A stretch of DNA of 64,000 nt from an uncultured Holophaga sp. (GCA_963664825.1 OY761614.1:1152001-1216000), one strand, 5' to 3'; numbered from the stretch's first letter, positions 1-64,000 are shown. Notes: generated from the letters alone by a model not told the origin. Numbers and translations: made by a program.

Positions 1-1
1 C

Positions 2-1477
2 CTCTCGGCCAACCCCGCGGCCGAGCGCATCCTGGGCCTGTCCCTGGATCAGCTGCAGGGCCGCGCCGCCATCGATCCCAGCTGGCGGGTCATCCACGAG
101 GACGGCAGCCCTTTCCCCAGCGAGGCCTTCCCCTCCATGGAGACCCTGCGGGAGGGCAAGCCTGTTTCGGACGTCGTCATGGGCGTCCTGGATGACCAGC
201 GGAGCAGCCCCACGTGGATCGAGGCCAGCGCCGTGCCCTTGTTCCGGCAGGGCGAGGCTGGCCCCTACCTGGTCTGCACCACCTTCCTCGAGATCACCTC
301 CCGGAAGGAGGCCGAGGAAAATGAACGCGTGCTCACCGCTCAACTCCACCACGCCCAGAGGCTGGATGCCCTGGGACAGCTGGCGGGAGGCATCGCCCAC
401 GACACGAATAACATGCTCAGCGTCATCATCGGCTATACGGACCTGCTCACGGAGGATGACACCCTGGCGCTGAGGACCAGGAACGATCTGGGGCAGATCC
501 GAAAAGCCGCCCTGCATTCCGCCGAACTCATCCGCCAATTGCTGGCCTTCGCCCGGCGCCAGACCATCCAGCCCCAGGCCGCCAACCTGAATGTCCAGGT
601 GGAGGACACCCAACAGATGCTCCGGCGCCTCATCGGCGAGCAGCACACCCTGGTCTGGAAGCCCGGCGCCAACCTCTGGAATGTGTGGGTGGATCCCTCC
701 CAGGTGGACCAGGTCCTGGCCAATCTGACGGTGAATGCCAGGGATGCCCTCGCCCCCGGGGGCACCATCACCCTGGAGACGGCCAATATCGCCGTCGACG
801 AAGCCTATGCCCATCTGCATCCCGAGGCCGTGCCCGGGGACTACGTGGTCTTGATGGTGACCGATACGGGACACGGCATGAGCCCCGAGGTGCAGGCCCA
901 CATCTTTGAACCCTTTTTCACCACCAAGGGACCGGGACGGGGCACGGGACTGGGGCTGGCTACGGTCTACGGCATCGTCCGGCAGAACAAGGGTTTCATC
1001 ACGATCTACAGCGCCCTGGGCCAGGGCACGACCTTCCGCATCCACCTGCCGCGCTATCAGGGCGAGGAGGGCGCCCGGGCGGCCTCGGCGGAACTGGACA
1101 TGATGACCGGCATGGAAACCATCCTGCTGGTGGAGGACGAGGAGGCCCTGCTGGTGCTGGGGCAGAGGCTCCTCGAGGCCGCGGGCTACCGGGTGCTGGC
1201 CACCTCCCGTCCCCTGGAGGCCCTGCGCCTGGTCCAGGAATCCTGCGAGGACATCACCCTGGTGGCCACGGATCTGGTGATGCCGGAACTCAATGGCCGT
1301 GAACTCTTCGAAAAGATCCACGCCCTGCGCCCCGCCATCCGGGCCCTCTTCCTCTCGGGCTACCCCTCCGGGACCATCAGCCTGGAACACCTGCCCGAGG
1401 GGGGCACGGGATTCCTGCAAAAGCCCTTCACGCGCCTGGGACTGCTGCGCAAGGTGCGGGAAGTGCTCGAGAGCTGA
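2..1477 (+). CDS. Hybrid PAS-domain sensor histidine kinase/response regulator (5' end outside window)
   Basis: Frame open from window start (PAS-like SANPAAERILG); H-box GGIAHDTNN, N-box NARDA, DTGHGM, GTGLGL; C-terminal receiver (LLVEDE, TDLVMP, QKPF). Confidence 0.93.
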   Translation, partial: LSANPAAERILGLSLDQLQGRAAIDPSWRVIHEDGSPFPSEAFPSMETLREGKPVSDVVMGVLDDQRSSPTWIEASAVPLFRQGEAGPYLVCTTFLEITSRKEAEENERVLTAQLHHAQRLDALGQLAGGIAHDTNNMLSVIIGYTDLLTEDDTLALRTRNDLGQIRKAALHSAELIRQLLAFARRQTIQPQAANLNVQVEDTQQMLRRLIGEQHTLVWKPGANLWNVWVDPSQVDQVLANLTVNARDALAPGGTITLETANIAVDEAYAHLHPEAVPGDYVVLMVTDTGHGMSPEVQAHIFEPFFTTKGPGRGTGLGLATVYGIVRQNKGFITIYSALGQGTTFRIHLPRYQGEEGARAASAELDMMTGMETILLVEDEEALLVLGQRLLEAAGYRVLATSRPLEALRLVQESCEDITLVATDLVMPELNGRELFEKIHALRPAIRALFLSGYPSGTISLEHLPEGGTGFLQKPFTRLGLLRKVREVLES

Positions 1478-1502
1478 GAAGGCGTCTGCCAGGTGGCGCG
1501 GG

Positions 1503-2453
1503 CTAGGCCTCCAGCCGAACTCTCATGCCCTGGATGACATTCCACAGGACATCCAGGAAGAACCGCGTCAGATCCCTTTGCCCGCTCTGGGGATGCCAGA
1601 CCACATCCACGGGAATGCTCAGGGAATCCGTGAGGATGGGTTCCGACCGGATCGAAGAATGGCCCTCCGGCATGCAAATTCCAAAACAGCCCGGGAGAAC
1701 GGCCAGCACTGGCAGGCGTTCCAGGATCGACGGCAGGGCCAATAGGCTGGAGGTCGACGCGATGACCCTTCGGGCCAAACCCTTGCGCCGGAGGGCTTGA
1801 TCCAGCAAATCGAGGCTCTCCCCTACATACATGGCGAAGACATGGGGGTGGGCGCTCAGGGCCTCCAGGGGCACCGGTGAGGGGAGAGCGAGCAACCGAT
1901 GGTTGAAGAAACATCGGACGGAGGCTCCAAAGAGCCGCTGCCGCTCCACAGGGCAGCGCAGATGGGGGAAATATCCCAAAGCCGCGTGGATCCTCCCCTC
2001 CGCCAAGGCACTCTCCATGGTAGCCATGGGTAGGTTCTTCACTTCCACGGCGATACCCGGAGCCAATGTCAGAAGCCTCTCCAGCATTTCAGGAAGCAGG
2101 ACCATCTCCATGAGATCCGACATGGCCACACGCAAGACCCCCTTGGTCAGGGCAGGATCAAAGGGCGTCGCCCCACCCAGGAAGCCCTGGGCTTCCTCTA
2201 GCCAGGCATTGACCCGGGGTTGCAGTTCAAGGGCGAAGGGGGTGGGTTCCATGGCCATCCCCCGCCGCCTCAAGATGTCATCCCCGAAGGTTTCCCTCAA
2301 GCGTTTCAGGATATGGCTCGCTGCGGGTTGACCCACACAGAGGCGTCGGGCCGTTTCGCTCACACTGCGGGTCTCCAGCAACGTATCGAAGGCCAGCAGA
2401 AGGTTGAGATCCAGGCGACGTAATCCGAGGAGGTGATTATTACTTATTTTCAT
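1503..2453 (-). CDS. LysR-family transcriptional regulator
   Basis: N-terminal HTH LDLNLLLAFDTLLETRSVSETARRLCVGQPAASHILKRLRETFGD; 316 aa. Confidence 0.93.
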   Translation of the reverse strand: MKISNNHLLGLRRLDLNLLLAFDTLLETRSVSETARRLCVGQPAASHILKRLRETFGDDILRRRGMAMEPTPFALELQPRVNAWLEEAQGFLGGATPFDPALTKGVLRVAMSDLMEMVLLPEMLERLLTLAPGIAVEVKNLPMATMESALAEGRIHAALGYFPHLRCPVERQRLFGASVRCFFNHRLLALPSPVPLEALSAHPHVFAMYVGESLDLLDQALRRKGLARRVIASTSSLLALPSILERLPVLAVLPGCFGICMPEGHSSIRSEPILTDSLSIPVDVVWHPQSGQRDLTRFFLDVLWNVIQGMRVRLEA

Positions 2454-2460
2454 AGACTCT

Positions 2461-2475
2461 ATCCAAACTATCGAT
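2461..2475. promoter_or_regulatory. Putative LysR binding box (ATC-N9-GAT; T-N11-A)
   Basis: ATCcaaactatcGAT immediately upstream of the lysR start, in an AT-rich divergent intergenic region. Confidence 0.4.
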
Positions 2476-2700
2476 TCATGACATGCGTTTTTTTGGCCGA
2501 ATCCTTAATGGTAAGTCACTTTCATATATGAACCCTTCCCACCCAGGCCCCCGAACTTCGACTTCATGCCAATGATCCAATTCCGTCGAAGAAAGGAAGA
2601 ACCACGGCCTGTGGGGTCAGATCCTTCAAGTCAGGTCCATTGCGGATCGCGGCCTCCAAACCACCCTGCCCTAATTCTCAACCATAATAATGAGTTTATC

Positions 2701-3027
2701 ATGCTAACCTATAAACCCACACACCCGAACGGCCAGGCCACGCTTCAGCTCACAGGGGCCCTCACCATCTACACAGCGGCCGAGGCCAAGGCCGAGATCC
2801 CGGCACGGATGGCCAAGGCGGGTACCCAGACCCTGGATCTCTCCGGCGTTGAGGAACTGGATACCGCAGGCGTGCAGCTCTTGCTCTGGCTCAAGCGCGA
2901 GGCGGCGAACCAGGGCAAGGCCCTGGTGCTCGCCCACCACAGTCCCGCAGTCCTGGAAATCCTCGATCTGCTGAAGCTGACGGCCACCTTTGGCGATCCC
3001 ATCCTCCTTTCCCCCTCCGCTTCCTGA
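2701..3027 (+). CDS. STAS-domain protein (chemosensory cluster associated)
   Basis: LTGALTIYTA...LDLSGVEELDTAGVQLLL; ATG at 2701 preferred over the ORF-track start. Confidence 0.88.
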   Translation: MLTYKPTHPNGQATLQLTGALTIYTAAEAKAEIPARMAKAGTQTLDLSGVEELDTAGVQLLLWLKREAANQGKALVLAHHSPAVLEILDLLKLTATFGDPILLSPSAS

Positions 3028-3037
3028 AGGAGCCACC

Positions 3038-5224
3038 ATGGATCTCGATAAGGCGAAGCAGACCTTCATCATCGAGGCCAGAGAATTACTGGCGGCCATG
3101 GAGGAAGCGCTCCTGGGCATCGAGGGCGAAGTGGATACGGGCGAATCCATCAACGCCATGTTCCGGGCCGTCCACACCATCAAGGGTTCCGCAGGCCTCT
3201 TCGGCCTGGACCCGGTGGTGCGCTTCGCCCATACGGTGGAGAGCGTCATGGACCGGGTGCGGGCCCGCCAGATCACGCTGGACCCAACCCTCATCGGGAT
3301 CCTGTTGGAATGCCACGATCACCTGGAGAGCCTCATCTCCTCCACCCAGGAGGGCGTCGAGGAGGCGCCCGAGAGCCAGGAGGTGAGCAAGAGACTCCTG
3401 GGAAGCTTGGTGCCCTACCTGGAGAACGGGGGCGCCTCCGCAGCCCCTTCGGCCTCCCTGGCCACACGCTCCGGTGAACACGCGAAAAATGGCCGGAACG
3501 AATGCTGGCACCTCTCCATCCGCTTCGGAAGCGATGTGCTGCGCAATGGCATGGATCCCCTCTCCTTCATCCGCTACCTGGGCACCCTGGGGCGCATCGT
3601 CCATCTCGTGCCGCTGCTGGAGAGCCTGCCGCTGGGTGCCACCTATGATCCGGAGTGCTGCTATCTGGGCCTGGAGCTGGATCTGGAAACCGATGCCGAG
3701 CGCCAGGCCATCGAGGATGTCTTCGAATTCGTGCGGGACGATAGCCGCATCCGCCTGATCCCTCCCCATTCCAAGGTGGAGGAATACATCGCCTTCATCC
3801 GGGAGATGCCCGAAGGCGAGCGCTTCCTGGGGGAGATCCTGGTGGCCGGGGGCTGCATCACAGCCAAGGACCTGGAAGAGGCCCTCCATACCCAGAAGAG
3901 CGAGGCCATGGAAGAGGGCGCCATCCAGGGCCGACGCATCGGCAATATCCTCATCGAGGATCAGGCCGTGCCCCCGCCCCTGGTGGCGGCGGCCCTGGAT
4001 AAGCAGAAGAAATTCCAGGAACGCCAGGCCCAGGAGATGAAGGTCGTCAAGGTCCAGGCCGACAAGCTGGATCGGCTGGTGGATCTGGTGGGAGAGCTGG
4101 TGATCTCCGGGGCCTCGGCCAACGCCATGGCCGCAGAAATGGCCATCAATTCCCGGGACGCCCGGCTCCTGGAGGCCACCACCATCGTCAATAAGCTGGT
4201 GGAGGAGATCCGCGATAACGCCCTCAGCCTGCGCATGGTGCAGATCGGCGACACCTTCAACCGCTTCCGCCGCATCGTGCGGGATGTGTCCCAGGAGATG
4301 GGCAAGACCATCGAACTGGAGATCCACGGAGGGGATACCGAACTGGACAAGACCATCGTGGAAAAGCTGAGCGATCCGCTCATGCACATCGTCCGCAATT
4401 CCATCGACCACGGCATCGAGCCCCTGGAAGTGCGCCGGGCGCGGGGGAAACCCGATATCGGTTCGCTCTCTCTCACGGCCTTCCACGAATCCGGCAGCAT
4501 CGTCATCGAAGTGGCCGATGACGGCGGCGGGCTCAATAAGGCCAAGATCCTCCAGAAGGCCATCGAGCGGGGCCTGGTGCGCGAGGGGGCCGAACTCAGC
4601 GAGAGCGAGATCACTAGCCTCATCTTCGAACCCGGCTTTTCCACGGCCGACGCCGTCACCAAGCTCTCGGGCCGGGGCGTGGGCATGGACGTGGTGCGGC
4701 GCAATATCGATGAGCTGCGAGGCACCATCGAAGTGGAATCCTATGAGGAGGGCGGCACCACCATTCGCATTCGCCTGCCCCTGACCCTGGCGATCATCGA
4801 CGGGTTCCGGGTGGGCATCGGCGGAGCCTCATACGTCGTGCCTCTCGATATGGTCATCGAATGTCTGGATCTGGGTCCCTTCCTGGAATCCGAGGAGAAC
4901 CACCTCATCAATTTGCGGGGCGAAGTGCTGCCCTTCCTGCGTCTGCGGGAAGTCTTCCAGATGAAGGGAGAAGCCCCGACCCGGGAGCGGGTGATCGTGG
5001 TCCAGTACGGGGAGACCCGGGCGGGCCTGGTGGTGGACAAGCTCATGGGCGAATTCCAGACCGTGATCAAGCCCCTGGGCAATCTCTTCAAGAATGTGCG
5101 GGGCGTGGGGGGGTCCACCATCCTCGGTTCCGGCGAAGTGGCCCTGATTTTAGATGTGCCCCAGTTGGTGGCCCTGGCTTCGGAACACCGCACCTCCCTC
5201 TCCAGGCTCCTGGCACCCCAATAG
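3038..5224 (+). CDS. cheA: Chemotaxis histidine kinase CheA
   Basis: Hpt [40 protein letters not shown]-terminal CheW-like P5; RBS AAGGAG before ATG 3038. Confidence 0.96.
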
Positions 5225-5276
5225 CCGCATCCCTCGAACGCTTTTCATCCCTTTCCAACTTCTTTGGAGTTTGATC

Positions 5277-6899
5277 GTGCTCAAGAACATGAAGGTCGCC
5301 GTCCGGCTCGCCACCGCTTTCGGGCTTCTCCTCCTGCTAATGCTGGTCATGGCCACCGGAAATTACATCAGCATGCGTTCGGCGAGCACACAGGTCGGTG
5401 CGATCGTCCATACCAACACGCCCGAACTCGTGGCCGCCAAGGATACGGTTATCGCCAGTTGGGTCATAGGTTCAACCTCTCGGGATGTCCTACTGGCCAA
5501 CACGAGTCAGGAATATCAGAAGGCCAAGGAGAGCCTTAAGGCCTCCCAGGAGAAGTATCTGGAATCATCCGGAAAGACCATGAAGCTCTTCGAGACCTTC
5601 GATGCCAGCACCACGGCCAAGGAGAAGGATCTCCTCAAACAGGCCAAGGATTATCGCGAGAAGGTCTGGACCAGCATCGATCACATGATGAACCTCTTGG
5701 ACCAGGGCAAGAAGGCCGAGGCCGAGCAGGTGCGCATCTCCGAAGTGCGCCCTGATCTGCTGGGCATTGTGGGGAAGCTCACGGAACTGGCCGACTATGA
5801 GACGGAATTGAATGCCAAGACCGGTGAAGAAGTGAATAGCGGCATGAGTTCGGCTCAGCGAACTAGCATCATCCTATTCGTTTTGGCCATCGCCTTTGGC
5901 GTGGCCGCAGCGATGGTGGTCACCAAGAGCATCACGGGCGATCTGGGCGGTGAGCCCGGCTACGCGGAGGAGGTCGTGAAGCGCATCGCAGGGGGCGATC
6001 TGAGCGTGGATGTGCAGACCCTCCCCGGGGACAAGGCCAGCATGATGGTCTCCATCAAGGAGATGGTCTCTAAGCTCGTGGAGATCATCGGCCAGGTGAG
6101 GGAGAACTCGGGATCCCTGGTGGGAGCCGCCGAACAACTGAGCGCCACGGCCCAGACCCTGAGCCAGGGGGCCTCGGAGCAGGCGGCCAGCGTGGAAGAG
6201 ACCTCGGCCAGCATGGAAGAGATGAGTGCTTCCATCGCGCAAAATAACGAGAACTCCAAGGTCACAGGCGATATCGCCACCCGCAGCGCCAAGGAAGCCG
6301 TGGAGGGCGGAGAGTCCGTGCGGGAGACCGTGGCGGCCATGAAGCAGATCGCGAAGAAGATTGCCATCATCGATGACATCGCCTACCAGACCAACCTGCT
6401 GGCGCTGAACGCCGCCATCGAAGCGGGCCGGGCGGGCGAGCATGGCAAGGGCTTCGCCGTGGTGGCAGCCGAAGTGCGCAAGCTGGCCGAACGCAGCCAG
6501 GTGGCCGCCGAAGAGATCAGCCAACTGGCCTCGGGCAGTGTAGGCCTGGCCGAAAAAGCGGGCGGACTGTTGGAAACGATTGTTCCCTCCATCCAGAAAA
6601 CGGCCGATCTCGTGCAGGAGATCGCCGCGGCTTCCGCCGAACAGAATTCCGGCGTGGGCCAGATCAATGGGGCCCTCACCCAGATCACCCAGGCCGTGCA
6701 GCAGAATGCTGCCGCTTCCGAAGAACTGGCATCCACCTCGGAAGAAGTGAACGCCCAGGCTCAGGAGCTCCAGAACACCATGGAATTCTTCCGCCTCGCT
6801 GGGGGAACTCAGAAGAAGGTGCGGACGGTTTCCCCCAAGGTCAATATCCGACGGCCCGCCACCGAAGACATCGACGACCGCCAATTCACGCGCTTCTAG
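5277..6899 (+). CDS. Methyl-accepting chemotaxis protein
   Basis: Two TM helices flanking a periplasmic helical domain; hairpin tip [43 protein letters not shown] start after GGAG; C-terminal pentapeptide QFTRF. Confidence 0.95.
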
Positions 6900-6900
6900 C

Positions 6901-7458
6901 ATGGCTGAATCGATGCAGCTCGTCCCCCGCAGTCCCGAGGCGCTCAATACCCCGGGAAAGAGCGCGCTACATAGCCAGTTCCTCACCTTCTCCCTGAGAG
7001 GCGAAGTCCTCGCCATGGAAGTCCGCTTCGTCAAGGAGATCCTCCAGTACGGCTCCATCACCGAAGTGCCCCTCGCCCCCCCCACCGTGCGGGGAGTGAT
7101 GAACCTGCGGGGGGCCGTGATCCCGGTGATCGATCTGGCGGTGCGCTTCGGCCGTCCGGCCACAGCCGCGGACAAGCGGACCTGTGTGGTCATCCTGGAG
7201 GTGGAAGAAGAGGATCGGACAACCGTTATGGGCATCGTGGTGGATCATGTGAGCGAGGTCCTGGATATCTCCGAGAACGAGATCGAAGCCGCACCCTCCT
7301 TTGGAAGCACCCTCCGGGCCGATTTCGTCCGGGGGGTGGGGAAGATCGGAGGCCGCTTCGTCATCCTGCTGGATATCGAACGTGTGCTCTCCGCCGAAGA
7401 ACTGGGGAGTTTCGAGTTCGCCCAGGATCGTGCCTGCGTTTCTGAACCCGCATCCTGA
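6901..7458 (+). CDS. cheW: CheW coupling protein
   Basis: QFLTFSL...VRGVMNLRGAVIPVIDL...GIVVDHVSEV. Confidence 0.94.
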   Translation: MAESMQLVPRSPEALNTPGKSALHSQFLTFSLRGEVLAMEVRFVKEILQYGSITEVPLAPPTVRGVMNLRGAVIPVIDLAVRFGRPATAADKRTCVVILEVEEEDRTTVMGIVVDHVSEVLDISENEIEAAPSFGSTLRADFVRGVGKIGGRFVILLDIERVLSAEELGSFEFAQDRACVSEPAS

Positions 7459-7471
7459 GGAGGAGCCTGTC

Positions 7472-8008
7472 ATGGCGGAACCGAGACTCGGTGCCCGAAA
7501 AATCAAGACCGCTCCCCCGGCGGAGCCGAAGAAACAATACCTCGCCTTCGGGCTGGGGGGTGAAGCCTTCGCCATGGAGATCGGCTATGTGAAGGAGGTC
7601 ATCCAGTATGGGGAACTCACCGACGTGCCCCTGATGCCCCCCTTCATCCGGGGCGTCATCAATCTCCGGGGCGCCATGGTGCCGGTGATCGATCTCTCCG
7701 TGCGCTTCGGGAGGCCCCCGACGGAAGTGGCCCATCGGAGCTGCGTGGTCATCCTGGAGGTGCCCCGACCGGAGGGCCCCGTGATCGTGGGCGTCATCGT
7801 GGAAAACGTGAGCGAAGTGTTGGAGCTGGCCGCTTCGGAGATCGAAGCGGCGCCTTCCTTCGGGGGGGATCTCCGCAGGGAGTTCCTGAGCGGCGTCGGC
7901 AAGATCGGCACCCGCTTCGTCATCCTCCTGGACGTGAACCACGTGCTCTCCACCGATGAACTGTCGGCCCTCTCAAGCGACAAGGCCCCTCAGGCCCAGG
8001 TGGAATAG
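7472..8008 (+). CDS. cheW: Second CheW paralogue
   Basis: QYLAFGL...IRGVINLRGAMVPVIDL; RBS GAGGAG before ATG 7472. Confidence 0.94.
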   Translation: MAEPRLGARKIKTAPPAEPKKQYLAFGLGGEAFAMEIGYVKEVIQYGELTDVPLMPPFIRGVINLRGAMVPVIDLSVRFGRPPTEVAHRSCVVILEVPRPEGPVIVGVIVENVSEVLELAASEIEAAPSFGGDLRREFLSGVGKIGTRFVILLDVNHVLSTDELSALSSDKAPQAQVE

Positions 8009-8048
8009 CCCTCCAATACAGGGAATCCGGGTCCTCCGAGCTGATTAA

Positions 8049-8077
8049 TACGATGATCGTAATTTACGGTTATCGTA
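8049..8077. promoter_or_regulatory. Tandem palindromic operators, probably bound by the adjacent MarR
   Basis: TACGATgATCGTA (8049-8061, perfect) and TACGGTtATCGTA (8065-8077) just upstream of the marR-MFS operon. Confidence 0.6.
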
Positions 8078-8104
8078 CTAATTCACTCGTGCCCCAGAGA
8101 TCCC

Positions 8105-8575
8105 ATGCCCTCCACCCCGATCCCAGCGCCCCCCGACGATATCCCCCACCTCTGGCACGCCCTGCTCGGCTGCATGCGCACAGTGAAGGCCGAAGCCCGG
8201 TTCCAGGCCATCCACGGCCTCTCCCCCCTGGAGACGGAGACCCTGGACCGGGTGGCGGAACACCCGGACCTCATCCTGAGGGAACTGGCCGCAGCTTTGC
8301 AGATCCCCCAGAGCACCCTCACCAGCCTCATCAACCGGCTGGAACGCCAGGAACTGCTGATGCGGATCATCAGCCCCCGGGACCGCCGTTCCTATGGCCT
8401 GGCCCTCACGACACAGGGGCGCCGGGCTCAGGAGGCCCATCGGGAGTTCGAGCGAGTCGCCTGGACCCGCCTCCTGCGCCCCCTGGACCCTCCCAAGAAA
8501 AAGGCCTTTCGGGGCATGCTGGAAGCCCTGGTCCAGGGTTTCCACGAGAAGCAGAAGGGTCCCTCTCATGAATGA
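8105..8575 (+). CDS. MarR-family regulator
   Basis: ELAAALQIPQSTLTSLINRLERQELL...DRRSYGLALTTQG. Confidence 0.9.
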   Translation: MPSTPIPAPPDDIPHLWHALLGCMRTVKAEARFQAIHGLSPLETETLDRVAEHPDLILRELAAALQIPQSTLTSLINRLERQELLMRIISPRDRRSYGLALTTQGRRAQEAHREFERVAWTRLLRPLDPPKKKAFRGMLEALVQGFHEKQKGPSHE

Positions 8576-9962
8576 TGCCCCGGCGGTACCCGCCTCGTTG
8601 AAATGGTGGACCCTGGGGGTGGTGGGCATCGGCACCTTCATGTCGGCCCTGGATACCAGCGTCATCAATATCGCCCTGCCCAGCATCGGTCGGCAGACGG
8701 GAGCCTCCATCTCCACCCTGGAATGGGTGGCCCTGGCCTACCTGATCACCGTCAGCTCCACCCTACTGGCCTTCGGCAGACTGGGCGACCTCCAGGGCAA
8801 GCGGCGCATCTACATGCTCGGCCTGGCCGTCTTCGGAATGGGTTCCCTTTTCTGCGGCCTCTCGGGAGGCATCGGCCTGCTCATCGGCTCCCGGGTCATC
8901 CAAGGCCTGGGGGGCGCCATGCTGTTCGCCCTCAGTCCGGCCCTCCTCGTGGCCGTCTTCCCGCCCCAGGAAAGGGGCCGCGCCCTGGGCATGCAGGCCA
9001 CCATGACCTATCTGGGCATGTCCATCGGACCGGGCCTGGGGGGCTTCCTGACCCAGCACTTCGGCTGGCCCTCCATTTTCTTCGTGAACGTGCCCATCGC
9101 CATCCTCATGCTGGCGGTCTCCTTCAGGGTGCTGCGGGTGGACGCCCGGCAACAGGCCCAGCCCTTCGATCTGCGAGGTTCGGTGACCATGATGGTCGCC
9201 CTGGCCTTCCTCCTGTTTGTACTGAGCAAGGGCCTGGACCTGGGCTGGACCAGCCCGGGAATCCTCGCGGCGGGCACGGTGGCGCTGCTGGCCTTCACGT
9301 TCTTCCTCCGCACCGAGACCAGCATTCCCCACCCGGCCTTGGATCTGCGACTCTTCGGCTCTCGGGTGTTCTCCTTTTCCACCCTGGCGGCCTTCCTGTG
9401 CTACGCCACCACCGCGAGCATCAATTTCATGCTGCCTTTCTTCCTCATCCAGGGCTGCGGCCGCACCATCGCCCAGGCCGGTCTGGTGATGATGATGATC
9501 CCGGTGGGCATGCTGGCCCTCACAGGTCTCAGCGGCTGGCTTTCGGACCGCATCGGCCCCCGCATCCCCACCGTGCTGGGCCTGCTGTTCATGGCCATGG
9601 GCTTCCTACTTCTGCGCACCCTGAGTCCCGCGACCCCCCTGCATCCCACACTCGCCATCACGCTGCTCATCGGCCTGGGCGCGGGCCTATTCACGGCCCC
9701 CAATAACAGCGCCATCATGGGCGCGGCCCCCAGAGCCCGCCAGGGAGTGGCCGGCGCGGTGCTCGCCGCCGCCCGCACCACAGGATTTGCCTCCGGGGTG
9801 GCCCTGGGCGGTCTGTGCCTGACACTCGCCATGCGCCATCTGGCAGCCCCGGCCGCGGTCCAGGTCGGCCTCCGCCACGGGTTGCTGCTCCTGAGCGGAA
9901 TGGCGATCCTGGCCGCGGCCCTATGCCTGGCCCGCAACAGGACACGGGTCAGCGGGGCCTGA
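8568..9962 (+). CDS. MFS efflux transporter, DHA2/EmrB-QacA-like
   Basis: FMSALDTSVINIALPSI, GRLGDLQGKRR, ~14 hydrophobic segments; start overlaps marR end. Confidence 0.92.
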   Translation: MNDAPAVPASLKWWTLGVVGIGTFMSALDTSVINIALPSIGRQTGASISTLEWVALAYLITVSSTLLAFGRLGDLQGKRRIYMLGLAVFGMGSLFCGLSGGIGLLIGSRVIQGLGGAMLFALSPALLVAVFPPQERGRALGMQATMTYLGMSIGPGLGGFLTQHFGWPSIFFVNVPIAILMLAVSFRVLRVDARQQAQPFDLRGSVTMMVALAFLLFVLSKGLDLGWTSPGILAAGTVALLAFTFFLRTETSIPHPALDLRLFGSRVFSFSTLAAFLCYATTASINFMLPFFLIQGCGRTIAQAGLVMMMIPVGMLALTGLSGWLSDRIGPRIPTVLGLLFMAMGFLLLRTLSPATPLHPTLAITLLIGLGAGLFTAPNNSAIMGAAPRARQGVAGAVLAAARTTGFASGVALGGLCLTLAMRHLAAPAAVQVGLRHGLLLLSGMAILAAALCLARNRTRVSGA

Positions 9963-10749
9963 ACCCAGGGTGCGATCAAGGATAGCGATCCGGAACGCGT
10001 CAACGACTTTGAGACAGAAAGTTGCCTGAATTCTCGCTTGGACCCACCCGCTGCGGAGAGGTGCCGGGGCCATGGACAAGTCTTTGACTTGACCACAGCC
10101 CCTTGGAAAACGTATCGATTCACCCCCCTTGTCCCTGTGACCACGTAAGCCGGTGGCAGGCAGCCATGATGGGCTGGTGATGTCCCGCTTGCCCTGGCAG
10201 CCTCAGGCTGGTTCCAGTGCCGGTAGGGGCTGGTTGGATCGGGCGGAGTGGAGGGCCCTGAGCAGCCAGTCGAAGTAGGGGACGCCGCGGATGCGGGCGG
10301 TGGTGCCCAGGCTCAGGAGGCGTTCGAAGAATCGCTTTCCGTCCGCGCTGGGCAGTCGCTGGAAGATCCGCTTGAGGATCACGAGGGGGCGCAGGGCCCG
10401 CTCGGCCGCATTGTTCGTCGGCTCCACGCCCTCGACCTTCAGGAACACCCAGAGCTTGTCCCATTTCCGGAGGAGGTCCTTCCCGAGGTTTCGGGCGGCC
10501 TTGTGATCCATCGCGCTGGCCTGGATCAGACCGCGTTTGAGCCGCGCCAGATTGATGGCGGTGCAGGCCCGGAGCTCTTTCCGGCTGATGTCGCCCGCCC
10601 GGAAGGTGTGCCACAGCGCAAAGATCTCCTCCTGCTCGGCGAGCAGTCGCTTTCCCAGTGCGGCCACCTCGGGCTTCTGGGATTCGCTCAGGGCGACGAA
10701 CTCGCGGCGCAAATGGGCCCAGCAGAACTGGCGAACGGCAGATTTTAAG

Positions 10750-12079
10750 GGTTCTTCACGTTTTTCCGGGGAAGGCCGCACGGATCTTAAGGAAGAAGTA
10801 GCCCTCATCCCGGTAGCCGTAGGCGATGCGCTTGAGGACTTTGATCTTGTTGTTGATCCCTTCCTGGACGCTGGTATTGAGCGGCCAGCGGCAATGGGAG
10901 AGGATTCCGTCGATCCGCTGGGCGAGATTCTTGGCGAACTTCACGAGGGGCTGGAGTCCACTTGAGGTGGCGAGTTCCATCCAGTTCTCCCAGGCCTTCA
11001 GAGCCCAGCCCTCCCGCGTGTAGCGCCACAGTGCCTTCAGGGCGTCTTTCAGCACGTAGGCGGTCATCAGAGGCTGGTTCGCGTCCAATAACTCGTTGAG
11101 GCGGACTTTGGCATCCCGATTCGGCAGGTTCTCCCAATTGCCCAGCAGGAGCCACTTCGCGCCCTTGACGAGCTCCCGCGAGGCCTTGTCGTGCCGGTAT
11201 CGATTGGCCTCATCCACCCGGATCCGGTCGATGACGTCATGGCCGTACTTTGCCACGACATGAAACTGGTCGTAGACGATCTCGGCGTTGGGACAGCGCG
11301 CCCGGACTTCGCCTTCGAAGGCCGCCGACATGTCTATGCCCACGGCCTGGATCCGTTTGCAGCCCTTCTTCCCGATCAGATCGAAGAACGGGCGGATGTC
11401 CTCGCGGCCACGCCCTTTCCCGACCCAGAGCACGCGACGCGTTTCCGCATCCGTGATGACCGTGGCATAGCTCTGTCCCTTGTGGATGGCGAATTCGTCC
11501 ATCAGAAGAAGCCTCGCCTTGCTCAGCTTCACGGGCCCAAGTTCTCGGTCCAGGTAAGCCTTGTCGATCGCCTTCACCGTGCCCCAGTGCAGGTCATAGT
11601 GCTCCGCGACCTGTTTGATGGGCATGACCTTGCAAAGCCGCGCCACGCTCGCGGCAAGCCGGTTCGTGATCCGGGCATGGGGCTCCAACCAGTCCAGGGC
11701 TTCCAGCTTCGGGCCGCACCGGGGGCAGGCTACTCGAGCCCGCCACACCACTAGGACTGTGTCGGCGTCGAACAGCGGAAGGTCGCGGATCTCCCGCTCT
11801 GACCAGTCGTGGACGCTCCGCACGAAATGCCCACAACCGCTGCACTTCCGGGGATGATCGCCGAACCCAAGCAACTCGATCCACACCTCGGCCCGCGGCC
11901 CCTTCACCCCGGCTTCGAAGCGCTCCACGATTCCGACGCGTTGCCCTTTCCACCCGCCCAAGCGGGACATAAGCTCTTTGGTAGGCAGTGGCGGCCTCCT
12001 TCATCTCGAGTTCTCGACAAACCCAAGATGCCTGAAATCCGCCACTGCCGACCTACTTCACGCAAATCCGCGAAGAACC
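10750..12079 (-). mobile_element. ISL3-family element, 1330 bp
   Basis: Ends GGTTCTTC...GAAGAACC; 8-bp AT-rich TSD ATTTTAAG at 10742-10749 and 12080-12087. Confidence 0.94.
10756..11988 (-). CDS. ISL3 transposase (start CTG 11988 or ATG 11970)
   Basis: Zinc finger CSGC/CPRC, MDEFA, IDMS, YDQFHV, QEGINNKIKVLKRIAYGYRD; AAGGAGG 6 nt upstream of the in-frame CTG. Confidence 0.93.
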   Translation of the reverse strand: MPTKELMSRLGGWKGQRVGIVERFEAGVKGPRAEVWIELLGFGDHPRKCSGCGHFVRSVHDWSEREIRDLPLFDADTVLVVWRARVACPRCGPKLEALDWLEPHARITNRLAASVARLCKVMPIKQVAEHYDLHWGTVKAIDKAYLDRELGPVKLSKARLLLMDEFAIHKGQSYATVITDAETRRVLWVGKGRGREDIRPFFDLIGKKGCKRIQAVGIDMSAAFEGEVRARCPNAEIVYDQFHVVAKYGHDVIDRIRVDEANRYRHDKASRELVKGAKWLLLGNWENLPNRDAKVRLNELLDANQPLMTAYVLKDALKALWRYTREGWALKAWENWMELATSSGLQPLVKFAKNLAQRIDGILSHCRWPLNTSVQEGINNKIKVLKRIAYGYRDEGYFFLKIRAAFPGKT

Positions 12080-13127
12080 ATTTTAAGGCGTTGTAGGCGC
12101 CGTAGCGGTCCGTGCCAATCACGCCTTGGAAGTCCTCGGGAAGTATCGCCTTTAGGGCCCTCGCCCCACGGGTGTCACTGAAGTGGAAGAGGGCCGTACG
12201 GGCGGAAAGGGCCACCCAGATCCAGTCCCGGTCCTTCCGGCCGAAGCCGGTCTCGTCGAGGTTGAGCACATCCGCCGTACGGATCTGCTGGGAGAGGTCC
12301 TCCCAGGCGGGGAGTAGGTGGCTCCCCAGCGCCACACCGCTCTCGTGCAGCCAACCGCGTGAGACCGCTACGCCCGTCACCTCCGAGAGGAAACGCTGGA
12401 GCGGCGTCAGGCTCATGCGGCCCTCTGTGCGCAGATAGGCCGCCGCAGCCTGAAGGCGCGGGCCGATCCCGCCCGGCGCAGCCTCTGGGGGAAGCGGCGC
12501 CTGCACCTTCCTCTGGCAGTGCGGGCAGATCCCCTCCTCCAGCGCGTAGGCGATGACTTCTGTGAGGCGCTGAGCCAGATCCACCACCCGGTGCAGGCGC
12601 GTCCCGGTGATGGCCCCTGAAGGAACCTCGCCTCGGCAGTGGGGGCAACAGGCGAGGGGCACCGAAACCGTACGGTCCTCGCTGCCTTCCGGCAGCATCA
12701 CCCGAGCGGATCCCTTCCGTCCCGGTTGGCCGCCGCGCTTGCGCCCCGTGGGCGGCGCCGGTGGCTTGGGTGGCGCCGCGGGTCCGTCCGAACTGGGGGG
12801 CTTGCTGCTGTTGCGACTGTCCTTCCCGAGGCGATCCTGGAGCGACTCCAGCAATTTTTCCAGGCGTTCCATCGCCTCCCGCAGGCAGACCATTTCCGCA
12901 CGCAGTTCCCCGTTCTCGGCAGCCAGGGCCAGATAACGCGGATCAGTCAGAACAGGATCAAGCTCCATCCTTCAGAATCTGACTGGTTTGAGACCAAAGT
13001 ACAAGCGAATTATTCACTTGCGGTGATTTTATCCTCAATCACGAGTTGAGCCTGCATGGGGGGGGGGTGAATCGATACTGGAAAACGCTGCGCGTTTCCC
13101 ACACCTCACAGCAGCCGAAGGAGATCA

Positions 13128-14117
13128 TCATGCTGCGATTTCCTTTTTTGGGGGATTGATCCACGCCGGACTTGGCAGTGCGGGCGGCTTGGGGCGTCCC
13201 TGGGAAAACCGCTCGGGGTGGGCCTGGAACGCCTGATCGAGCACGACCTGGCGGGCGGCGTGGATCTCCTCGGCGCGGCCTTCGTGGACGCTGGCGGGCG
13301 TCATCATGCCGATGCCGCTGTGCCGATGCAGATGGTTGTACCAATGGAAGTAGCGGCGGCAGAAGCTTCGCGCGTCCTCGATGGAACCGAACCGCTCCGG
13401 GAAGTCGGGGCTGTATTTCAGCGTCTTGAACTGCGATTCGGAATACGGGTTGTCGTCGGAAACGTGAGGCCGACTGTGGCTCTTCGTGACCTTCAGGTCG
13501 GTGAGGAGGGTGCCCACCGTCTTGGAAACCATGGCTGGGCCTCGGTCCGAATGCAGGGTCAGTTCACCCGGCCGGATGCCATGCTGGAGGAAGGTCTGGC
13601 GGTGGAACTCCCTGGCGAGGTCCTCGTCCTCCCGCTCCTGCACGGTCCAGCCCACGACCAGGCGGCTGAACAGATCGATGGTCACGTAGAGCTTGAAGCG
13701 GCTGCCTCGCACGGGACCCTTGAGATCCGTGATATCCCAGCTCCACACCTGGTTCGGCGCCTGCGCGCAGAGTTCGGGTTTCACATAGACCGGATGCCGC
13801 GCCTGGTCGCGCCGTTCCTTCACTTCCTGAGCCTCGTCGAGGATTCGGTACATGGTCCGCGACGAGCAGAGATAGCGGCCTTCATCCATCAACGTCGCCT
13901 GGATCTCGGCGGGCGCACGGCCCACGAAACGCTCCGAATGACACACCTCCAGCACTGCCTGTCGTTCCGAGTCCGAGAGCGCCCGCGGGGATTTGGGACG
14001 AGGCCCGGGTGGACCTTTCGGCTTTCGGCGGCGGTAGAAGGTCGCCCGCGATACGCACAGCAGATCACAGGCCGGCTGAATCCCGATCTCTTCCGCCAAG
14101 GCTACCGCCGCCGTCAT
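13128..14117 (-). CDS. IS3 OrfB (rve integrase-core transposase)
   Basis: WSWDIT, LHSDRG, DNPYSESQFKTLK DDE core; ATG overlaps the orfA stop (ATGA); frame is also reachable by -1 frameshift at the A7 run 14177-14183. Confidence 0.93.
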   Translation of the reverse strand: MTAAVALAEEIGIQPACDLLCVSRATFYRRRKPKGPPGPRPKSPRALSDSERQAVLEVCHSERFVGRAPAEIQATLMDEGRYLCSSRTMYRILDEAQEVKERRDQARHPVYVKPELCAQAPNQVWSWDITDLKGPVRGSRFKLYVTIDLFSRLVVGWTVQEREDEDLAREFHRQTFLQHGIRPGELTLHSDRGPAMVSKTVGTLLTDLKVTKSHSRPHVSDDNPYSESQFKTLKYSPDFPERFGSIEDARSFCRRYFHWYNHLHRHSGIGMMTPASVHEGRAEEIHAARQVVLDQAFQAHPERFSQGRPKPPALPSPAWINPPKKEIAA

Positions 14118-14527
14118 TCGCTGTCCTCGTTCTCGAACCGATGGCCCAGCGACAACTTCTCCATCAGTTCGGAGGCTTTTTTTGACATCTCCAGCATCCA
14201 CTCGGCCCGCGCCAGCTTGCGTTTCAGGGCCTTGTTCTCCTTCTCCAGTTCCTTGTTCCGGGCCTCGTGCGGATCCCGCGGCTTCGGTCTCGGCCCTGGT
14301 TTTACCGGGTTCAGGGCGCCCAACGCCCCGAGCTCACGCTGCTGCCGCCAACTCGAAAGGTGCGAGGAATAGAGTCCCTCTCGCCGAAGCAATGCGGCGA
14401 TCTGGCCCGGCACCGAGCACACATCCACCTCGGCCAGCACCTTCAACTTGTAGCTGGCGCTGAACCGCCGCCGTTTGGGGCGGCTCAACTCCACCTCCCC
14501 GTTCCCCAACTTCAAGACCTTGCTCAT
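14114..14527 (-). CDS. IS3 OrfA (HTH plus leucine zipper)
   Basis: RRRFSASYKLKVL...LLRREGLYSSHLSSWR...LEKENKALKRKL. Confidence 0.9.
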   Translation of the reverse strand: MSKVLKLGNGEVELSRPKRRRFSASYKLKVLAEVDVCSVPGQIAALLRREGLYSSHLSSWRQQRELGALGALNPVKPGPRPKPRDPHEARNKELEKENKALKRKLARAEWMLEMSKKASELMEKLSLGHRFENEDSE

Positions 14528-14596
14528 CCCATTTCCTTCCCCGCCCCGACAAAAGACTCTGAAGTGTCTCCTGTCTCAAAAAGCTTGGCGCGGGGG

Positions 14597-14743
14597 GATC
14601 TCGAAATTCGTACGGACCTGCACCAGATCCACGCCCCGAGCCGCAGTTTGGCGGGCCGCCAGCACCAGAGCGCGAATACGCTCCAAGAGCCACGTTTGGT
14701 CGGCTAGAACTGGGGGCACGGAGACAGGCTTCGCGTGCGTCAT
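14597..14743 (-). pseudogene. N-terminal 49 codons of a DUF1016/YhcG-like gene truncated by the IS3 element
   Basis: Not in ORF track; MTHAKPVSVPPVLADQTWLLERIRALVLAARQTAARGVDLVQVRTNFEI then IS end; ATGA overlap with the MNT stop. Confidence 0.7.
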
Positions 14744-15072
14744 TGCAGTCCCTGATGATTGCTCGCGTCCTTGCGTTCGTAGAACACGACCCCCACTCGC
14801 TCGATGTGTTCTTCGAGTGCGGGGTGTTTCAGTTCTGCGAAGAGGGAAAGATCGATGGTGTAGGGCAGCAGCAGATCGTCGAGGGCCTCGGCGATGGTCG
14901 CGCAGAGGGCGTCGGTGAGCGCCGCGCCATGGAGGGTCAGATCAATATCGGAGCCTGGCTTGTAGTTGCCCTTGGCGCGCGAGCCATAGAGCACGGCCTT
15001 TTCGATCTCGGGGAACCGGCCCATGACTTGGCAGATCTGTTCGACCGTTTGATTGGAGAGGCCATAGCTCAT
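14740..15072 (-). CDS. Minimal nucleotidyltransferase (MNT) antitoxin
   Basis: LYGSRAKGNYKPGSDIDL (GSx10DxD); 110 aa. Confidence 0.92.
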   Translation of the reverse strand: MSYGLSNQTVEQICQVMGRFPEIEKAVLYGSRAKGNYKPGSDIDLTLHGAALTDALCATIAEALDDLLLPYTIDLSLFAELKHPALEEHIERVGVVFYERKDASNHQGLQ

Positions 15073-15494
15073 AGATCGGGTTCTTCGCGGACGCCGAGGG
15101 TTTCGAAGGTGCTCGCCATCGCCGCGAAGGCGGGATAGAACCGCGTCAGGATGTCATGGGCGATGCCCTCGGCCACTTCAGGGTTGTAGGTGTGGGAAGT
15201 CAGGTTGCGCGCCTTGATCATGTCCATCCAGACCTGTCCCTCGCTGATCAGGGCATTCTTGAAAGCTTCCCGCGTCGCATTCTTCGAGCCGATGATGTCC
15301 ACAAAGCCCTGCTCTTCGAGATAGTCCTTCAGGACATTCCAGGCCAGTTCATGGGTGAATTCAAAGCCTTGGATCAGCCCCTGCTGCTCGAGATTGGAGA
15401 GCGCCCGCTGGTCGGCCAGCGCCACGGCGTCAGCAAGGGTCTGCAGGGCTTTGCCAAAATTATCGAAGCGTTGTTTCCAACGGATATCCTGCAT
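15069..15494 (-). CDS. HEPN / nucleotidyltransferase substrate-binding protein (HI0074-like), putative RNase toxin
   Basis: GLIQGFEFTHELAW and RNLTSHTY (Rx4HxY); coupled to MNT by ATGA overlap. Confidence 0.9.
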   Translation of the reverse strand: MQDIRWKQRFDNFGKALQTLADAVALADQRALSNLEQQGLIQGFEFTHELAWNVLKDYLEEQGFVDIIGSKNATREAFKNALISEGQVWMDMIKARNLTSHTYNPEVAEGIAHDILTRFYPAFAAMASTFETLGVREEPDL

Positions 15495-15497
15495 GAT

Positions 15498-16961
15498 CTA
15501 GCTCCTCGCCAGCATGGTCCGAATGGTCCCCAGTATTTCCGAACTCTCCGCGTCCAGGGCCACGATCTCATCCAGGATCTCCTCGGGGCTGCGCAGGGTC
15601 ACTTCCTCGCCGCCATCGGGGTTCTTCGTGGACAGATCGAAGCTGCCTTGGTCGATGCCCGCCACGTCCACGGTCCAGGACCTGGGGCCTTTCGCAAAGG
15701 TCTTCTGCAAGGCCACGAATTCGGCCAGGTCCTCGTCGTTGAGGGGATTGGTTTTGCCCATGTTGCGTCCAGGCTGGATCTGGTAGTACCAGACCTTCCG
15801 GGTGGGCGCGCCCTTCTCGAAGAACAACACCACGTTTTTCACGCCCGAGCCTTCGTATGTGCCACCGGGGCAGTCCAGCACGGTGTGCAGGTTGCATTCA
15901 AGCAGGAGCTTCTTGCGCAAGGAGGTGGAGGCGTTATCCGTATTGGATAGGAAGGTGTTCTTGAGAACGATGGCCGCCCGGCCCCCAGCCTTCAGGCTCT
16001 TGATGAAGTGCTGGAGGAACAGGAAGGCCGTTTCGCCCGTCTTGATGGGGAAGTTCTGCTGGACCTCCTGGCGCTCCTTGCCGCCGTTGGGTACTGCGGA
16101 CAGCACGATATCAAACCGGTCCTTCTCCTGGATGTCCCCCAGGTTCTCGGCCAGGGTATTGGTGTGCAGGATGTGGGGCGCCTCGATGCCATGGAGGATC
16201 ATGTTCATGATCGCGATGACATAGGCCAGGCTCTTCTTCTCCTTGCCGGTGAAGGTGCGTTTCTGGAGAGTTTCCTGGTCGTCTGTGCTGAGGCCGGGCT
16301 GGGCCTTGAGGTAATCGAAGGCCTCGCACAGGAAGCCCGCGGAACCCACGGCGCCATCGTAGATGCGCTGGCCGATTCGGGGCTGGACCACCTGGATCAT
16401 GGCGCGGATCAGGGGCCGGGGCGTGTAGTACTCGCCGCCGTTGCGACCGGCGTTGCCCATGTTTCGGATCTTGGCTTCGTAGAGATGGGACAGTTCGTAC
16501 TTCTCCACCTGGGTCCCGAAGTTCAGCTCATCGACCAGCTCGATGACTTCCCGCAGGGTGTAGCCGCTCTGGATCTTGTTCTTGATCTCCCCGAAGATCT
16601 CCCCAATCTTGTATTCCGTCGTATCCGGGCCACTGGCCCGCTGCTTGAAGCCGTGCAGGTAGGGGATCAGCTTCAGGTTCACGAATTCCTGGAGATCGTC
16701 CCCCGTCAAGGCCCTGTTGTGGTCCAGCCTATCGTCGGCCCCCTTGGGCATCGCCCAGGCTCCCCAGCGGTAGGGGGGATCCAGGATGAATACGTGGCGT
16801 CGGCCCGCCAGCTTGGAGCCAAGAGCATTCTCGGCCTCCAGTCCATCCAGGTATTTCAGGAACAGCAGCCAGGAGGACTGTTCGGTGTAGTCCAGTTCGC
16901 TGGTGCAGCCCGCATCCTTGTGCAGGATGTCGTCGATATTCTTGAAGGTCTGTTCGAACAT
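15498..16961 (-). CDS. hsdM: Type I R-M HsdM-like N6-adenine methyltransferase with non-canonical catalytic motif
   Basis: GEYYTPR, motif I YDGAVGSAGFL, MNMILHG, LFLQHF; motif IV reads SAVPN where (A)NPPF is expected; RBS GAAAGGA before ATG 16961. Confidence 0.88.
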   Translation of the reverse strand: MFEQTFKNIDDILHKDAGCTSELDYTEQSSWLLFLKYLDGLEAENALGSKLAGRRHVFILDPPYRWGAWAMPKGADDRLDHNRALTGDDLQEFVNLKLIPYLHGFKQRASGPDTTEYKIGEIFGEIKNKIQSGYTLREVIELVDELNFGTQVEKYELSHLYEAKIRNMGNAGRNGGEYYTPRPLIRAMIQVVQPRIGQRIYDGAVGSAGFLCEAFDYLKAQPGLSTDDQETLQKRTFTGKEKKSLAYVIAIMNMILHGIEAPHILHTNTLAENLGDIQEKDRFDIVLSAVPNGGKERQEVQQNFPIKTGETAFLFLQHFIKSLKAGGRAAIVLKNTFLSNTDNASTSLRKKLLLECNLHTVLDCPGGTYEGSGVKNVVLFFEKGAPTRKVWYYQIQPGRNMGKTNPLNDEDLAEFVALQKTFAKGPRSWTVDVAGIDQGSFDLSTKNPDGGEEVTLRSPEEILDEIVALDAESSEILGTIRTMLARS

Positions 16962-17290
16962 GAAGTTCCTTTCCATGCCCGACAGGACCTTCTGGAGGGG
17001 GCTCCCTTGAGCGATCACGGCAGCATTACAAACTTGTCATGAGTCTACCCCATCCCTCACCCAGGGCCGAGCCAGGCGGCCTCGAATGGCGGGTCCCGGA
17101 GCAAGGTCCAATGAGGCGCCGTCCCATCCGAAGCGGGTTCGCCGGGCGGGAGTCCCCTCCGCGCGCGTTGCGCGCTCCGGGCCGCGACGCTGGCTGCGCC
17201 CGCGCCTTTTCGTGTGTGATCGTCCACTGGACGACCACACACGGGCGCTACCGGCGCGCCATCGTCGATTTCGACTCCCGCTTCAAAAAC

Positions 17291-17338
17291 CACCAACGAA
17301 AAGGACGGGGCCAAGTGGCCCCGTCCTTTTCGTTGGTG
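17291..17338. terminator. Perfect 23-bp hairpin; probable native ssrA terminator displaced by the island
   Basis: CACCAACGAAAAGGACGGGGCCA-AG-TGGCCCCGTCCTTTTCGTTGGTG, overlapping the duplicated tmRNA 3' end; followed by a T run on the minus strand. Confidence 0.75.
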
Positions 17339-17348
17339 GAGGTGGCGG
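17333..17348. repeat. att site: duplicated tmRNA 3' end
   Basis: TTGGTGGAGGTGGCGG identical to 33993-34008. Confidence 0.9.
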
Positions 17349-17409
17349 CAATCAAATTAGAGATGCAAACTCATCATTCAAAATGGTTAACAAAAACAGC
17401 AATCTAGAC

Positions 17410-17431
17410 TTGCCCCCAAAGTTGCCCCCAA
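17410..17431. repeat. Putative integrase arm-type sites (distal end)
   Basis: TTGCCCCCAA twice at 12-bp spacing, the same motif as 33860-33890. Confidence 0.7.
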
Positions 17432-17456
17432 AAAGAGGGGCTTTCACATTGTTTTG

Positions 17457-17918
17457 TCAGCCCACTACCACCCACACAGGCCGTCCCTCTTCACGGGCCT
17501 TGCGGATAGCTTCAGCGGCCTTCTTCGCCGTGAGGGGTTCGGAGCCTTCCTCGCCACGGTGGACGAGCGCGATGCCATCCTCGCCCACGGGAGGCAGCTT
17601 CACGAGGTCAGCCGCGAAGCTCTCCGCCACGAGCCTGCCGCCGATGAGCCGGGGAGGGTCGGGCACCCGGAAGCCTTTGCCCGTGGTCAAGGCCTCGACC
17701 TCCAGGCCATAGAGTCCGGCCAGGGCCCGGAGAGTCGCGTCCGTGGGGCTCTGCCGCTCGTGTTCCCAATGAGAGATGGTCTGCTGGTTGGTGCCCAGAG
17801 CTTCAGCGAGGGCGAGTTGGCTCCACTTCCAGACCAAGCGCACGTACCGGATGCGCTTCCCCAGAGTGTCTGGCTTATCAGAAGCCTTGCCATAACCACC
17901 TCGCTTGGGTCGGATCAT
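17457..17918 (-). CDS. XRE-family HTH regulator
   Basis: LGKRIRYVRLVWKWSQLALAEALGTNQQTISHWEHERQSP; start uncertain. Confidence 0.82.
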   Translation of the reverse strand: MIRPKRGGYGKASDKPDTLGKRIRYVRLVWKWSQLALAEALGTNQQTISHWEHERQSPTDATLRALAGLYGLEVEALTTGKGFRVPDPPRLIGGRLVAESFAADLVKLPPVGEDGIALVHRGEEGSEPLTAKKAAEAIRKAREEGRPVWVVVG

Positions 17919-18142
17919 GCCGCACCTCCCAGAGGAGAGGCAAGGCCTGAATAACTCCAAACGTGTTGTTTGAGCCGCCCGGCATCCTCGCTCTTGAATC
18001 CAGAGCGAGAGAGCTGGCGAAATGCCATGGCTCAACTGTAGCTGAAGCCGAGATAACCAGCCCATCTTCCCCGTAGTTGCAGGAAACTCGCGGAAGAGTG
18101 CAAAATACACCTTTCGAGTGTTTCATAAACATAGGGGTTGCC

Positions 18143-19156
18143 ATGACACAGGCGCTGTGGGGCATGCACGCAGGTTCCGAAGGGTCTGCGGACCCACTCT
18201 TCCGCGAGAGCGGATACCTCGCTCTCAGTTGGTCTGCCTTGGGCAACCTGTCGGCCCTGGAACACACACGGGAAGCCTTTAAGACCGCGCTCTCGGCGGC
18301 CTACCCGGACAAATCCGCTGGGGCCATCCCCGTGGAGGCTGGCGTGCTGTTCCGTTTCCTCCACGAAGTGAATCCGGGGGACATCATCGCCTACCCCAGC
18401 CAGGAGGACCGGCAAATCCACTACCTGCGGGTGAAGGACACTCCCTACGAATACCGGCCTGACCTTAGCGAGGAGTTCCCGCACCTTCGCGCCGCAGACC
18501 TTCTGAAGAGCATCCCAAGGAACGAATTCAGCGCCGGGGCCCTGAATGAGATCGGTGCCGCAATCAGCCTTTTCAGGATCAAGAACAACACCGAGGAGTT
18601 TCTGGCCAAGCTCGCGGGAACGCCTGTGAAGGCAAAGCCACAGGAGGAGGACCAGGAGGCCAAGGCTACCCTCCCAAATCTGGAGGAGAGCACCCAGGAC
18701 TTCGTGCTCAAGCGGCTCTCTCTGCACCTCAAGGGGCATCCCTTCGCCCACTTTGTGGCCCACCTGCTGAACCTCATGGGCTATCGCACCCAGACCTCAC
18801 CACCCGGGAAGGACGGCGGCATCGACATCCTGGCCCACAGCGACCCGCTGGGGGTCACGGGGCCATTCCTCAAAGTGCAGGTCAAATCCACGGAGGGACA
18901 GACCGGCGAGAAAGATGTGCGCGACCTCGCAGGGCTCCTGCACGACCACGAGCGCGGGCTGTTCGTCACCCTGGGCACCTTCAACCTCGACGCCCGCAAG
19001 ACCGCGCGTGGGCCCAAAGGAATCCGCCTAATCGACGGCGCCGAAGTTGTAAGCTTCATCTGCGAGCACTACGAGCGACTCGACCACAAATACCGGTCAA
19101 TGCTCCCCCTGCGCCGGGTCTGGATTCCCGACCCACCTATCAGCGCGGGCGATTAA
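18143..19156 (+). CDS. mrr: Mrr-like (type IV) restriction endonuclease
   Basis: C-terminal Mrr_cat FAHFVAHLLNLMGY...KDGGIDI...VQVK...GLFVTLGTF...IRLIDG. Confidence 0.88.
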   Translation: MTQALWGMHAGSEGSADPLFRESGYLALSWSALGNLSALEHTREAFKTALSAAYPDKSAGAIPVEAGVLFRFLHEVNPGDIIAYPSQEDRQIHYLRVKDTPYEYRPDLSEEFPHLRAADLLKSIPRNEFSAGALNEIGAAISLFRIKNNTEEFLAKLAGTPVKAKPQEEDQEAKATLPNLEESTQDFVLKRLSLHLKGHPFAHFVAHLLNLMGYRTQTSPPGKDGGIDILAHSDPLGVTGPFLKVQVKSTEGQTGEKDVRDLAGLLHDHERGLFVTLGTFNLDARKTARGPKGIRLIDGAEVVSFICEHYERLDHKYRSMLPLRRVWIPDPPISAGD

Positions 19157-19240
19157 GGCATCTATATTGCCGGAGCACTATTAGGCTTCCCTGTGCCCGA
19201 TGACCGCCCCATGATCTACGCCCTGTCTGGAGGCAACCCT

Positions 19241-19588
19241 ATGGGATTTAAGCTCGCCTGTTTCTCCTTCCTCACGACCTGCGCGGCACTGGTGGCGCAG
19301 GTTCCCGCGCGACCGGACATCTCCCCTGACGCAAGGGTTCGGGCGGCTTACTTCCTCCCGGATGCCAAGCTGAAGCCGGTCACGGACCCGGCATTCCTGA
19401 AGCTCTTCGGGAAGGAAAAGAAGGAGCATGTCTTCCAGGCATCCATCGTAGGGATGGACGGCAACGTGGCCTGGATCAAAAGCCCAAGACTGGAAGAGGC
19501 CACCCTCGGCGGCAAACCACAGCCCTACAGGTTCACGATCATGGTGGACCGCACACCAGCCGCCAGTGCCGAAGGAGCGCAGCGATGA
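19241..19588 (+). CDS. Small exported hypothetical protein
   Basis: RBS GGAGG; signal-peptide-like MGFKLACFSFLTTCAALVAQ; ATGA coupling to the next gene. Confidence 0.65.
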   Translation: MGFKLACFSFLTTCAALVAQVPARPDISPDARVRAAYFLPDAKLKPVTDPAFLKLFGKEKKEHVFQASIVGMDGNVAWIKSPRLEEATLGGKPQPYRFTIMVDRTPAASAEGAQR

Positions 19589-20157
19589 CCAACAACTGTC
19601 CAGAATGCGGAAGCGATCAGACTCAGGCCATCCGGATGGTGCTGGCCACCGGAACCCACGAAGGTGGAGGCATGACTCTGGGCTATGCCCCACGAGGAGG
19701 GTTCGGCATCGCCGGAACGGGGATGAACCTTCAGAGCACCCTAGCCGCGAAATACGATCCAGGAATGAAGCCCGCACGATTTGGAACAGTCCTTTTCCCG
19801 TTCCTTGGAGGGATCCTGGGCTTCATTGGAGTCGGCATGCTAATCGCCCTCCTCGCTAACCCACCGCAAGGGCCCAAAGAAATCCAGACGATCATCGTGC
19901 TGATCGCGATAGTGGTTTTCATCCTTCCGGCTATTCTCTGTTTCAAGGCTCTCATAGGCGGGAATGCACGGCATGAGAGCAATGTAGCCCGCTGGGAGGA
20001 GAAACGCCGGATCGCGGACCATGCTTGGGTTTGCCTGCGCTGTGGAAAAGACTGGATGCCGGGTGAAACGACGCCTCCGGTGATACCCAGGACACAGGAA
20101 ACGGCAAATGAGACTTGGAACTCACCTCTTCCGTCCCCACCTGACTTTGGGTCATGA
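19585..20157 (+). CDS. Hypothetical membrane protein, two TM helices between split CxxC pairs
   Basis: CPECG at N-terminus, two hydrophobic segments, CLRCG near C-terminus. Confidence 0.72.
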   Translation: MTNNCPECGSDQTQAIRMVLATGTHEGGGMTLGYAPRGGFGIAGTGMNLQSTLAAKYDPGMKPARFGTVLFPFLGGILGFIGVGMLIALLANPPQGPKEIQTIIVLIAIVVFILPAILCFKALIGGNARHESNVARWEEKRRIADHAWVCLRCGKDWMPGETTPPVIPRTQETANETWNSPLPSPPDFGS

Positions 20158-20541
20158 ATCACCACAAGAGCCGCCCCTCTGGGGGGCCTGAGGACCACCC
20201 CTGAGGCCAAAGCAACCACCGAAAGCCTCTTTCTGTGAGCCCATTTTCCAATTAGTCCCAGTTGGCTGGATGTCACCAGAAAGTGCAATTCCCACGCAGT
20301 CCACACCAGGGGAGCGATTCATTCGTGGTGCGAGTTGGTCGTTTATTTGCATCATTAAACCCCCTGCTTGCCCTTGTTGACGGGCCCCGTGCCAAGGCCC
20401 CATCACAGGGCCCTAAAAGCATGGCCGTGGATTGCCACTGATTTCGCCCTTGCACGTTTCCAGGAGCATCGGGTTAGGTTCCCGACATGCCCTTCGGTAG
20501 GCCACGCGCTACCATCAGGTATGCTTCTCTAAGGGAAATTC

Positions 20542-23500
20542 ATGTCCGCTCTCGCAGTGCTGCTGTCCTCATTCCGTCAAGCCGCCGTCACCGAGCGCGA
20601 GAAGGGCACCTACTTCGAGGAGCTGACTCTCGCTTACCTGCGCAACGAGCCCAGCTATCGGGACTACTACAGCGACGTGTGGACCTATACGGAATGGGCC
20701 AAGAGCCAGGGACTGGACGGCAAGGACGCGGGCATCGACCTCGTGGCCAGGGCGGCCGGGACGGGCGAGTTCCACGCCATCCAGTGCAAGTTCTATGCGC
20801 CGGACTACAAGGTGCAAAAGGCTGACATCGACAGCTTCTTCACGGCCTCGGGCAAGAAAATATTCACTCATCGCATCATCGTCGCCACCACCAACTTGTG
20901 GAGCGAACACGCTGAAGATGCCCTCCGGGACCAGCAGCCACCCGTCACCAAGATCGACCTCCAGGCCTTGGAAGAGAGCCAGATCGACTGGTCCCAGTTC
21001 AAGCCGAAGGCCGCGCCAGTCCTGAAGCCCAAGAAGCAGCTCCGCCCCCACCAGGTTGATGCCTTCAAAACCGTTACCTCCGGCCTACTTGAAGCGGCTC
21101 GCGGCAAGCTCATCATGGCCTGCGGCACCGGCAAGACCTTCACTAGCCTCAAGATCGCCGAAGCTTTGGCGGGCAAGGGCAAGCGTGTGCTCTTCCTGGT
21201 GCCGAGCCTCGCCCTGCTCTCCCAGGCCTTGACGGAGTGGACCCAGGAAAGTGGCACGCCCCTCCACAGCTTTGCCGTGTGCTCCGACAGCGATGTGGGC
21301 AAGAAACGGAATAGTGACGAAGACATCGTCCAGACCTTCACCCACGAGCTGCGCTATCCGGCCACCACGGAACCATCGCGGCTGGCTGCGGAGATGGCCA
21401 AGCGTCAGGACGCTGGGCACATGAGCGTGGTGTTCAGCACCTATCACAGCATTGAGGTCATCCATCAGGCCCAGCATGACCACGGGCTGGAGGCCTTCGA
21501 CCTGATTGTGTGCGACGAGGCTCACCGCACCACCGGGGCCACCTTTGGCGACCAGGACGAGAGCGCCTTTGTGCGGGTTCACGACGCCGACTACATCCGG
21601 GCCGCCAAGCGGCTCTACATGACGGCGACCCCTCGCATCTACGGGGACGGCGCCAAGGCCGCTGCCGAGAAAAACGACATTGCTATCTGCTCCATGGATG
21701 ACGAGGCCCTCTACGGCAAACAGCTTCACGTCATCACCTTCTCGGAAGCCGTGAAGCGCGGGCTCCTGGTGGATTACAAGGTGCTGGTGCTGGCGGTGGA
21801 GGAATCCCACATCAGCCGGAGCCTTCAGAAGCTCCTGGCCGATGGAGATAACCAGCTTCGGGTGGATGATGCCGCCAAGATCGTGGGCTGCTGGAAGGCC
21901 CTGGCCAAGCAAGGCGTGACTCACGACCTCAACGGGGACGAATCCCCTATGAAGCGGGCCGTGGCCTTCTGCCAGGTCATCGAGCCTGGAGGCCCCAAGG
22001 CCAAGACCCACAAGGTCAGCTCCAAGAACATCGCGGGCATGTTCCAGGCCGTGGTCGAGGCGTATCAGGCACAGGAGGAGATTGAAGAAACCAGCCGCCT
22101 GATCTGTGAGGCCGCCCATGTGGACGGCAGCATGAACGCCACAGAGAAGGAAGCCAAGCTCAACTGGCTGAAGGCTGATAGCCCAGAGAACACCTGCCGC
22201 ATCCTCAGCAATGTCCGCTGCCTATCCGAAGGCGTGGACGTGCCAGCCCTGGACGCCGTGCTCTTCCTCACGCCACGGAACTCCCAGGTGGATGTGGTGC
22301 AGTCCGTGGGCCGCGTCATGCGCAACGCCCCAGGCAAGAAGCGGGGCTACGTCATCCTCCCCGTCGTCATCCCCGCTGGAGTCGAGCCCCACGAGGCCCT
22401 GAACGACAACAGGACCTATGCCGTGGTCTGGCAGGCTCTCCAGGCCCTCCGCTCCCATGACGACCGCTTCGACGCCATGATCAACAAGCTGGAGCTGAAC
22501 GGCCCGGACCCCCGGAAGATGGAAGTCATCGCCGTGTGCGGCAAGGTGCCCACCAAGGTCAGCAAGGGATGTTCAGCCAGCCAAAAGAAGCTGCCCCGCC
22601 AAGGCTCGCAAACCATCGGCGTGGCGGAGACTCCCGTGGCCTACCAGGCGCCTCTACCCTTCGAGATCGGCGAGATCGAACGGGCCATCTACGCCAAGGT
22701 GGTCCAGAAGTGTGGCAACCGGCACCACTGGGAGGAATGGGCGGGCGACATCGCGAGGATCGCTCGCACCCACATCGACCGCATCACCGCCATCCTGGAG
22801 GCTCCCGAGCACAGAAAGGAGCAGGCTGCCTTTAAGGCCTTCGCCGACGAGCTGCGGGATGATCTGAATGACAGCATCACAAATGCCGAAGTGGTCGAGA
22901 TGCTGGCCCAGCACCTCATCACCAAGCCCGTCTTCGATTCCCTGTTCTCCGGATACAGCTTCGCGAGTCAGAACCCTATCTCCCAGGCCATGCAGGGCGT
23001 TCTGGATGTGCTCCAAGAACACCGGCTGGAAAAGGGAACCGGCACACTGGAGGCCTTCTACGAAAGCGTGAGGATGCGAGCGGACGGCATCGAGAACGCC
23101 GAGGGCAAGCAGAAGATCGTCGTGGAGCTATACGACAAGTTCTTCCGCAACGCCTTCCCGAAGATGACCGAGCGCCTGGGCATCGTATACACGCCGGTAG
23201 AGGTGGTGGACTTCATCCTCCACAGCGTGAACCACCTGCTGAAGACCGAGTTCGGACAGACCCTGGGCAGCAAGGGCGTCCATATCATCGACCCCTTCAC
23301 CGGCACGGGCACCTTCATCACCCGTCTGCTCCAGAGCGGCCTCATCCAGCCGGGCGAACTGGAGCACAAGTATCGCCACGAGATCCACGCCAACGAGATC
23401 GTGCTGCTGGCCTACTACATCGCCGCCATCAACATCGAAGCCACCTACCACGACCTAGCGGGCGGGGCATACGTCCCCTTCGAGGGCATCTGCCTCACCG

Positions 23501-25476
23501 ACACCTTCCAGCTCTACGAGAAGGAAGACATGATCAGCGCCCTGCTGGCAGATAACAGCGACCGGCGGAAGCGACAGAAGGATCTGGATATACGGGTGAT
23601 CGTGGGGAATCCGCCGTATTCCGCCAAGCAGGAGAGCGCCAACGACAATAACGCCAACGTGGCCTACCCCAGTCTGGACGAACGCATCCGAGCCACCTAC
23701 GCCGCCAGATCCACCGCCACCAACAAGAACGCCCTCTACGACAGCTACATCCGGGCCATCCGCTGGGCCAGTGACCGCATCGGGAAGAGCGGCATCATCG
23801 GGTTCGTAACCAACGCGGGATGGGTGGAAGCCAACACCGCAGCCGGACTCCGCAAGTGCTTGGTCGAGGAGTTCTCCTCCATTCATGTCTTCCACCTCCG
23901 GGGCAACCAGCGAACCCAGGGGGAGTTGTCACGCAGGGAAGGAGGAAAGATTTTCGGCGGGGGTAGCCGCGCCCCCATCGCCATCTCCTTCCTTGTGAAG
24001 AACCCCGCCGCGAATAAGCAGGGCCAGATCCGCTTCCACGACATCGGTGACTACCTAAGCCGCGAAGAAAAGCTTCAAAAAATCATCGAGTTTCAGGACA
24101 TCGCGGGGATCGAGAGCGCCAAAGGTTGGCAGGCCATCGCCCCTGATGACCACGGGGACTGGCTCAAGCAGCGTGATGACAGCTTCGGTGAGTTCATCGC
24201 TATCGGGGACAAGGAGAACGTGGGGGCAAAGGCACTGTTTGAGAATTACTCACGTGGCCTTGAAACAGCTCGAGATCCTTGGGTTTTCAATATGTCCCGT
24301 GAAGCGCTGATTTTGAACATGAAACGCATGATTGCTTGTTACAACATGCAAGTTGCTTCCTTCGAGAGAGAACACACTGGTCTAGATCGCAAATCGAAAG
24401 CTGAAATTGCCGGGAATTACATCGAAACAGACTCAACTCAAATTAGTTGGTCAAGCAGCCTTGTGGCACATCTAGTTTCTTCAAAAAGAGCGGAGTTTGA
24501 GACTACGAGATTAACGAAATCTCTATACAGACCCTATTCGAAGCAATGGGTTTATTACGACGGGATGTTCAACCATCGAGTTGGCCAAATGCCGAGCATA
24601 TTCCCAAATGCAGATGCTGAAAATTTGATAATCATGACAAAGGGAAATTGGAAAGGGGACGGCCAATTCGCAATAATCAGTAATTCCATAGCGGCACTCC
24701 AGGTTGATGGTGGCTCTCAGTGTTTCCCCCTCTACCTCTACGACGAGCCCACCAAGGGCACCCAGCCCGGCCTCTTCGACGAGGAGCCTCCCCAGCCCAC
24801 CCGCCGGGACGCCATCACGGACGAGGGCCTGGCTCACTTCCAGGCTGCCTATTCCGGAGAGAAGCTCACCAAGGAAGACCTCTTCTACTACGTCTACGGC
24901 CTGCTCCACTCCTCTGACTACCGCATGGCCTACGCCGACAACCTGGGCAAAGAGCTACCTCGCATCCCCTGCGTGAAGGAGGCCAACGCCTTCTGGGCCT
25001 TCTCCAAGGCGGGCCGCGCCCTGGCCGACCTCCATCTCAACTACGAAACGGTGAAGCCCCACCCCGTCGAGATGGTGGCCACGGGCCACCTTACCGATGC
25101 CGCCTACCGCGTGGAGAAGATGCGCTACGGCAAGACCAAGGTGGACGGCAGGGCCGTGGAGGACAAGACCACCCTGATCTACAACGACCACATCACCCTC
25201 AAGGGCATCCCCCTGGAGGCCTACGACTACGTGGTCAACGGCAAGAGCGCCCTGGATTGGGTCGTGGAGCGCCAGTGTGTGAAGACCGACAAGGACTCGG
25301 GCATCGTCAACGACGCCAACGCCTGGGCGTGTGAAACCATGGGCAACCCCAAATACCCCCTGGAACTCTTCATGCGCGTCATCACCGTCAGCCTGGAGAC
25401 CCAGAAGATCGTGAAGGGGCTCCCGCCATTGACGTCGATGGGAATTGCCAAATCTGCCAATCAAGATGATGATTAA
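20542..25476 (+). CDS. Type ISP single-polypeptide restriction-modification enzyme (LlaGI/LlaBIII-like)
   Basis: Mrr-type nuclease (GIDLVA...AIQCK), SF2 helicase (MACGTGKT, DEAH, QSVGRVMR), MTase (DPFTGTG, GNPPY), C-terminal TRD; 1644 aa. Confidence 0.95.
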   Translation: MSALAVLLSSFRQAAVTEREKGTYFEELTLAYLRNEPSYRDYYSDVWTYTEWAKSQGLDGKDAGIDLVARAAGTGEFHAIQCKFYAPDYKVQKADIDSFFTASGKKIFTHRIIVATTNLWSEHAEDALRDQQPPVTKIDLQALEESQIDWSQFKPKAAPVLKPKKQLRPHQVDAFKTVTSGLLEAARGKLIMACGTGKTFTSLKIAEALAGKGKRVLFLVPSLALLSQALTEWTQESGTPLHSFAVCSDSDVGKKRNSDEDIVQTFTHELRYPATTEPSRLAAEMAKRQDAGHMSVVFSTYHSIEVIHQAQHDHGLEAFDLIVCDEAHRTTGATFGDQDESAFVRVHDADYIRAAKRLYMTATPRIYGDGAKAAAEKNDIAICSMDDEALYGKQLHVITFSEAVKRGLLVDYKVLVLAVEESHISRSLQKLLADGDNQLRVDDAAKIVGCWKALAKQGVTHDLNGDESPMKRAVAFCQVIEPGGPKAKTHKVSSKNIAGMFQAVVEAYQAQEEIEETSRLICEAAHVDGSMNATEKEAKLNWLKADSPENTCRILSNVRCLSEGVDVPALDAVLFLTPRNSQVDVVQSVGRVMRNAPGKKRGYVILPVVIPAGVEPHEALNDNRTYAVVWQALQALRSHDDRFDAMINKLELNGPDPRKMEVIAVCGKVPTKVSKGCSASQKKLPRQGSQTIGVAETPVAYQAPLPFEIGEIERAIYAKVVQKCGNRHHWEEWAGDIARIARTHIDRITAILEAPEHRKEQAAFKAFADELRDDLNDSITNAEVVEMLAQHLITKPVFDSLFSGYSFASQNPISQAMQGVLDVLQEHRLEKGTGTLEAFYESVRMRADGIENAEGKQKIVVELYDKFFRNAFPKMTERLGIVYTPVEVVDFILHSVNHLLKTEFGQTLGSKGVHIIDPFTGTGTFITRLLQSGLIQPGELEHKYRHEIHANEIVLLAYYIAAINIEATYHDLAGGAYVPFEGICLTDTFQLYEKEDMISALLADNSDRRKRQKDLDIRVIVGNPPYSAKQESANDNNANVAYPSLDERIRATYAARSTATNKNALYDSYIRAIRWASDRIGKSGIIGFVTNAGWVEANTAAGLRKCLVEEFSSIHVFHLRGNQRTQGELSRREGGKIFGGGSRAPIAISFLVKNPAANKQGQIRFHDIGDYLSREEKLQKIIEFQDIAGIESAKGWQAIAPDDHGDWLKQRDDSFGEFIAIGDKENVGAKALFENYSRGLETARDPWVFNMSREALILNMKRMIACYNMQVASFEREHTGLDRKSKAEIAGNYIETDSTQISWSSSLVAHLVSSKRAEFETTRLTKSLYRPYSKQWVYYDGMFNHRVGQMPSIFPNADAENLIIMTKGNWKGDGQFAIISNSIAALQVDGGSQCFPLYLYDEPTKGTQPGLFDEEPPQPTRRDAITDEGLAHFQAAYSGEKLTKEDLFYYVYGLLHSSDYRMAYADNLGKELPRIPCVKEANAFWAFSKAGRALADLHLNYETVKPHPVEMVATGHLTDAAYRVEKMRYGKTKVDGRAVEDKTTLIYNDHITLKGIPLEAYDYVVNGKSALDWVVERQCVKTDKDSGIVNDANAWACETMGNPKYPLELFMRVITVSLETQKIVKGLPPLTSMGIAKSANQDDD

Positions 25477-25504
25477 ACGTCACTAACAATTTAGGAGTCC
25501 AGCA

Positions 25505-27442
25505 ATGGCCCTATACGATTTATCAGTTGATCGCGACCACATTACAAGCTTGTCGAAGGGTAGTCCTATCCTTGCGATTGCCGAATTACTTTGGAATGCC
25601 TGGGACGCAGACGCCAAAAACATAGTTGTGAAAATTGCGAGGACCGGGCTCAATGGTATTGAAAAAATAACAGTTACAGATGACGGCAATGGTCTTGAAG
25701 GAAAAGACCCAGAACCTCTATTTACTAAAATTGGTGGTAGTTGGAAAAATTTAGCAAAAAGAACCCCGACTGGAAGACCGCTTCACGGAGAGCGTGGGAG
25801 GGGGAGACTCAAGGCACTTTCGATTGGAGACCAAATTCGCTGGCAAATACCAGACAGATCTTCAAAAAAACTTCATCAGATATCCCTTAACGCAGGAACA
25901 ATAAATAAAATTGAATTAAGTAGTGTTGATATAGAAGATAGTTCAGAACGAAAATCTGTTGTAGAAATTACAGAAATTGGAGACAGGGCTGGAGAACTAT
26001 TAAATAGAGACAAGGTAGAATCTATTCTTGCAATTCATTTCGCGCTATCAATAAAAAATTATCCAATTGTTTCGATCAAATTTGACGGCAAAAAAATTGA
26101 CCCATCCATATTGATTGAGGAAAGCACTTCAATTCCCATTCCAATTATCCATGAAGGTAAGGCATACAATCCAATTCTTGAGATCATTCACTGGAAGCAT
26201 AAAACAGAAAGAAAACTATATATTTGCGACTACAAAGGTAGAATTCTTAACGATACAGATGTAAAACTAAAACCAGGGTCAGAGTTTAATTTTTGCGCAT
26301 ATATTAGGTCTGATGAATTTCTTGATTCGATTGGCGATTCAAACGACATAATTATATCAGGCGGTCTGTGCAATAAAATCCTTGAAGAGGCCAGGGATCA
26401 AATGCGCACCTATTTTAGAGAAAAGAAAGCCTTAGCTGCGTCCGGATTGGTTAAATCCTGGAAGGATGAGGGCATATATCCCTTTGAAGAGGACTCAAAT
26501 GACCCTGTAGAAGTAGTCAAGCGTCAAGTTTTTGACATCTGCGCCTACAACATAAACGAATACTTAGATGGTTTTTCGAACCATGATACACAATCTAGAC
26601 AACTCACTTTTTATATGCTTAGCGAAGCAATTAATGAACATCCATCAGCACTGAAGCGCATATTTGAAAAAGTGTTGAAACTGCCAAAGGACAAGCTAGA
26701 AGACCTTGCGGACATATTTGACCAGGCTGATATTGGCAAAGTCCTTGAGGCAACCCAAATGTCTCTTGGAAGACTTGCATTCCTTGACGGATTAAATGCT
26801 CTTATTTTTAACGACGAAAATTCAAAGCTATTGGGAGAAAAACACCACCTACACGCCATGCTGGAGCACGAACCATGGGTGTTTGGTGAGGAATATGCCC
26901 TTGCGGCAAGCGAAGTGACGCTTACTACACTACTTAAAAGGCACCTACCCAAGCTGAGGCCTGGCGAAAAAATAAAGGATGTCAAATCAACAACTGGGAA
27001 GTCACTTCGAATAGATATGCTTCTTGGGTGTGAGATTGGGACAGGTTCAAAAGAATTTAAGGAATTTCTCGTTGTCGAACTTAAAAGACCAAGCGTAGTG
27101 ATCGGACTTAAAGAACAAAATCAATTACAGGAATATGCCCACGCTGTGTCAGAGGATCCTCAATTTGACAAAAAGAACACAAAGTGGACTTTTATCATTG
27201 TGAGTAAGGATTTGCATCCAATTATTGAAAAAGCTGTTGCGCAAGATCATTTACCTCCAGGTTTCTTTCAGGCAAATTCGAACCTTAAAATCGGCGCAAT
27301 GACTTGGGGACAAATTCTCACTAGAAGCCGCGCTCGCCTTCAGTGGTATAGAGAGGCCATGAGTTTCGATCTAAATGAATCTCAAGCTCTTGATTACATG
27401 CGGAAAAAATATAGCGAATACTTACCATCTAAGCTAAAATAA
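25505..27442 (+). CDS. GHKL (HATPase_c-like) ATPase fused to a C-terminal PD-(D/E)xK-type nuclease; AT-rich
   Basis: AELLWNAWDADA, TDDGNG, HGERGRGR; C-terminal PWVFGEEY...RIDML...VVELKRP...QLQEY; RBS AGGAG. Confidence 0.82.
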   Translation: MALYDLSVDRDHITSLSKGSPILAIAELLWNAWDADAKNIVVKIARTGLNGIEKITVTDDGNGLEGKDPEPLFTKIGGSWKNLAKRTPTGRPLHGERGRGRLKALSIGDQIRWQIPDRSSKKLHQISLNAGTINKIELSSVDIEDSSERKSVVEITEIGDRAGELLNRDKVESILAIHFALSIKNYPIVSIKFDGKKIDPSILIEESTSIPIPIIHEGKAYNPILEIIHWKHKTERKLYICDYKGRILNDTDVKLKPGSEFNFCAYIRSDEFLDSIGDSNDIIISGGLCNKILEEARDQMRTYFREKKALAASGLVKSWKDEGIYPFEEDSNDPVEVVKRQVFDICAYNINEYLDGFSNHDTQSRQLTFYMLSEAINEHPSALKRIFEKVLKLPKDKLEDLADIFDQADIGKVLEATQMSLGRLAFLDGLNALIFNDENSKLLGEKHHLHAMLEHEPWVFGEEYALAASEVTLTTLLKRHLPKLRPGEKIKDVKSTTGKSLRIDMLLGCEIGTGSKEFKEFLVVELKRPSVVIGLKEQNQLQEYAHAVSEDPQFDKKNTKWTFIIVSKDLHPIIEKAVAQDHLPPGFFQANSNLKIGAMTWGQILTRSRARLQWYREAMSFDLNESQALDYMRKKYSEYLPSKLK

Positions 27443-27932
27443 TTGTCGTGAATATAAATTAATTCACCAAATAATCAATACGTGCCAGCACTTTTTATAT
27501 GTTTTTTGCATTTTATCATCCCCAATCAAATGTCGTTTACTCGACGTAGGGTGCGAAAAGGGATGGACACGCCAGCTAGGCCAGTCGGGCACCAGGCCCG
27601 ACGAGCCGCATCGAAGACAGCGATGCGCTCGGCTGATACACCGTGAAAGTTGGTGGTGAGACAGCCCCATGGCCGCGCCCGTGGGAAGTCCCAGTAGGCC
27701 GCCAGCGTGGGCCAGTGCTCGCTCTACTGGGGGTAAGGCGGCTGTAGAGGTTGAGGAGACTCTGGGCCTGTTCTTGCGTGTAGTGAGCTTGTGGCAAAGT
27801 GCCCTCCCAATACTGAGCCCCTTCCATCATGAACAGAATTCAGCGCACAGACAGCAGGAGACCCCACACACAGGCATGGAGCCTCCTTTCAGGCTGGGTT
27901 GTCGCCGTGAATCGGACCCTGCACTTCATCCA

Positions 27933-27990
27933 TGTCCCAAGTGCCCCAGCCGGCCCAGATTAAGTCGTAGCGAAGGCTTCCGATGGGACA
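27933..27990. repeat. Iteron-like TGTCCCA-type repeats at the 3' end of the primase gene
   Basis: TGTCCCA, TGCCCCA, CGGCCCA at 9-bp spacing (27933, 27942, 27951) plus inverted TGGGACA at 27984. Confidence 0.55.
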
Positions 27991-30785
27991 CTTACCATTG
28001 CGATTTGCCCCACGGGCTCATACTGCCCCGCCTCCCTCTGATCCCCCCAGAGCTTGGACAGGACGAGCACATAGAAGTCACTACGCCCTAAGCCGGGCAT
28101 CGTCCGCCGGGTAAGGAGGCGGGGGTGCCGCTCAAGGAGCAAACATCCCTTTTCATTCAAACGCTTCCACAGGGCCCCGGCAGAAACTCCGATGGGTTCC
28201 AGCTTGACCACCTCGGCATAGGCTGCGGTTCCAATCAGCCAGACCTCTCCTTTGCGCGGAGCCAGATAACCCAGCCTCGGCCCCTTGGGCTGCCCATCCT
28301 GCCACCCACAGCGGGATTCCCATTCCTTCGGGAGTTCTCCTGGCTCTCCATGGGCAAGGTGTCCGCGTCCAGAGGCCAGCACATCCATCAGCTGGGCTAG
28401 GAACCGCTCCGCAGGATCTGCATCTTTCACGATGGCCGTCTGGGCTCCAGTCATCTCCAGCACGGCGGCCCATAGACGGTGACCCAGGGCGTGCAGGTCA
28501 AACGCTGGCAGGATGCCACGCTCAGTGGAGAAGGCTGCTAAGACAGGCCAGACGCTCCAGAGGTCGGCGGCGATGTCTGCCGTGCGGTTGTTCTCACCAG
28601 CCATCCGAATCTTTTGGCGTGCCACCTTGTGGGCTTCCCGGCGAATACGGATGGACCGTTCTCGATCTTGGGCTTGCCACTGGATGAAGGCCGCCATCAA
28701 TCCGGCATGAAGTCCATTGGCCCTGTCTTCCTGGAGGCCATCCAAAACAGGCCAGCACATACTTCCTGCGGGCCACTCCAGACAGAGCACACGAGAGCGC
28801 AGGCTTTCACCACCCGGAAGATCTTCGCCTGTGCTCAAGACCAAGCCTCGTGGCACGTATGCTTGGCGCTGTGTCCTCGCATCGGAGGATAGGCGACCTC
28901 TGGAGGCCCGATTGAAGGCCCCACGAAGGAGGCGGTCGGCCTTTTTCATAAGGTCCGCCGTTTCCTTTGCATTGCCACCTGGGCGGAAGTCATCTACCAA
29001 GCCCAGGACGTCCTTGGCGAGGAAGAGGGTCCTCTCCATGGCCGAAGCTGTGCTCTCCCAGGATTCCAGAGATTGTTTCGCGTCAAGATCAGGCCCGAAA
29101 TGCCCGGCGGCGATGCTGGCGAGTTCTGTTTTCCCGCCCCCCTTGCTCCCGCTGATGTGCAGAGAGAAGGGGCACTCTTCCACCACAGCTCGGAAGGGAG
29201 CCAGCCAAACGGGCACAGTCACAGACTCTGGGCCGACATCAAGGAGTTTAGCGCTGGATCGGAAGGCCCTCATCAGATCCTCTGCTTGCAGGGGTGCCCC
29301 CAAGTTGAAAAGGGCTAGGCGTGCTGAAAGATCCAGTTCGACTCCAGGCACTGGACCATCCGGTCCGATGGCGCCCCCAGCGTGCAAAAAGCACCATATT
29401 CCTTCCAGCCTTCGCCATCCAGTGTTCAGGTAGGTCCGTCTGTGGATGGGCCTAGAGAGGTGCTGAATCGCGGCTCGAAGCTGGTCTTTGGTGGAGGTTC
29501 CAGGGTTGATGATGGCTCTGGCGCCCCATGTCTTCATCGCCCAGCCCATTCCGGCGAAGGATTCCGCAAGAACTCTGGCCACTCCAAGGGACTCACCGGT
29601 AGCCAGTCGACCGCCAACCAGGAAGAGGAACTCCTCGCTCTCCCCATCATCCATGACCACTTCTTCCCTGATCCGGGCCGTGAAGTTGCAAAGAGGCTTC
29701 GGTGCCCCTCCCGGAACATCGATGCTCATCCGACCTTCGTGAATCAGATAGGCTCCAGAGCGATTTGGCAAGTCGAGATGGCCTGAATGGGAGGCCGTCC
29801 TTTGCCCCAGGTCGACTTCAACGGCACCGTCGAGAAGGGCTCTAAGCTCCACTCCGGCAGGCACGGGGTCCGCCAAATCCCATCCGCCTCGTTGGGACTT
29901 CCCAGGTTTGCACCAAGCCTTGATGGGCTCAGGCAGTAATACACGGCGCAGAGAATGGGGTCCGATGGCACGAAGGCTGGATTCCACGGCTAGGGCATAC
30001 TTCTCCCCTGCTTCATCGGCATCCGGCCATATGGCGACGTCTCTGTCAGCAAGAGGGCTCCAATCGGCCTTCTTGGCGCTCTGGGCGCTCCCGGATGTCA
30101 CTGCCACCCAGTCTGGGAAGCACACCTCGGCTGCAAGCGCGGTCTTCTCGCCTTCTACAATCAGGACTGGAGCATCAGGGCGAAGGGCCAAGCGGTCCAG
30201 CCCGAAGAGGGGTCGGGGCTCCAATAGATCAAGGCTCTTCCAGCCGAAACGCACTGGGGCCAGTTCACACCACGTAAAGGGCCGCAGTATTTTTCCTTGC
30301 GCGGGCTCTGAGGTCCGCACTGTCACTTTAAGGAGCAGCCCCGCCGAGTTCCGCCACTCCCACCGACCCTCTTCGTTTCGCTGAATCGGAAGCGATGGCG
30401 CATCGACTGGAACCGGCGTCACTACGCGAGGGAAGGCCGGATGTTTTGGTTTCCGAGTCGGTGTTGCGCTGGGGGCTGTCTCCTGGAATCCCAGGCACTC
30501 CATCAGCCATCGAGCGGCCTCTGCCTGCCTGTTCCCCAGGAGGAAGGCCACCAGCGAAACGGGATCAGCCCCACCTTCCCCTGAAGCGAAATCTTTCCAA
30601 ACCCCTTTGTCCAGGTTGATGGAGAAGCTCCCTGGCGCTGAATCCGCCCGGTGCGGGTTTCGGATGAGCAGTTCCCGCCCTTCCAAGCGCCCTTCCTGCC
30701 CAGTAAGTTCCGCCACTATGTCCTTGAGGTGTGGAAGGGCTTCGGCGTTGATTCGGTCAAACTCCAAACGAGGCCGAGCAATCAT
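27960..30785 (-). CDS. Primase-helicase of mobile element (TOPRIM plus P-loop helicase, DUF927-like)
   Basis: N-terminal degenerate zinc-finger-like region (NPHRADSAPGSFSIN...WKDF), TOPRIM VEGEKTA and WPDADEAG, Walker A GSKGGGKT, Walker B LVDDF. Confidence 0.85.
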   Translation of the reverse strand: MIARPRLEFDRINAEALPHLKDIVAELTGQEGRLEGRELLIRNPHRADSAPGSFSINLDKGVWKDFASGEGGADPVSLVAFLLGNRQAEAARWLMECLGFQETAPSATPTRKPKHPAFPRVVTPVPVDAPSLPIQRNEEGRWEWRNSAGLLLKVTVRTSEPAQGKILRPFTWCELAPVRFGWKSLDLLEPRPLFGLDRLALRPDAPVLIVEGEKTALAAEVCFPDWVAVTSGSAQSAKKADWSPLADRDVAIWPDADEAGEKYALAVESSLRAIGPHSLRRVLLPEPIKAWCKPGKSQRGGWDLADPVPAGVELRALLDGAVEVDLGQRTASHSGHLDLPNRSGAYLIHEGRMSIDVPGGAPKPLCNFTARIREEVVMDDGESEEFLFLVGGRLATGESLGVARVLAESFAGMGWAMKTWGARAIINPGTSTKDQLRAAIQHLSRPIHRRTYLNTGWRRLEGIWCFLHAGGAIGPDGPVPGVELDLSARLALFNLGAPLQAEDLMRAFRSSAKLLDVGPESVTVPVWLAPFRAVVEECPFSLHISGSKGGGKTELASIAAGHFGPDLDAKQSLESWESTASAMERTLFLAKDVLGLVDDFRPGGNAKETADLMKKADRLLRGAFNRASRGRLSSDARTQRQAYVPRGLVLSTGEDLPGGESLRSRVLCLEWPAGSMCWPVLDGLQEDRANGLHAGLMAAFIQWQAQDRERSIRIRREAHKVARQKIRMAGENNRTADIAADLWSVWPVLAAFSTERGILPAFDLHALGHRLWAAVLEMTGAQTAIVKDADPAERFLAQLMDVLASGRGHLAHGEPGELPKEWESRCGWQDGQPKGPRLGYLAPRKGEVWLIGTAAYAEVVKLEPIGVSAGALWKRLNEKGCLLLERHPRLLTRRTMPGLGRSDFYVLVLSKLWGDQREAGQYEPVGQIAMVSVPSEAFATT

Positions 30786-30802
30786 TGGAGGCCCCCCAAC
30801 TG

Positions 30803-30901
30803 TGGGACGATTGGGACAAGCCTGGACCAACTCCAGACAGCGCTGTCCCATCGGAAATTCCGATCATTGTTGGGGAAGGGACATTTGGGACACTTGGGAC
30901 A
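30803..30901. repeat. Iteron-like TGGGAC(A) cluster upstream of the primase (candidate ori)
   Basis: Copies at 30803, 30812, 30877 (AGGGACA), 30886, 30895 (9-bp phasing) and an inverted copy at 30844. Confidence 0.65.
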
Positions 30902-31027
30902 AGAAAGAAAACCCCAGCGTCGTCGTTGCCTTCGCTCACTTGTATCCATTGAAACCCCCTGGGTAGAGGGAGAGCGATCCATAGACCTTCCGGGCGAATT
31001 GCAGTAATCCCACATCCTGGCGACCCT

Positions 31028-31363
31028 TTACCGCAATACCGGCTTACGCGCCGCTTCAAGCTGCGTCACTAAGGTTCGGATCTCGACATCAGTCATCCCT
31101 GCGATGCGCGCCGCGTTCAGGGCTGCAACCTCGTGCTCGGGCCAGCCTACTGCCCTGGCTCCCAGCAATACAGGGCGAGGGAAAAGCCCCTGCTTGATAT
31201 CAGTGTAGTGAGTGCTGCGCGACCGTCCCCGCGCCTTGAGGACCTGTCGCAGTCGGAGAATGGCGTAAGAGTCCGTGCTCAGCCCGTTCCGTGACGGGAG
31301 TTCATCCATATCAGGATGGGCACTCACCGGTTTTAGAAGTGCGTGATTGAGTTGATGTCTCAT
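31028..31363 (-). CDS. alpA: AlpA-family regulator / excisionase
   Basis: ILRLRQVLKARGRSRSTHYTDIKQGLFPRPVLLGARAVGWPEHEV. Confidence 0.9.
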   Translation of the reverse strand: MRHQLNHALLKPVSAHPDMDELPSRNGLSTDSYAILRLRQVLKARGRSRSTHYTDIKQGLFPRPVLLGARAVGWPEHEVAALNAARIAGMTDVEIRTLVTQLEAARKPVLR

Positions 31364-31464
31364 GGGTTCTCCCAGCATCCGGCTCAAGCCCGAGCCGTCC
31401 TATGCCAGGAAGGATCTCTTCCAATAGATCTGAAAATTTTCGACCTACCTCGACTTACTAAAAA

Positions 31465-32622
31465 TCACACCCAGGGCATAGCCGAAGGCCGCAGCCGACC
31501 CTGCCCCTTTGGCTCCAGTTCGGCCTTTGCGGCCAATCGGAATCGTTCTTCCGAGGGCAGGTGGTTGAACGCCTTGAAATCGCTAACCCCTTCCGCCTTG
31601 AAGAACTTCTGCCAAGCCCGTTGGGTAGCGATGGCCTTCCGGATGGGATCCGGCCCCATGGTCCAATCCCGAGGCCCCTCGTCGCCGATGGCCATGGCAT
31701 AGATCTTCGCTACAAATTGTTCAAAGAAAGTTCCATCCAAGTCCCGGCGCCCAGACTTGCTCTGCCGGGCGGACTTATGGCCGACCACTCGTTCGAAGAC
31801 GATGATGCAGCTAAAGGCCAGGGTATCCTTCAATGAGGCCTGACGGCGACGCTGAGCAAAAGTGGTCCTGCCACCACAATCAGCGCCCCCAACTTCCAGT
31901 AGAAGGAGTTCATAGGCCCAATCCAACACTTCCAGCAAGACATCGGGGCGGCACTCCCACTTCGGGCGCCCAGTCTCCAGCCTCACGGCATCCATGGGAT
32001 CCATGCACCAATCGGAAGACAGGCCCAAAGGCGCAAGCTGGAAATGATCCGGCACACCTTGAGGCAGGGCACCGGGGCAAGGCGGTGGAGGTGCGAAGGA
32101 GGCAGCCCCTGCTTCCAGCCAACAAGCCTTGAGGCGCTCCAAACGGACGGAACTTGTATGACCATCCCTGTCGGGAAGACGGGTCACAGCCTTCTGTAGG
32201 GGCAGCTCAGCCACCCAACGGCGCGATTCGCGGTGCCAGGCCTTGATGCGTTCCCGCACACGGTTTTGGTCATCATCCGTCAGCGCGCGCCCTTTGAGGG
32301 GGTTCAACCGCTCTACCAAGGCATCAAAATCCTCCGTCATCTGCTTCACCCGGACAGAGTGGACCTGCTCGAAGATTGCCTCCCGGAAACCATCGCAGAT
32401 CCTCATGACCACCTTGAGAGCCTCCTGGATTTGCTCCTCATCATTAGGCTGCATCAGGTGTCCTTCCCGCTTGAGCCGTTCCCGGGCGGCCTTCCCGAGG
32501 AGCTGACCGATCTCGTTCAGCCGAGCAGAATCGTCCGGGACGATTTTCGACATTGCAGCCATACCTCCTCCACGGCCAACAGGGCCATTACCCTCGGTTC
32601 GGGAACCCACTGCTATTTTCAT
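31465..32622 (-). CDS. Hypothetical protein between integrase and alpA
   Basis: 385-codon ORF whose ATG overlaps the integrase stop; alternative start near 32563 after GGAGGAGG; no recognisable motif. Confidence 0.6.
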   Translation of the reverse strand: MKIAVGSRTEGNGPVGRGGGMAAMSKIVPDDSARLNEIGQLLGKAARERLKREGHLMQPNDEEQIQEALKVVMRICDGFREAIFEQVHSVRVKQMTEDFDALVERLNPLKGRALTDDDQNRVRERIKAWHRESRRWVAELPLQKAVTRLPDRDGHTSSVRLERLKACWLEAGAASFAPPPPCPGALPQGVPDHFQLAPLGLSSDWCMDPMDAVRLETGRPKWECRPDVLLEVLDWAYELLLLEVGGADCGGRTTFAQRRRQASLKDTLAFSCIIVFERVVGHKSARQSKSGRRDLDGTFFEQFVAKIYAMAIGDEGPRDWTMGPDPIRKAIATQRAWQKFFKAEGVSDFKAFNHLPSEERFRLAAKAELEPKGQGRLRPSAMPWV

Positions 32623-33830
32623 TGAGGAGGGTTGTGCTTCAGGCGGTCTGCACCACCCTTCAAATCGTCCAGGTAGTCCGCCCAGGCCTGCATCATCTTC
32701 CGCCGCCCTTCCAAATGGGCCGTACGATTGTAAGCACGCCCGTTGGGGTCCTTCACAGCATGGGCAAGTTGGTGCTCAATGAAGTCGGGACGGAAGCCTA
32801 GCACTTCATCCAAAATGGTGCGGGCAACGGCACGGAACCCGTGGCCGCTCATCTCCTCCTTGCCGATGCCCATGCGCCGCATAGCGGCAAGTATTGCATT
32901 ATCGCTCATGGGGCGAGCGCTACTGCGGGCACTGGGGAAGACATACCGCCCCTTCCCAGTCAGGGGCTGGATCTCTTTCAGAATCGCGACGGCCTGAGTG
33001 CAGAGCGGGACAATGTGAGGCGTCTGGGTCTTGGTCACGAGGTAGCGCCACTCGGCCGTTTCGAGGTTGATGTCGGCCCACTGGGCCATCCGCAACTCTC
33101 CGGGACGGACAAAGACGAGGGGAGCCAGTCGCAGGGCACAGCGAACGATGAGACTTCCTTCGTAGCCCTCCATGGCCCGAAGAAAGTCGGCGAACTTCTT
33201 GGGGTCCGTGGTGGCGGCCATGTGCTTGCCTTGGGCTGGGGGTATGGCTCCTTTCAGGTCGCCCGAAGGATCCCGTTCGACTCGGCCCGTGGCCACGGCA
33301 TAGCGGAACACCTGCCCACAGCCGCTCAAGGCCCGGTGTGAGGTTTCCACGGCCCCCCGCGCTTCAATCCGACGCACGGTGGTCAGCAGCTCCTGAGCTG
33401 TGATCTCTGAGATGGGGCGAGCTCCCAACCAAGGGAAGATATCCCGTTCGAAGCGCTTGAGCACTCCAGCCCAATACTTTTCGGTCATGGTGCCCGCGAA
33501 TTTCTGGAGCCATTCGCGTGCAATCAGTTCGAAGGTATTGGCCGCAAGGTCAGCCCTAGCGGCTTTCTGGGCCTTCCGGTTAGTGCTGGGATCCACGCCA
33601 TCGGCCAGAAGCTTGCGTGCCTCGTCGCGCCGCTCACGGGCCTCCTTGAGGCCCACATCTGGATACACACCCAGGGACAGGCGCTTTTCCTTGCCTTCGA
33701 AGCGAAATTTGAGTCGCCACCACTTGCCCCCGCTTGGGGCGATCTCCAGGTAGAGGCTTTTTTCATCCGAGAGCCTGATGACCTTCTCAGCGGCCTTAGC
33801 TTTGCGGATGGCAAAATCGGTCAGGGCCAT
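32619..33830 (-). CDS. int: P4-like tyrosine integrase with N-terminal arm-binding domain
   Basis: MALTDFAIRKAK...KRLSLGVYPDVGLKEAR; catalytic VRPGE, HGFR, LAH, AYNR; 403 aa. Confidence 0.95.
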   Translation of the reverse strand: MALTDFAIRKAKAAEKVIRLSDEKSLYLEIAPSGGKWWRLKFRFEGKEKRLSLGVYPDVGLKEARERRDEARKLLADGVDPSTNRKAQKAARADLAANTFELIAREWLQKFAGTMTEKYWAGVLKRFERDIFPWLGARPISEITAQELLTTVRRIEARGAVETSHRALSGCGQVFRYAVATGRVERDPSGDLKGAIPPAQGKHMAATTDPKKFADFLRAMEGYEGSLIVRCALRLAPLVFVRPGELRMAQWADINLETAEWRYLVTKTQTPHIVPLCTQAVAILKEIQPLTGKGRYVFPSARSSARPMSDNAILAAMRRMGIGKEEMSGHGFRAVARTILDEVLGFRPDFIEHQLAHAVKDPNGRAYNRTAHLEGRRKMMQAWADYLDDLKGGADRLKHNPPQ

Positions 33831-33890
33831 GGGGGCAACTCCCGAGGGCAACATCCCAGTTGCCCCCAATCTTGCCCCCAGTTGCCCCTG
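33831..33890. repeat. Putative integrase arm-type sites (integrase-proximal end)
   Basis: GGGGGCAAC and GAGGGCAAC, then inverted TTGCCCCCAA, TTGCCCCCAG, TTGCCCCTG. Confidence 0.7.
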
Positions 33891-33993
33891 GATTTCAACG
33901 GATATAAAAAGACCCAATAGGACCATGAATTCAGTTAAATTCGCGATTCTACTGGGTTTTTTGGATGGCTTCGGATGTTCTAGGAAGCCGTTT

Positions 33994-34383
<390 letters not shown>

Positions 34384-34487
34384 AAGGTTCTCTTCCGGGG
34401 CCCCTCGAGGCCCGCCGTGGATGTCTGTGAGTATGGGGGCCCTCGGCAAGGGCCACAAGGGAAGTAAGATGAGGGTCGGGAGTTCCT

Positions 34488-35102
34488 TTGCCTCAGACCG
34501 GATCCATCTTCGTCCTCTCCGCGCCCTCGGGAGCCGGGAAATCGACACTGGCCAAGCGCCTCGTGGCCGAGACGCCTAGCCTCATCTTCTCCACCTCCTT
34601 CACCACACGGAAGCCGCGCCCCGGCGAAGAACATGGCCGGGAATACTTCTTCGTGGACGACGCCACCTTCGATGAAATGATCCAGGAGGACGATCTCCTG
34701 GAGTGGGTGCAGGTCTACGCCAACCGCTACGGCACGGGCAAGGCGTGGCTCCGGGAGCAGGTGGCCAAGGGGCTCGATGTGCTCCTCGATATCGAGACGG
34801 TGGGGGCCAAGCACGTGAAGGCCACCCTGCCGGAAGCGGTGATGATCTTCCTGCTGCCCCCTTCCGCCCAGGTGCTGGCCCAGCGCCTGCGGGGCCGGGG
34901 CGATACGGACGAGGCCCAGATCACCCTGCGCATGGCCCACGCCAAGCACGAGATGGAGCAGTACCCCCAGTACGATCACCTGGTGGTCAACGAGGATCTG
35001 GAGGGGGCCTACCGGCGCCTGGAATCCATCGTCCTGGCCGAGCGGGCCCGCAGGCCCCGCATGGAAGCCACAGCCCGTCAGATCATTCAGACCTTCATTT
35101 AG
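34488..35102 (+). CDS. gmk: Guanylate kinase
   Basis: SAPSGAGKST, TTRKPRPGEEHGREYFF, NRYGT. Confidence 0.95.
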   Translation: MPQTGSIFVLSAPSGAGKSTLAKRLVAETPSLIFSTSFTTRKPRPGEEHGREYFFVDDATFDEMIQEDDLLEWVQVYANRYGTGKAWLREQVAKGLDVLLDIETVGAKHVKATLPEAVMIFLLPPSAQVLAQRLRGRGDTDEAQITLRMAHAKHEMEQYPQYDHLVVNEDLEGAYRRLESIVLAERARRPRMEATARQIIQTFI

Positions 35103-35161
35103 TCCGAGACCCGGGAGCGGCAGTGGCATCATTCCAGAAACAGGGCAAGGCGGGGCACACC

Positions 35162-36751
35162 ATGGCGCGATGGATGGGGAAGAACTGGATGTGGACGGTG
35201 GCCCTGGGCACGGCCGTCATTTACGCGCCCCTGGCCGGACGCACCGGTGAGGAGCGGGCCAAGCAGCGCCAGCTCGACACCCTGACCGAAGTCATGGGGC
35301 TCATCCAGAGGGAGAGCGTGGAACCGCCCACTCCCAAGCAGATCACACACGCCGCGATTCAGGGAATGTTGCACACCTTGGACCCCCATTCCAATTACAT
35401 GGACGAGAGCGAATTTCGCATGATGCGGGACGATCAGCGGGGCACCTTCTTCGGCATCGGCTCCATCATCCAGCAGCAGCCCGATGGCATCGTGGTCGTC
35501 AGCACCGTGCGCGGGGGCCCCTCCGAGAAGGCAGGCATCCGCCCCGGCGACTACTTCCGGGAGATCGACGGCAAGAGCACCGAGGGCTGGACCAGCACCC
35601 AGGCCGTCCAGAAGCTCCACGGGGACAAGGGCACGGTGGTGGAGATCGCCATCCAGCGGGTGGGTTCCCCGGGCCTGCTACGCATCAGCCTCACCCGAGC
35701 CGAGATCCCCTCCAATAGCGTTTACTACAGCTTCATGCTCACCCCCACCACGGGCTTCATCACCATCAAGGATTTCGGGGAGACCACTTCGGAAGAATTC
35801 GAGAAGGCCGTCTCCGCCCTCAAGAAGCAGGGCATGAAGGAGCTGATCCTGGATCTCCGGGGCAATCCCGGCGGCATCGTGGACGCCGCCGTGGGCATCT
35901 GCCGCCAACTCCTGGGGCCCGACGAGATCATCGTGAGCCAGAAGGGCCGGGAGGGCGTGCTCGTGAGCGAGACCCGCACACCCAAGGGCGCCGCCCTCGA
36001 TCCCTTCCCGCTGGTCGTCTTGATCAACCGGGGATCGGCCTCGGCTTCCGAGATCGTGGCCGGAGCCATCCAGGATCACGACCGCGGCCTGGTGGTGGGG
36101 CAGACCAGCTGGGGCAAGGGCCTCGTGCAGGTCGTGCTCTCCATCGGGAGGACGAGGGGCCTGGCGCTGACCACCGCCCGCTACTACACGCCCTCCGGCC
36201 GCTGCATCCAGCGGGACTACCAGCATGGCCTCGACGACTACCTGCTCCCGGAGGAGGCCAAGGAGACCGCGCCCAAGGGGCCCGAGTACAAGACCTTCCT
36301 GGGCCGGAAGGTCTACGGGGGCGGGGGCATCACGCCGGACTACACGGTGGAGACAGCCAAGCTCACCAATTTCGTCGCCATGCTCCGCATGCGCTACGCG
36401 CCCTTCTTCAAGTTCGCCGTCTTCGAGAAGGACCGCCACGCGATCAAGGCCCAGGAGGTTCCAGACGAGGCCCTGATGGCGCGGTTCCGGGCCTACCTCA
36501 AGGAGCAGAAGATCTCCTGCACCGATGCCGAATGGAACGATGCGCAGAACCAGTCCGATATGCGGGACCAGATCGCCTTCGAGATGCAGAACATCGCCTT
36601 CGGCGTGGAGGGCGGCTGGCGCTACCTCTGTTCCAAGGATCCCCAGGTGCAGAAGGCCCTGGAGGTGCTCCCGGAAACCGAGCAGCTGATGAAGAAAAAT
36701 ATCCTCGCCCAACAGTTGCAGAGCGAGAAGAACGTCGCGACCAAGATCTGA
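35162..36751 (+). CDS. S41 C-terminal processing peptidase (PDZ)
   Basis: LDPHS, DLRGNPGG, SASASEIVAGAIQD, WGKGLVQ, TTARYYTPSGR. Confidence 0.93.
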   Translation: MARWMGKNWMWTVALGTAVIYAPLAGRTGEERAKQRQLDTLTEVMGLIQRESVEPPTPKQITHAAIQGMLHTLDPHSNYMDESEFRMMRDDQRGTFFGIGSIIQQQPDGIVVVSTVRGGPSEKAGIRPGDYFREIDGKSTEGWTSTQAVQKLHGDKGTVVEIAIQRVGSPGLLRISLTRAEIPSNSVYYSFMLTPTTGFITIKDFGETTSEEFEKAVSALKKQGMKELILDLRGNPGGIVDAAVGICRQLLGPDEIIVSQKGREGVLVSETRTPKGAALDPFPLVVLINRGSASASEIVAGAIQDHDRGLVVGQTSWGKGLVQVVLSIGRTRGLALTTARYYTPSGRCIQRDYQHGLDDYLLPEEAKETAPKGPEYKTFLGRKVYGGGGITPDYTVETAKLTNFVAMLRMRYAPFFKFAVFEKDRHAIKAQEVPDEALMARFRAYLKEQKISCTDAEWNDAQNQSDMRDQIAFEMQNIAFGVEGGWRYLCSKDPQVQKALEVLPETEQLMKKNILAQQLQSEKNVATKI

Positions 36752-36765
36752 TCCAGGGAGTCCCC

Positions 36766-38790
36766 ATGCGTATTCCAGTCCTAGCCTTCGGCCTCGCCGC
36801 CGCCACCCTCATGGCTTCCCGGCCTCTGCGGGTCGACGACCTCTTCAAGGTGCAGCGAGTGGCCGACCCCCAGGTCTCCTCCAGGGGTGATATCGCCTAC
36901 CAGGTGGCCCTGCCGGACCCCGTCGCCAACACCATCACCACGAAGATCTGGTTCAAGGCCGCCGGGAAACCCGCCCAGGAATTGGATCTGGGGCCCGGCA
37001 GCCAGGATCGTCCCCGCTTCAGCCCGGACGGCCAGCGCCTGGCCTTCGAGGCCCAGGACCAGATCTGGGTGCTGGATCTGGCCACGGGCAAGCGCGCCCA
37101 GATCACCCATCTCTCCGGCGGCGCCTCAGGCCAGATCTGGAGCCCGGATGGCACAATGCTGGCCTTCACCAGCACCACAGTACCCAGCGGGGACGACGGA
37201 GAAAACGCCGCCTACCTGAAGGCCAAGGGGGAGCGCAAGAGCAGCGGCATGGTTTTCGATACGCTGATGTACAAACACTGGATGAGTTGGCGGGACCCCA
37301 AGCAGGTCTCCCACATCTTCGTGGTGAAGGCCGGGGGCAGCGCGCCGAGGGATCTCACGGCGGGTTGGACCGAGGACGCGCCGGGCTTCAATTCCGATAC
37401 GGTGGCCGCCGGGGATGATATCTCCTGGAGCCCCGATTCCAAGGTGCTCGCCTTCGCCAGCAACCTGGAAGCCGGGAAGGCCATCAGTACCAACCACGAG
37501 GTCTTCGAAGTGAGCGCCCAGGGCGGCCCCATCCGCAAACTGAGCAACAACCCCGCGGCCGATTCCACGCCCCGCTATTCCCCGGACGGGAAGTACCTGG
37601 CCTGGCGCGCCCAGCGGGTGCCCGGCTTCGAATCCGATAAGTGGGAACTCTGGGTGATGGACCGCCGGAGCGGCCAGGTGATCCGCACGACGCAATCCTT
37701 CGACGCCCAGGTGAGCGACTTCGAATGGGTGGGCCAGGACATCCTGTTCACCGCCGCCGACAAGTCCCATCAGGAGCTCTTCCGCTGGGATGGCCTGCAT
37801 CAGCCCAAGGCCCTCACGAAAAGGCTCTTCGTGGCGGGCTTCGCGGCCATGCCCGGCGGTCTGAAGGCCCTGGCCCTGGTGAACGATTCGGCCACCCCCC
37901 CCGATCTCTATGAGATCGATCTGGCCAGCGGCACCACCGCCCGGGTCACCCACCACAACGAGGCCCTGGACAAGGAACTGGGCCTGAACCGCGCCGAGGA
38001 ACTCTGGTTCAAGGGCGTCGTCGGCCTCGATGGCAAGGCGCCCAGGATCCACACCCTGGTCCTGAAGCCCGTGGGCTTCGATCCTTCCAAGAAATACCCC
38101 GTGGTCTTCCTGGTGCATGGCGGCCCCCAGGGCTCCAACGAGGACAACTGGCATCCCCGGTGGAACTACCAGGCCTTCACGGGCCAGGGCTTCATCGTGG
38201 TCGCCCCGGATCCCAGAGGCTCCGTGGGCTACGGCCAGGCCTTCACGGACCAGATCAGCGGCGACTGGTCCGGCCTGCCCATGGGCGATCTCATGAACGT
38301 GCTGGATGGCGTCCTGAAGACTGTCCCCCAGGCCGATCCCAGCCACGTCGTCGCCGCGGGGGCCAGCTACGGTGGCTACGCCATGAATTGGATCGCGGGC
38401 CACTATGCGGACCAATTCTGCGCCTTCATCAGCCACGCGGGCATCTTCAACACCCAGAGCATGCAGCTGGCCAGCGAGGAGATGTGGTTTCCCCGGCACG
38501 AATTCAAGGGCTTCCCCTGGGATAGCCCGGAGACCAAGGCCCTGTGGGAGAAGCACAGCCCCCACAACGCCTATGCCGATTTCAAGAAGCCCATGCTCGT
38601 CATCCACGGCATGCGGGATTTCCGCGTGGTCTATACGGAAGCCCTGCAGCTCTACAACGTCCACCAGCTGCGGGGCATCCCCAGCGAGCTCCTGATCTTC
38701 CCCGACGAGGGCCATTTCGTGGCCAAACCCGCCAACGCCATGCTCTGGTTCGATACCATGCTGGCCTGGTGCAACAAGTGGGGGAAGTAG
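36766..38790 (+). CDS. S9 family peptidase (dipeptidyl/acylaminoacyl peptidase) with PD40 repeats
   Basis: Signal peptide, SPDG repeats, HGGP, GASYGG, DFRV, DEGH. Confidence 0.93.
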   Translation: MRIPVLAFGLAAATLMASRPLRVDDLFKVQRVADPQVSSRGDIAYQVALPDPVANTITTKIWFKAAGKPAQELDLGPGSQDRPRFSPDGQRLAFEAQDQIWVLDLATGKRAQITHLSGGASGQIWSPDGTMLAFTSTTVPSGDDGENAAYLKAKGERKSSGMVFDTLMYKHWMSWRDPKQVSHIFVVKAGGSAPRDLTAGWTEDAPGFNSDTVAAGDDISWSPDSKVLAFASNLEAGKAISTNHEVFEVSAQGGPIRKLSNNPAADSTPRYSPDGKYLAWRAQRVPGFESDKWELWVMDRRSGQVIRTTQSFDAQVSDFEWVGQDILFTAADKSHQELFRWDGLHQPKALTKRLFVAGFAAMPGGLKALALVNDSATPPDLYEIDLASGTTARVTHHNEALDKELGLNRAEELWFKGVVGLDGKAPRIHTLVLKPVGFDPSKKYPVVFLVHGGPQGSNEDNWHPRWNYQAFTGQGFIVVAPDPRGSVGYGQAFTDQISGDWSGLPMGDLMNVLDGVLKTVPQADPSHVVAAGASYGGYAMNWIAGHYADQFCAFISHAGIFNTQSMQLASEEMWFPRHEFKGFPWDSPETKALWEKHSPHNAYADFKKPMLVIHGMRDFRVVYTEALQLYNVHQLRGIPSELLIFPDEGHFVAKPANAMLWFDTMLAWCNKWGK

Positions 38791-38798
38791 CCTGACAG

Positions 38799-38820
38799 CC
38801 GGGCCCCCACGGGGGCCCGG
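38799..38820. terminator. GC-rich hairpin after the S9 gene
   Basis: CCGGGCCCCC-AC-GGGGGCCCGG; weak U tail. Confidence 0.5.
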
Positions 38821-38835
38821 TTGCTATTATCAGGT

Positions 38836-41397
38836 ATGAAACGCGCGGCCCTTCTTCCCCTCCTGCTGGTCATCGGCCTGCAGGCCCCCGCCCAGCCCGG
38901 GCCCGGCATTTCCGAATCGCTGGCGGCAAATCGGCGGGCGCGGATCCGCGCACTGCGCTACGAACTGAGCTTCCTCATCCCAGCGGAGCCCAGGGCCCCC
39001 ATCGAGGGCCGCGAAGTGCTGCGCTTCACCTTGAAGCAGGCGAAGCACCCCCTGGTGCTGGACTTCGCGCCCGGGGCGGCGTCGGTAGCCTCCATCGTTT
39101 CTCCCCGGGGCCCCGTGGCCTGGAGGGCCGCGGAGGGCCATCTGATCCTGCCGACCTCGGCGCTCCGGGTCGGAGAGAACCGCTTCGAGATCGCCTTCAG
39201 GGCCGGAGACGCCCCCCTCAACCGCAACCCGGACTTCCTCTACACCCTCTTCGTACCGGCGAGAGCCCACCAGGCCTTCCCCTGCTTCGACCAGCCCGAC
39301 CTCAAGGGTCGGTACCGACTGACCCTGGAGCTTCCCGCTACCTGGCAGGCGGTGGCCAACGGCGCCGAGACGAGCCGGGAGCTCCTGGGCGACCGCATGA
39401 CGGTGCGCTTTGCCGAGACACAGCCCCTGCCGACCTACCTCTTCGCCTTCGCCGTTGGCGCCTTCCAGGTGGAGACCGCGGAGCGGAATGGGCGCACCCT
39501 GCGCATGTTCCATCGGGAACGGGATGCCGCCAAGCTCGCCCGGAATCGGGAGGCCATCTTCGATCTGCACGCCTCCGCCCTGGCCTGGATGGAGCGCTAC
39601 ACGGACATACCCTATCCCTTCGGCAAATTCGATTTCGTCCTCATCCCCGCCTTCCAGTTCGGGGGCATGGAACACCCCGGGGCCATCCTCTACAAGGAGG
39701 CCTCGCTAATGCTGGACGAGAGCGCCACTGCCCACGACCGACTGGCCCGGGCGGAGCTCATCTCCCACGAGACCGCCCACATGTGGTTCGGGGATCTGGT
39801 CACCATGCGCTGGTTCAACGATGTGTGGATGAAGGAGGTCTTCGCCCAATTCATGGCCTCCCGGATCGTGAGCCCCTCCTTCCCCGAAGTTACCCACGAG
39901 CTGCGCTTCCTCCTGGACACCACGCCCGGCGCCTACCGCGTGGACCGCACGGCCGGTGCCAACCCCATCCGCCAGCACCTGGAGAACCTCTCCGGGGCGG
40001 GCTCGCTCTACGGGCCCATCATCTACAACAAGGCGCCCATCGTGATGCGCAACCTGGAGCTGCTCTTAGGGAAGGCGGGCCTCCGGGACGGCCTGCGCAC
40101 CTACCTGAGGCGCCATGCCTTCGGCAATGCCGCCTGGCCGGACCTCATCGGACTCCTGGCCCGGGGCGGCCATAGGGATCTGCGGACCTGGAGCCGTGTC
40201 TGGGTGGAGCAGGAGGGGCGGCCCACGGTGAAGACCCTGCTGGAACTCCGGGACGGGAAGATCCACCGCCTCGCCTTCAGCCAGGAGGATCCCCGGGGAC
40301 GGGGACTCCTCTGGAACCAGCCCCTCAGGGTGATCCTGGGCGGCCCTGCTGGCGAGCGGTGCCTGGAGGTGAAGCTCGACCGGGCGGTGGTGGAAGTGCC
40401 GGAGGCCATGGGTCTGCCGGCCCCGGAATACGTCCTGCCCAACGGGGGCGGCCTGGGCTACGGCCAATTCGAGCTGGATCCGCGGAGCCTCTCGGCCCTG
40501 TGTGCGCGCCTGCCCGAGGCGCCCCTGAGCCGCGGCGGCGCGCTCCTCACCCTCTGGGACGCCGTGCTGACGGGCGCCCTGCGCCCCCAGGCCCTGGCGG
40601 AATGCTTCCTCGGAGTCCTGCCCCGAGAGACCGATGAACTGAACACCCAGTTCATGCTGGATCATCTGCAGCGCCTGGTATGGGACTTCCTGAGCCCGGA
40701 GGCCCGGCTGGCCCTGGCACCCCGGGTGGAGGGGACACTGCGGGCGGCGCTGGAAGCCTCTCCGACTCCGAGCCGGAAATCTGCCTGCTTCAAGACCTTC
40801 CGGAGCCTCGCCCTCACGAGAGAGGGCACGGACTGGCTGGAGGCCCTCTGGCGGAGGACCCGCACCGTGCCCGGCCTCACGTTCGCCGAGCGCGACGACA
40901 TGGTGCTGGCCCAGGAACTGGCCCTGCGGGAGGTACCGGGCTGGAAGGGCATCCTGAGCGAGCAGCTCGCCCGCATCCAGAACCCGGACCGGAAGGCCGA
41001 GTTCACCTTCCTCCTGCCCAGCCTGGACGCCGATCCGGCCCCGCGCCGCACCTTCTTCGAAAGCCTGAAGGAACTACCCAACCGCAGCCACGAATCCTGG
41101 GTCCTCCAGGGACTGCGGAACCTCAATCATCCCCTCCGGGCGGCCTCGGCCCTCGACCAGGTCCGCCCCGGCCTGGAAATGCTGAGGGAGATCCAGCGCA
41201 CCGGCGATATCTTCTTCCCCCAGGGCTGGGTGGCCGCCCTCCTCAACGGCCACACCTCCGCCGCCGCCGGGGAGGTGAAGGCCTTCCTCGCGGGCCTGGG
41301 CCCCGAATACCCGATGCGGCTGCGCATGGATGTGGAAGTGGAGGCCGACCGGCTGTGGCGGATCCAGCGGGTGCGGAGAGAAGAAGGAAAGCCCTGA
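38836..41397 (+). CDS. M1 family aminopeptidase
   Basis: FPCFDQPDLK, GGMEHPG, HETAH-x18-E, IIYNKA. Confidence 0.93.
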   Translation: MKRAALLPLLLVIGLQAPAQPGPGISESLAANRRARIRALRYELSFLIPAEPRAPIEGREVLRFTLKQAKHPLVLDFAPGAASVASIVSPRGPVAWRAAEGHLILPTSALRVGENRFEIAFRAGDAPLNRNPDFLYTLFVPARAHQAFPCFDQPDLKGRYRLTLELPATWQAVANGAETSRELLGDRMTVRFAETQPLPTYLFAFAVGAFQVETAERNGRTLRMFHRERDAAKLARNREAIFDLHASALAWMERYTDIPYPFGKFDFVLIPAFQFGGMEHPGAILYKEASLMLDESATAHDRLARAELISHETAHMWFGDLVTMRWFNDVWMKEVFAQFMASRIVSPSFPEVTHELRFLLDTTPGAYRVDRTAGANPIRQHLENLSGAGSLYGPIIYNKAPIVMRNLELLLGKAGLRDGLRTYLRRHAFGNAAWPDLIGLLARGGHRDLRTWSRVWVEQEGRPTVKTLLELRDGKIHRLAFSQEDPRGRGLLWNQPLRVILGGPAGERCLEVKLDRAVVEVPEAMGLPAPEYVLPNGGGLGYGQFELDPRSLSALCARLPEAPLSRGGALLTLWDAVLTGALRPQALAECFLGVLPRETDELNTQFMLDHLQRLVWDFLSPEARLALAPRVEGTLRAALEASPTPSRKSACFKTFRSLALTREGTDWLEALWRRTRTVPGLTFAERDDMVLAQELALREVPGWKGILSEQLARIQNPDRKAEFTFLLPSLDADPAPRRTFFESLKELPNRSHESWVLQGLRNLNHPLRAASALDQVRPGLEMLREIQRTGDIFFPQGWVAALLNGHTSAAAGEVKAFLAGLGPEYPMRLRMDVEVEADRLWRIQRVRREEGKP

Positions 41398-41463
41398 GGG
41401 GCTTCCACGATATCCCCCCATACCAAAGTGCGGACAGGGTAGAGGGAAGCGACCTTGGAAGGC

Positions 41464-42798
41464 TCAGAAGCAGTACTTGGCCTGGAGGGAAAGGACATCA
41501 ATATAGCTCCGGTAGGAGCCCGACAGTTTGCCACGCAGGAAGTCCGGGCTGCCGGGCGCGCCAGCTTGCAAGGCCAGAACCGAATCCTGGACGAAGATAT
41601 GGCTGAAACTCAGATCCAGGCCGAAGGCGGGCGTAAAGGCGTAGCCCGCGCCGACGCTGAGCCAGGTTCGATCCGCATCGGGAATGCGGGGCGTGCGATA
41701 GGCATCCGTGGTGGCGGCCTGGTCGTAGGCGAGGCCCGTACGAAGGGTCCAGGCGTCACAGGGACGCCAGGTGCAGCCCAGGGCCAGGAACCAGGTGTCC
41801 TTCCACTTCTCCTCGGTCACGGAGTCGTTCTGGCCGGACGCGAACTGGATGCGGATCTCGTGCATGCATTTCCAATAGGTCCGTGCCGCCTCCGCCTGTA
41901 GCGTGAAGGCGGGCGCGAGATCCCAGGCGATGCCCAGAGAAGCCGTGGCCGGCTGGTTGGCCTTGGGCGTGGCATCCCCATCGGGAATCGCCGTTCTGAG
42001 GACGGCGGGCACGTTCTCGTAATGCACATCACCCTTGAGCTGAAAATCCATGCGCGAATGGTAGGCCACGCCCACGCGAAGGGCCTGGGTGGGTTCAAAG
42101 AGGACGCCCAGCTTGTAGCCGGGCTTCCATTGCTTGCCCTGCACCCTAGCGATGCCGTCCTGGCCGCCCGGCATGAAACCGGGAATTTTTTTGGCCGCCC
42201 CGATGGCGCCGAAATCCACGGCATTGGTCAGTTCGGCATCCACATGCCGGGCCACCAGAGCGGCGCCCAGGGACCACATGGGGTGCACGCGCCAGGCCAC
42301 GTTCGCCCCGATCTCCACGATGGTCATCTTGGATTTCAGGGCGTGGTAGCGGCCAATCCACCCGCTCTCGTACTCGCTGCCCAGGCCGAAGGGACTATTC
42401 ACCGAAAGCCCCAGCTTGAGATTGGCACTGAGGCTCCAGAGCCCGTAGGCCATGGGCACCAGGGTCGGGCATCCCGCGTTGCCGCCGGCATTGCCGGAGA
42501 TGGCCGAGCCCCCCAGGGCCGTGGCCCGGGAGGCGCTGCCATCCTCCAGGCGCACGGTGGGATCGATGCTGCTGAATCCGATGATGGCCTGGTTCCCCTG
42601 GAAGCGGGTGAGGGTGGCCACATTGAAGAACATGCTGCCGATATCGGAGCCCCCGGCGCTGATGCCGGCGAAGGAATTTCCCTGGGCGCTGGGACTCTGC
42701 TCCCGAAGCTGGAAGCCCGAAGCCTTCAGCGCTCCCGAGGCTGGGCCCGCGAGCAGGAGGGCCAGAACACCCTGGGAAGTGCGAAACGTGAGATGCAT
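41464..42798 (-). CDS. FadL/OmpP1 outer-membrane transporter
   Basis: ASGFQLREQS...FFNVATL, RIPDADRTWLS, C-terminal F. Confidence 0.9.
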   Translation of the reverse strand: MHLTFRTSQGVLALLLAGPASGALKASGFQLREQSPSAQGNSFAGISAGGSDIGSMFFNVATLTRFQGNQAIIGFSSIDPTVRLEDGSASRATALGGSAISGNAGGNAGCPTLVPMAYGLWSLSANLKLGLSVNSPFGLGSEYESGWIGRYHALKSKMTIVEIGANVAWRVHPMWSLGAALVARHVDAELTNAVDFGAIGAAKKIPGFMPGGQDGIARVQGKQWKPGYKLGVLFEPTQALRVGVAYHSRMDFQLKGDVHYENVPAVLRTAIPDGDATPKANQPATASLGIAWDLAPAFTLQAEAARTYWKCMHEIRIQFASGQNDSVTEEKWKDTWFLALGCTWRPCDAWTLRTGLAYDQAATTDAYRTPRIPDADRTWLSVGAGYAFTPAFGLDLSFSHIFVQDSVLALQAGAPGSPDFLRGKLSGSYRSYIDVLSLQAKYCF

Positions 42799-42915
42799 GC
42801 GGAATTCTCCGGGCCAAAATAGGAAAGGGCGGAGACTTCTCCGCCCTGGCAATGGGGACAGTTTGTCCTTCGAAGCAAAAGGGACCCTAGGCCCCTGCTT
42901 GCCTCAGGCAGTATC

Positions 42916-43389
42916 TCAGAAAGAGAGGCGTTCCCGGCCCTCAGGAGCGCATTGGGCTTGGAGGGCGCGCCAGGGCTCCATCACGAAATCCCGCTGAAGG
43001 GCTCGGGGATGGGGCAGTTCCAGCACCAGCTCCCCCCAGGGCACAGCCAGATCCTCGGGCCGGGGCCATCGCCAGGTGCCTCGGAGCCCTTCGATGGCGA
43101 TGAGATCCAGATCGAGAGTGCGGGGGGCGTTGCGTCCCCCGTGGCGATCCCGTCCCTCCGCCAGCTCGAGGCGGAAGAGGGCCTCCAGGAGGCGCCGGGG
43201 GTCGGTCTCCTCGGATTCCAGCAGGGCGATGGTGTTCAGGTAGGCGGGGCCCAAACCCGATTCGTCCGGGGTCTCTAGCACCAGGGGGGAAGGCCTCAGG
43301 ACCCCCAGGCCCCGGAGCCCCTCCAGACCCGCCTCCAGATGGGCCTGGCGATCCCCGAGATTGGAGCCGAGGGCGATGAGCGATTTCAC
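42916..43389 (-). CDS. folK: HPPK (6-hydroxymethyl-dihydropterin pyrophosphokinase)
   Basis: IALGSNLGDR, YLN, PRTLDLDLI, LPHPR. Confidence 0.9.
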   Translation of the reverse strand: MKSLIALGSNLGDRQAHLEAGLEGLRGLGVLRPSPLVLETPDESGLGPAYLNTIALLESEETDPRRLLEALFRLELAEGRDRHGGRNAPRTLDLDLIAIEGLRGTWRWPRPEDLAVPWGELVLELPHPRALQRDFVMEPWRALQAQCAPEGRERLSF

Positions 43390-43391
43390 GC

Positions 43392-44531
43392 TCAGTCCTC
43401 GATGTAGTGGGGCAGGAAGGAGCTGCCGTTATCGGTGATGGGCCCGGAGGCCTCGCGGATGCCCATGCCCGCCGGTTCCCCGTCCACCACCCAGGAGCCC
43501 AGCACGGGCTGGAAGCCCTCGAAGGAGGGCAACGGAGCGTAGGCCTGGAAGACATGGCCCTCGGCGCCGTAGCATTCCAGATTCTCCCCCGCCTCTACAC
43601 GGGAGCCCCGGTGGATCTCGACGTTCGCCCCCTCCCGAGCCAGGATGGGCTTCTTCACGTAGGAGCCCAGTTCCCGGGGGCCGTCCAGATAGGTCGGCAG
43701 GAGGTAAGGGCAATCGGGGAAGAGCTCCCACAGGATCGCCAGCAGGGCCTTGTTGCTGAGGAGCATCTTCCAGGCGGGTTCCAGGAAGATGCAGGGGCGG
43801 GGCTCCCGGGCCAGATGGGCGCCGAAGGCGTCCTTCCACATGAACTCCCAGGGGTAGAGTTTGAAGGCCGCCCGCACAGGCCGACCATCCAGATCCACGA
43901 ACTGATTCCCATCCCAGCCCAGGTCCTCCAGGGCCATCTGGGCCGTGGAAAGGCCCGCCTGGTCGGCCGTATCCCGCAGGTAGGCCACGGTCTGGTGATC
44001 CTCCCAGGTGTCCTGGTAGAGGAAGTAGATCGTGCCCACGGGCAAATAGCCCGCCGCCCGCCTCCAGGCTTCCACCAGGCGCTCGTGGAGGGAATTGAAC
44101 TGGTCCTTGCCCGGGAGGCGCTGTTCCAGCCAGTACCACTGGGCGATGGAGGCCTCCACCAGGGACGTGGGGGTGTCGGCGTTGTACTCCAGCAGCTTGG
44201 GGAAGCCCGTGCCGTTATAGGCCAGATCGAAACGCCCATAGATGGAGACCTCGTCCCGCTCCCAGCTCTCCCGGATGAGGGGGATCAGCTCCGAAGGAAT
44301 ACCGTATTCCTGGAAGCGCCCCCGCTCCAGCACGTGTTCCACGGCCTTCAGGCAGAGCCTCTGGAGTTCAAGGGTGGCGCGCTCCAACACATCGATCTCG
44401 CCCTTGGAGAAGACGTAGCAGGCGTCCTCCCGCCAGTAGGGGCGGCCATCGTCGTGGGTGTGGTAATTGAGGCCCTGAGCTTCCAGGCGGGCCTTCCAGT
44501 CGGGACGGGGACTGATTACCTGACGACGCAT
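43392..44531 (-). CDS. Glutathionylspermidine synthase-family ATP-grasp protein (YgiC-like)
   Basis: YGRFDL, LLEYNADTPTSL, QFNSLHERL, FKLYPWE, KKPILAREGAN. Confidence 0.92.
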   Translation of the reverse strand: MRRQVISPRPDWKARLEAQGLNYHTHDDGRPYWREDACYVFSKGEIDVLERATLELQRLCLKAVEHVLERGRFQEYGIPSELIPLIRESWERDEVSIYGRFDLAYNGTGFPKLLEYNADTPTSLVEASIAQWYWLEQRLPGKDQFNSLHERLVEAWRRAAGYLPVGTIYFLYQDTWEDHQTVAYLRDTADQAGLSTAQMALEDLGWDGNQFVDLDGRPVRAAFKLYPWEFMWKDAFGAHLAREPRPCIFLEPAWKMLLSNKALLAILWELFPDCPYLLPTYLDGPRELGSYVKKPILAREGANVEIHRGSRVEAGENLECYGAEGHVFQAYAPLPSFEGFQPVLGSWVVDGEPAGMGIREASGPITDNGSSFLPHYIED

Positions 44532-44532
44532 C

Positions 44533-45432
44533 CTAGCTCCCCGCGTGGCCCGCGACATGACCTGCCGCCCCGAAGCCGCCCCGGGAGAGGCTTCCCATGG
44601 GCGCTCTCCCCGAGACCCCTGCCCCCCGGGCCGTGAAGGCCTGGCCCGGCAGGGGACCCACCTGGCTGGCCACGGGAGGCCGCCAGGCGCTCCCCCCCAG
44701 GAAGACCATGGAACGCCCGCCGGTGGCGGCGGCTGCCCCCCGGAAGGGCTGGGCATCCTCGGGCCGCATGGGATGGCCCGGATCCTGGAAGCGGAAGCCC
44801 GGCGCCATGGGGCGGAAGCCCTGGCCAGGCCAGAAGCCCATGGCCGAGGGACGACCGAACAGGAAGTGCCAGAGCAGGTAGTCGTCCAGCCAACTGCGAT
44901 GCCCCCAGGAAGCGCCGTGGCGGTATCCGGGATCCTGGCGGCGGATGGCCTCGACCTCGGATTCCAGGCCGTGGCGGCGCGCCAGGACCTGCATCTTCTG
45001 GGCGTCCAGGTAATCGATCACCCACAGGAATTCCCCATTCTCATGGAGATCGCCCTCCTCATCCGGCGCCACGTCCCGGAGCCGTTCGGCCGTGAGTTGT
45101 TTGAGGTAGGCGTTCCCCCGCAGTTTCTCCCGCACCGACACGCCCACCAGGAAGAGGTTCGGCGTGAGGGCCGTGAAGGTGCTGCCCTCCAGGTTCAGAT
45201 CGGCGTGATGCTCGGCCATGAAGGCCTCCGTGGCCGCCCGCACCTGGTTCAGCACCAGTTCCGTGGGGGCCTGGGTCTCGGCCTCCCGCCGCAGGGAATC
45301 CTCCAGCTGACGCTGGCGGGCCTTTTCCGCGGCCTCACGTTGACGGCTGGCTTCGGTGTCACAGCCCGTGATCCCGGCCGAAAGGGTGAGGATGGCCACC
45401 AGGGGAGGCGTCAGTGTCCGGTAGGCGCTCAT
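44533..45432 (-). CDS. Lipoprotein with Gly-rich tail (YgiB-like partner of the GSP-family ligase)
   Basis: Lipobox-like ITGC; C-terminal SRGGFG tail; abuts the GSP gene. Confidence 0.7.
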
Positions 45433-45836
45433 TTCCGCTGCCCGTGTTCGGCCACCACCAGGGTACGGATGCCGCCCCGGATGAGGAAGTCCCCCTCGAT
45501 GCGCATCCACTGAGGGTTCAAGGCCGCCACCAGATCATCCAGGATCTGGTTGGTGACGGCCTCGTGGAAGGCCCCCTCGTTGCGGAAGCTCCAGAGGTAG
45601 AGCTTGAGGCTCTTGCTCTCCACGCAGAGCTGATCGGGCTGGTAGGTGATGCGCAGCTTGGCGAAATCCGGCTGACCGGTCATGGGGCAGAGGCAGGTGA
45701 ATTCTTCGGTCTCGAAGACGATCTCGAAGGGCCTGCCAGGACGGGGGCTGGCGAAGGTGTCCAGGTGCTTCGAAGGCTCGGTCACCTTGCGCTTGGGCAG
45801 TGTCTTGAGTGTGGGTTCCATCTTCTTGGTGGCCAT
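45429..45836 (-). CDS. queF: preQ0 reductase
   Basis: [31 protein letters not shown]. Confidence 0.95.
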
Positions 45837-45846
45837 GGCGCTCTCG

Positions 45847-46545
45847 TCAGGTGCGGAGGTTATCGGGGATATAAGAATAGGGAATGGGATCGGGCCTGCC
45901 CGCTTCCTGGAAACCTCTCAGGCGCAGGAGACAGGAATCGCAGCGGCCACAGGCCTCCTCCTGGCCCTGGTAGCAGCTCCAGGAGAGCTGGAGGGGAGCC
46001 CCCAGGGCCAGCCCCCGAGCCACGATCTGGGACTTCTTCAGGTGGATGAGGGGCGCGTGGAACTTCAGCTGCGTCTCGGGCTTGGTGCCCAGATTGGCGG
46101 TGGCCTCGAAGGACTCGAGGAAGACCTCCCGGCAATCCGGATAGCCGCTGCTATCCTCCTCCACGAAACCCACGAAGATGTGGCGAGCCCGCAGCACCTC
46201 GGCCCAGCTCACGGCCGTGGCCAGCAGGTGCGCGTTGCGGAAGGGCACGTAGCTCACGGGCACGCCCTCCCGATGCAGATTCCCCTCGGGCAGGGGGATG
46301 CTCGCGTCCGTGAGGGCCGAGCCGCCGATCTTGCGGAGGTTCTCGAAGCTGATGACAAGGCGACGGGCCTCGGGCACGCCATAGAAATCGGCGATGGCCT
46401 CGAAGGCGCGCCGCTCACGCTGTTCGGTGAGCTGGCCGTAGTCCGCGTGGAGCAGGGCCAGTTCGAAGCCTGCCTCCTTGGCCATGGCGGTGGCCACACA
46501 GGAATCGAGGCCGCCGGAGAGGGATACCAGGGCGAGTTCAGCCAT
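45847..46545 (-). CDS. queC: 7-cyano-7-deazaguanine synthase
   Basis: SGGLDS, YVPFRN, GYPDCR, SWSCY...CGRCDSC. Confidence 0.95.
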
Positions 46546-47263
46546 GCTGGAAGCCCTCGGCTTGAGTCTCCAGGAGATTCAAGGTCTCCTCCAGGGAGGC
46601 CAGGAGGGCGTCTTCCTCCTGAACGGTGGTCACGCGGAAGGGCTCACCGTAGTGGACGCTGACCTTGGAGAAGGGCTTGGGCACCAGCATCTCGTCCCAG
46701 GTGTGGAGCCTCCAGGCCCGGCTGTAGCCCACGCAGACGGGCACGAGCCAAGCCCCGGTCTTGCGCGAGACGGCAAGTACACCGGCCTTGGCCTTCTGCC
46801 GGGGGCCCCGGGGGCCGTCCACCGTGATGCCCAGATCCCAGCCCTGCTTGACGATCTGGATCATCCTCACCAGAGCCTGGGCGCCGCTATGGCCCGCGGT
46901 GCCCCGCACCGCGTGGATGCCCAGCCAGCGCCAGGTGGCCGCGCTGCGTTCGCCGTCCTTGCTATCGCTGGAGAGGATGGCCACACCGCGCCGTTCGCCA
47001 GCTGCGTTCTTCCGCTTGAAGGGATAGGCCAGGGGCATCATCACCAGGCGGCGATGCCAGAAGGAGAGCACGAAGCGCTCGTCCCGGTCCACGAAGCCCT
47101 GCACGGCCTCGAAGCCCACACGCTCTACCCGCAGGGTCCCCTTGAGCAGCCAGTGGCAGCAGAAGACGAGGAAGGGCACCATCCGGAAATTCACCCACTG
47201 GGAGAAGGGTGAGCCCAGGGGCCGTCCCCGGTCGGCGATCTGCACATCGGGTCTAATGGGCAT
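46538..47263 (-). CDS. DUF374 / acyltransferase-like protein
   Basis: FWH, SDSKDGE, ITVDGPRGP, WDEMLVPKPF. Confidence 0.82.
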   Translation of the reverse strand: MPIRPDVQIADRGRPLGSPFSQWVNFRMVPFLVFCCHWLLKGTLRVERVGFEAVQGFVDRDERFVLSFWHRRLVMMPLAYPFKRKNAAGERRGVAILSSDSKDGERSAATWRWLGIHAVRGTAGHSGAQALVRMIQIVKQGWDLGITVDGPRGPRQKAKAGVLAVSRKTGAWLVPVCVGYSRAWRLHTWDEMLVPKPFSKVSVHYGEPFRVTTVQEEDALLASLEETLNLLETQAEGFQHG

Positions 47264-48086
47264 CGCGCATCACCTCCTGGCGATGGATCGCGAAGGCCTT
47301 CCCGCAGTATTCGCAGCGGACCTCCGCGGAACGGCCTTCGGCAAAGATCTCTTCGAGTTTCGCCTCTGAAAAGCGGCCGAGAGTTTCCAGCAGCGAAGCC
47401 TTGCTGCACCGGCAGCGGTATTCGATCTCCTGGGTGGAGAGGAGGGTCGCCTCCTGGCCCTGGTTGACCCAGCGGAGCAGGAATTCCGGATCCCGCTCCC
47501 AGTGGGGCACCACATCGAGGCCTTCGATGGCCGCCACCAGGCTCTGCATGCGCTCCAGGGGGCACTGGGGCAGGGGTTCCACCAGAAGGCCTCCCCCTTC
47601 GCCGGTGGCCGGGTCGCACCAGACCGTGAGGCTCGCCTGGATCTGCTCCGAATGCTGCAGGTAGGCCTCGATCTGCTGGGAGATGCCTCCCTCCACCAGG
47701 GGTAGCCTTCCGATGTAGGGTTCCCCCTTCGGGCCGGAACGCATCACCTGGAGCAGGCCCGGGGCTGCCACCCAGGGGCCCTGAAGGCCTTCGGCCTCGT
47801 CGAGCATCCCTCGCACCATGCCATCCGGCCAGGCATCGGAGACCAGGACCTTAGCCCGCCCGGCCCCGCGCACCAGAATCTGCAACCGTTCTTCGAAAAG
47901 GCCCCGGGACTGGCAGAGGAGGGTCGCCGCCAGGAGTTCCACTAGGCAGGCGCAAGCCTCGGCCTCCAGATGGGGATGGCCCATCCGCACGCCATTCCAA
48001 AGCGGACGGGCGTCCAGGGCGGCCAGGCGAATGTGATGATCAGTCGTGAGGGCCCGGACGACCCGGGCCGAAGAGGATTCCGTCAT
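47253..48086 (-). CDS. hslO: Hsp33 redox chaperone
   Basis: YLQHSEQI, GGLLVEPLP, C-terminal CRC...CEYC. Confidence 0.88.
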   Translation of the reverse strand: MTESSSARVVRALTTDHHIRLAALDARPLWNGVRMGHPHLEAEACACLVELLAATLLCQSRGLFEERLQILVRGAGRAKVLVSDAWPDGMVRGMLDEAEGLQGPWVAAPGLLQVMRSGPKGEPYIGRLPLVEGGISQQIEAYLQHSEQIQASLTVWCDPATGEGGGLLVEPLPQCPLERMQSLVAAIEGLDVVPHWERDPEFLLRWVNQGQEATLLSTQEIEYRCRCSKASLLETLGRFSEAKLEEIFAEGRSAEVRCEYCGKAFAIHRQEVMRDAH

Positions 48087-48149
48087 GGCACCAGTGTAGC
48101 GGGTGCCCGGCTGTCGCTTCGGGTACCCTCATAAGATCTGGATGCGCCC

Positions 48150-49418
48150 ATGCCCACTGAAAGTAGAACCCGAGTCGCCGCTGCCCTCCATGCCGTCTTT
48201 GGACGCACCTACCGGGTGCCCGATGCCTGGGATGCAGGGCTTTCTTCTGAGGACGCGGCCTTGGCCCAGGCCATCTTGGGGCTCTGTTTGAGGAACTGGG
48301 GGCGCCTCCATCGCTGGTTCCGCCCTCGTCTCAAGAACCCCGATCGGGATATCCCCCTGGGCAGCCGGGTGGCCCTGACCATGGGTCTCGTCCAACTGGC
48401 CTGGCTCTCAGGGGTACTGACCCATGCCGCGGTGAACGAATCGGTCCTGCTGGCCGCCGATCCCCAAATCGGCTTCCCGCCCCACAAGGGGCTGGTGAAC
48501 GCGCTGCTGCGCCAGGCCTCCAAGGACCGTTCCGCCCTCCAGGCCGAACTCGAGGCCCTGCCCCCCTCCCTGGATCGCACCGAATTCACCCATCGCGCGC
48601 TGAGCGCGGCCCTCGAGGGTCAGGAGGATCGTCTGGAGGAGCTCTGGCGCTCCCTGCAGGAGCCCCCTCGCCCCAGCTTCCGGGCCCTCAGCCCTGCCCC
48701 ACTCCCGGAGGGGCTGGAACCGGATCCCCTCTTCCCCCAGGCCCTGCGCCTTGTCGAGGGGGCGCCCTTCCCCAGGACCTGGCTGGCCGAGGGCCACGGC
48801 ATGGTCCAGGATCTCAGTTCCCAGGCCATGATGGCCTTCGAGTGGAAGGGACAGCCCACCCACATCCTGGACGCCTGCGCCGCCCCCGGGGGGAAGACCA
48901 CCGCCCTCGCCCAGCGCTGGCCAAAAGCCGAGCTGCTCGCTCTGGAATCCGATGGGAAGCGCGCCCGGCGCCTGGAGGAGAACCTGGCGCTCCGCCGCGT
49001 CAAGGCCCAGGTGATCCCCGAAGAGGCCAGTGCCTGGCTGCGCCAGGATGGGAGCCCCTTCGAACTGATCCTGGTGGACGCCCCCTGCTCGGGCTCGGGC
49101 ACCCTGCGGAAGCATCCCGAGCTGAACTGGCTGGGGGACTTCCTCGATCTGCCCCGGCTGGTGCGGAATCAGCGGGCCATCCTGGAGGCCGCCCTGCCCC
49201 GGCTCGCCCCCGGTGGATTACTGATCTACGCCGTCTGTTCCTGGCTCCCCGAGGAGGGACTCGCCCATCGGCAGTTCCTCCTGGAGCAGCATCCCGAACT
49301 GCGGCCCGCCGAACTCTGGCCTCCAACTCTCGGCACCGGCAGCCTCTTCCGGCCCAATCCCATGACCTGGCCGGGAGAGGGCTTCCAGGCCTTCGGTTTC
49401 ACCCGTCCCGGAGCCTGA
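48150..49418 (+). CDS. RsmB/NOP-family m5C RNA methyltransferase with NusB-like N-terminus
   Basis: HAAVNESV, VQDLSSQ, DACAAPGGKT, DAPCSGSG, YAVCS. Confidence 0.9.
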   Translation: MPTESRTRVAAALHAVFGRTYRVPDAWDAGLSSEDAALAQAILGLCLRNWGRLHRWFRPRLKNPDRDIPLGSRVALTMGLVQLAWLSGVLTHAAVNESVLLAADPQIGFPPHKGLVNALLRQASKDRSALQAELEALPPSLDRTEFTHRALSAALEGQEDRLEELWRSLQEPPRPSFRALSPAPLPEGLEPDPLFPQALRLVEGAPFPRTWLAEGHGMVQDLSSQAMMAFEWKGQPTHILDACAAPGGKTTALAQRWPKAELLALESDGKRARRLEENLALRRVKAQVIPEEASAWLRQDGSPFELILVDAPCSGSGTLRKHPELNWLGDFLDLPRLVRNQRAILEAALPRLAPGGLLIYAVCSWLPEEGLAHRQFLLEQHPELRPAELWPPTLGTGSLFRPNPMTWPGEGFQAFGFTRPGA

Positions 49419-49449
49419 TCCCGAATTCGGGATGCGTGCAGGAGACGCC

Positions 49450-51045
49450 ATGCTCGGCCATCTACCCATAACCTGCCTTTTTTCTGCGGCCCTGGCGGCC
49501 CAGGCTCCTGTGGCCCAAGAGGCTCCCCTGCGGGCCCATATGGCCTTCCTGGCCGATGATCTGCTGGAAGGCCGGGGCCCGGGTACCCGGGGAGGGCGCC
49601 TCGCGGCCCGCTACCTCGAAGCCCAGCTCCAGGCCCTGGGCCTGCGCCCGGCCTTCGGAACGTCCTTTCTGCAGCCCGTGAAGCTCCTGGGCATCCGCAC
49701 CCTCAGCGCTGGCACGCATCTCTCGTTCCTGGGCCCTGGGGGCGAGCTCGATTTCAAATGGGATCAGGATTTCCTGGTGGGCAGCGGAGCGCCAGTCTCG
49801 GAGCTGAAACTGGATGCCCCCCTTCTCTTCGTGGGCCATGGCATCACCCTGGGGGACCGGGACGACTTCAAGGACATGGATGTGCAAGGGAAGATCCTGG
49901 TGGCCCTGGTGGGCGATCGCCCCGGAGAAGCGCCGGATTGGGGCGGCCCCGGCCACTTCAAAGGACGATGGACCGCCAAGCTCGACGAAGCGCGCCGCCG
50001 GGGCGCCGCCGGCATCCTGCTCATCCACATGCCTGCTCGGGCGGGCTACGGATGGGACGTGGTGCGTTCCGGATGGACCTCCGAGCGCTTCCAGCGGGAT
50101 CCGGCTCCGGCCAAGGCCGGGCTCCAGGGATGGATCACCGAGGGTGCCGCCCGGAAGCTCTTCAGCGCCTCGGGCTTGGATTTCGATAGGCTCTGCCAAG
50201 CCGCCAATGGCCGGGACTTCAGGCCCATTGCCCTGGGTGTGCGCCTGAAGGGCACGCTAAGGAGCGCCTTGCGCCGCTTCGAAGACCTGAACGTGGCGGG
50301 GGTCCTGCCGGGCACGGACCCCGCACTCCAGAAGGAACTGATCATCTATTCCGCCCACTGGGATCACTTGGGCGTGGAACCCACCACGGGGCGGATCTTC
50401 CACGGGGCCGTGGACAACGCCTCGGGCTGCGCCGGCGTCCTGGCCCTCGCCCAGGCCCTGCGGCCTCAGGCCCTCCGCCGCAGCCAGATGTTCCTCTTCA
50501 CCTGCGCTGAGGAACCGGGCCTATTGGGAGCCGAAGCCTTCGTGGCCGCCAGTCCCTGGCCCCTGGAGCAGATCCTCGCGGTGCTCAATCTGGAGAGTCT
50601 CAATTTCGCGGGGCCCACCCGGAATATCGGGTTAGCGGGTTCCGAGCGCAGCAGTCTGGCGGACCAGGCCCAGCGGATCGCCCGGGAGATGGGCCTCACC
50701 GTCGCCCCCTCCAGGTCCGATTCGGCAGGGCTCGCCTTCCGGGCCGATCACTTCGCCTTCGTGAAGGCCGGCATCCCCGCCTTCTCGCCGGGTTTCTCCC
50801 TGGATGGAGGATGGGATTTCCTGGACCCCCAGCAGGGGAATCTGGCCAAGACCTTCCTGGCCCGGCACTACCACCGGCCCTCGGATATCTATGCCCCCTC
50901 CTGGGATCTGCGAGGCATGCTCCAGCAGGTCCAGTTCGTCCTGAACCTGGGCCTGAGCCTGAGCCTGGCCAATAGCCCGGAACGCCCGGTCTGGAAGGGC
51001 CAGGCTCCCGCCTTCGGCAGCTTCCTTTCGGACCCTAAAAAGTAA
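49450..51045 (+). CDS. M28 family peptidase with PA domain
   Basis: FLADDLLEGR, AHWDHLG, GAVDNASG, AEEPGLLG, DHF, YHRPSD. Confidence 0.9.
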   Translation: MLGHLPITCLFSAALAAQAPVAQEAPLRAHMAFLADDLLEGRGPGTRGGRLAARYLEAQLQALGLRPAFGTSFLQPVKLLGIRTLSAGTHLSFLGPGGELDFKWDQDFLVGSGAPVSELKLDAPLLFVGHGITLGDRDDFKDMDVQGKILVALVGDRPGEAPDWGGPGHFKGRWTAKLDEARRRGAAGILLIHMPARAGYGWDVVRSGWTSERFQRDPAPAKAGLQGWITEGAARKLFSASGLDFDRLCQAANGRDFRPIALGVRLKGTLRSALRRFEDLNVAGVLPGTDPALQKELIIYSAHWDHLGVEPTTGRIFHGAVDNASGCAGVLALAQALRPQALRRSQMFLFTCAEEPGLLGAEAFVAASPWPLEQILAVLNLESLNFAGPTRNIGLAGSERSSLADQAQRIAREMGLTVAPSRSDSAGLAFRADHFAFVKAGIPAFSPGFSLDGGWDFLDPQQGNLAKTFLARHYHRPSDIYAPSWDLRGMLQQVQFVLNLGLSLSLANSPERPVWKGQAPAFGSFLSDPKK

Positions 51046-51068
51046 AGGGCGCGATCCACCGCGCCCTT
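51045..51068. terminator. Hairpin between the convergent M28 and pilC genes
   Basis: AAGGGCGCG-atccac-CGCGCCCTT. Confidence 0.55.
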
Positions 51069-51089
51069 CACTCTTCTTAGGATGCTTGA

Positions 51090-52289
51090 TCAGTCCTTGC
51101 CCATGACGTTGGCCAGGTTGAAGATCGGCATATACATGGCGATGACGATGAACCCGATGACCCCGCCCAGGATGGCGATGATCAGGGGTTCCATGAGGGA
51201 CGTGAGGGCCGAGACGGCATTATCCACTTCGTCCTCATAGAAGTCCGCCACCTTATTGAGCATGGCGTCCAGGGCACCGGTGGCCTCGCCCACACCCACC
51301 ATCTGGACCACCATGGGGGGGAAGACCTTGGTCTCCGCCAGGGGCGTGGCGATGTTCCGGCCCTGTTCGACTGCGCTCTTGCACCTGAGGATGGCGTTCT
51401 GGATGACCATATTGCCCGAGGTGCGGGCCGTGATATCCATGCCCTCCAGGATGGGCACGCCGGAGCTGGTGAGGGTCCCCAGGGTGCGGCAGAAGCGCGC
51501 CACGGCCGTCTTCCGAAGGATATCGCCCAGGACGGGGATCTTCAGGAAGATGGTGTCGATCTGCAGGTGCCCGGCGGTGGTCTTGTAATACTGCTTGAGG
51601 CCGATGACGATGGCCGCCACCACGATGCCAACGATCCAGAAGTAGTGAATCAAGACATTGGACATGGCGATGCAGACGATCGTGGGGAAGGGGAGGCTGG
51701 AGCCCATGCCCTCATACATGGCCGAGAACACCGGGATCACCTTGACCATGATGACCACCACCACCACCGCGGCCAGCGTGAGCACGACGATGGGGTAGGT
51801 CATGGCGCCCTTGACCTTGCTGGTCAATTTCACAGCCTTCTCGATGTAGATGGAGAGGCGCTGGAGGATGATATCCAGGATGCCGCCGGCCTCGCCGGCC
51901 CCCACCATGTTCACGTAGAGATCATTGAAGGCCTTGGGATGCTTGGCCATGGCGGCCTGGAGGGTGGCGCCCTGCTCGACGTCGCCGCGCACGGCCTCGA
52001 TGATCTTCTGGAAGCCCTTGTCCTGCTGCTGGGCCCCCAGGATCTCCAGGCACTGCACCAGGGGCAGGCCCGCGTCGATCATCACGCTGAACTGGCGGGT
52101 GAAGATGGCCAGATCCCTGGATTTGACCTTGCCGAAGCTCTTGGTGACCGTGGTCTGAGGCTTGACGAAGAGGACCTGGATGCCGTTGCGTTTGAGCGTA
52201 GCCGAGGCCTGGTCCTTGGTATCGGAGACAATGATCCCCTCCTGGACCTCGCCCAGCCGATTCTTGCCTTTCCATACGTATGCGGGCAT
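51090..52289 (-). CDS. pilC: Type IV pilus inner-membrane platform protein
   Basis: FTRQFSVMIDAGLPL, GEAGGILD, GEATGALD, MYMPIF. Confidence 0.95.
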   Translation of the reverse strand: MPAYVWKGKNRLGEVQEGIIVSDTKDQASATLKRNGIQVLFVKPQTTVTKSFGKVKSRDLAIFTRQFSVMIDAGLPLVQCLEILGAQQQDKGFQKIIEAVRGDVEQGATLQAAMAKHPKAFNDLYVNMVGAGEAGGILDIILQRLSIYIEKAVKLTSKVKGAMTYPIVVLTLAAVVVVVIMVKVIPVFSAMYEGMGSSLPFPTIVCIAMSNVLIHYFWIVGIVVAAIVIGLKQYYKTTAGHLQIDTIFLKIPVLGDILRKTAVARFCRTLGTLTSSGVPILEGMDITARTSGNMVIQNAILRCKSAVEQGRNIATPLAETKVFPPMVVQMVGVGEATGALDAMLNKVADFYEDEVDNAVSALTSLMEPLIIAILGGVIGFIVIAMYMPIFNLANVMGKD

Positions 52290-52360
52290 GGGGACCTCTT
52301 AGTGAAGAATGGATATTCGTGGACTCAGCATAGGCCGGAAGAGAATCTCGGGGAAGCCCC

Positions 52361-53554
52361 TCAAGAGTACTTGATGTTCGGGTTCCTTCCCCCCAGGAGC
52401 GCAGAGCCCGCCCCCTTCTGGGCCGCATGGGAGGCGGCATTGGCCGCGGCACCCCCTTGAGTGCCCACGCCGCGATTGATGAGTTCCCGGAGTTCGTCCT
52501 GGTTCGAGCTGTATCCGAGGGCCATCTCCTGGGTGATCTCCCCCCGGAGCACCAGATCGGAGAGGCTCTGGTTGAAGGTCTGCATCCCGAACTTGAGCTG
52601 GCCCGTCTGCATGGAGCTGTAGACCTGGTGGATCTTGTCCTCGCGGATCAGGTTGCGGATGGCCGGGTTGGGAACCATCACCTCCAGCGCCAGAGAGCGC
52701 CCCTTGCCGCTGGCCTTGGGAATCAGGGACTGGCAGATCACCCCCTCCAGCACCAGGGAGAGCTGGGCCCGCACCTGGGGCTGCTGGTAGGCGGGAAACA
52801 CGTCGATGATGCGGTTGACGGTCTGCACCGTGGAATTGGTGTGGAGGGTCGCGAAGGTGAGATGGCCCGTCTCCGCGATGGTGAGGGCTGATTCGATGGT
52901 CTCCAGGTCCCGCAGTTCCCCCACGAGCACCACGTCTGGATCCTGGCGCAGGGCGGAGCGCAGGGCCTTCTTGAAACTGTGGGTATCGGCGTGGATCTCC
53001 CGCTGGTTCACCAGGCAGCGCTTGTGTTTGTGCACGTACTCGATCGGGTCCTCGATGGTGAGGATGTGCAGTTGCTCCCGCTCGTTGATGTAATCGATCA
53101 TGGCCGCGAGCGTGGTGGACTTGCCTGAACCCGTCACACCGGTCACCAATACGAGGCCCCGGGGCTTTTCGCAGAGGCTCGCGGCGACGGGCGGCAGGCC
53201 GAGAGCCTCGAAGCTGCGGATATTCTCGGGGATGGTGCGGAAGGCCCCGGCTGTGGCGCCGCGCTGGTTGTAGACATTGGCGCGGAAGCGCGCCACACCC
53301 TGGAGACCGAAGGAGAAATCGACCTCCAGATCCTCCTCCAGGCGGTGCTTCTGCTGGTCGGTCATGACGCTGTAGCAGAGCCAGCGGGTCTGGGCGGAAT
53401 CCAGGGGGGGCAGTTTGAGGGGCACCATGCGCCCATCGATACGGATCTGGGGCGCGCTATCGGTCGTGATGTGGAGGTCGGTCCCACCATACTCCACCAT
53501 GGTCTTGAGCAACTGCTGGAGCGGAGCGACGTACTGGGTATTGGCTTCGACCAT
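52361..53554 (-). CDS. pilT: Type IV pilus retraction ATPase
   Basis: GVTGSGKST, EDPIE, LRQDPD, AETGHL, AIRNLIRE. Confidence 0.95.
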   Translation of the reverse strand: MVEANTQYVAPLQQLLKTMVEYGGTDLHITTDSAPQIRIDGRMVPLKLPPLDSAQTRWLCYSVMTDQQKHRLEEDLEVDFSFGLQGVARFRANVYNQRGATAGAFRTIPENIRSFEALGLPPVAASLCEKPRGLVLVTGVTGSGKSTTLAAMIDYINEREQLHILTIEDPIEYVHKHKRCLVNQREIHADTHSFKKALRSALRQDPDVVLVGELRDLETIESALTIAETGHLTFATLHTNSTVQTVNRIIDVFPAYQQPQVRAQLSLVLEGVICQSLIPKASGKGRSLALEVMVPNPAIRNLIREDKIHQVYSSMQTGQLKFGMQTFNQSLSDLVLRGEITQEMALGYSSNQDELRELINRGVGTQGGAAANAASHAAQKGAGSALLGGRNPNIKYS

Positions 53555-53570
53555 GGAGACCTCCCGGGTT

Positions 53571-55421
53571 TCAGAGCACCGTCTCGCGGACGATCTCTTC
53601 GATGGTGGTGACGCCATCCAGCACCTTGCGGCAACCGGAGCGGCGAAGGGTGATCATGCCTTCCTTCACAGCCTGTTCCCGGAGTTCCATGGCGCTGGCT
53701 CCGGTGAGGATCATATCCCTCAGGGTTTCCGAGATCTCCAGCACTTCATAGAGACCCACGCGGCCCTTGAGCCCCTTCTTGTTGCAGGTGGGGCATCCCA
53801 TGCCCTTCATGATCGTGATGCCCTTCCGGACCTCTTCCTCGGTGAAGCCCACCTTCAGGAGGGCCTCGGGCGGCGGCTGATGGGGATCCGGGGCCTTGCA
53901 TTCCGAACAGATGCGCCGAATGAGGCGCTGGGCGCAGATGATATTGACGGAGGTGGCCACCAGGAAGGGCTCCACACCCATGTTCATGAGGCGGCTGATG
54001 GTGCTGGGCGCATCGTTGGTATGGAGGGTGGAGAGCACCAAGTGCCCCGTGAGGGAGGCCTTGATGGCGATTTCCGCCGTTTCGAAATCGCGGATCTCGC
54101 CCACCAGGATGATATTGGGGTCCTGGCGCAGGAAGGAACGCAGGGCGGCTGCGAAATTGAGGCCGATCTGCTCCTTCATCTGGACCTGGTTGATGCCCGC
54201 GAAATTGAATTCCACGGGATCCTCGGCCGTGAGGATATTCACATCTGGCTGGTTCAGTTTGGCGATGGAGGAATACAGCGTGTTGGTCTTCCCGGAGCCC
54301 GTGGGGCCCGTGACTAGCACCATGCCGTAGGGCTTAGAGATCTGCCGGTCCCACTGGGCCAGGCTCTCGGGCTCGAAGCCCAGCTTGGTGAGATCCAGCA
54401 TCAACTTGTCGCTATCCAGGAGCCGCAGCACGATCTTCTCGCCGAAGAGGGTGGGCAGGATGGAGACGCGATAATCGATGGTCTTCTGCTGGCCGCCCAG
54501 ACTCACCCGCAGCTTGATACGGCCATCCTGGGGGAGCCGCTTCTCGGCGATATTGAGCTTGGCCAGGATCTTGATGCGGGAGGTGACGGAATCCTTCAGC
54601 TTGATATTGGGCCGCATCACCTCCATCAGCTGACCGTCGATGCGGAACCGGATGCGGTAGCTCTTCTCGTAGGGCTCCACATGGATATCCGAAGCGCCCT
54701 TCCGGATGGCATCGATGAGCACCATGTTCACCAAGCGCACCACCGGCGCCTCTTCGCTGCCCTTGGCCAGGGCGGCCGCGTTGATGTTCTCCTCTTCATC
54801 GATGGTGTCGTACTGGGTCTCGCTCTCCTCCAGTTCGTCTTCCAGCCCCTTGAGATCCAGCGCCTCATCGGCGGCATCCTCGAAGGCACCCTTGTTGAAG
54901 GCCCCGAGGCTTCCGGCCTCGGGAGCCCCGAAGGCCTGATTCGCCGGTTTCTTCGCTCCCAGGGGCCCATCTTCCCGGAGGCGCAGGCCGCTGGAACCGC
55001 CGTAGTAGCGCTCGATCCCGCGGATCAGCCCCATCTCGGAAGAGACCACAGGATCGATGTTGTAGCCCGTATGAAAACGCACATCGTCCATGGCGAAGAT
55101 ATCGGTGGGATCGGACATGGCCAGGGTCAGCACATTGCCGGAACGCTGGAGGGGCAGGACCTTGTGCTTATTGGCCAGTTCCGAGGGCACCAGGGCGATC
55201 ACGGAGGCCTCGATGGTGGGCCACTGATCCAGATCCGCCGCCGGGACTCCGTACTGCATTCCCAGGAAGCTTACGATGTCTTGGTCCGAGCAAAAACCCT
55301 GGCGAACGACGATGCTGCCGAGCTTCCCGCCCTCCCGCCGCTGGATCTTCAATGCGTCTTCCAGCTGAGGGTCGGTGATCAGCTGCGCCTTAACAAGCAT
55401 TTCGCCGAGCTTGCTAGCCAA
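53571..55421 (-). CDS. pilB: Type IV pilus assembly ATPase with N-terminal MshEN-like motifs
   Basis: KLGEMLV/KLGSIVV, ASDIHVEP, GPTGSGKT, LRQDP, CSEC/CPTC; TTG start. Confidence 0.95.
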   Translation of the reverse strand: MASKLGEMLVKAQLITDPQLEDALKIQRREGGKLGSIVVRQGFCSDQDIVSFLGMQYGVPAADLDQWPTIEASVIALVPSELANKHKVLPLQRSGNVLTLAMSDPTDIFAMDDVRFHTGYNIDPVVSSEMGLIRGIERYYGGSSGLRLREDGPLGAKKPANQAFGAPEAGSLGAFNKGAFEDAADEALDLKGLEDELEESETQYDTIDEEENINAAALAKGSEEAPVVRLVNMVLIDAIRKGASDIHVEPYEKSYRIRFRIDGQLMEVMRPNIKLKDSVTSRIKILAKLNIAEKRLPQDGRIKLRVSLGGQQKTIDYRVSILPTLFGEKIVLRLLDSDKLMLDLTKLGFEPESLAQWDRQISKPYGMVLVTGPTGSGKTNTLYSSIAKLNQPDVNILTAEDPVEFNFAGINQVQMKEQIGLNFAAALRSFLRQDPNIILVGEIRDFETAEIAIKASLTGHLVLSTLHTNDAPSTISRLMNMGVEPFLVATSVNIICAQRLIRRICSECKAPDPHQPPPEALLKVGFTEEEVRKGITIMKGMGCPTCNKKGLKGRVGLYEVLEISETLRDMILTGASAMELREQAVKEGMITLRRSGCRKVLDGVTTIEEIVRETVL

Positions 55422-55506
55422 TGGTTGCCTCCGATTGGGGGGAGGTCAGAAGTCTACCACCCCAATACTCAACGCGCCGCACATGGCGAGTTTCAAATGA
55501 GCGGCT

Positions 55507-57480
55507 ATGCTGTGGAGCATGTCCTCTTCTATCCCGTCAACACTGCGCCTGGATAAGGCCCGGGAACTCATCCGGGAGAAGGGGCTCTCTCGCCAGGATC
55601 TGGAGCTGCTCGAGGAGATCCTCCGGCTGGGCGCTTCCGACCTCCCTCCCCTGCTCGCCGCCTCCGACACCACACCCCTCCTCGAGGAATCCCTTCCCCT
55701 GGCCAAATTGCGACGGGGCCTGGGACTGTTCCTGGCCTTCCTGAATCAGTTTTCGGATCGTCGGTTGGGTGAAATCCGTCCCGCCATGGGCCTCGTCCTG
55801 CAGCACAGCCTGACCCATCTGGGCCTATTGGCCAAGGCCGCCCATCGGGATCTGCTCTGCCGCCACCAGGAACCGGAGTGGGTGATCAATCTCCTGGATC
55901 TCATCGCGAGCCTCCACGCCATCTCCACTTCCCTGGGTACCGAGGAGGCGCCTCGGCTGCTGGAACACTGGGCCGCCTTCCTTCAGGAGAACCGCGATCA
56001 CTTCCGGGGCCTCTTCCAGGCCGTGGGCGAAGGGGAGGAAGTCCACGCCCTCTCCCTCCGTTTGAACCAACAGATGAAGGCCCTCAACCAGGCCCTCCAA
56101 AACCCCACGGGCCGCCCCCTGGACCACATCCGTCGGCTGGAAACCCTGCTGGAAAGTGCCATTCCGGAGGCCACCCGCACACGGGGGGAACCCCTCCTGT
56201 TGGTCCAGCATGTCATCGCCAGCCTGCGGATGAGCCTGGTGCGTCCCCTGGATCGGGGCGTCCACTGGCCTGCGGTGGAGCAGGTCCGCGGCAGCCTGCA
56301 ATGGCTCTGGAACCACCTGGGATGGACCCTGGCGCGCATCGAGGGGAGCTTCTTCGAAGAGCGCCTCCCCCTGGAAGTGCGGGATCTGCTCAAGCAGTTG
56401 CGCAGGGAACACCCGCTGGCCTTCAGGGTCGTGGCCCGGGCCCTGGCCAGCCACCTGGCCCTGCTCAGCCTGGTGGAACGCATGGAACCGGCGGCCAACG
56501 CCTCCATTCCCGAACGCTACGCCGCCGTGCCCACCTTCTTCGTGGTGGAATCCGAACTGGGCCGCCTCGCGGAGCGGGTCTACCACCCAAGGGCCGCCGA
56601 GCAATTGCCCAAGGGCAGCGAAGAGGGGCTGCTGCTGGGCGCCTTCCTCCGCCAGGCCGTGCTCTCCCTCATGCAGGACCAATCCACCATCCGAGGCCTC
56701 CTGCAGCAGGCCTTGGCCAATAACGATGTGGATCAGCTGGCCAGCAGCCTGGACAACCTCAAGGCCCTCCTTCTGTCCCACCAGCGCCAGCTCATGGCCG
56801 ATCTGGTGGGGCTCTTCTCGCCGGATCTCCGCCAGCGGCTCTTCCCCGATTCCCCTTCCCTCACCGAAGAAGGCGATCGCCTCCGCCAACGCCTGCATCG
56901 CCTCTGGGAGTATCTGGACCCGGCCCACCAGCAGATCCTGCTCCACCTGGAACTCCTGGATCTGCCGCGGCTGGCCCTGGCCCTGGGACAGGCCCAGAAC
57001 CAGGTGGCCTCCTTCCGCCGCAGTCCTGAATTCCTGTTGATCCGCACCCAGGACCGCCAGGAATTCGATCACCTCACCCAACAGCTCAGCCGCACCCTGG
57101 AAGGCCCCGGGGAAATCGAAAACGCGCTCCGGGATGGCAGCGAACTGGTGGGGGAACTGCTGCGTTTCCTGGATGTCTTCCTGCTCCGAATCAACGCCCG
57201 AGTGCCCCTCATCCGCCTGGACCTCAATACGGCCCGGGAGGCCCACCAGCTCTGCATGAGCCTGGCCGACCCAACTCATCCGTCCCCGGATCGGGCCCGG
57301 ACGGCCCACAAACTGATCCAGGCCGCCAAATCCCTGGGCGTCCGAGACACCCAGGCTGTGAGCCTGCTCAAGCGCTGGGTCCGCGCCGAGCGGGGCGGCA
57401 AAGACACCTGTGGGGCCCTGGAGCCCCTGGGTTCTCATCTCGAACACCTGGCTGCGCGGCTCGAAGCCGCCCTCAACTGA
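55507..57480 (+). CDS. Large Leu-rich helical hypothetical protein
   Basis: 657-codon ORF with host-like codon usage, 8 nt upstream of the GGDEF gene. Confidence 0.75.
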   Translation: MLWSMSSSIPSTLRLDKARELIREKGLSRQDLELLEEILRLGASDLPPLLAASDTTPLLEESLPLAKLRRGLGLFLAFLNQFSDRRLGEIRPAMGLVLQHSLTHLGLLAKAAHRDLLCRHQEPEWVINLLDLIASLHAISTSLGTEEAPRLLEHWAAFLQENRDHFRGLFQAVGEGEEVHALSLRLNQQMKALNQALQNPTGRPLDHIRRLETLLESAIPEATRTRGEPLLLVQHVIASLRMSLVRPLDRGVHWPAVEQVRGSLQWLWNHLGWTLARIEGSFFEERLPLEVRDLLKQLRREHPLAFRVVARALASHLALLSLVERMEPAANASIPERYAAVPTFFVVESELGRLAERVYHPRAAEQLPKGSEEGLLLGAFLRQAVLSLMQDQSTIRGLLQQALANNDVDQLASSLDNLKALLLSHQRQLMADLVGLFSPDLRQRLFPDSPSLTEEGDRLRQRLHRLWEYLDPAHQQILLHLELLDLPRLALALGQAQNQVASFRRSPEFLLIRTQDRQEFDHLTQQLSRTLEGPGEIENALRDGSELVGELLRFLDVFLLRINARVPLIRLDLNTAREAHQLCMSLADPTHPSPDRARTAHKLIQAAKSLGVRDTQAVSLLKRWVRAERGGKDTCGALEPLGSHLEHLAARLEAALN

Positions 57481-57488
57481 GGTCAGCC

Positions 57489-58643
57489 ATGGCCGATGTC
57501 TACTGGACGGAAATTCACCAGGCCAAAAGCGCCCCTCTGTTGCAGCGCGCCCTGGGCGAATGGGGCTTCCGGGTCCTGCCTGGCGCTGGCCGAGGGACGG
57601 TGCTCATCGTGGCCGATCGCCCGGACCCGCGGCTCATTCCCCTCCAAGCCATGGAGATCCTCTGGTGGATCCGGGAGGCCTGCCCCGAAGAGACCAGTGA
57701 AGTCCTGGCCCGGCGCCCCGGTTGGGTATTGCGCCAATCCATGCCCCTGGAGGCCGTGAGAGAGGCCCTGCATCATCTTCAACGGCGGGACCTGGGCAGC
57801 GAGGGTTGGCTCCGACAGATGCTGCACTTGGCCACGCTGGACGAGCTGCTGCGTCTCGTGCTGGTGCGCGCCGAACAACTCTCCGGTGCCCGACAAGGCG
57901 CCATCTGGATCCGCCAGGAGGGAGCCTACTTCCAGCGCTGCGGGGAAGGCTTCCCGGAGGCCCCCCTCAACTATCGGGAAGCCGCCGAGCTCGTGCGTCT
58001 GGGGCAGGCGTGGCTCCTGTGTCCGGGCACCCAGATGGGAATTCTCCGCCTTAAGGATCCCCAGGGCGACCCCGAGCACTACCTGGGCTGGATCAAGGAT
58101 GTGGAGGATCTCCTGCTCAACGCCTGGAACCTGGAGACGAGCAAGGCGCTCTCCTTCCGGGACGATCTCACCGTGGCCCGCAATCGCCGCGCCCTGGAGG
58201 CCGATCTGCCCCAGATCATCCGCGAGGCCGCCGCCCGGGGGGAATCCGTCTCCCTCCTCTTCCTCGATGTGGACAATCTGAAGGGACTGAACAGCCAATT
58301 CGGACATCCCACTGGCAGCAAGGTCATCACCCATATCGCCCTGGAGGCCCAGCGGGTCATCCGCGCCCAGGACCGCCTCTACCGCTATGGAGGTGACGAA
58401 TTCTGCGTGGTCATTCCCGGCACCACAACCCTGGGCGCCGCGAAGATGGGGGAGCGCCTCCTGCAGAAGCTCCTGGAAACGCCCATCCGCGTGGGGGACT
58501 GCGATGTGCCAGTTTCCACCAGCGTCGGCATCGCCACCTACCCCACCCACGCCGATGGGGCCGAACACCTGCTGGAAAGGGCCGATCAGGCTCTCTTCCA
58601 GGCCAAGGCCATGGGCAAGGCCCGGGTGGTGGTGGCCGAGTAA
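57489..58643 (+). CDS. Diguanylate cyclase (GGDEF)
   Basis: DDLT, LDVDNLKGLN, RAQD I-site (RxxD), YGGDEF, ADQALFQAK. Confidence 0.92.
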   Translation: MADVYWTEIHQAKSAPLLQRALGEWGFRVLPGAGRGTVLIVADRPDPRLIPLQAMEILWWIREACPEETSEVLARRPGWVLRQSMPLEAVREALHHLQRRDLGSEGWLRQMLHLATLDELLRLVLVRAEQLSGARQGAIWIRQEGAYFQRCGEGFPEAPLNYREAAELVRLGQAWLLCPGTQMGILRLKDPQGDPEHYLGWIKDVEDLLLNAWNLETSKALSFRDDLTVARNRRALEADLPQIIREAAARGESVSLLFLDVDNLKGLNSQFGHPTGSKVITHIALEAQRVIRAQDRLYRYGGDEFCVVIPGTTTLGAAKMGERLLQKLLETPIRVGDCDVPVSTSVGIATYPTHADGAEHLLERADQALFQAKAMGKARVVVAE

Positions 58644-58693
58644 GCGTCGCGCACAGGGCCGAGGAGGGTTGCCCCCGCCGGGAGGTAGCCCGT

Positions 58694-59689
58694 TCAGCCC
58701 CTGAGGATGAGGGCGATCTCCCGGAGCAGGGACTCGGCCGAAGGGTTGCGCACCAGGTTCCGCTGAACCTCGTGGATGAGGGCCACGGGCCCCTTGAGAT
58801 CCAGGGGCGAACGGGCCAAGCCCTCCAGGCCTTCCCTCCAGGACTCAAGGCTTGGGCTCCGCCCCTCCCGGAGGCGACCGATATCCCCCAGGATGCGCAG
58901 GAGGAGCTCCAGGCCTCGGGCCATCTGCTCGCTCTGGGCCAGGGTCGAATTCTTCTCCGGCAGGAGGGGACCGGCGGCTTCCGCGAAGGTCGCACCGCCC
59001 GCCAAGGCCAGCCAAGCCTCGAGCCGGGCTGCGGCCAGAGCGAAATCGGCCGGATCCAGGTAGCGCAGGGTGCCCGCCGACAGGGACGTCCAGCGTTCCC
59101 GGTCTTCCTCCCCCCAGCCCGCCGCCGCAGCCACCCTCCAGGCCTCTTCGCCTTCCAGGGCCTTCATGGGGATGCGCTCGCAGCGGGAACGGATGGTCTG
59201 GAGCATGGCTTCGGCCCGATGGGTCACCAGCAGGAAGTGAGTCCCGGCCGGAGGCTCTTCGAGCGTCTTCAAAAGCATATTGGCGCTGGCGCCATTCAAG
59301 CGGTGGGCGTCCTCCACCAGGATCCAGCGATGGGTGCCGGGCAGAGAGGCCTGGTGCGCCCATCGAATGACCCCACCCTCCACCAGATCATCCTCGCGGA
59401 TGGCGCCGATCCGAATGAGGCCAGCCTTGCCTTCCGGGGCGATGCGCAGGAGATTGGGAAGTTCCACCGGGAGAGGCTCGGCCTTGAAAGGCTTGCAGCC
59501 CTCGCAGACGCCGCAGGCGCTCCGCCTGAAACAGAGTTCCCGTTGAGCCAGTTCCAGCGCGACGCGGCGCTTGCCGATGCCCTCGGGCCCCGTGAAGAGC
59601 AGGGAGCCCGAGAGCTGCCCCGATTGGACGCGCTCCCAGAGGCGCTGACGGATAGGCAGATGACCCTGGATCGCGGGATCGAACATCAT
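58694..59689 (-). CDS. holB: DNA polymerase III delta-prime-like subunit
   Basis: GPEGIGK, C-x4-CGVCEGC, ANMLLKTLEEPP, TIRSRC; follows tmk. Confidence 0.88.
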   Translation of the reverse strand: MMFDPAIQGHLPIRQRLWERVQSGQLSGSLLFTGPEGIGKRRVALELAQRELCFRRSACGVCEGCKPFKAEPLPVELPNLLRIAPEGKAGLIRIGAIREDDLVEGGVIRWAHQASLPGTHRWILVEDAHRLNGASANMLLKTLEEPPAGTHFLLVTHRAEAMLQTIRSRCERIPMKALEGEEAWRVAAAAGWGEEDRERWTSLSAGTLRYLDPADFALAAARLEAWLALAGGATFAEAAGPLLPEKNSTLAQSEQMARGLELLLRILGDIGRLREGRSPSLESWREGLEGLARSPLDLKGPVALIHEVQRNLVRNPSAESLLREIALILRG

Positions 59690-60351
59690 GCCACCGGGAA
59701 CCCGGCCCGCCGCAGGCTCGGCAGGATTTCGGCCCAGAGCGCGGCCTCCACCACATCGGCATCGGCCTCGGCCGGGACGAGCCGCACGCGCTCGGGCTCC
59801 GCCCGGACGATCTCCAGGAAGCGCGCACGCACCCGGTGATGGAAGGCCAGGGTCTCATCGTCGAAACGCGTCTCCTGGAAGGCTCCCCCCAGGGCGGCAT
59901 TCCGGGCCGCCACCCGGCGCAGGGAGGCCTCCGGGTCCATATCCAGGACCAGGGTCAGGTCCGGGCGGAAATCCCCGAGCACCAGCTCCCGCAGGCGCTT
60001 CAGCGCCTCCTCCCCGACACCGGAGGCCCCCTGATAGGCGCGGGTGGAATCTTCGAAGCGGTCCACCACGACGATCTGGCCGCTAGCGAGGGAGGGCTTG
60101 ATCAGCCTGGCCACATGCTGGGCGCGATCGGCGTAGAAGAGCAATAGCTCGGCCTCCGGGCACCAGGACTCCCCACTCTCGTGGGGCGCCAGGAGCAGGG
60201 TGCGCAGATCCTGACCCAGGGCCGTGCCTCCGGGCTCCTTGGAGAAGACCGCCGGCAGGCCAAAGGCCTGTAGCCTCGCCTCCAGACGGCGAATCTGCGT
60301 GGATTTTCCAGAGCCCTCCACGCCCTCGATGGTGATGAATATGCCCGTCAA
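59686..60351 (-). CDS. tmk: Thymidylate kinase
   Basis: FITIEGVEGSGKST, EPGGT, ADRAQH, DRFEDSTRAYQG; TTG start after GGAGG. Confidence 0.95.
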   Translation of the reverse strand: MTGIFITIEGVEGSGKSTQIRRLEARLQAFGLPAVFSKEPGGTALGQDLRTLLLAPHESGESWCPEAELLLFYADRAQHVARLIKPSLASGQIVVVDRFEDSTRAYQGASGVGEEALKRLRELVLGDFRPDLTLVLDMDPEASLRRVAARNAALGGAFQETRFDDETLAFHHRVRARFLEIVRAEPERVRLVPAEADADVVEAALWAEILPSLRRAGFPVA

Positions 60352-60437
60352 TGCCCCTCCGATGACACCTTGAGCATAAGGCACCCGAGATCGATGACGC
60401 TGCACATTCCCTGGGATTGCGCTTATCCTGGAGGCAA

Positions 60438-61472
60438 ATGCCTCTGGAGACGACCGTGCTCGAATCCCTCAGCTGTCCCAGCTGCTTCACCCACTACGGA
60501 CTTCGGCCCGAGCGGGTCCATGCAGGCATCCGCCGCGCCCGCTGTTTCCGCTGCGGGAACGTGTTCGGTGTCGAGGAGGCTGTCCAGCACCTCCTCGCAC
60601 CCAGCCCCACGCCCGCTCTGGCCGAGGCCTCGGGCACGGCCACCCTGGAAGCCATCCATCCCGAGGATCTCCTGGAACTCGATTCGGTGCTCTCGAGCCC
60701 ATCTCCCATGGAGGCATCTCCAGAGGATTCCGCCCTCACCCTGGGCGATCTGGAGGGATCCGAAGACGAGATCCTGGAGAAGACTCTGGTCATCGAGCCC
60801 ACGCCTCAGGCGGAAGTGGCTGATGAAGGGCCTGCCGCCTTCAGCTCGGCCAAGGACGCCATCTCCAGGCTGTTGGGAGACGAGCCCTCTCCAACGGTGG
60901 AGCGCCGCACCAGCCGGAACAATTCCATGGATGTGGAAGCCACACTGGACGCCCTGGAGCACACCCTGGGGGGAACCCCCACCAGGAGCCCAGAGGCCGT
61001 GGCTCCGCCCCCGGGGCAGGCCGCGGCCCTGGGCAGCACGGTCCGCCTCAGTCCCAGCGAACTCCATGCGGCCATGGCCGCCGGGGCTCCCTCTTCCCGG
61101 GCGCCAACAGTGGCCTTGCCCCCCCGCCCAGCCTTCACACCTCAGCCCCAGGCACCCATCAGTCTGGAGGCCACTCCCTTGGGGGATTCCAATATCTTCA
61201 AGATCCAAGTGGGCCAGGAGACCTTCCAGAATGTCACCCTCGACCAAGTCACGGCCTGGATCGAGCAGGGCCGTGTCCAGGATTGGCACATGGTGGCCCG
61301 GCAATTCAGCGATAACTGGATCGAGGCCGCCAAGGTGCCCTCCCTGCGCCCGATTTTCGAAAGGGTCCGCCGCACCAACCCATCCGTTGCTCTTCCCCCG
61401 GAAGCACCCGCCCTCTTTGAGGTCGCCCCTGTCAAGAAGGGCCTCTTCGGGTGGATGACCCATCGCCATTAG
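60438..61472 (+). CDS. Zinc-ribbon (MJ0042-like) protein with low-complexity linker and GYF_2-like C-terminal domain
   Basis: CPSC...ARCFRCG; C-terminal AWIEQGRV...NWIEAAKVPSL. Confidence 0.75.
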   Translation: MPLETTVLESLSCPSCFTHYGLRPERVHAGIRRARCFRCGNVFGVEEAVQHLLAPSPTPALAEASGTATLEAIHPEDLLELDSVLSSPSPMEASPEDSALTLGDLEGSEDEILEKTLVIEPTPQAEVADEGPAAFSSAKDAISRLLGDEPSPTVERRTSRNNSMDVEATLDALEHTLGGTPTRSPEAVAPPPGQAAALGSTVRLSPSELHAAMAAGAPSSRAPTVALPPRPAFTPQPQAPISLEATPLGDSNIFKIQVGQETFQNVTLDQVTAWIEQGRVQDWHMVARQFSDNWIEAAKVPSLRPIFERVRRTNPSVALPPEAPALFEVAPVKKGLFGWMTHRH

Positions 61473-61481
61473 AGGCTGCCC

Positions 61482-61955
61482 ATGTTTCCCCTGCTGCTCT
61501 CGGCCCTCCTGGGTGTTCAGATGCCCGCACCCCAAGCCCCTCAGGCCGCCGAAGCGCCTAAGGCCCAGGAGCTGAAGCCCCTGGGCTTCCTCAGTCAGAG
61601 ATTCCCCTACCAGTGGGATACGATCCTGCCGCTGAAGGTGGAGCTCGATGGGTTGAAGCTCAATACCATCTTCTTCAACCGCCGGGAGATCCGCTCGGGA
61701 CTCCTGAAGGGAGCCGAATTCGGCACCCGGGCCCAGATCGAGGTCACCAACACGGCCCTGAAGGTGCGTGTGCCCCATTTTGCCGTAGCTGTCTTCGATG
61801 GCGAAAACCGCCTGCTGGGAGTGGCCACCGGTGGGACGAAGATCACCGGCGTGAGGCCCGGGGACACGGAGACCTTCGACTTGAACTTCTCGCGGATCAC
61901 CCAGAGGCTGCCCAAGGGCACCTACTTCGTACTGAGCCTGGAATTCGCCGAATAG
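61482..61955 (+). CDS. Exported hypothetical protein
   Basis: Signal-like N-terminus, beta-rich body; RBS GAGG. Confidence 0.7.
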   Translation: MFPLLLSALLGVQMPAPQAPQAAEAPKAQELKPLGFLSQRFPYQWDTILPLKVELDGLKLNTIFFNRREIRSGLLKGAEFGTRAQIEVTNTALKVRVPHFAVAVFDGENRLLGVATGGTKITGVRPGDTETFDLNFSRITQRLPKGTYFVLSLEFAE

Positions 61956-61988
61956 CGTTCCCCAGGAGCGCAGTCAAAAAGGGAAAGC

Positions 61989-62054
61989 CGCCACAGGACA
62001 CGAAGGACACAGGTTCCTCTACCTGCTTTTCTTCGTGTTCTCGGTGCCGTGGCG
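61989..62054. repeat. REP-like imperfect palindrome between convergent genes
   Basis: CGCCAC/GTGGCG and GGACACGAAG/CTTCGTGTTC arms. Confidence 0.45.
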
Positions 62055-62070
62055 AATCTGCTTTCGGAAA

Positions 62071-63078
62071 TTATTGGGCTTCCTGTTCCCGGTAACGGGC
62101 GAGGATCTCTTCGGCCGTGACGGTGGCCGTGCCCATCTTCCCCACCACCACTCCCGCAGCGGCATTGGCCAGCATGGCCGCGTCTTTCCAGTCCGCTCCG
62201 GCAGCCACTGAGGCGCCGAATACGGCGATCACCGTATCGCCTGCGCCGCTGACATCGAAGACTTCCCTGGCCACCGTGGGGATCCACCAGGGAGCCTCGT
62301 GGGGCGTGTCGCAGGCGAGGAGGGCCATGCCCTTCTCGCTGCGGGTCACCAGGAGTCCAGCCAGACCAAGGGCCTCCGTCACCTTCCGCCCGGCCCGGGC
62401 CACCTCCTCATCCGAGCGAGCGGAGAACCCGGCCAATTCCGAGAGTTCCTTGGTATTGGGCGTCATCAGCGTGGCCCCATGATAGAGCTCGCTATGGGCG
62501 GGCTTGGGATCCACGATCCAGGGCAGTGCGGCTTTTCGGCAGAGTTCCCGGACCACATCCATGATCCCTGCCCCCACGACGCCCTTGGCGTAGTCCGAGA
62601 CGATGAGGCCCCCCGCGCCCTCCAGGGCCCGCTGGAGGCTGGCCTTCAATCCTGCGAGGGCGCTCCCATCCATCAACTCCCCGGGTTCCTCGCGATCAAT
62701 GCGCAGCATCTGCTGCTGCTGGCCGATGACCCGGGTCTTGATGATGGTGGGGCGGGAGGGATCCGTGACCACCCCCATCCCATCGACCCGGTGGCAGGCG
62801 AGCAGCTCCAGCATGCGTCGCCCCGCAGCATCATCCCGCAGAGTGCCCACCAGACAGGGCTCCGCGCCGATGGCCTTGAGGTTGGCGGCAACATTGGCGG
62901 CCCCACCCAGGACAGCCATCTCCCTCAGCACACGCACGACGGGCACGGGGGCCTCGGGGCTGATGCGATCCACTTCGCCATAGAGATACTCGTCCAGTAT
63001 GAGATCGCCGAGCACCACCACTCTGCAACCCTGGATCCTCTCCAGCAGCGCCTTGGCCCGGTCCCGTTCCAGCCTCAT
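62071..63078 (-). CDS. Heptose-7-phosphate kinase (RfaE/HldE kinase domain, PfkB family)
   Basis: [31 protein letters not shown]. Confidence 0.92.
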
Positions 63079-63260
63079 CCCTCCACCTGCTTGGCCTCTT
63101 CCTGCAGCATCACGGGAATGCCGTCCTGGATGGGATAGAGAAGCCCGCAGGCCTTGCAGCGCAAGCCATCAGCCCGCTCTTCCAGATCGCCATGGCAGGC
63201 CACCCCCTCCCTTTCGGCGGGGCAGCATAGGATCTCAAGCAAGCGGGGATCGAGGGGCAT
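63075..63260 (-). CDS. Trm112-family protein
   Basis: LLEILCCP...[20 protein letters not shown]. Confidence 0.9.
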
Positions 63261-63306
63261 GGGAACTCCTAGCACATCGTGTAGCAGCAGCAGTCCACGA
63301 TCCGCC

Positions 63307-64000
63307 TCAGCACATCGTGTACTTCGGCCCGCCACCCCCCTCCGGGGCGGTCCAGACCACGTTCCCCTCGGGGCACTTGATATCGCAGGTCTTGCAGTGG
63401 ACGCAATTGGAGAAGGCGATCTCCACCTGGGTGACCTTGCCCTTCTCATCGGGGTGCATCTCGTAGACCTGGGCGGGGCAGAAGACTGTGCAGGGCGCGC
63501 CCTTGGTCTCGAAACAGGCCACGCAGACCTCGTGGCCCTTGACGATCTTGAGATGGGCAGGCTGGTGCTCATCGTGCATGACACCCGCCAGGTAGACATC
63601 GTCGAGCTTCTGGTAGAGGCGCTGGCCATCGAACTTGATGCCGAGGTCCAGGTCCTCCCGGTGGAGGCCGGCCTTGCCGTAGAAGCGTTCGGTGCTTTCC
63701 GTCATGGCGGCATCCGCCTGGCCCTTCAGGGGATCTCCCGGCACCCAGCCGCCGGTGACCAGGCTCAGGCCGAGCTTGAGGCCAGCCCCCACCCCGAGGC
63801 CATGGGACAGGATGCGGTGGAAGTTGCGATAGGACTTCAGCTCCTCCCCGGCCCAAGATTCCAGATAAGCCTTGGAATAGCGCATCAGGCTGCTTTCGGA
63901 AAAGTCAGCCTCGACCAGGGCATCCAGGATCGTCTCCGCGGCCTCGATGCCACCCTTCATGGCCAGATGGATGCCCTTGAGGCGGGCGGCGTTGACCATC
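63307..64000 (-). CDS. ETF-ubiquinone oxidoreductase / FixC-FixX-like (C-terminal part)
   Basis: [41 protein letters not shown]. Confidence 0.9.

Follow-up and report, generated by a model that had tools for sequence, protein, structure and literature searches.

In HsdM the motif IV pocket hardly varies, and the specificity of restriction-modification enzymes of type I is thought to shift by means of HsdS. An hsdM gene from an uncultured Holophaga sp., in which this pocket has been rebuilt, raises the question of how such a change arises and what an enzyme carrying it could still do. The gene lies in a stretch of 64,000 nucleotides (GCA_963664825.1 OY761614.1:1152001-1216000), which is referred to here as the window. 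An original prediction made from the sequence of the window proposed that the gene had been repurposed rather than having decayed at random, and that its product could be a decoy or sensor that releases a HEPN toxin encoded next to it. In this work we analyzed the gene, its homologues and its surroundings. From these analyses we conclude that the pocket signature is real, recurring, rare, polyphyletic and co-varying, and that the SAM site and the fold are kept.

Results

The target-base pocket of the window HsdM

The hsdM reading frame (Table 1) runs through 487 codons without a stop or a frameshift, and its product shows the HsdM_N and N6_Mtase domains, the HsdM fold and the intact SAM-binding loop of motif I, YDGAVGSAGFL, that are expected of an EcoAI-like type I HsdM. 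In the AlphaFold model (pLDDT 81, with the loop 294-306 poorly predicted) the nearest structures are 3UFB and 5YBB, with a TM of 0.78 to 3UFB, and residues 289, 333 and 376 are placed at strand ends. The protein is 70-84% identical to members of the family that have NPPF at motif IV. By descent and fold it is an HsdM, yet SAVPN and Y369 stand where an m6A or m4C methylase would carry NPP(F/Y/W) and the motif VIII Phe, and the cognate hsdS and hsdR are missing from the operon at this locus. A sigma-70-like promoter was looked for upstream of the gene and none was found.

Table 1 Features of the hsdM locus, in window coordinates
Feature	Position	Strand	Evidence
hsdM, 487-aa modification subunit of type I, target-base pocket rebuilt	15498..16961	-	PADLOC PDLC03021 E 1.8e-143, domains, fold
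Motif I (SAM binding) YDGAVGSAGFL, intact	16329..16361	-	
Motif IV patch, SAVPN replacing ANPPF (residues 288-292)	16086..16100	-	alignment to homologues
I333L, co-varying residue, end of strand 323-334	15963..15965	-	9/12 variants, 0/243 normals
Motif VIII patch, F369Y, A372S, T376N (T368-N376)	15834..15860	-	Y369 + N376: 10/12 variants, 0/243 normals
HEPN gene, HI0074 family (PF08780/TIGR01987), RX4H motif RNLTSH intact, passenger	15069..15494	-	
MNT nucleotidyltransferase (PF18765), GS..DxD motif intact, passenger	14740..15072	-	
DUF1016/YhcG 5' stub, 49 codons, cut at IS end	14595..14743	-	
IS3-family element, in which IS66 (about 10110-13079) and ISL3 (10750-12080) are nested; GATC on both flanks	9991..14597	-	
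tmRNA 3'-end 15-bp copy and terminator hairpin, end of adjacent P4-like island	17291..17348	-	

Conservation was assessed in 81 sequences, i.e. 80 loci from GTDB and one family relative, whose identity to the window protein is 70-82%. ANPPF is present at motif IV in all 81 homologous loci, and GTFQGAGVKT in 62 of them, while the other 19 retain the F, the A and the T; the consensus given in the original prediction is therefore correct, and both altered segments lie where it had placed them. The window protein departs from 23 of the 299 columns that are conserved at 90% or more. Eight of the columns broken are invariant (81/81), namely A288S, N289A, P290V, F292N, I333L, F369Y, A372S and T376N, and all of them fall in the pocket, so a chance origin of the pattern is rejected. 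The clustering of changes in the target-base pocket had been foreseen, except for I333L, which had been missed.

A sequencing or assembly error behind SAVPN was ruled out by contigs from two runs of different studies that reproduce both pocket patches exactly: that from run X2 spans positions 14569-17136 and that from run X5 positions 15777-16200, both with zero mismatches to the window, and one of these runs may be its source sample. The four family relatives G034, G271, G123 and G472 all have NPPF. A compensated frameshift or a small inversion at motif IV was discarded, given that the DNA alignment to G034 contains neither, and so was adenine-directed (DGR-like) mutagenesis, since the codon changes fall on C, G and T.

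In the alignment, positions N289, F292 and F369 of the window protein correspond to N266, F269 and F345 of EcoKI, which bind and sandwich the flipped adenine, and changes at N266 or F269 abolish the activity of that enzyme (PMC2647291). In PacII the mutant in which NPPF was turned into APPA loses m6A (PMC5100572), and the corresponding positions are used in the PacII pocket (PMC9613975). Given that methylation is killed in these published mutants when motif IV loses its Asn and Phe, normal m6A writing by the window protein is very likely dead.

Recurrence of the signature

The whole signature or part of it was found in 13 further sequences: P0043, P0121-P0126, P0250, P0251, P0253, P0254, P0316 and L110. 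P0043, with SAVPN and GVYQGSGVKN, is the single variant among the 119 best full-length homologues; P0121-P0126 and P0316 were recovered by searching with the motif regions, P0250, P0251, P0253 and P0254 as cluster mates, and L110 by a pattern scan of metagenomes, in which it was the one HsdM among ten matches. Counting the protein of the window and leaving L110 as an extra, variants make up 13 of the 541 proteins whose motif IV is readable, in a set that was deliberately enriched for them. Motif IV takes the forms SAVPN, AAVPN and SAIPA. When the 12 full-length variants were compared with 243 normals, L333 as well as the pair Y369 and N376 proved to be frequent in the former and absent from the latter (Table 1), and motif I and NGGEYYTPR were retained in 12/12 variants; P0125, P0250 and P0251 are partial mosaics that carry the motif IV patch only. 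The recurrence of the signature is solid, and since the same residues appear in other lineages the variant is not unique to this assembly, which supports the proposal of repurposing over random decay.

The signature is rare in the collections that were scanned. The variant pattern gave no match in two scans of viral contigs, nor in two other groups of genomes (0/401 and 0/401); in 400 other genomes of the same phylum it gave four matches, none of them an HsdM and without excess over the reversed control. Of 149 plasmid records the two best are both NPPF, and a short query had no match among plasmids, every match in phage sequences was below 60%, and 108 additional cluster members included no variant among the 89 with a readable motif IV. 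An intact variant operon was not found; the two variant loci examined as DNA are that of the window, which is cut by IS3, and L110, whose contig ends 1 kb downstream. Other alterations of motif IV were seen in two distant HsdM representatives, P0438 and P0487 (NPPI with a TYQGS loop, and NLPV).

Phylogeny and transfer of the patch

Near-copies aside, the variants are 68-90% identical among themselves. A quick tree (LG+G4) was obtained from 45 rows, i.e. 10 variants, the three nearest normals of each and 12 random normals, after removing 14 pocket columns. In this tree, 8 state changes are needed for the 10 variants and the starred branches force at least 7, and a single variant clade is rejected (p-AU 1.9e-6), so that the idea of one clade or subfamily is refuted. 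The tree is unrooted and gains are indistinguishable in it from reversions; both require multi-base swaps. Most variants adjoin a normal NPPF relative that is up to 96% identical. For instance, P0122 and its NPPF mate P0249 are 96.3% identical, and 16 of their 19 differences lie within residues 292-379; P0043 is 94.6% identical to its NPPF mates, and the 14 mates listed, out of 86, are all NPPF. Over the stretch that separates the motifs, the window protein shares 99% identity with a normal and 90% with the best variant, and the P0125/P0316 group alone is nearer to its own members than to normals. The absence of a single clade together with these normal near-relatives indicates that the signature is a rare allele and not a subfamily, one that was likely brought in small patches into many hsdM backgrounds of the EcoAI family.

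The codon evidence comes from two sequences, the window and L110, which have identical codons at 288, 291, 292, 333, 368, 369, 372 and 376, while some third positions differ; ACA at T368 is common to both and occurs in 0/10 of the normals compared. These shared codons argue for common descent of the patch and not for convergence. The full change amounts to about a dozen base substitutions, which makes repeated point mutation unlikely, and the simplest reading of the sequences is that an old patch of single origin was likely moved by short-tract recombination. It counts against this explanation that neither a fixed donor family nor a genomic template was found: 0/150 representatives (32 of them without coverage of motif IV) carry the signature, and a template search of the genome with 5/27 and 9/39 mismatches permitted returned the gene itself only.

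The dN/dS values of the window gene against the four family normals are 0.14-0.20, compared with 0.07-0.15 among those normals, and outside the pocket it departs from conserved residues at 32-39 positions versus 8-16 in them. Several variants, though not all, exceed their nearest normal in conserved-residue departures (window 10 vs 2, L110 13 vs 0, P0123 4 vs 5). The gene is under constraint yet drifting faster. In a relative from run X6 (one contig, depth 8), an in-frame deletion of 1032 bases (residues 85-429; window 15676/16709) removes the HsdM catalytic domain and the HEPN-MNT pieces are retained. Together with the extra departures of several variants, this deletion also fits short-lived or dispensable alleles.

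Shortened hsdM genes were also noticed elsewhere. Mini-hsdM genes that keep, in frame, both ends only and are followed by HEPN are present in X6 and G040, the latter with an 85-residue remnant ahead of a broken HEPN (L105 309-575). In addition P0560, P0561, P0563, P0565 and P0570, from one cluster, are 177 aa each on contigs of up to 29 kb; P0560, the one that was read, stops just short of YYTPR, which marks a place in hsdM where stops or insertions recur.

Loss of hsdS and hsdR

The window contains neither hsdS nor hsdR, as had been pointed out. The only Methylase_S matches of the genome are 1.5 Mb away, in another type I system, whose HsdM is NPPF and 25% identical to that of the window; a query with EcoAI-type hsdR returned one short remnant only, 1.8 Mb away. 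N- and C-terminal remnants of an EcoAI-type hsdR lie close to each other on opposite strands at G000:C1:2971137-2971826 (L104), 1.8 Mb from the window. Normal members of the family are found in M-S-R operons, with an hsdR of the EcoAI family (NF046051) in G034. Of 80 normal loci, many of which are ended by contig edges, 76 gave a match to hsdS and 67 a match to hsdR.

The similarity to DUF1016 breaks off precisely at the end of the IS3-family element, on whose far side lies an MFS gene. The element is flanked by GATC/GATC here and by GGTT/GGTT at its second copy, and the flanks of other copies are similar (GATT, GTAC, GATC). The equal flanks make a clean IS3 insertion following an earlier deletion possible, but given that the break coincides exactly with the IS end and that the other copies have similar flanks, an IS-linked deletion of part of the operon is favoured. 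The deleted part was sought elsewhere in the 3.47-Mb single-contig genome and was not found. It is likely that hsdS and hsdR were lost at the IS3 end, and therefore the variant hsdM is probably a stranded relic in this genome; the caveat in the original prediction, that hsdS may have gone from downstream in an IS3-linked rearrangement, best explains the orphan state. Within the element, ISL3 is nested in IS66 and this in IS3, and IS66 and ISL3 each have at least 12 near-identical copies in the genome.

On its other side, the operon is located just outside a P4-like island (17349-33994) lying at the tmRNA 3' end, with a 15-bp att copy at 17334-17348; the complete NPPF operon of G034 also adjoins tmRNA. 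The island includes integrase, AlpA-like and primase-like genes, and its cargo comprises an enzyme of type ISP (20542-25476), a PDC-S02 gene that is Mrr-like (18077-19156) and an ATPase-like gene of low GC (25505-27442). In L110 the variant hsdM comes first, followed by a REP-type transposase (named from sequence) and by the hsdM tail once more, after which the contig stops; the transposase with palindromes and the repeated tail occupy positions 1-970, and the L110 hsdM has short in-frame inserts. In G006, of the same genus, the start of an hsdM, found where a contig ends, is preceded by an integrase-like gene (L102 397-1577), and a second hsdM start of 49 bases lies near a tRNA gene (L140 10203-10250); mobile elements may target the 5' end of hsdM in these cases.

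The HEPN-MNT and DUF1016 genes

Downstream of hsdM the arrangement is the one originally described, a 3-nt gap before HEPN and ATGA overlaps between HEPN and MNT and between MNT and the start of DUF1016. The HEPN protein has 141 aa and is of the HI0074 type; an ABC ATPase domain was not found in it, in contrast to the ATPase-HEPN fusion that defines PrrC and is kept silent by the R-M complex. The adjacency of a HEPN with RX4-6H and an MNT with GS..DxD is that of the type VII HEPN/MNT systems (the MntA model scored 37.7, below its cut-off of 60), and the MNT is likely the antitoxin of the HEPN. In type VII systems, the RNase toxicity is reportedly neutralised by AMPylation. The DUF1016 stub has no Pfam match and is 53-63% identical to YhcG-type genes in 3/80 loci.

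These genes are equally found with normal methylases: HEPN-MNT in 4/80 NPPF loci and YhcG/DUF1016 in 4/80, the hsdM being NPPF in every case, and in L023, L032 and L043 the hsdM-HEPN-MNT order of the window is followed by hsdS and hsdR. We consider them, for this reason, ordinary passengers. In the 6.7 kb of L110, the only other variant locus examined as DNA, neither HEPN nor MNT was matched.

Discussion

From the sequences we infer the spread of the patch by recombination, its use within M-S-R operons, its selection for something new within those enzymes, and a reader role. The last of these is ranked first among the possible functions, with a writer of a new mark nearly equal to it and a small share left to readings that are not listed here. 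Tentatively, an EcoAI-family HsdM with the recurring patch would most likely read a modified base. Type I enzymes already sense methylation, and choose whether to cut, through the flipping of the target base into the pocket of M. N289A would open space beside N6, and a base that is shifted or modified could be accommodated by the polar residues that are new to the pocket; a complete M-S-R enzyme with the variant M would then cut modified and not unmodified DNA. It is possible, if somewhat more doubtful, that a patch of less than 300 bases recombined into an EcoAI-family hsdM makes the operon a modification-dependent nuclease against phages methylated by its normal relatives. Such an allele would pay only where the adjoining hsdS is also that of common neighbours that methylate, the phages of which come methylated at those sites. 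Being useful only when rare and with a shared HsdS, it would be expected to show rarity, repeated import onto local backgrounds and no lasting clade, a pattern that agrees with the sequences. Some points count against the reader. Methyl-adenine readers usually have aromatic cages, and F292N removes the stacking ring. Moreover, a host switching to the allele would at first carry methylated sites and need restriction alleviation, through which ClpXP could carry it. This alleviation is known for types IA and IB, in which ClpXP degrades HsdR on unprotected chromosomes (PMC12707154).

A hardly less plausible alternative, in line with the methylase of another substrate named in the original prediction, is an active writer that would put its methyl group on a different base or atom at the position presented by HsdS, in which case a new R-M specificity would be obtained by an hsdM patch swap alone. 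The SAM site is intact in all the full-length variants, the polar groups were added as a conserved set (S288, N292, Y369, S372, N376), and self-protection would be simple. The three strands that end at 289, 333 and 376 neighbour each other in the HsdM fold, so that the Asn may have been relocated rather than lost. There is also a precedent in the m4C type I subunits, which derive from m6A ones by a pocket change (PMC5100572, PMC9613975). However, known amino-methylases, m4C subunits too, retain (N/D/S)PP(Y/F/W) (PMC3874165). The m4C subunits sort into a family of their own and the SAVPN-type variants do not, and few other DNA positions are known to tolerate methylation harmlessly.

It is improbable that the variant is the second M subunit of an enzyme with M1 and S, subject to gene conversion with a neighbouring NPPF copy and serving an unmethylated or differently marked half-site. 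Such M1M2S systems exist (PMC5100572), concerted evolution would produce such closeness to the local NPPF genes, and a partner could have sat among the lost downstream genes. Nevertheless, the single-contig genome has no second close hsdM, and none of the 80 NPPF loci contains another full copy at ≥60%. P0249 is represented on five contigs of up to 126 kb, and in its cluster only P0122, on one contig of 4.9 kb, is a variant; P0122 is encoded at full length on a contig from short reads, and a twin nearly identical to it would tend to interrupt such a contig. An assembly-competent dead methylase seems just as improbable. It would restrict without modifying, ClpXP alleviation would spare the chromosome, and escaping phages would get no protective mark; the EcoKI changes (PMC2647291), the EcoAI type of the family hsdR, within the range of ClpXP control (PMC12707154), and the rarity and faster drift, which suit a costly state, agree with it. 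Nonetheless a single substitution would be enough for this, and a conserved set of eight residues moving between lineages would be superfluous. The originally proposed stand-alone decoy or sensor guarding or releasing the HEPN toxin, for which the translational coupling of hsdM, HEPN and MNT and the precedent of PrrC, a guard embedded in hsdMSR (10.1101/2024.01.29.577857), could be invoked, is very improbable, as HEPN-MNT follow NPPF hsdM genes, are missing from L110, remain in the X6 relative that lacks the catalytic domain, and include an MNT of their own with an intact motif.

Compared with known systems, the window protein resembles the EcoAI/EcoEI-like (type IB) HsdM in domains, fold and motif I, and its relatives reside in M-S-R operons with NF046051 hsdR; it differs in SAVPN, L333, the Y-S-N of motif VIII and the lack of adjoining hsdS and hsdR. 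In the PacII-type m6A/m4C systems (M1 NPPF, M2 NPPY; PDB 7VRU), the exception that we found to the near-invariant motif IV pocket, a pocket change is likewise tied to a change of specificity; there M2 keeps the NPP-aromatic motif, forms its own family and needs M1 (PMC5100572, PMC9613975). In contrast, in the window protein the Asn, the first Pro and the aromatic residue are all replaced, the variants are polyphyletic and have neither NPPY nor a family of their own, and the genome holds no partner M, the downstream part having been lost. The laboratory mutants of motif IV (EcoKI N266 and F269, PacII APPA) lack the same Asn and aromatic residue (PMC2647291, PMC5100572), whereas the present signature is natural, consists of eight co-varying changes and occurs in many lineages. 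As for a HEPN inside a type I operon, as in PrrC-like guards, here it is an RX4H HEPN with an MNT, not a PrrC, and occurs equally with NPPF hsdM. The logic proposed for the reader is that of type IV restriction (McrBC, Mrr, GmrSD), to cut when modified with no mark of its own, although type IV enzymes use dedicated reader domains, and among those seen in PMC12707154 none is a type I enzyme whose methylase pocket has been rebuilt; reader activity is proposed here from sequence.

No description of this pocket motif was found in the full-text literature, REBASE, subscription journals and supplements being outside that scope and able to hold one, and a switch from writer to reader by a pocket patch is apparently undescribed for type I methylases. 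The patch-wise spread over distant backgrounds is unusual in itself, and alleles of this kind are hidden within 90% clusters and annotated as ordinary methylases; the changes in the pocket are isolated in pairs such as P0122 and P0249 (96% identical). A non-NPP pocket that is natural and recurs would mean either a new DNA mark or a reversed R-M logic in an old machine.
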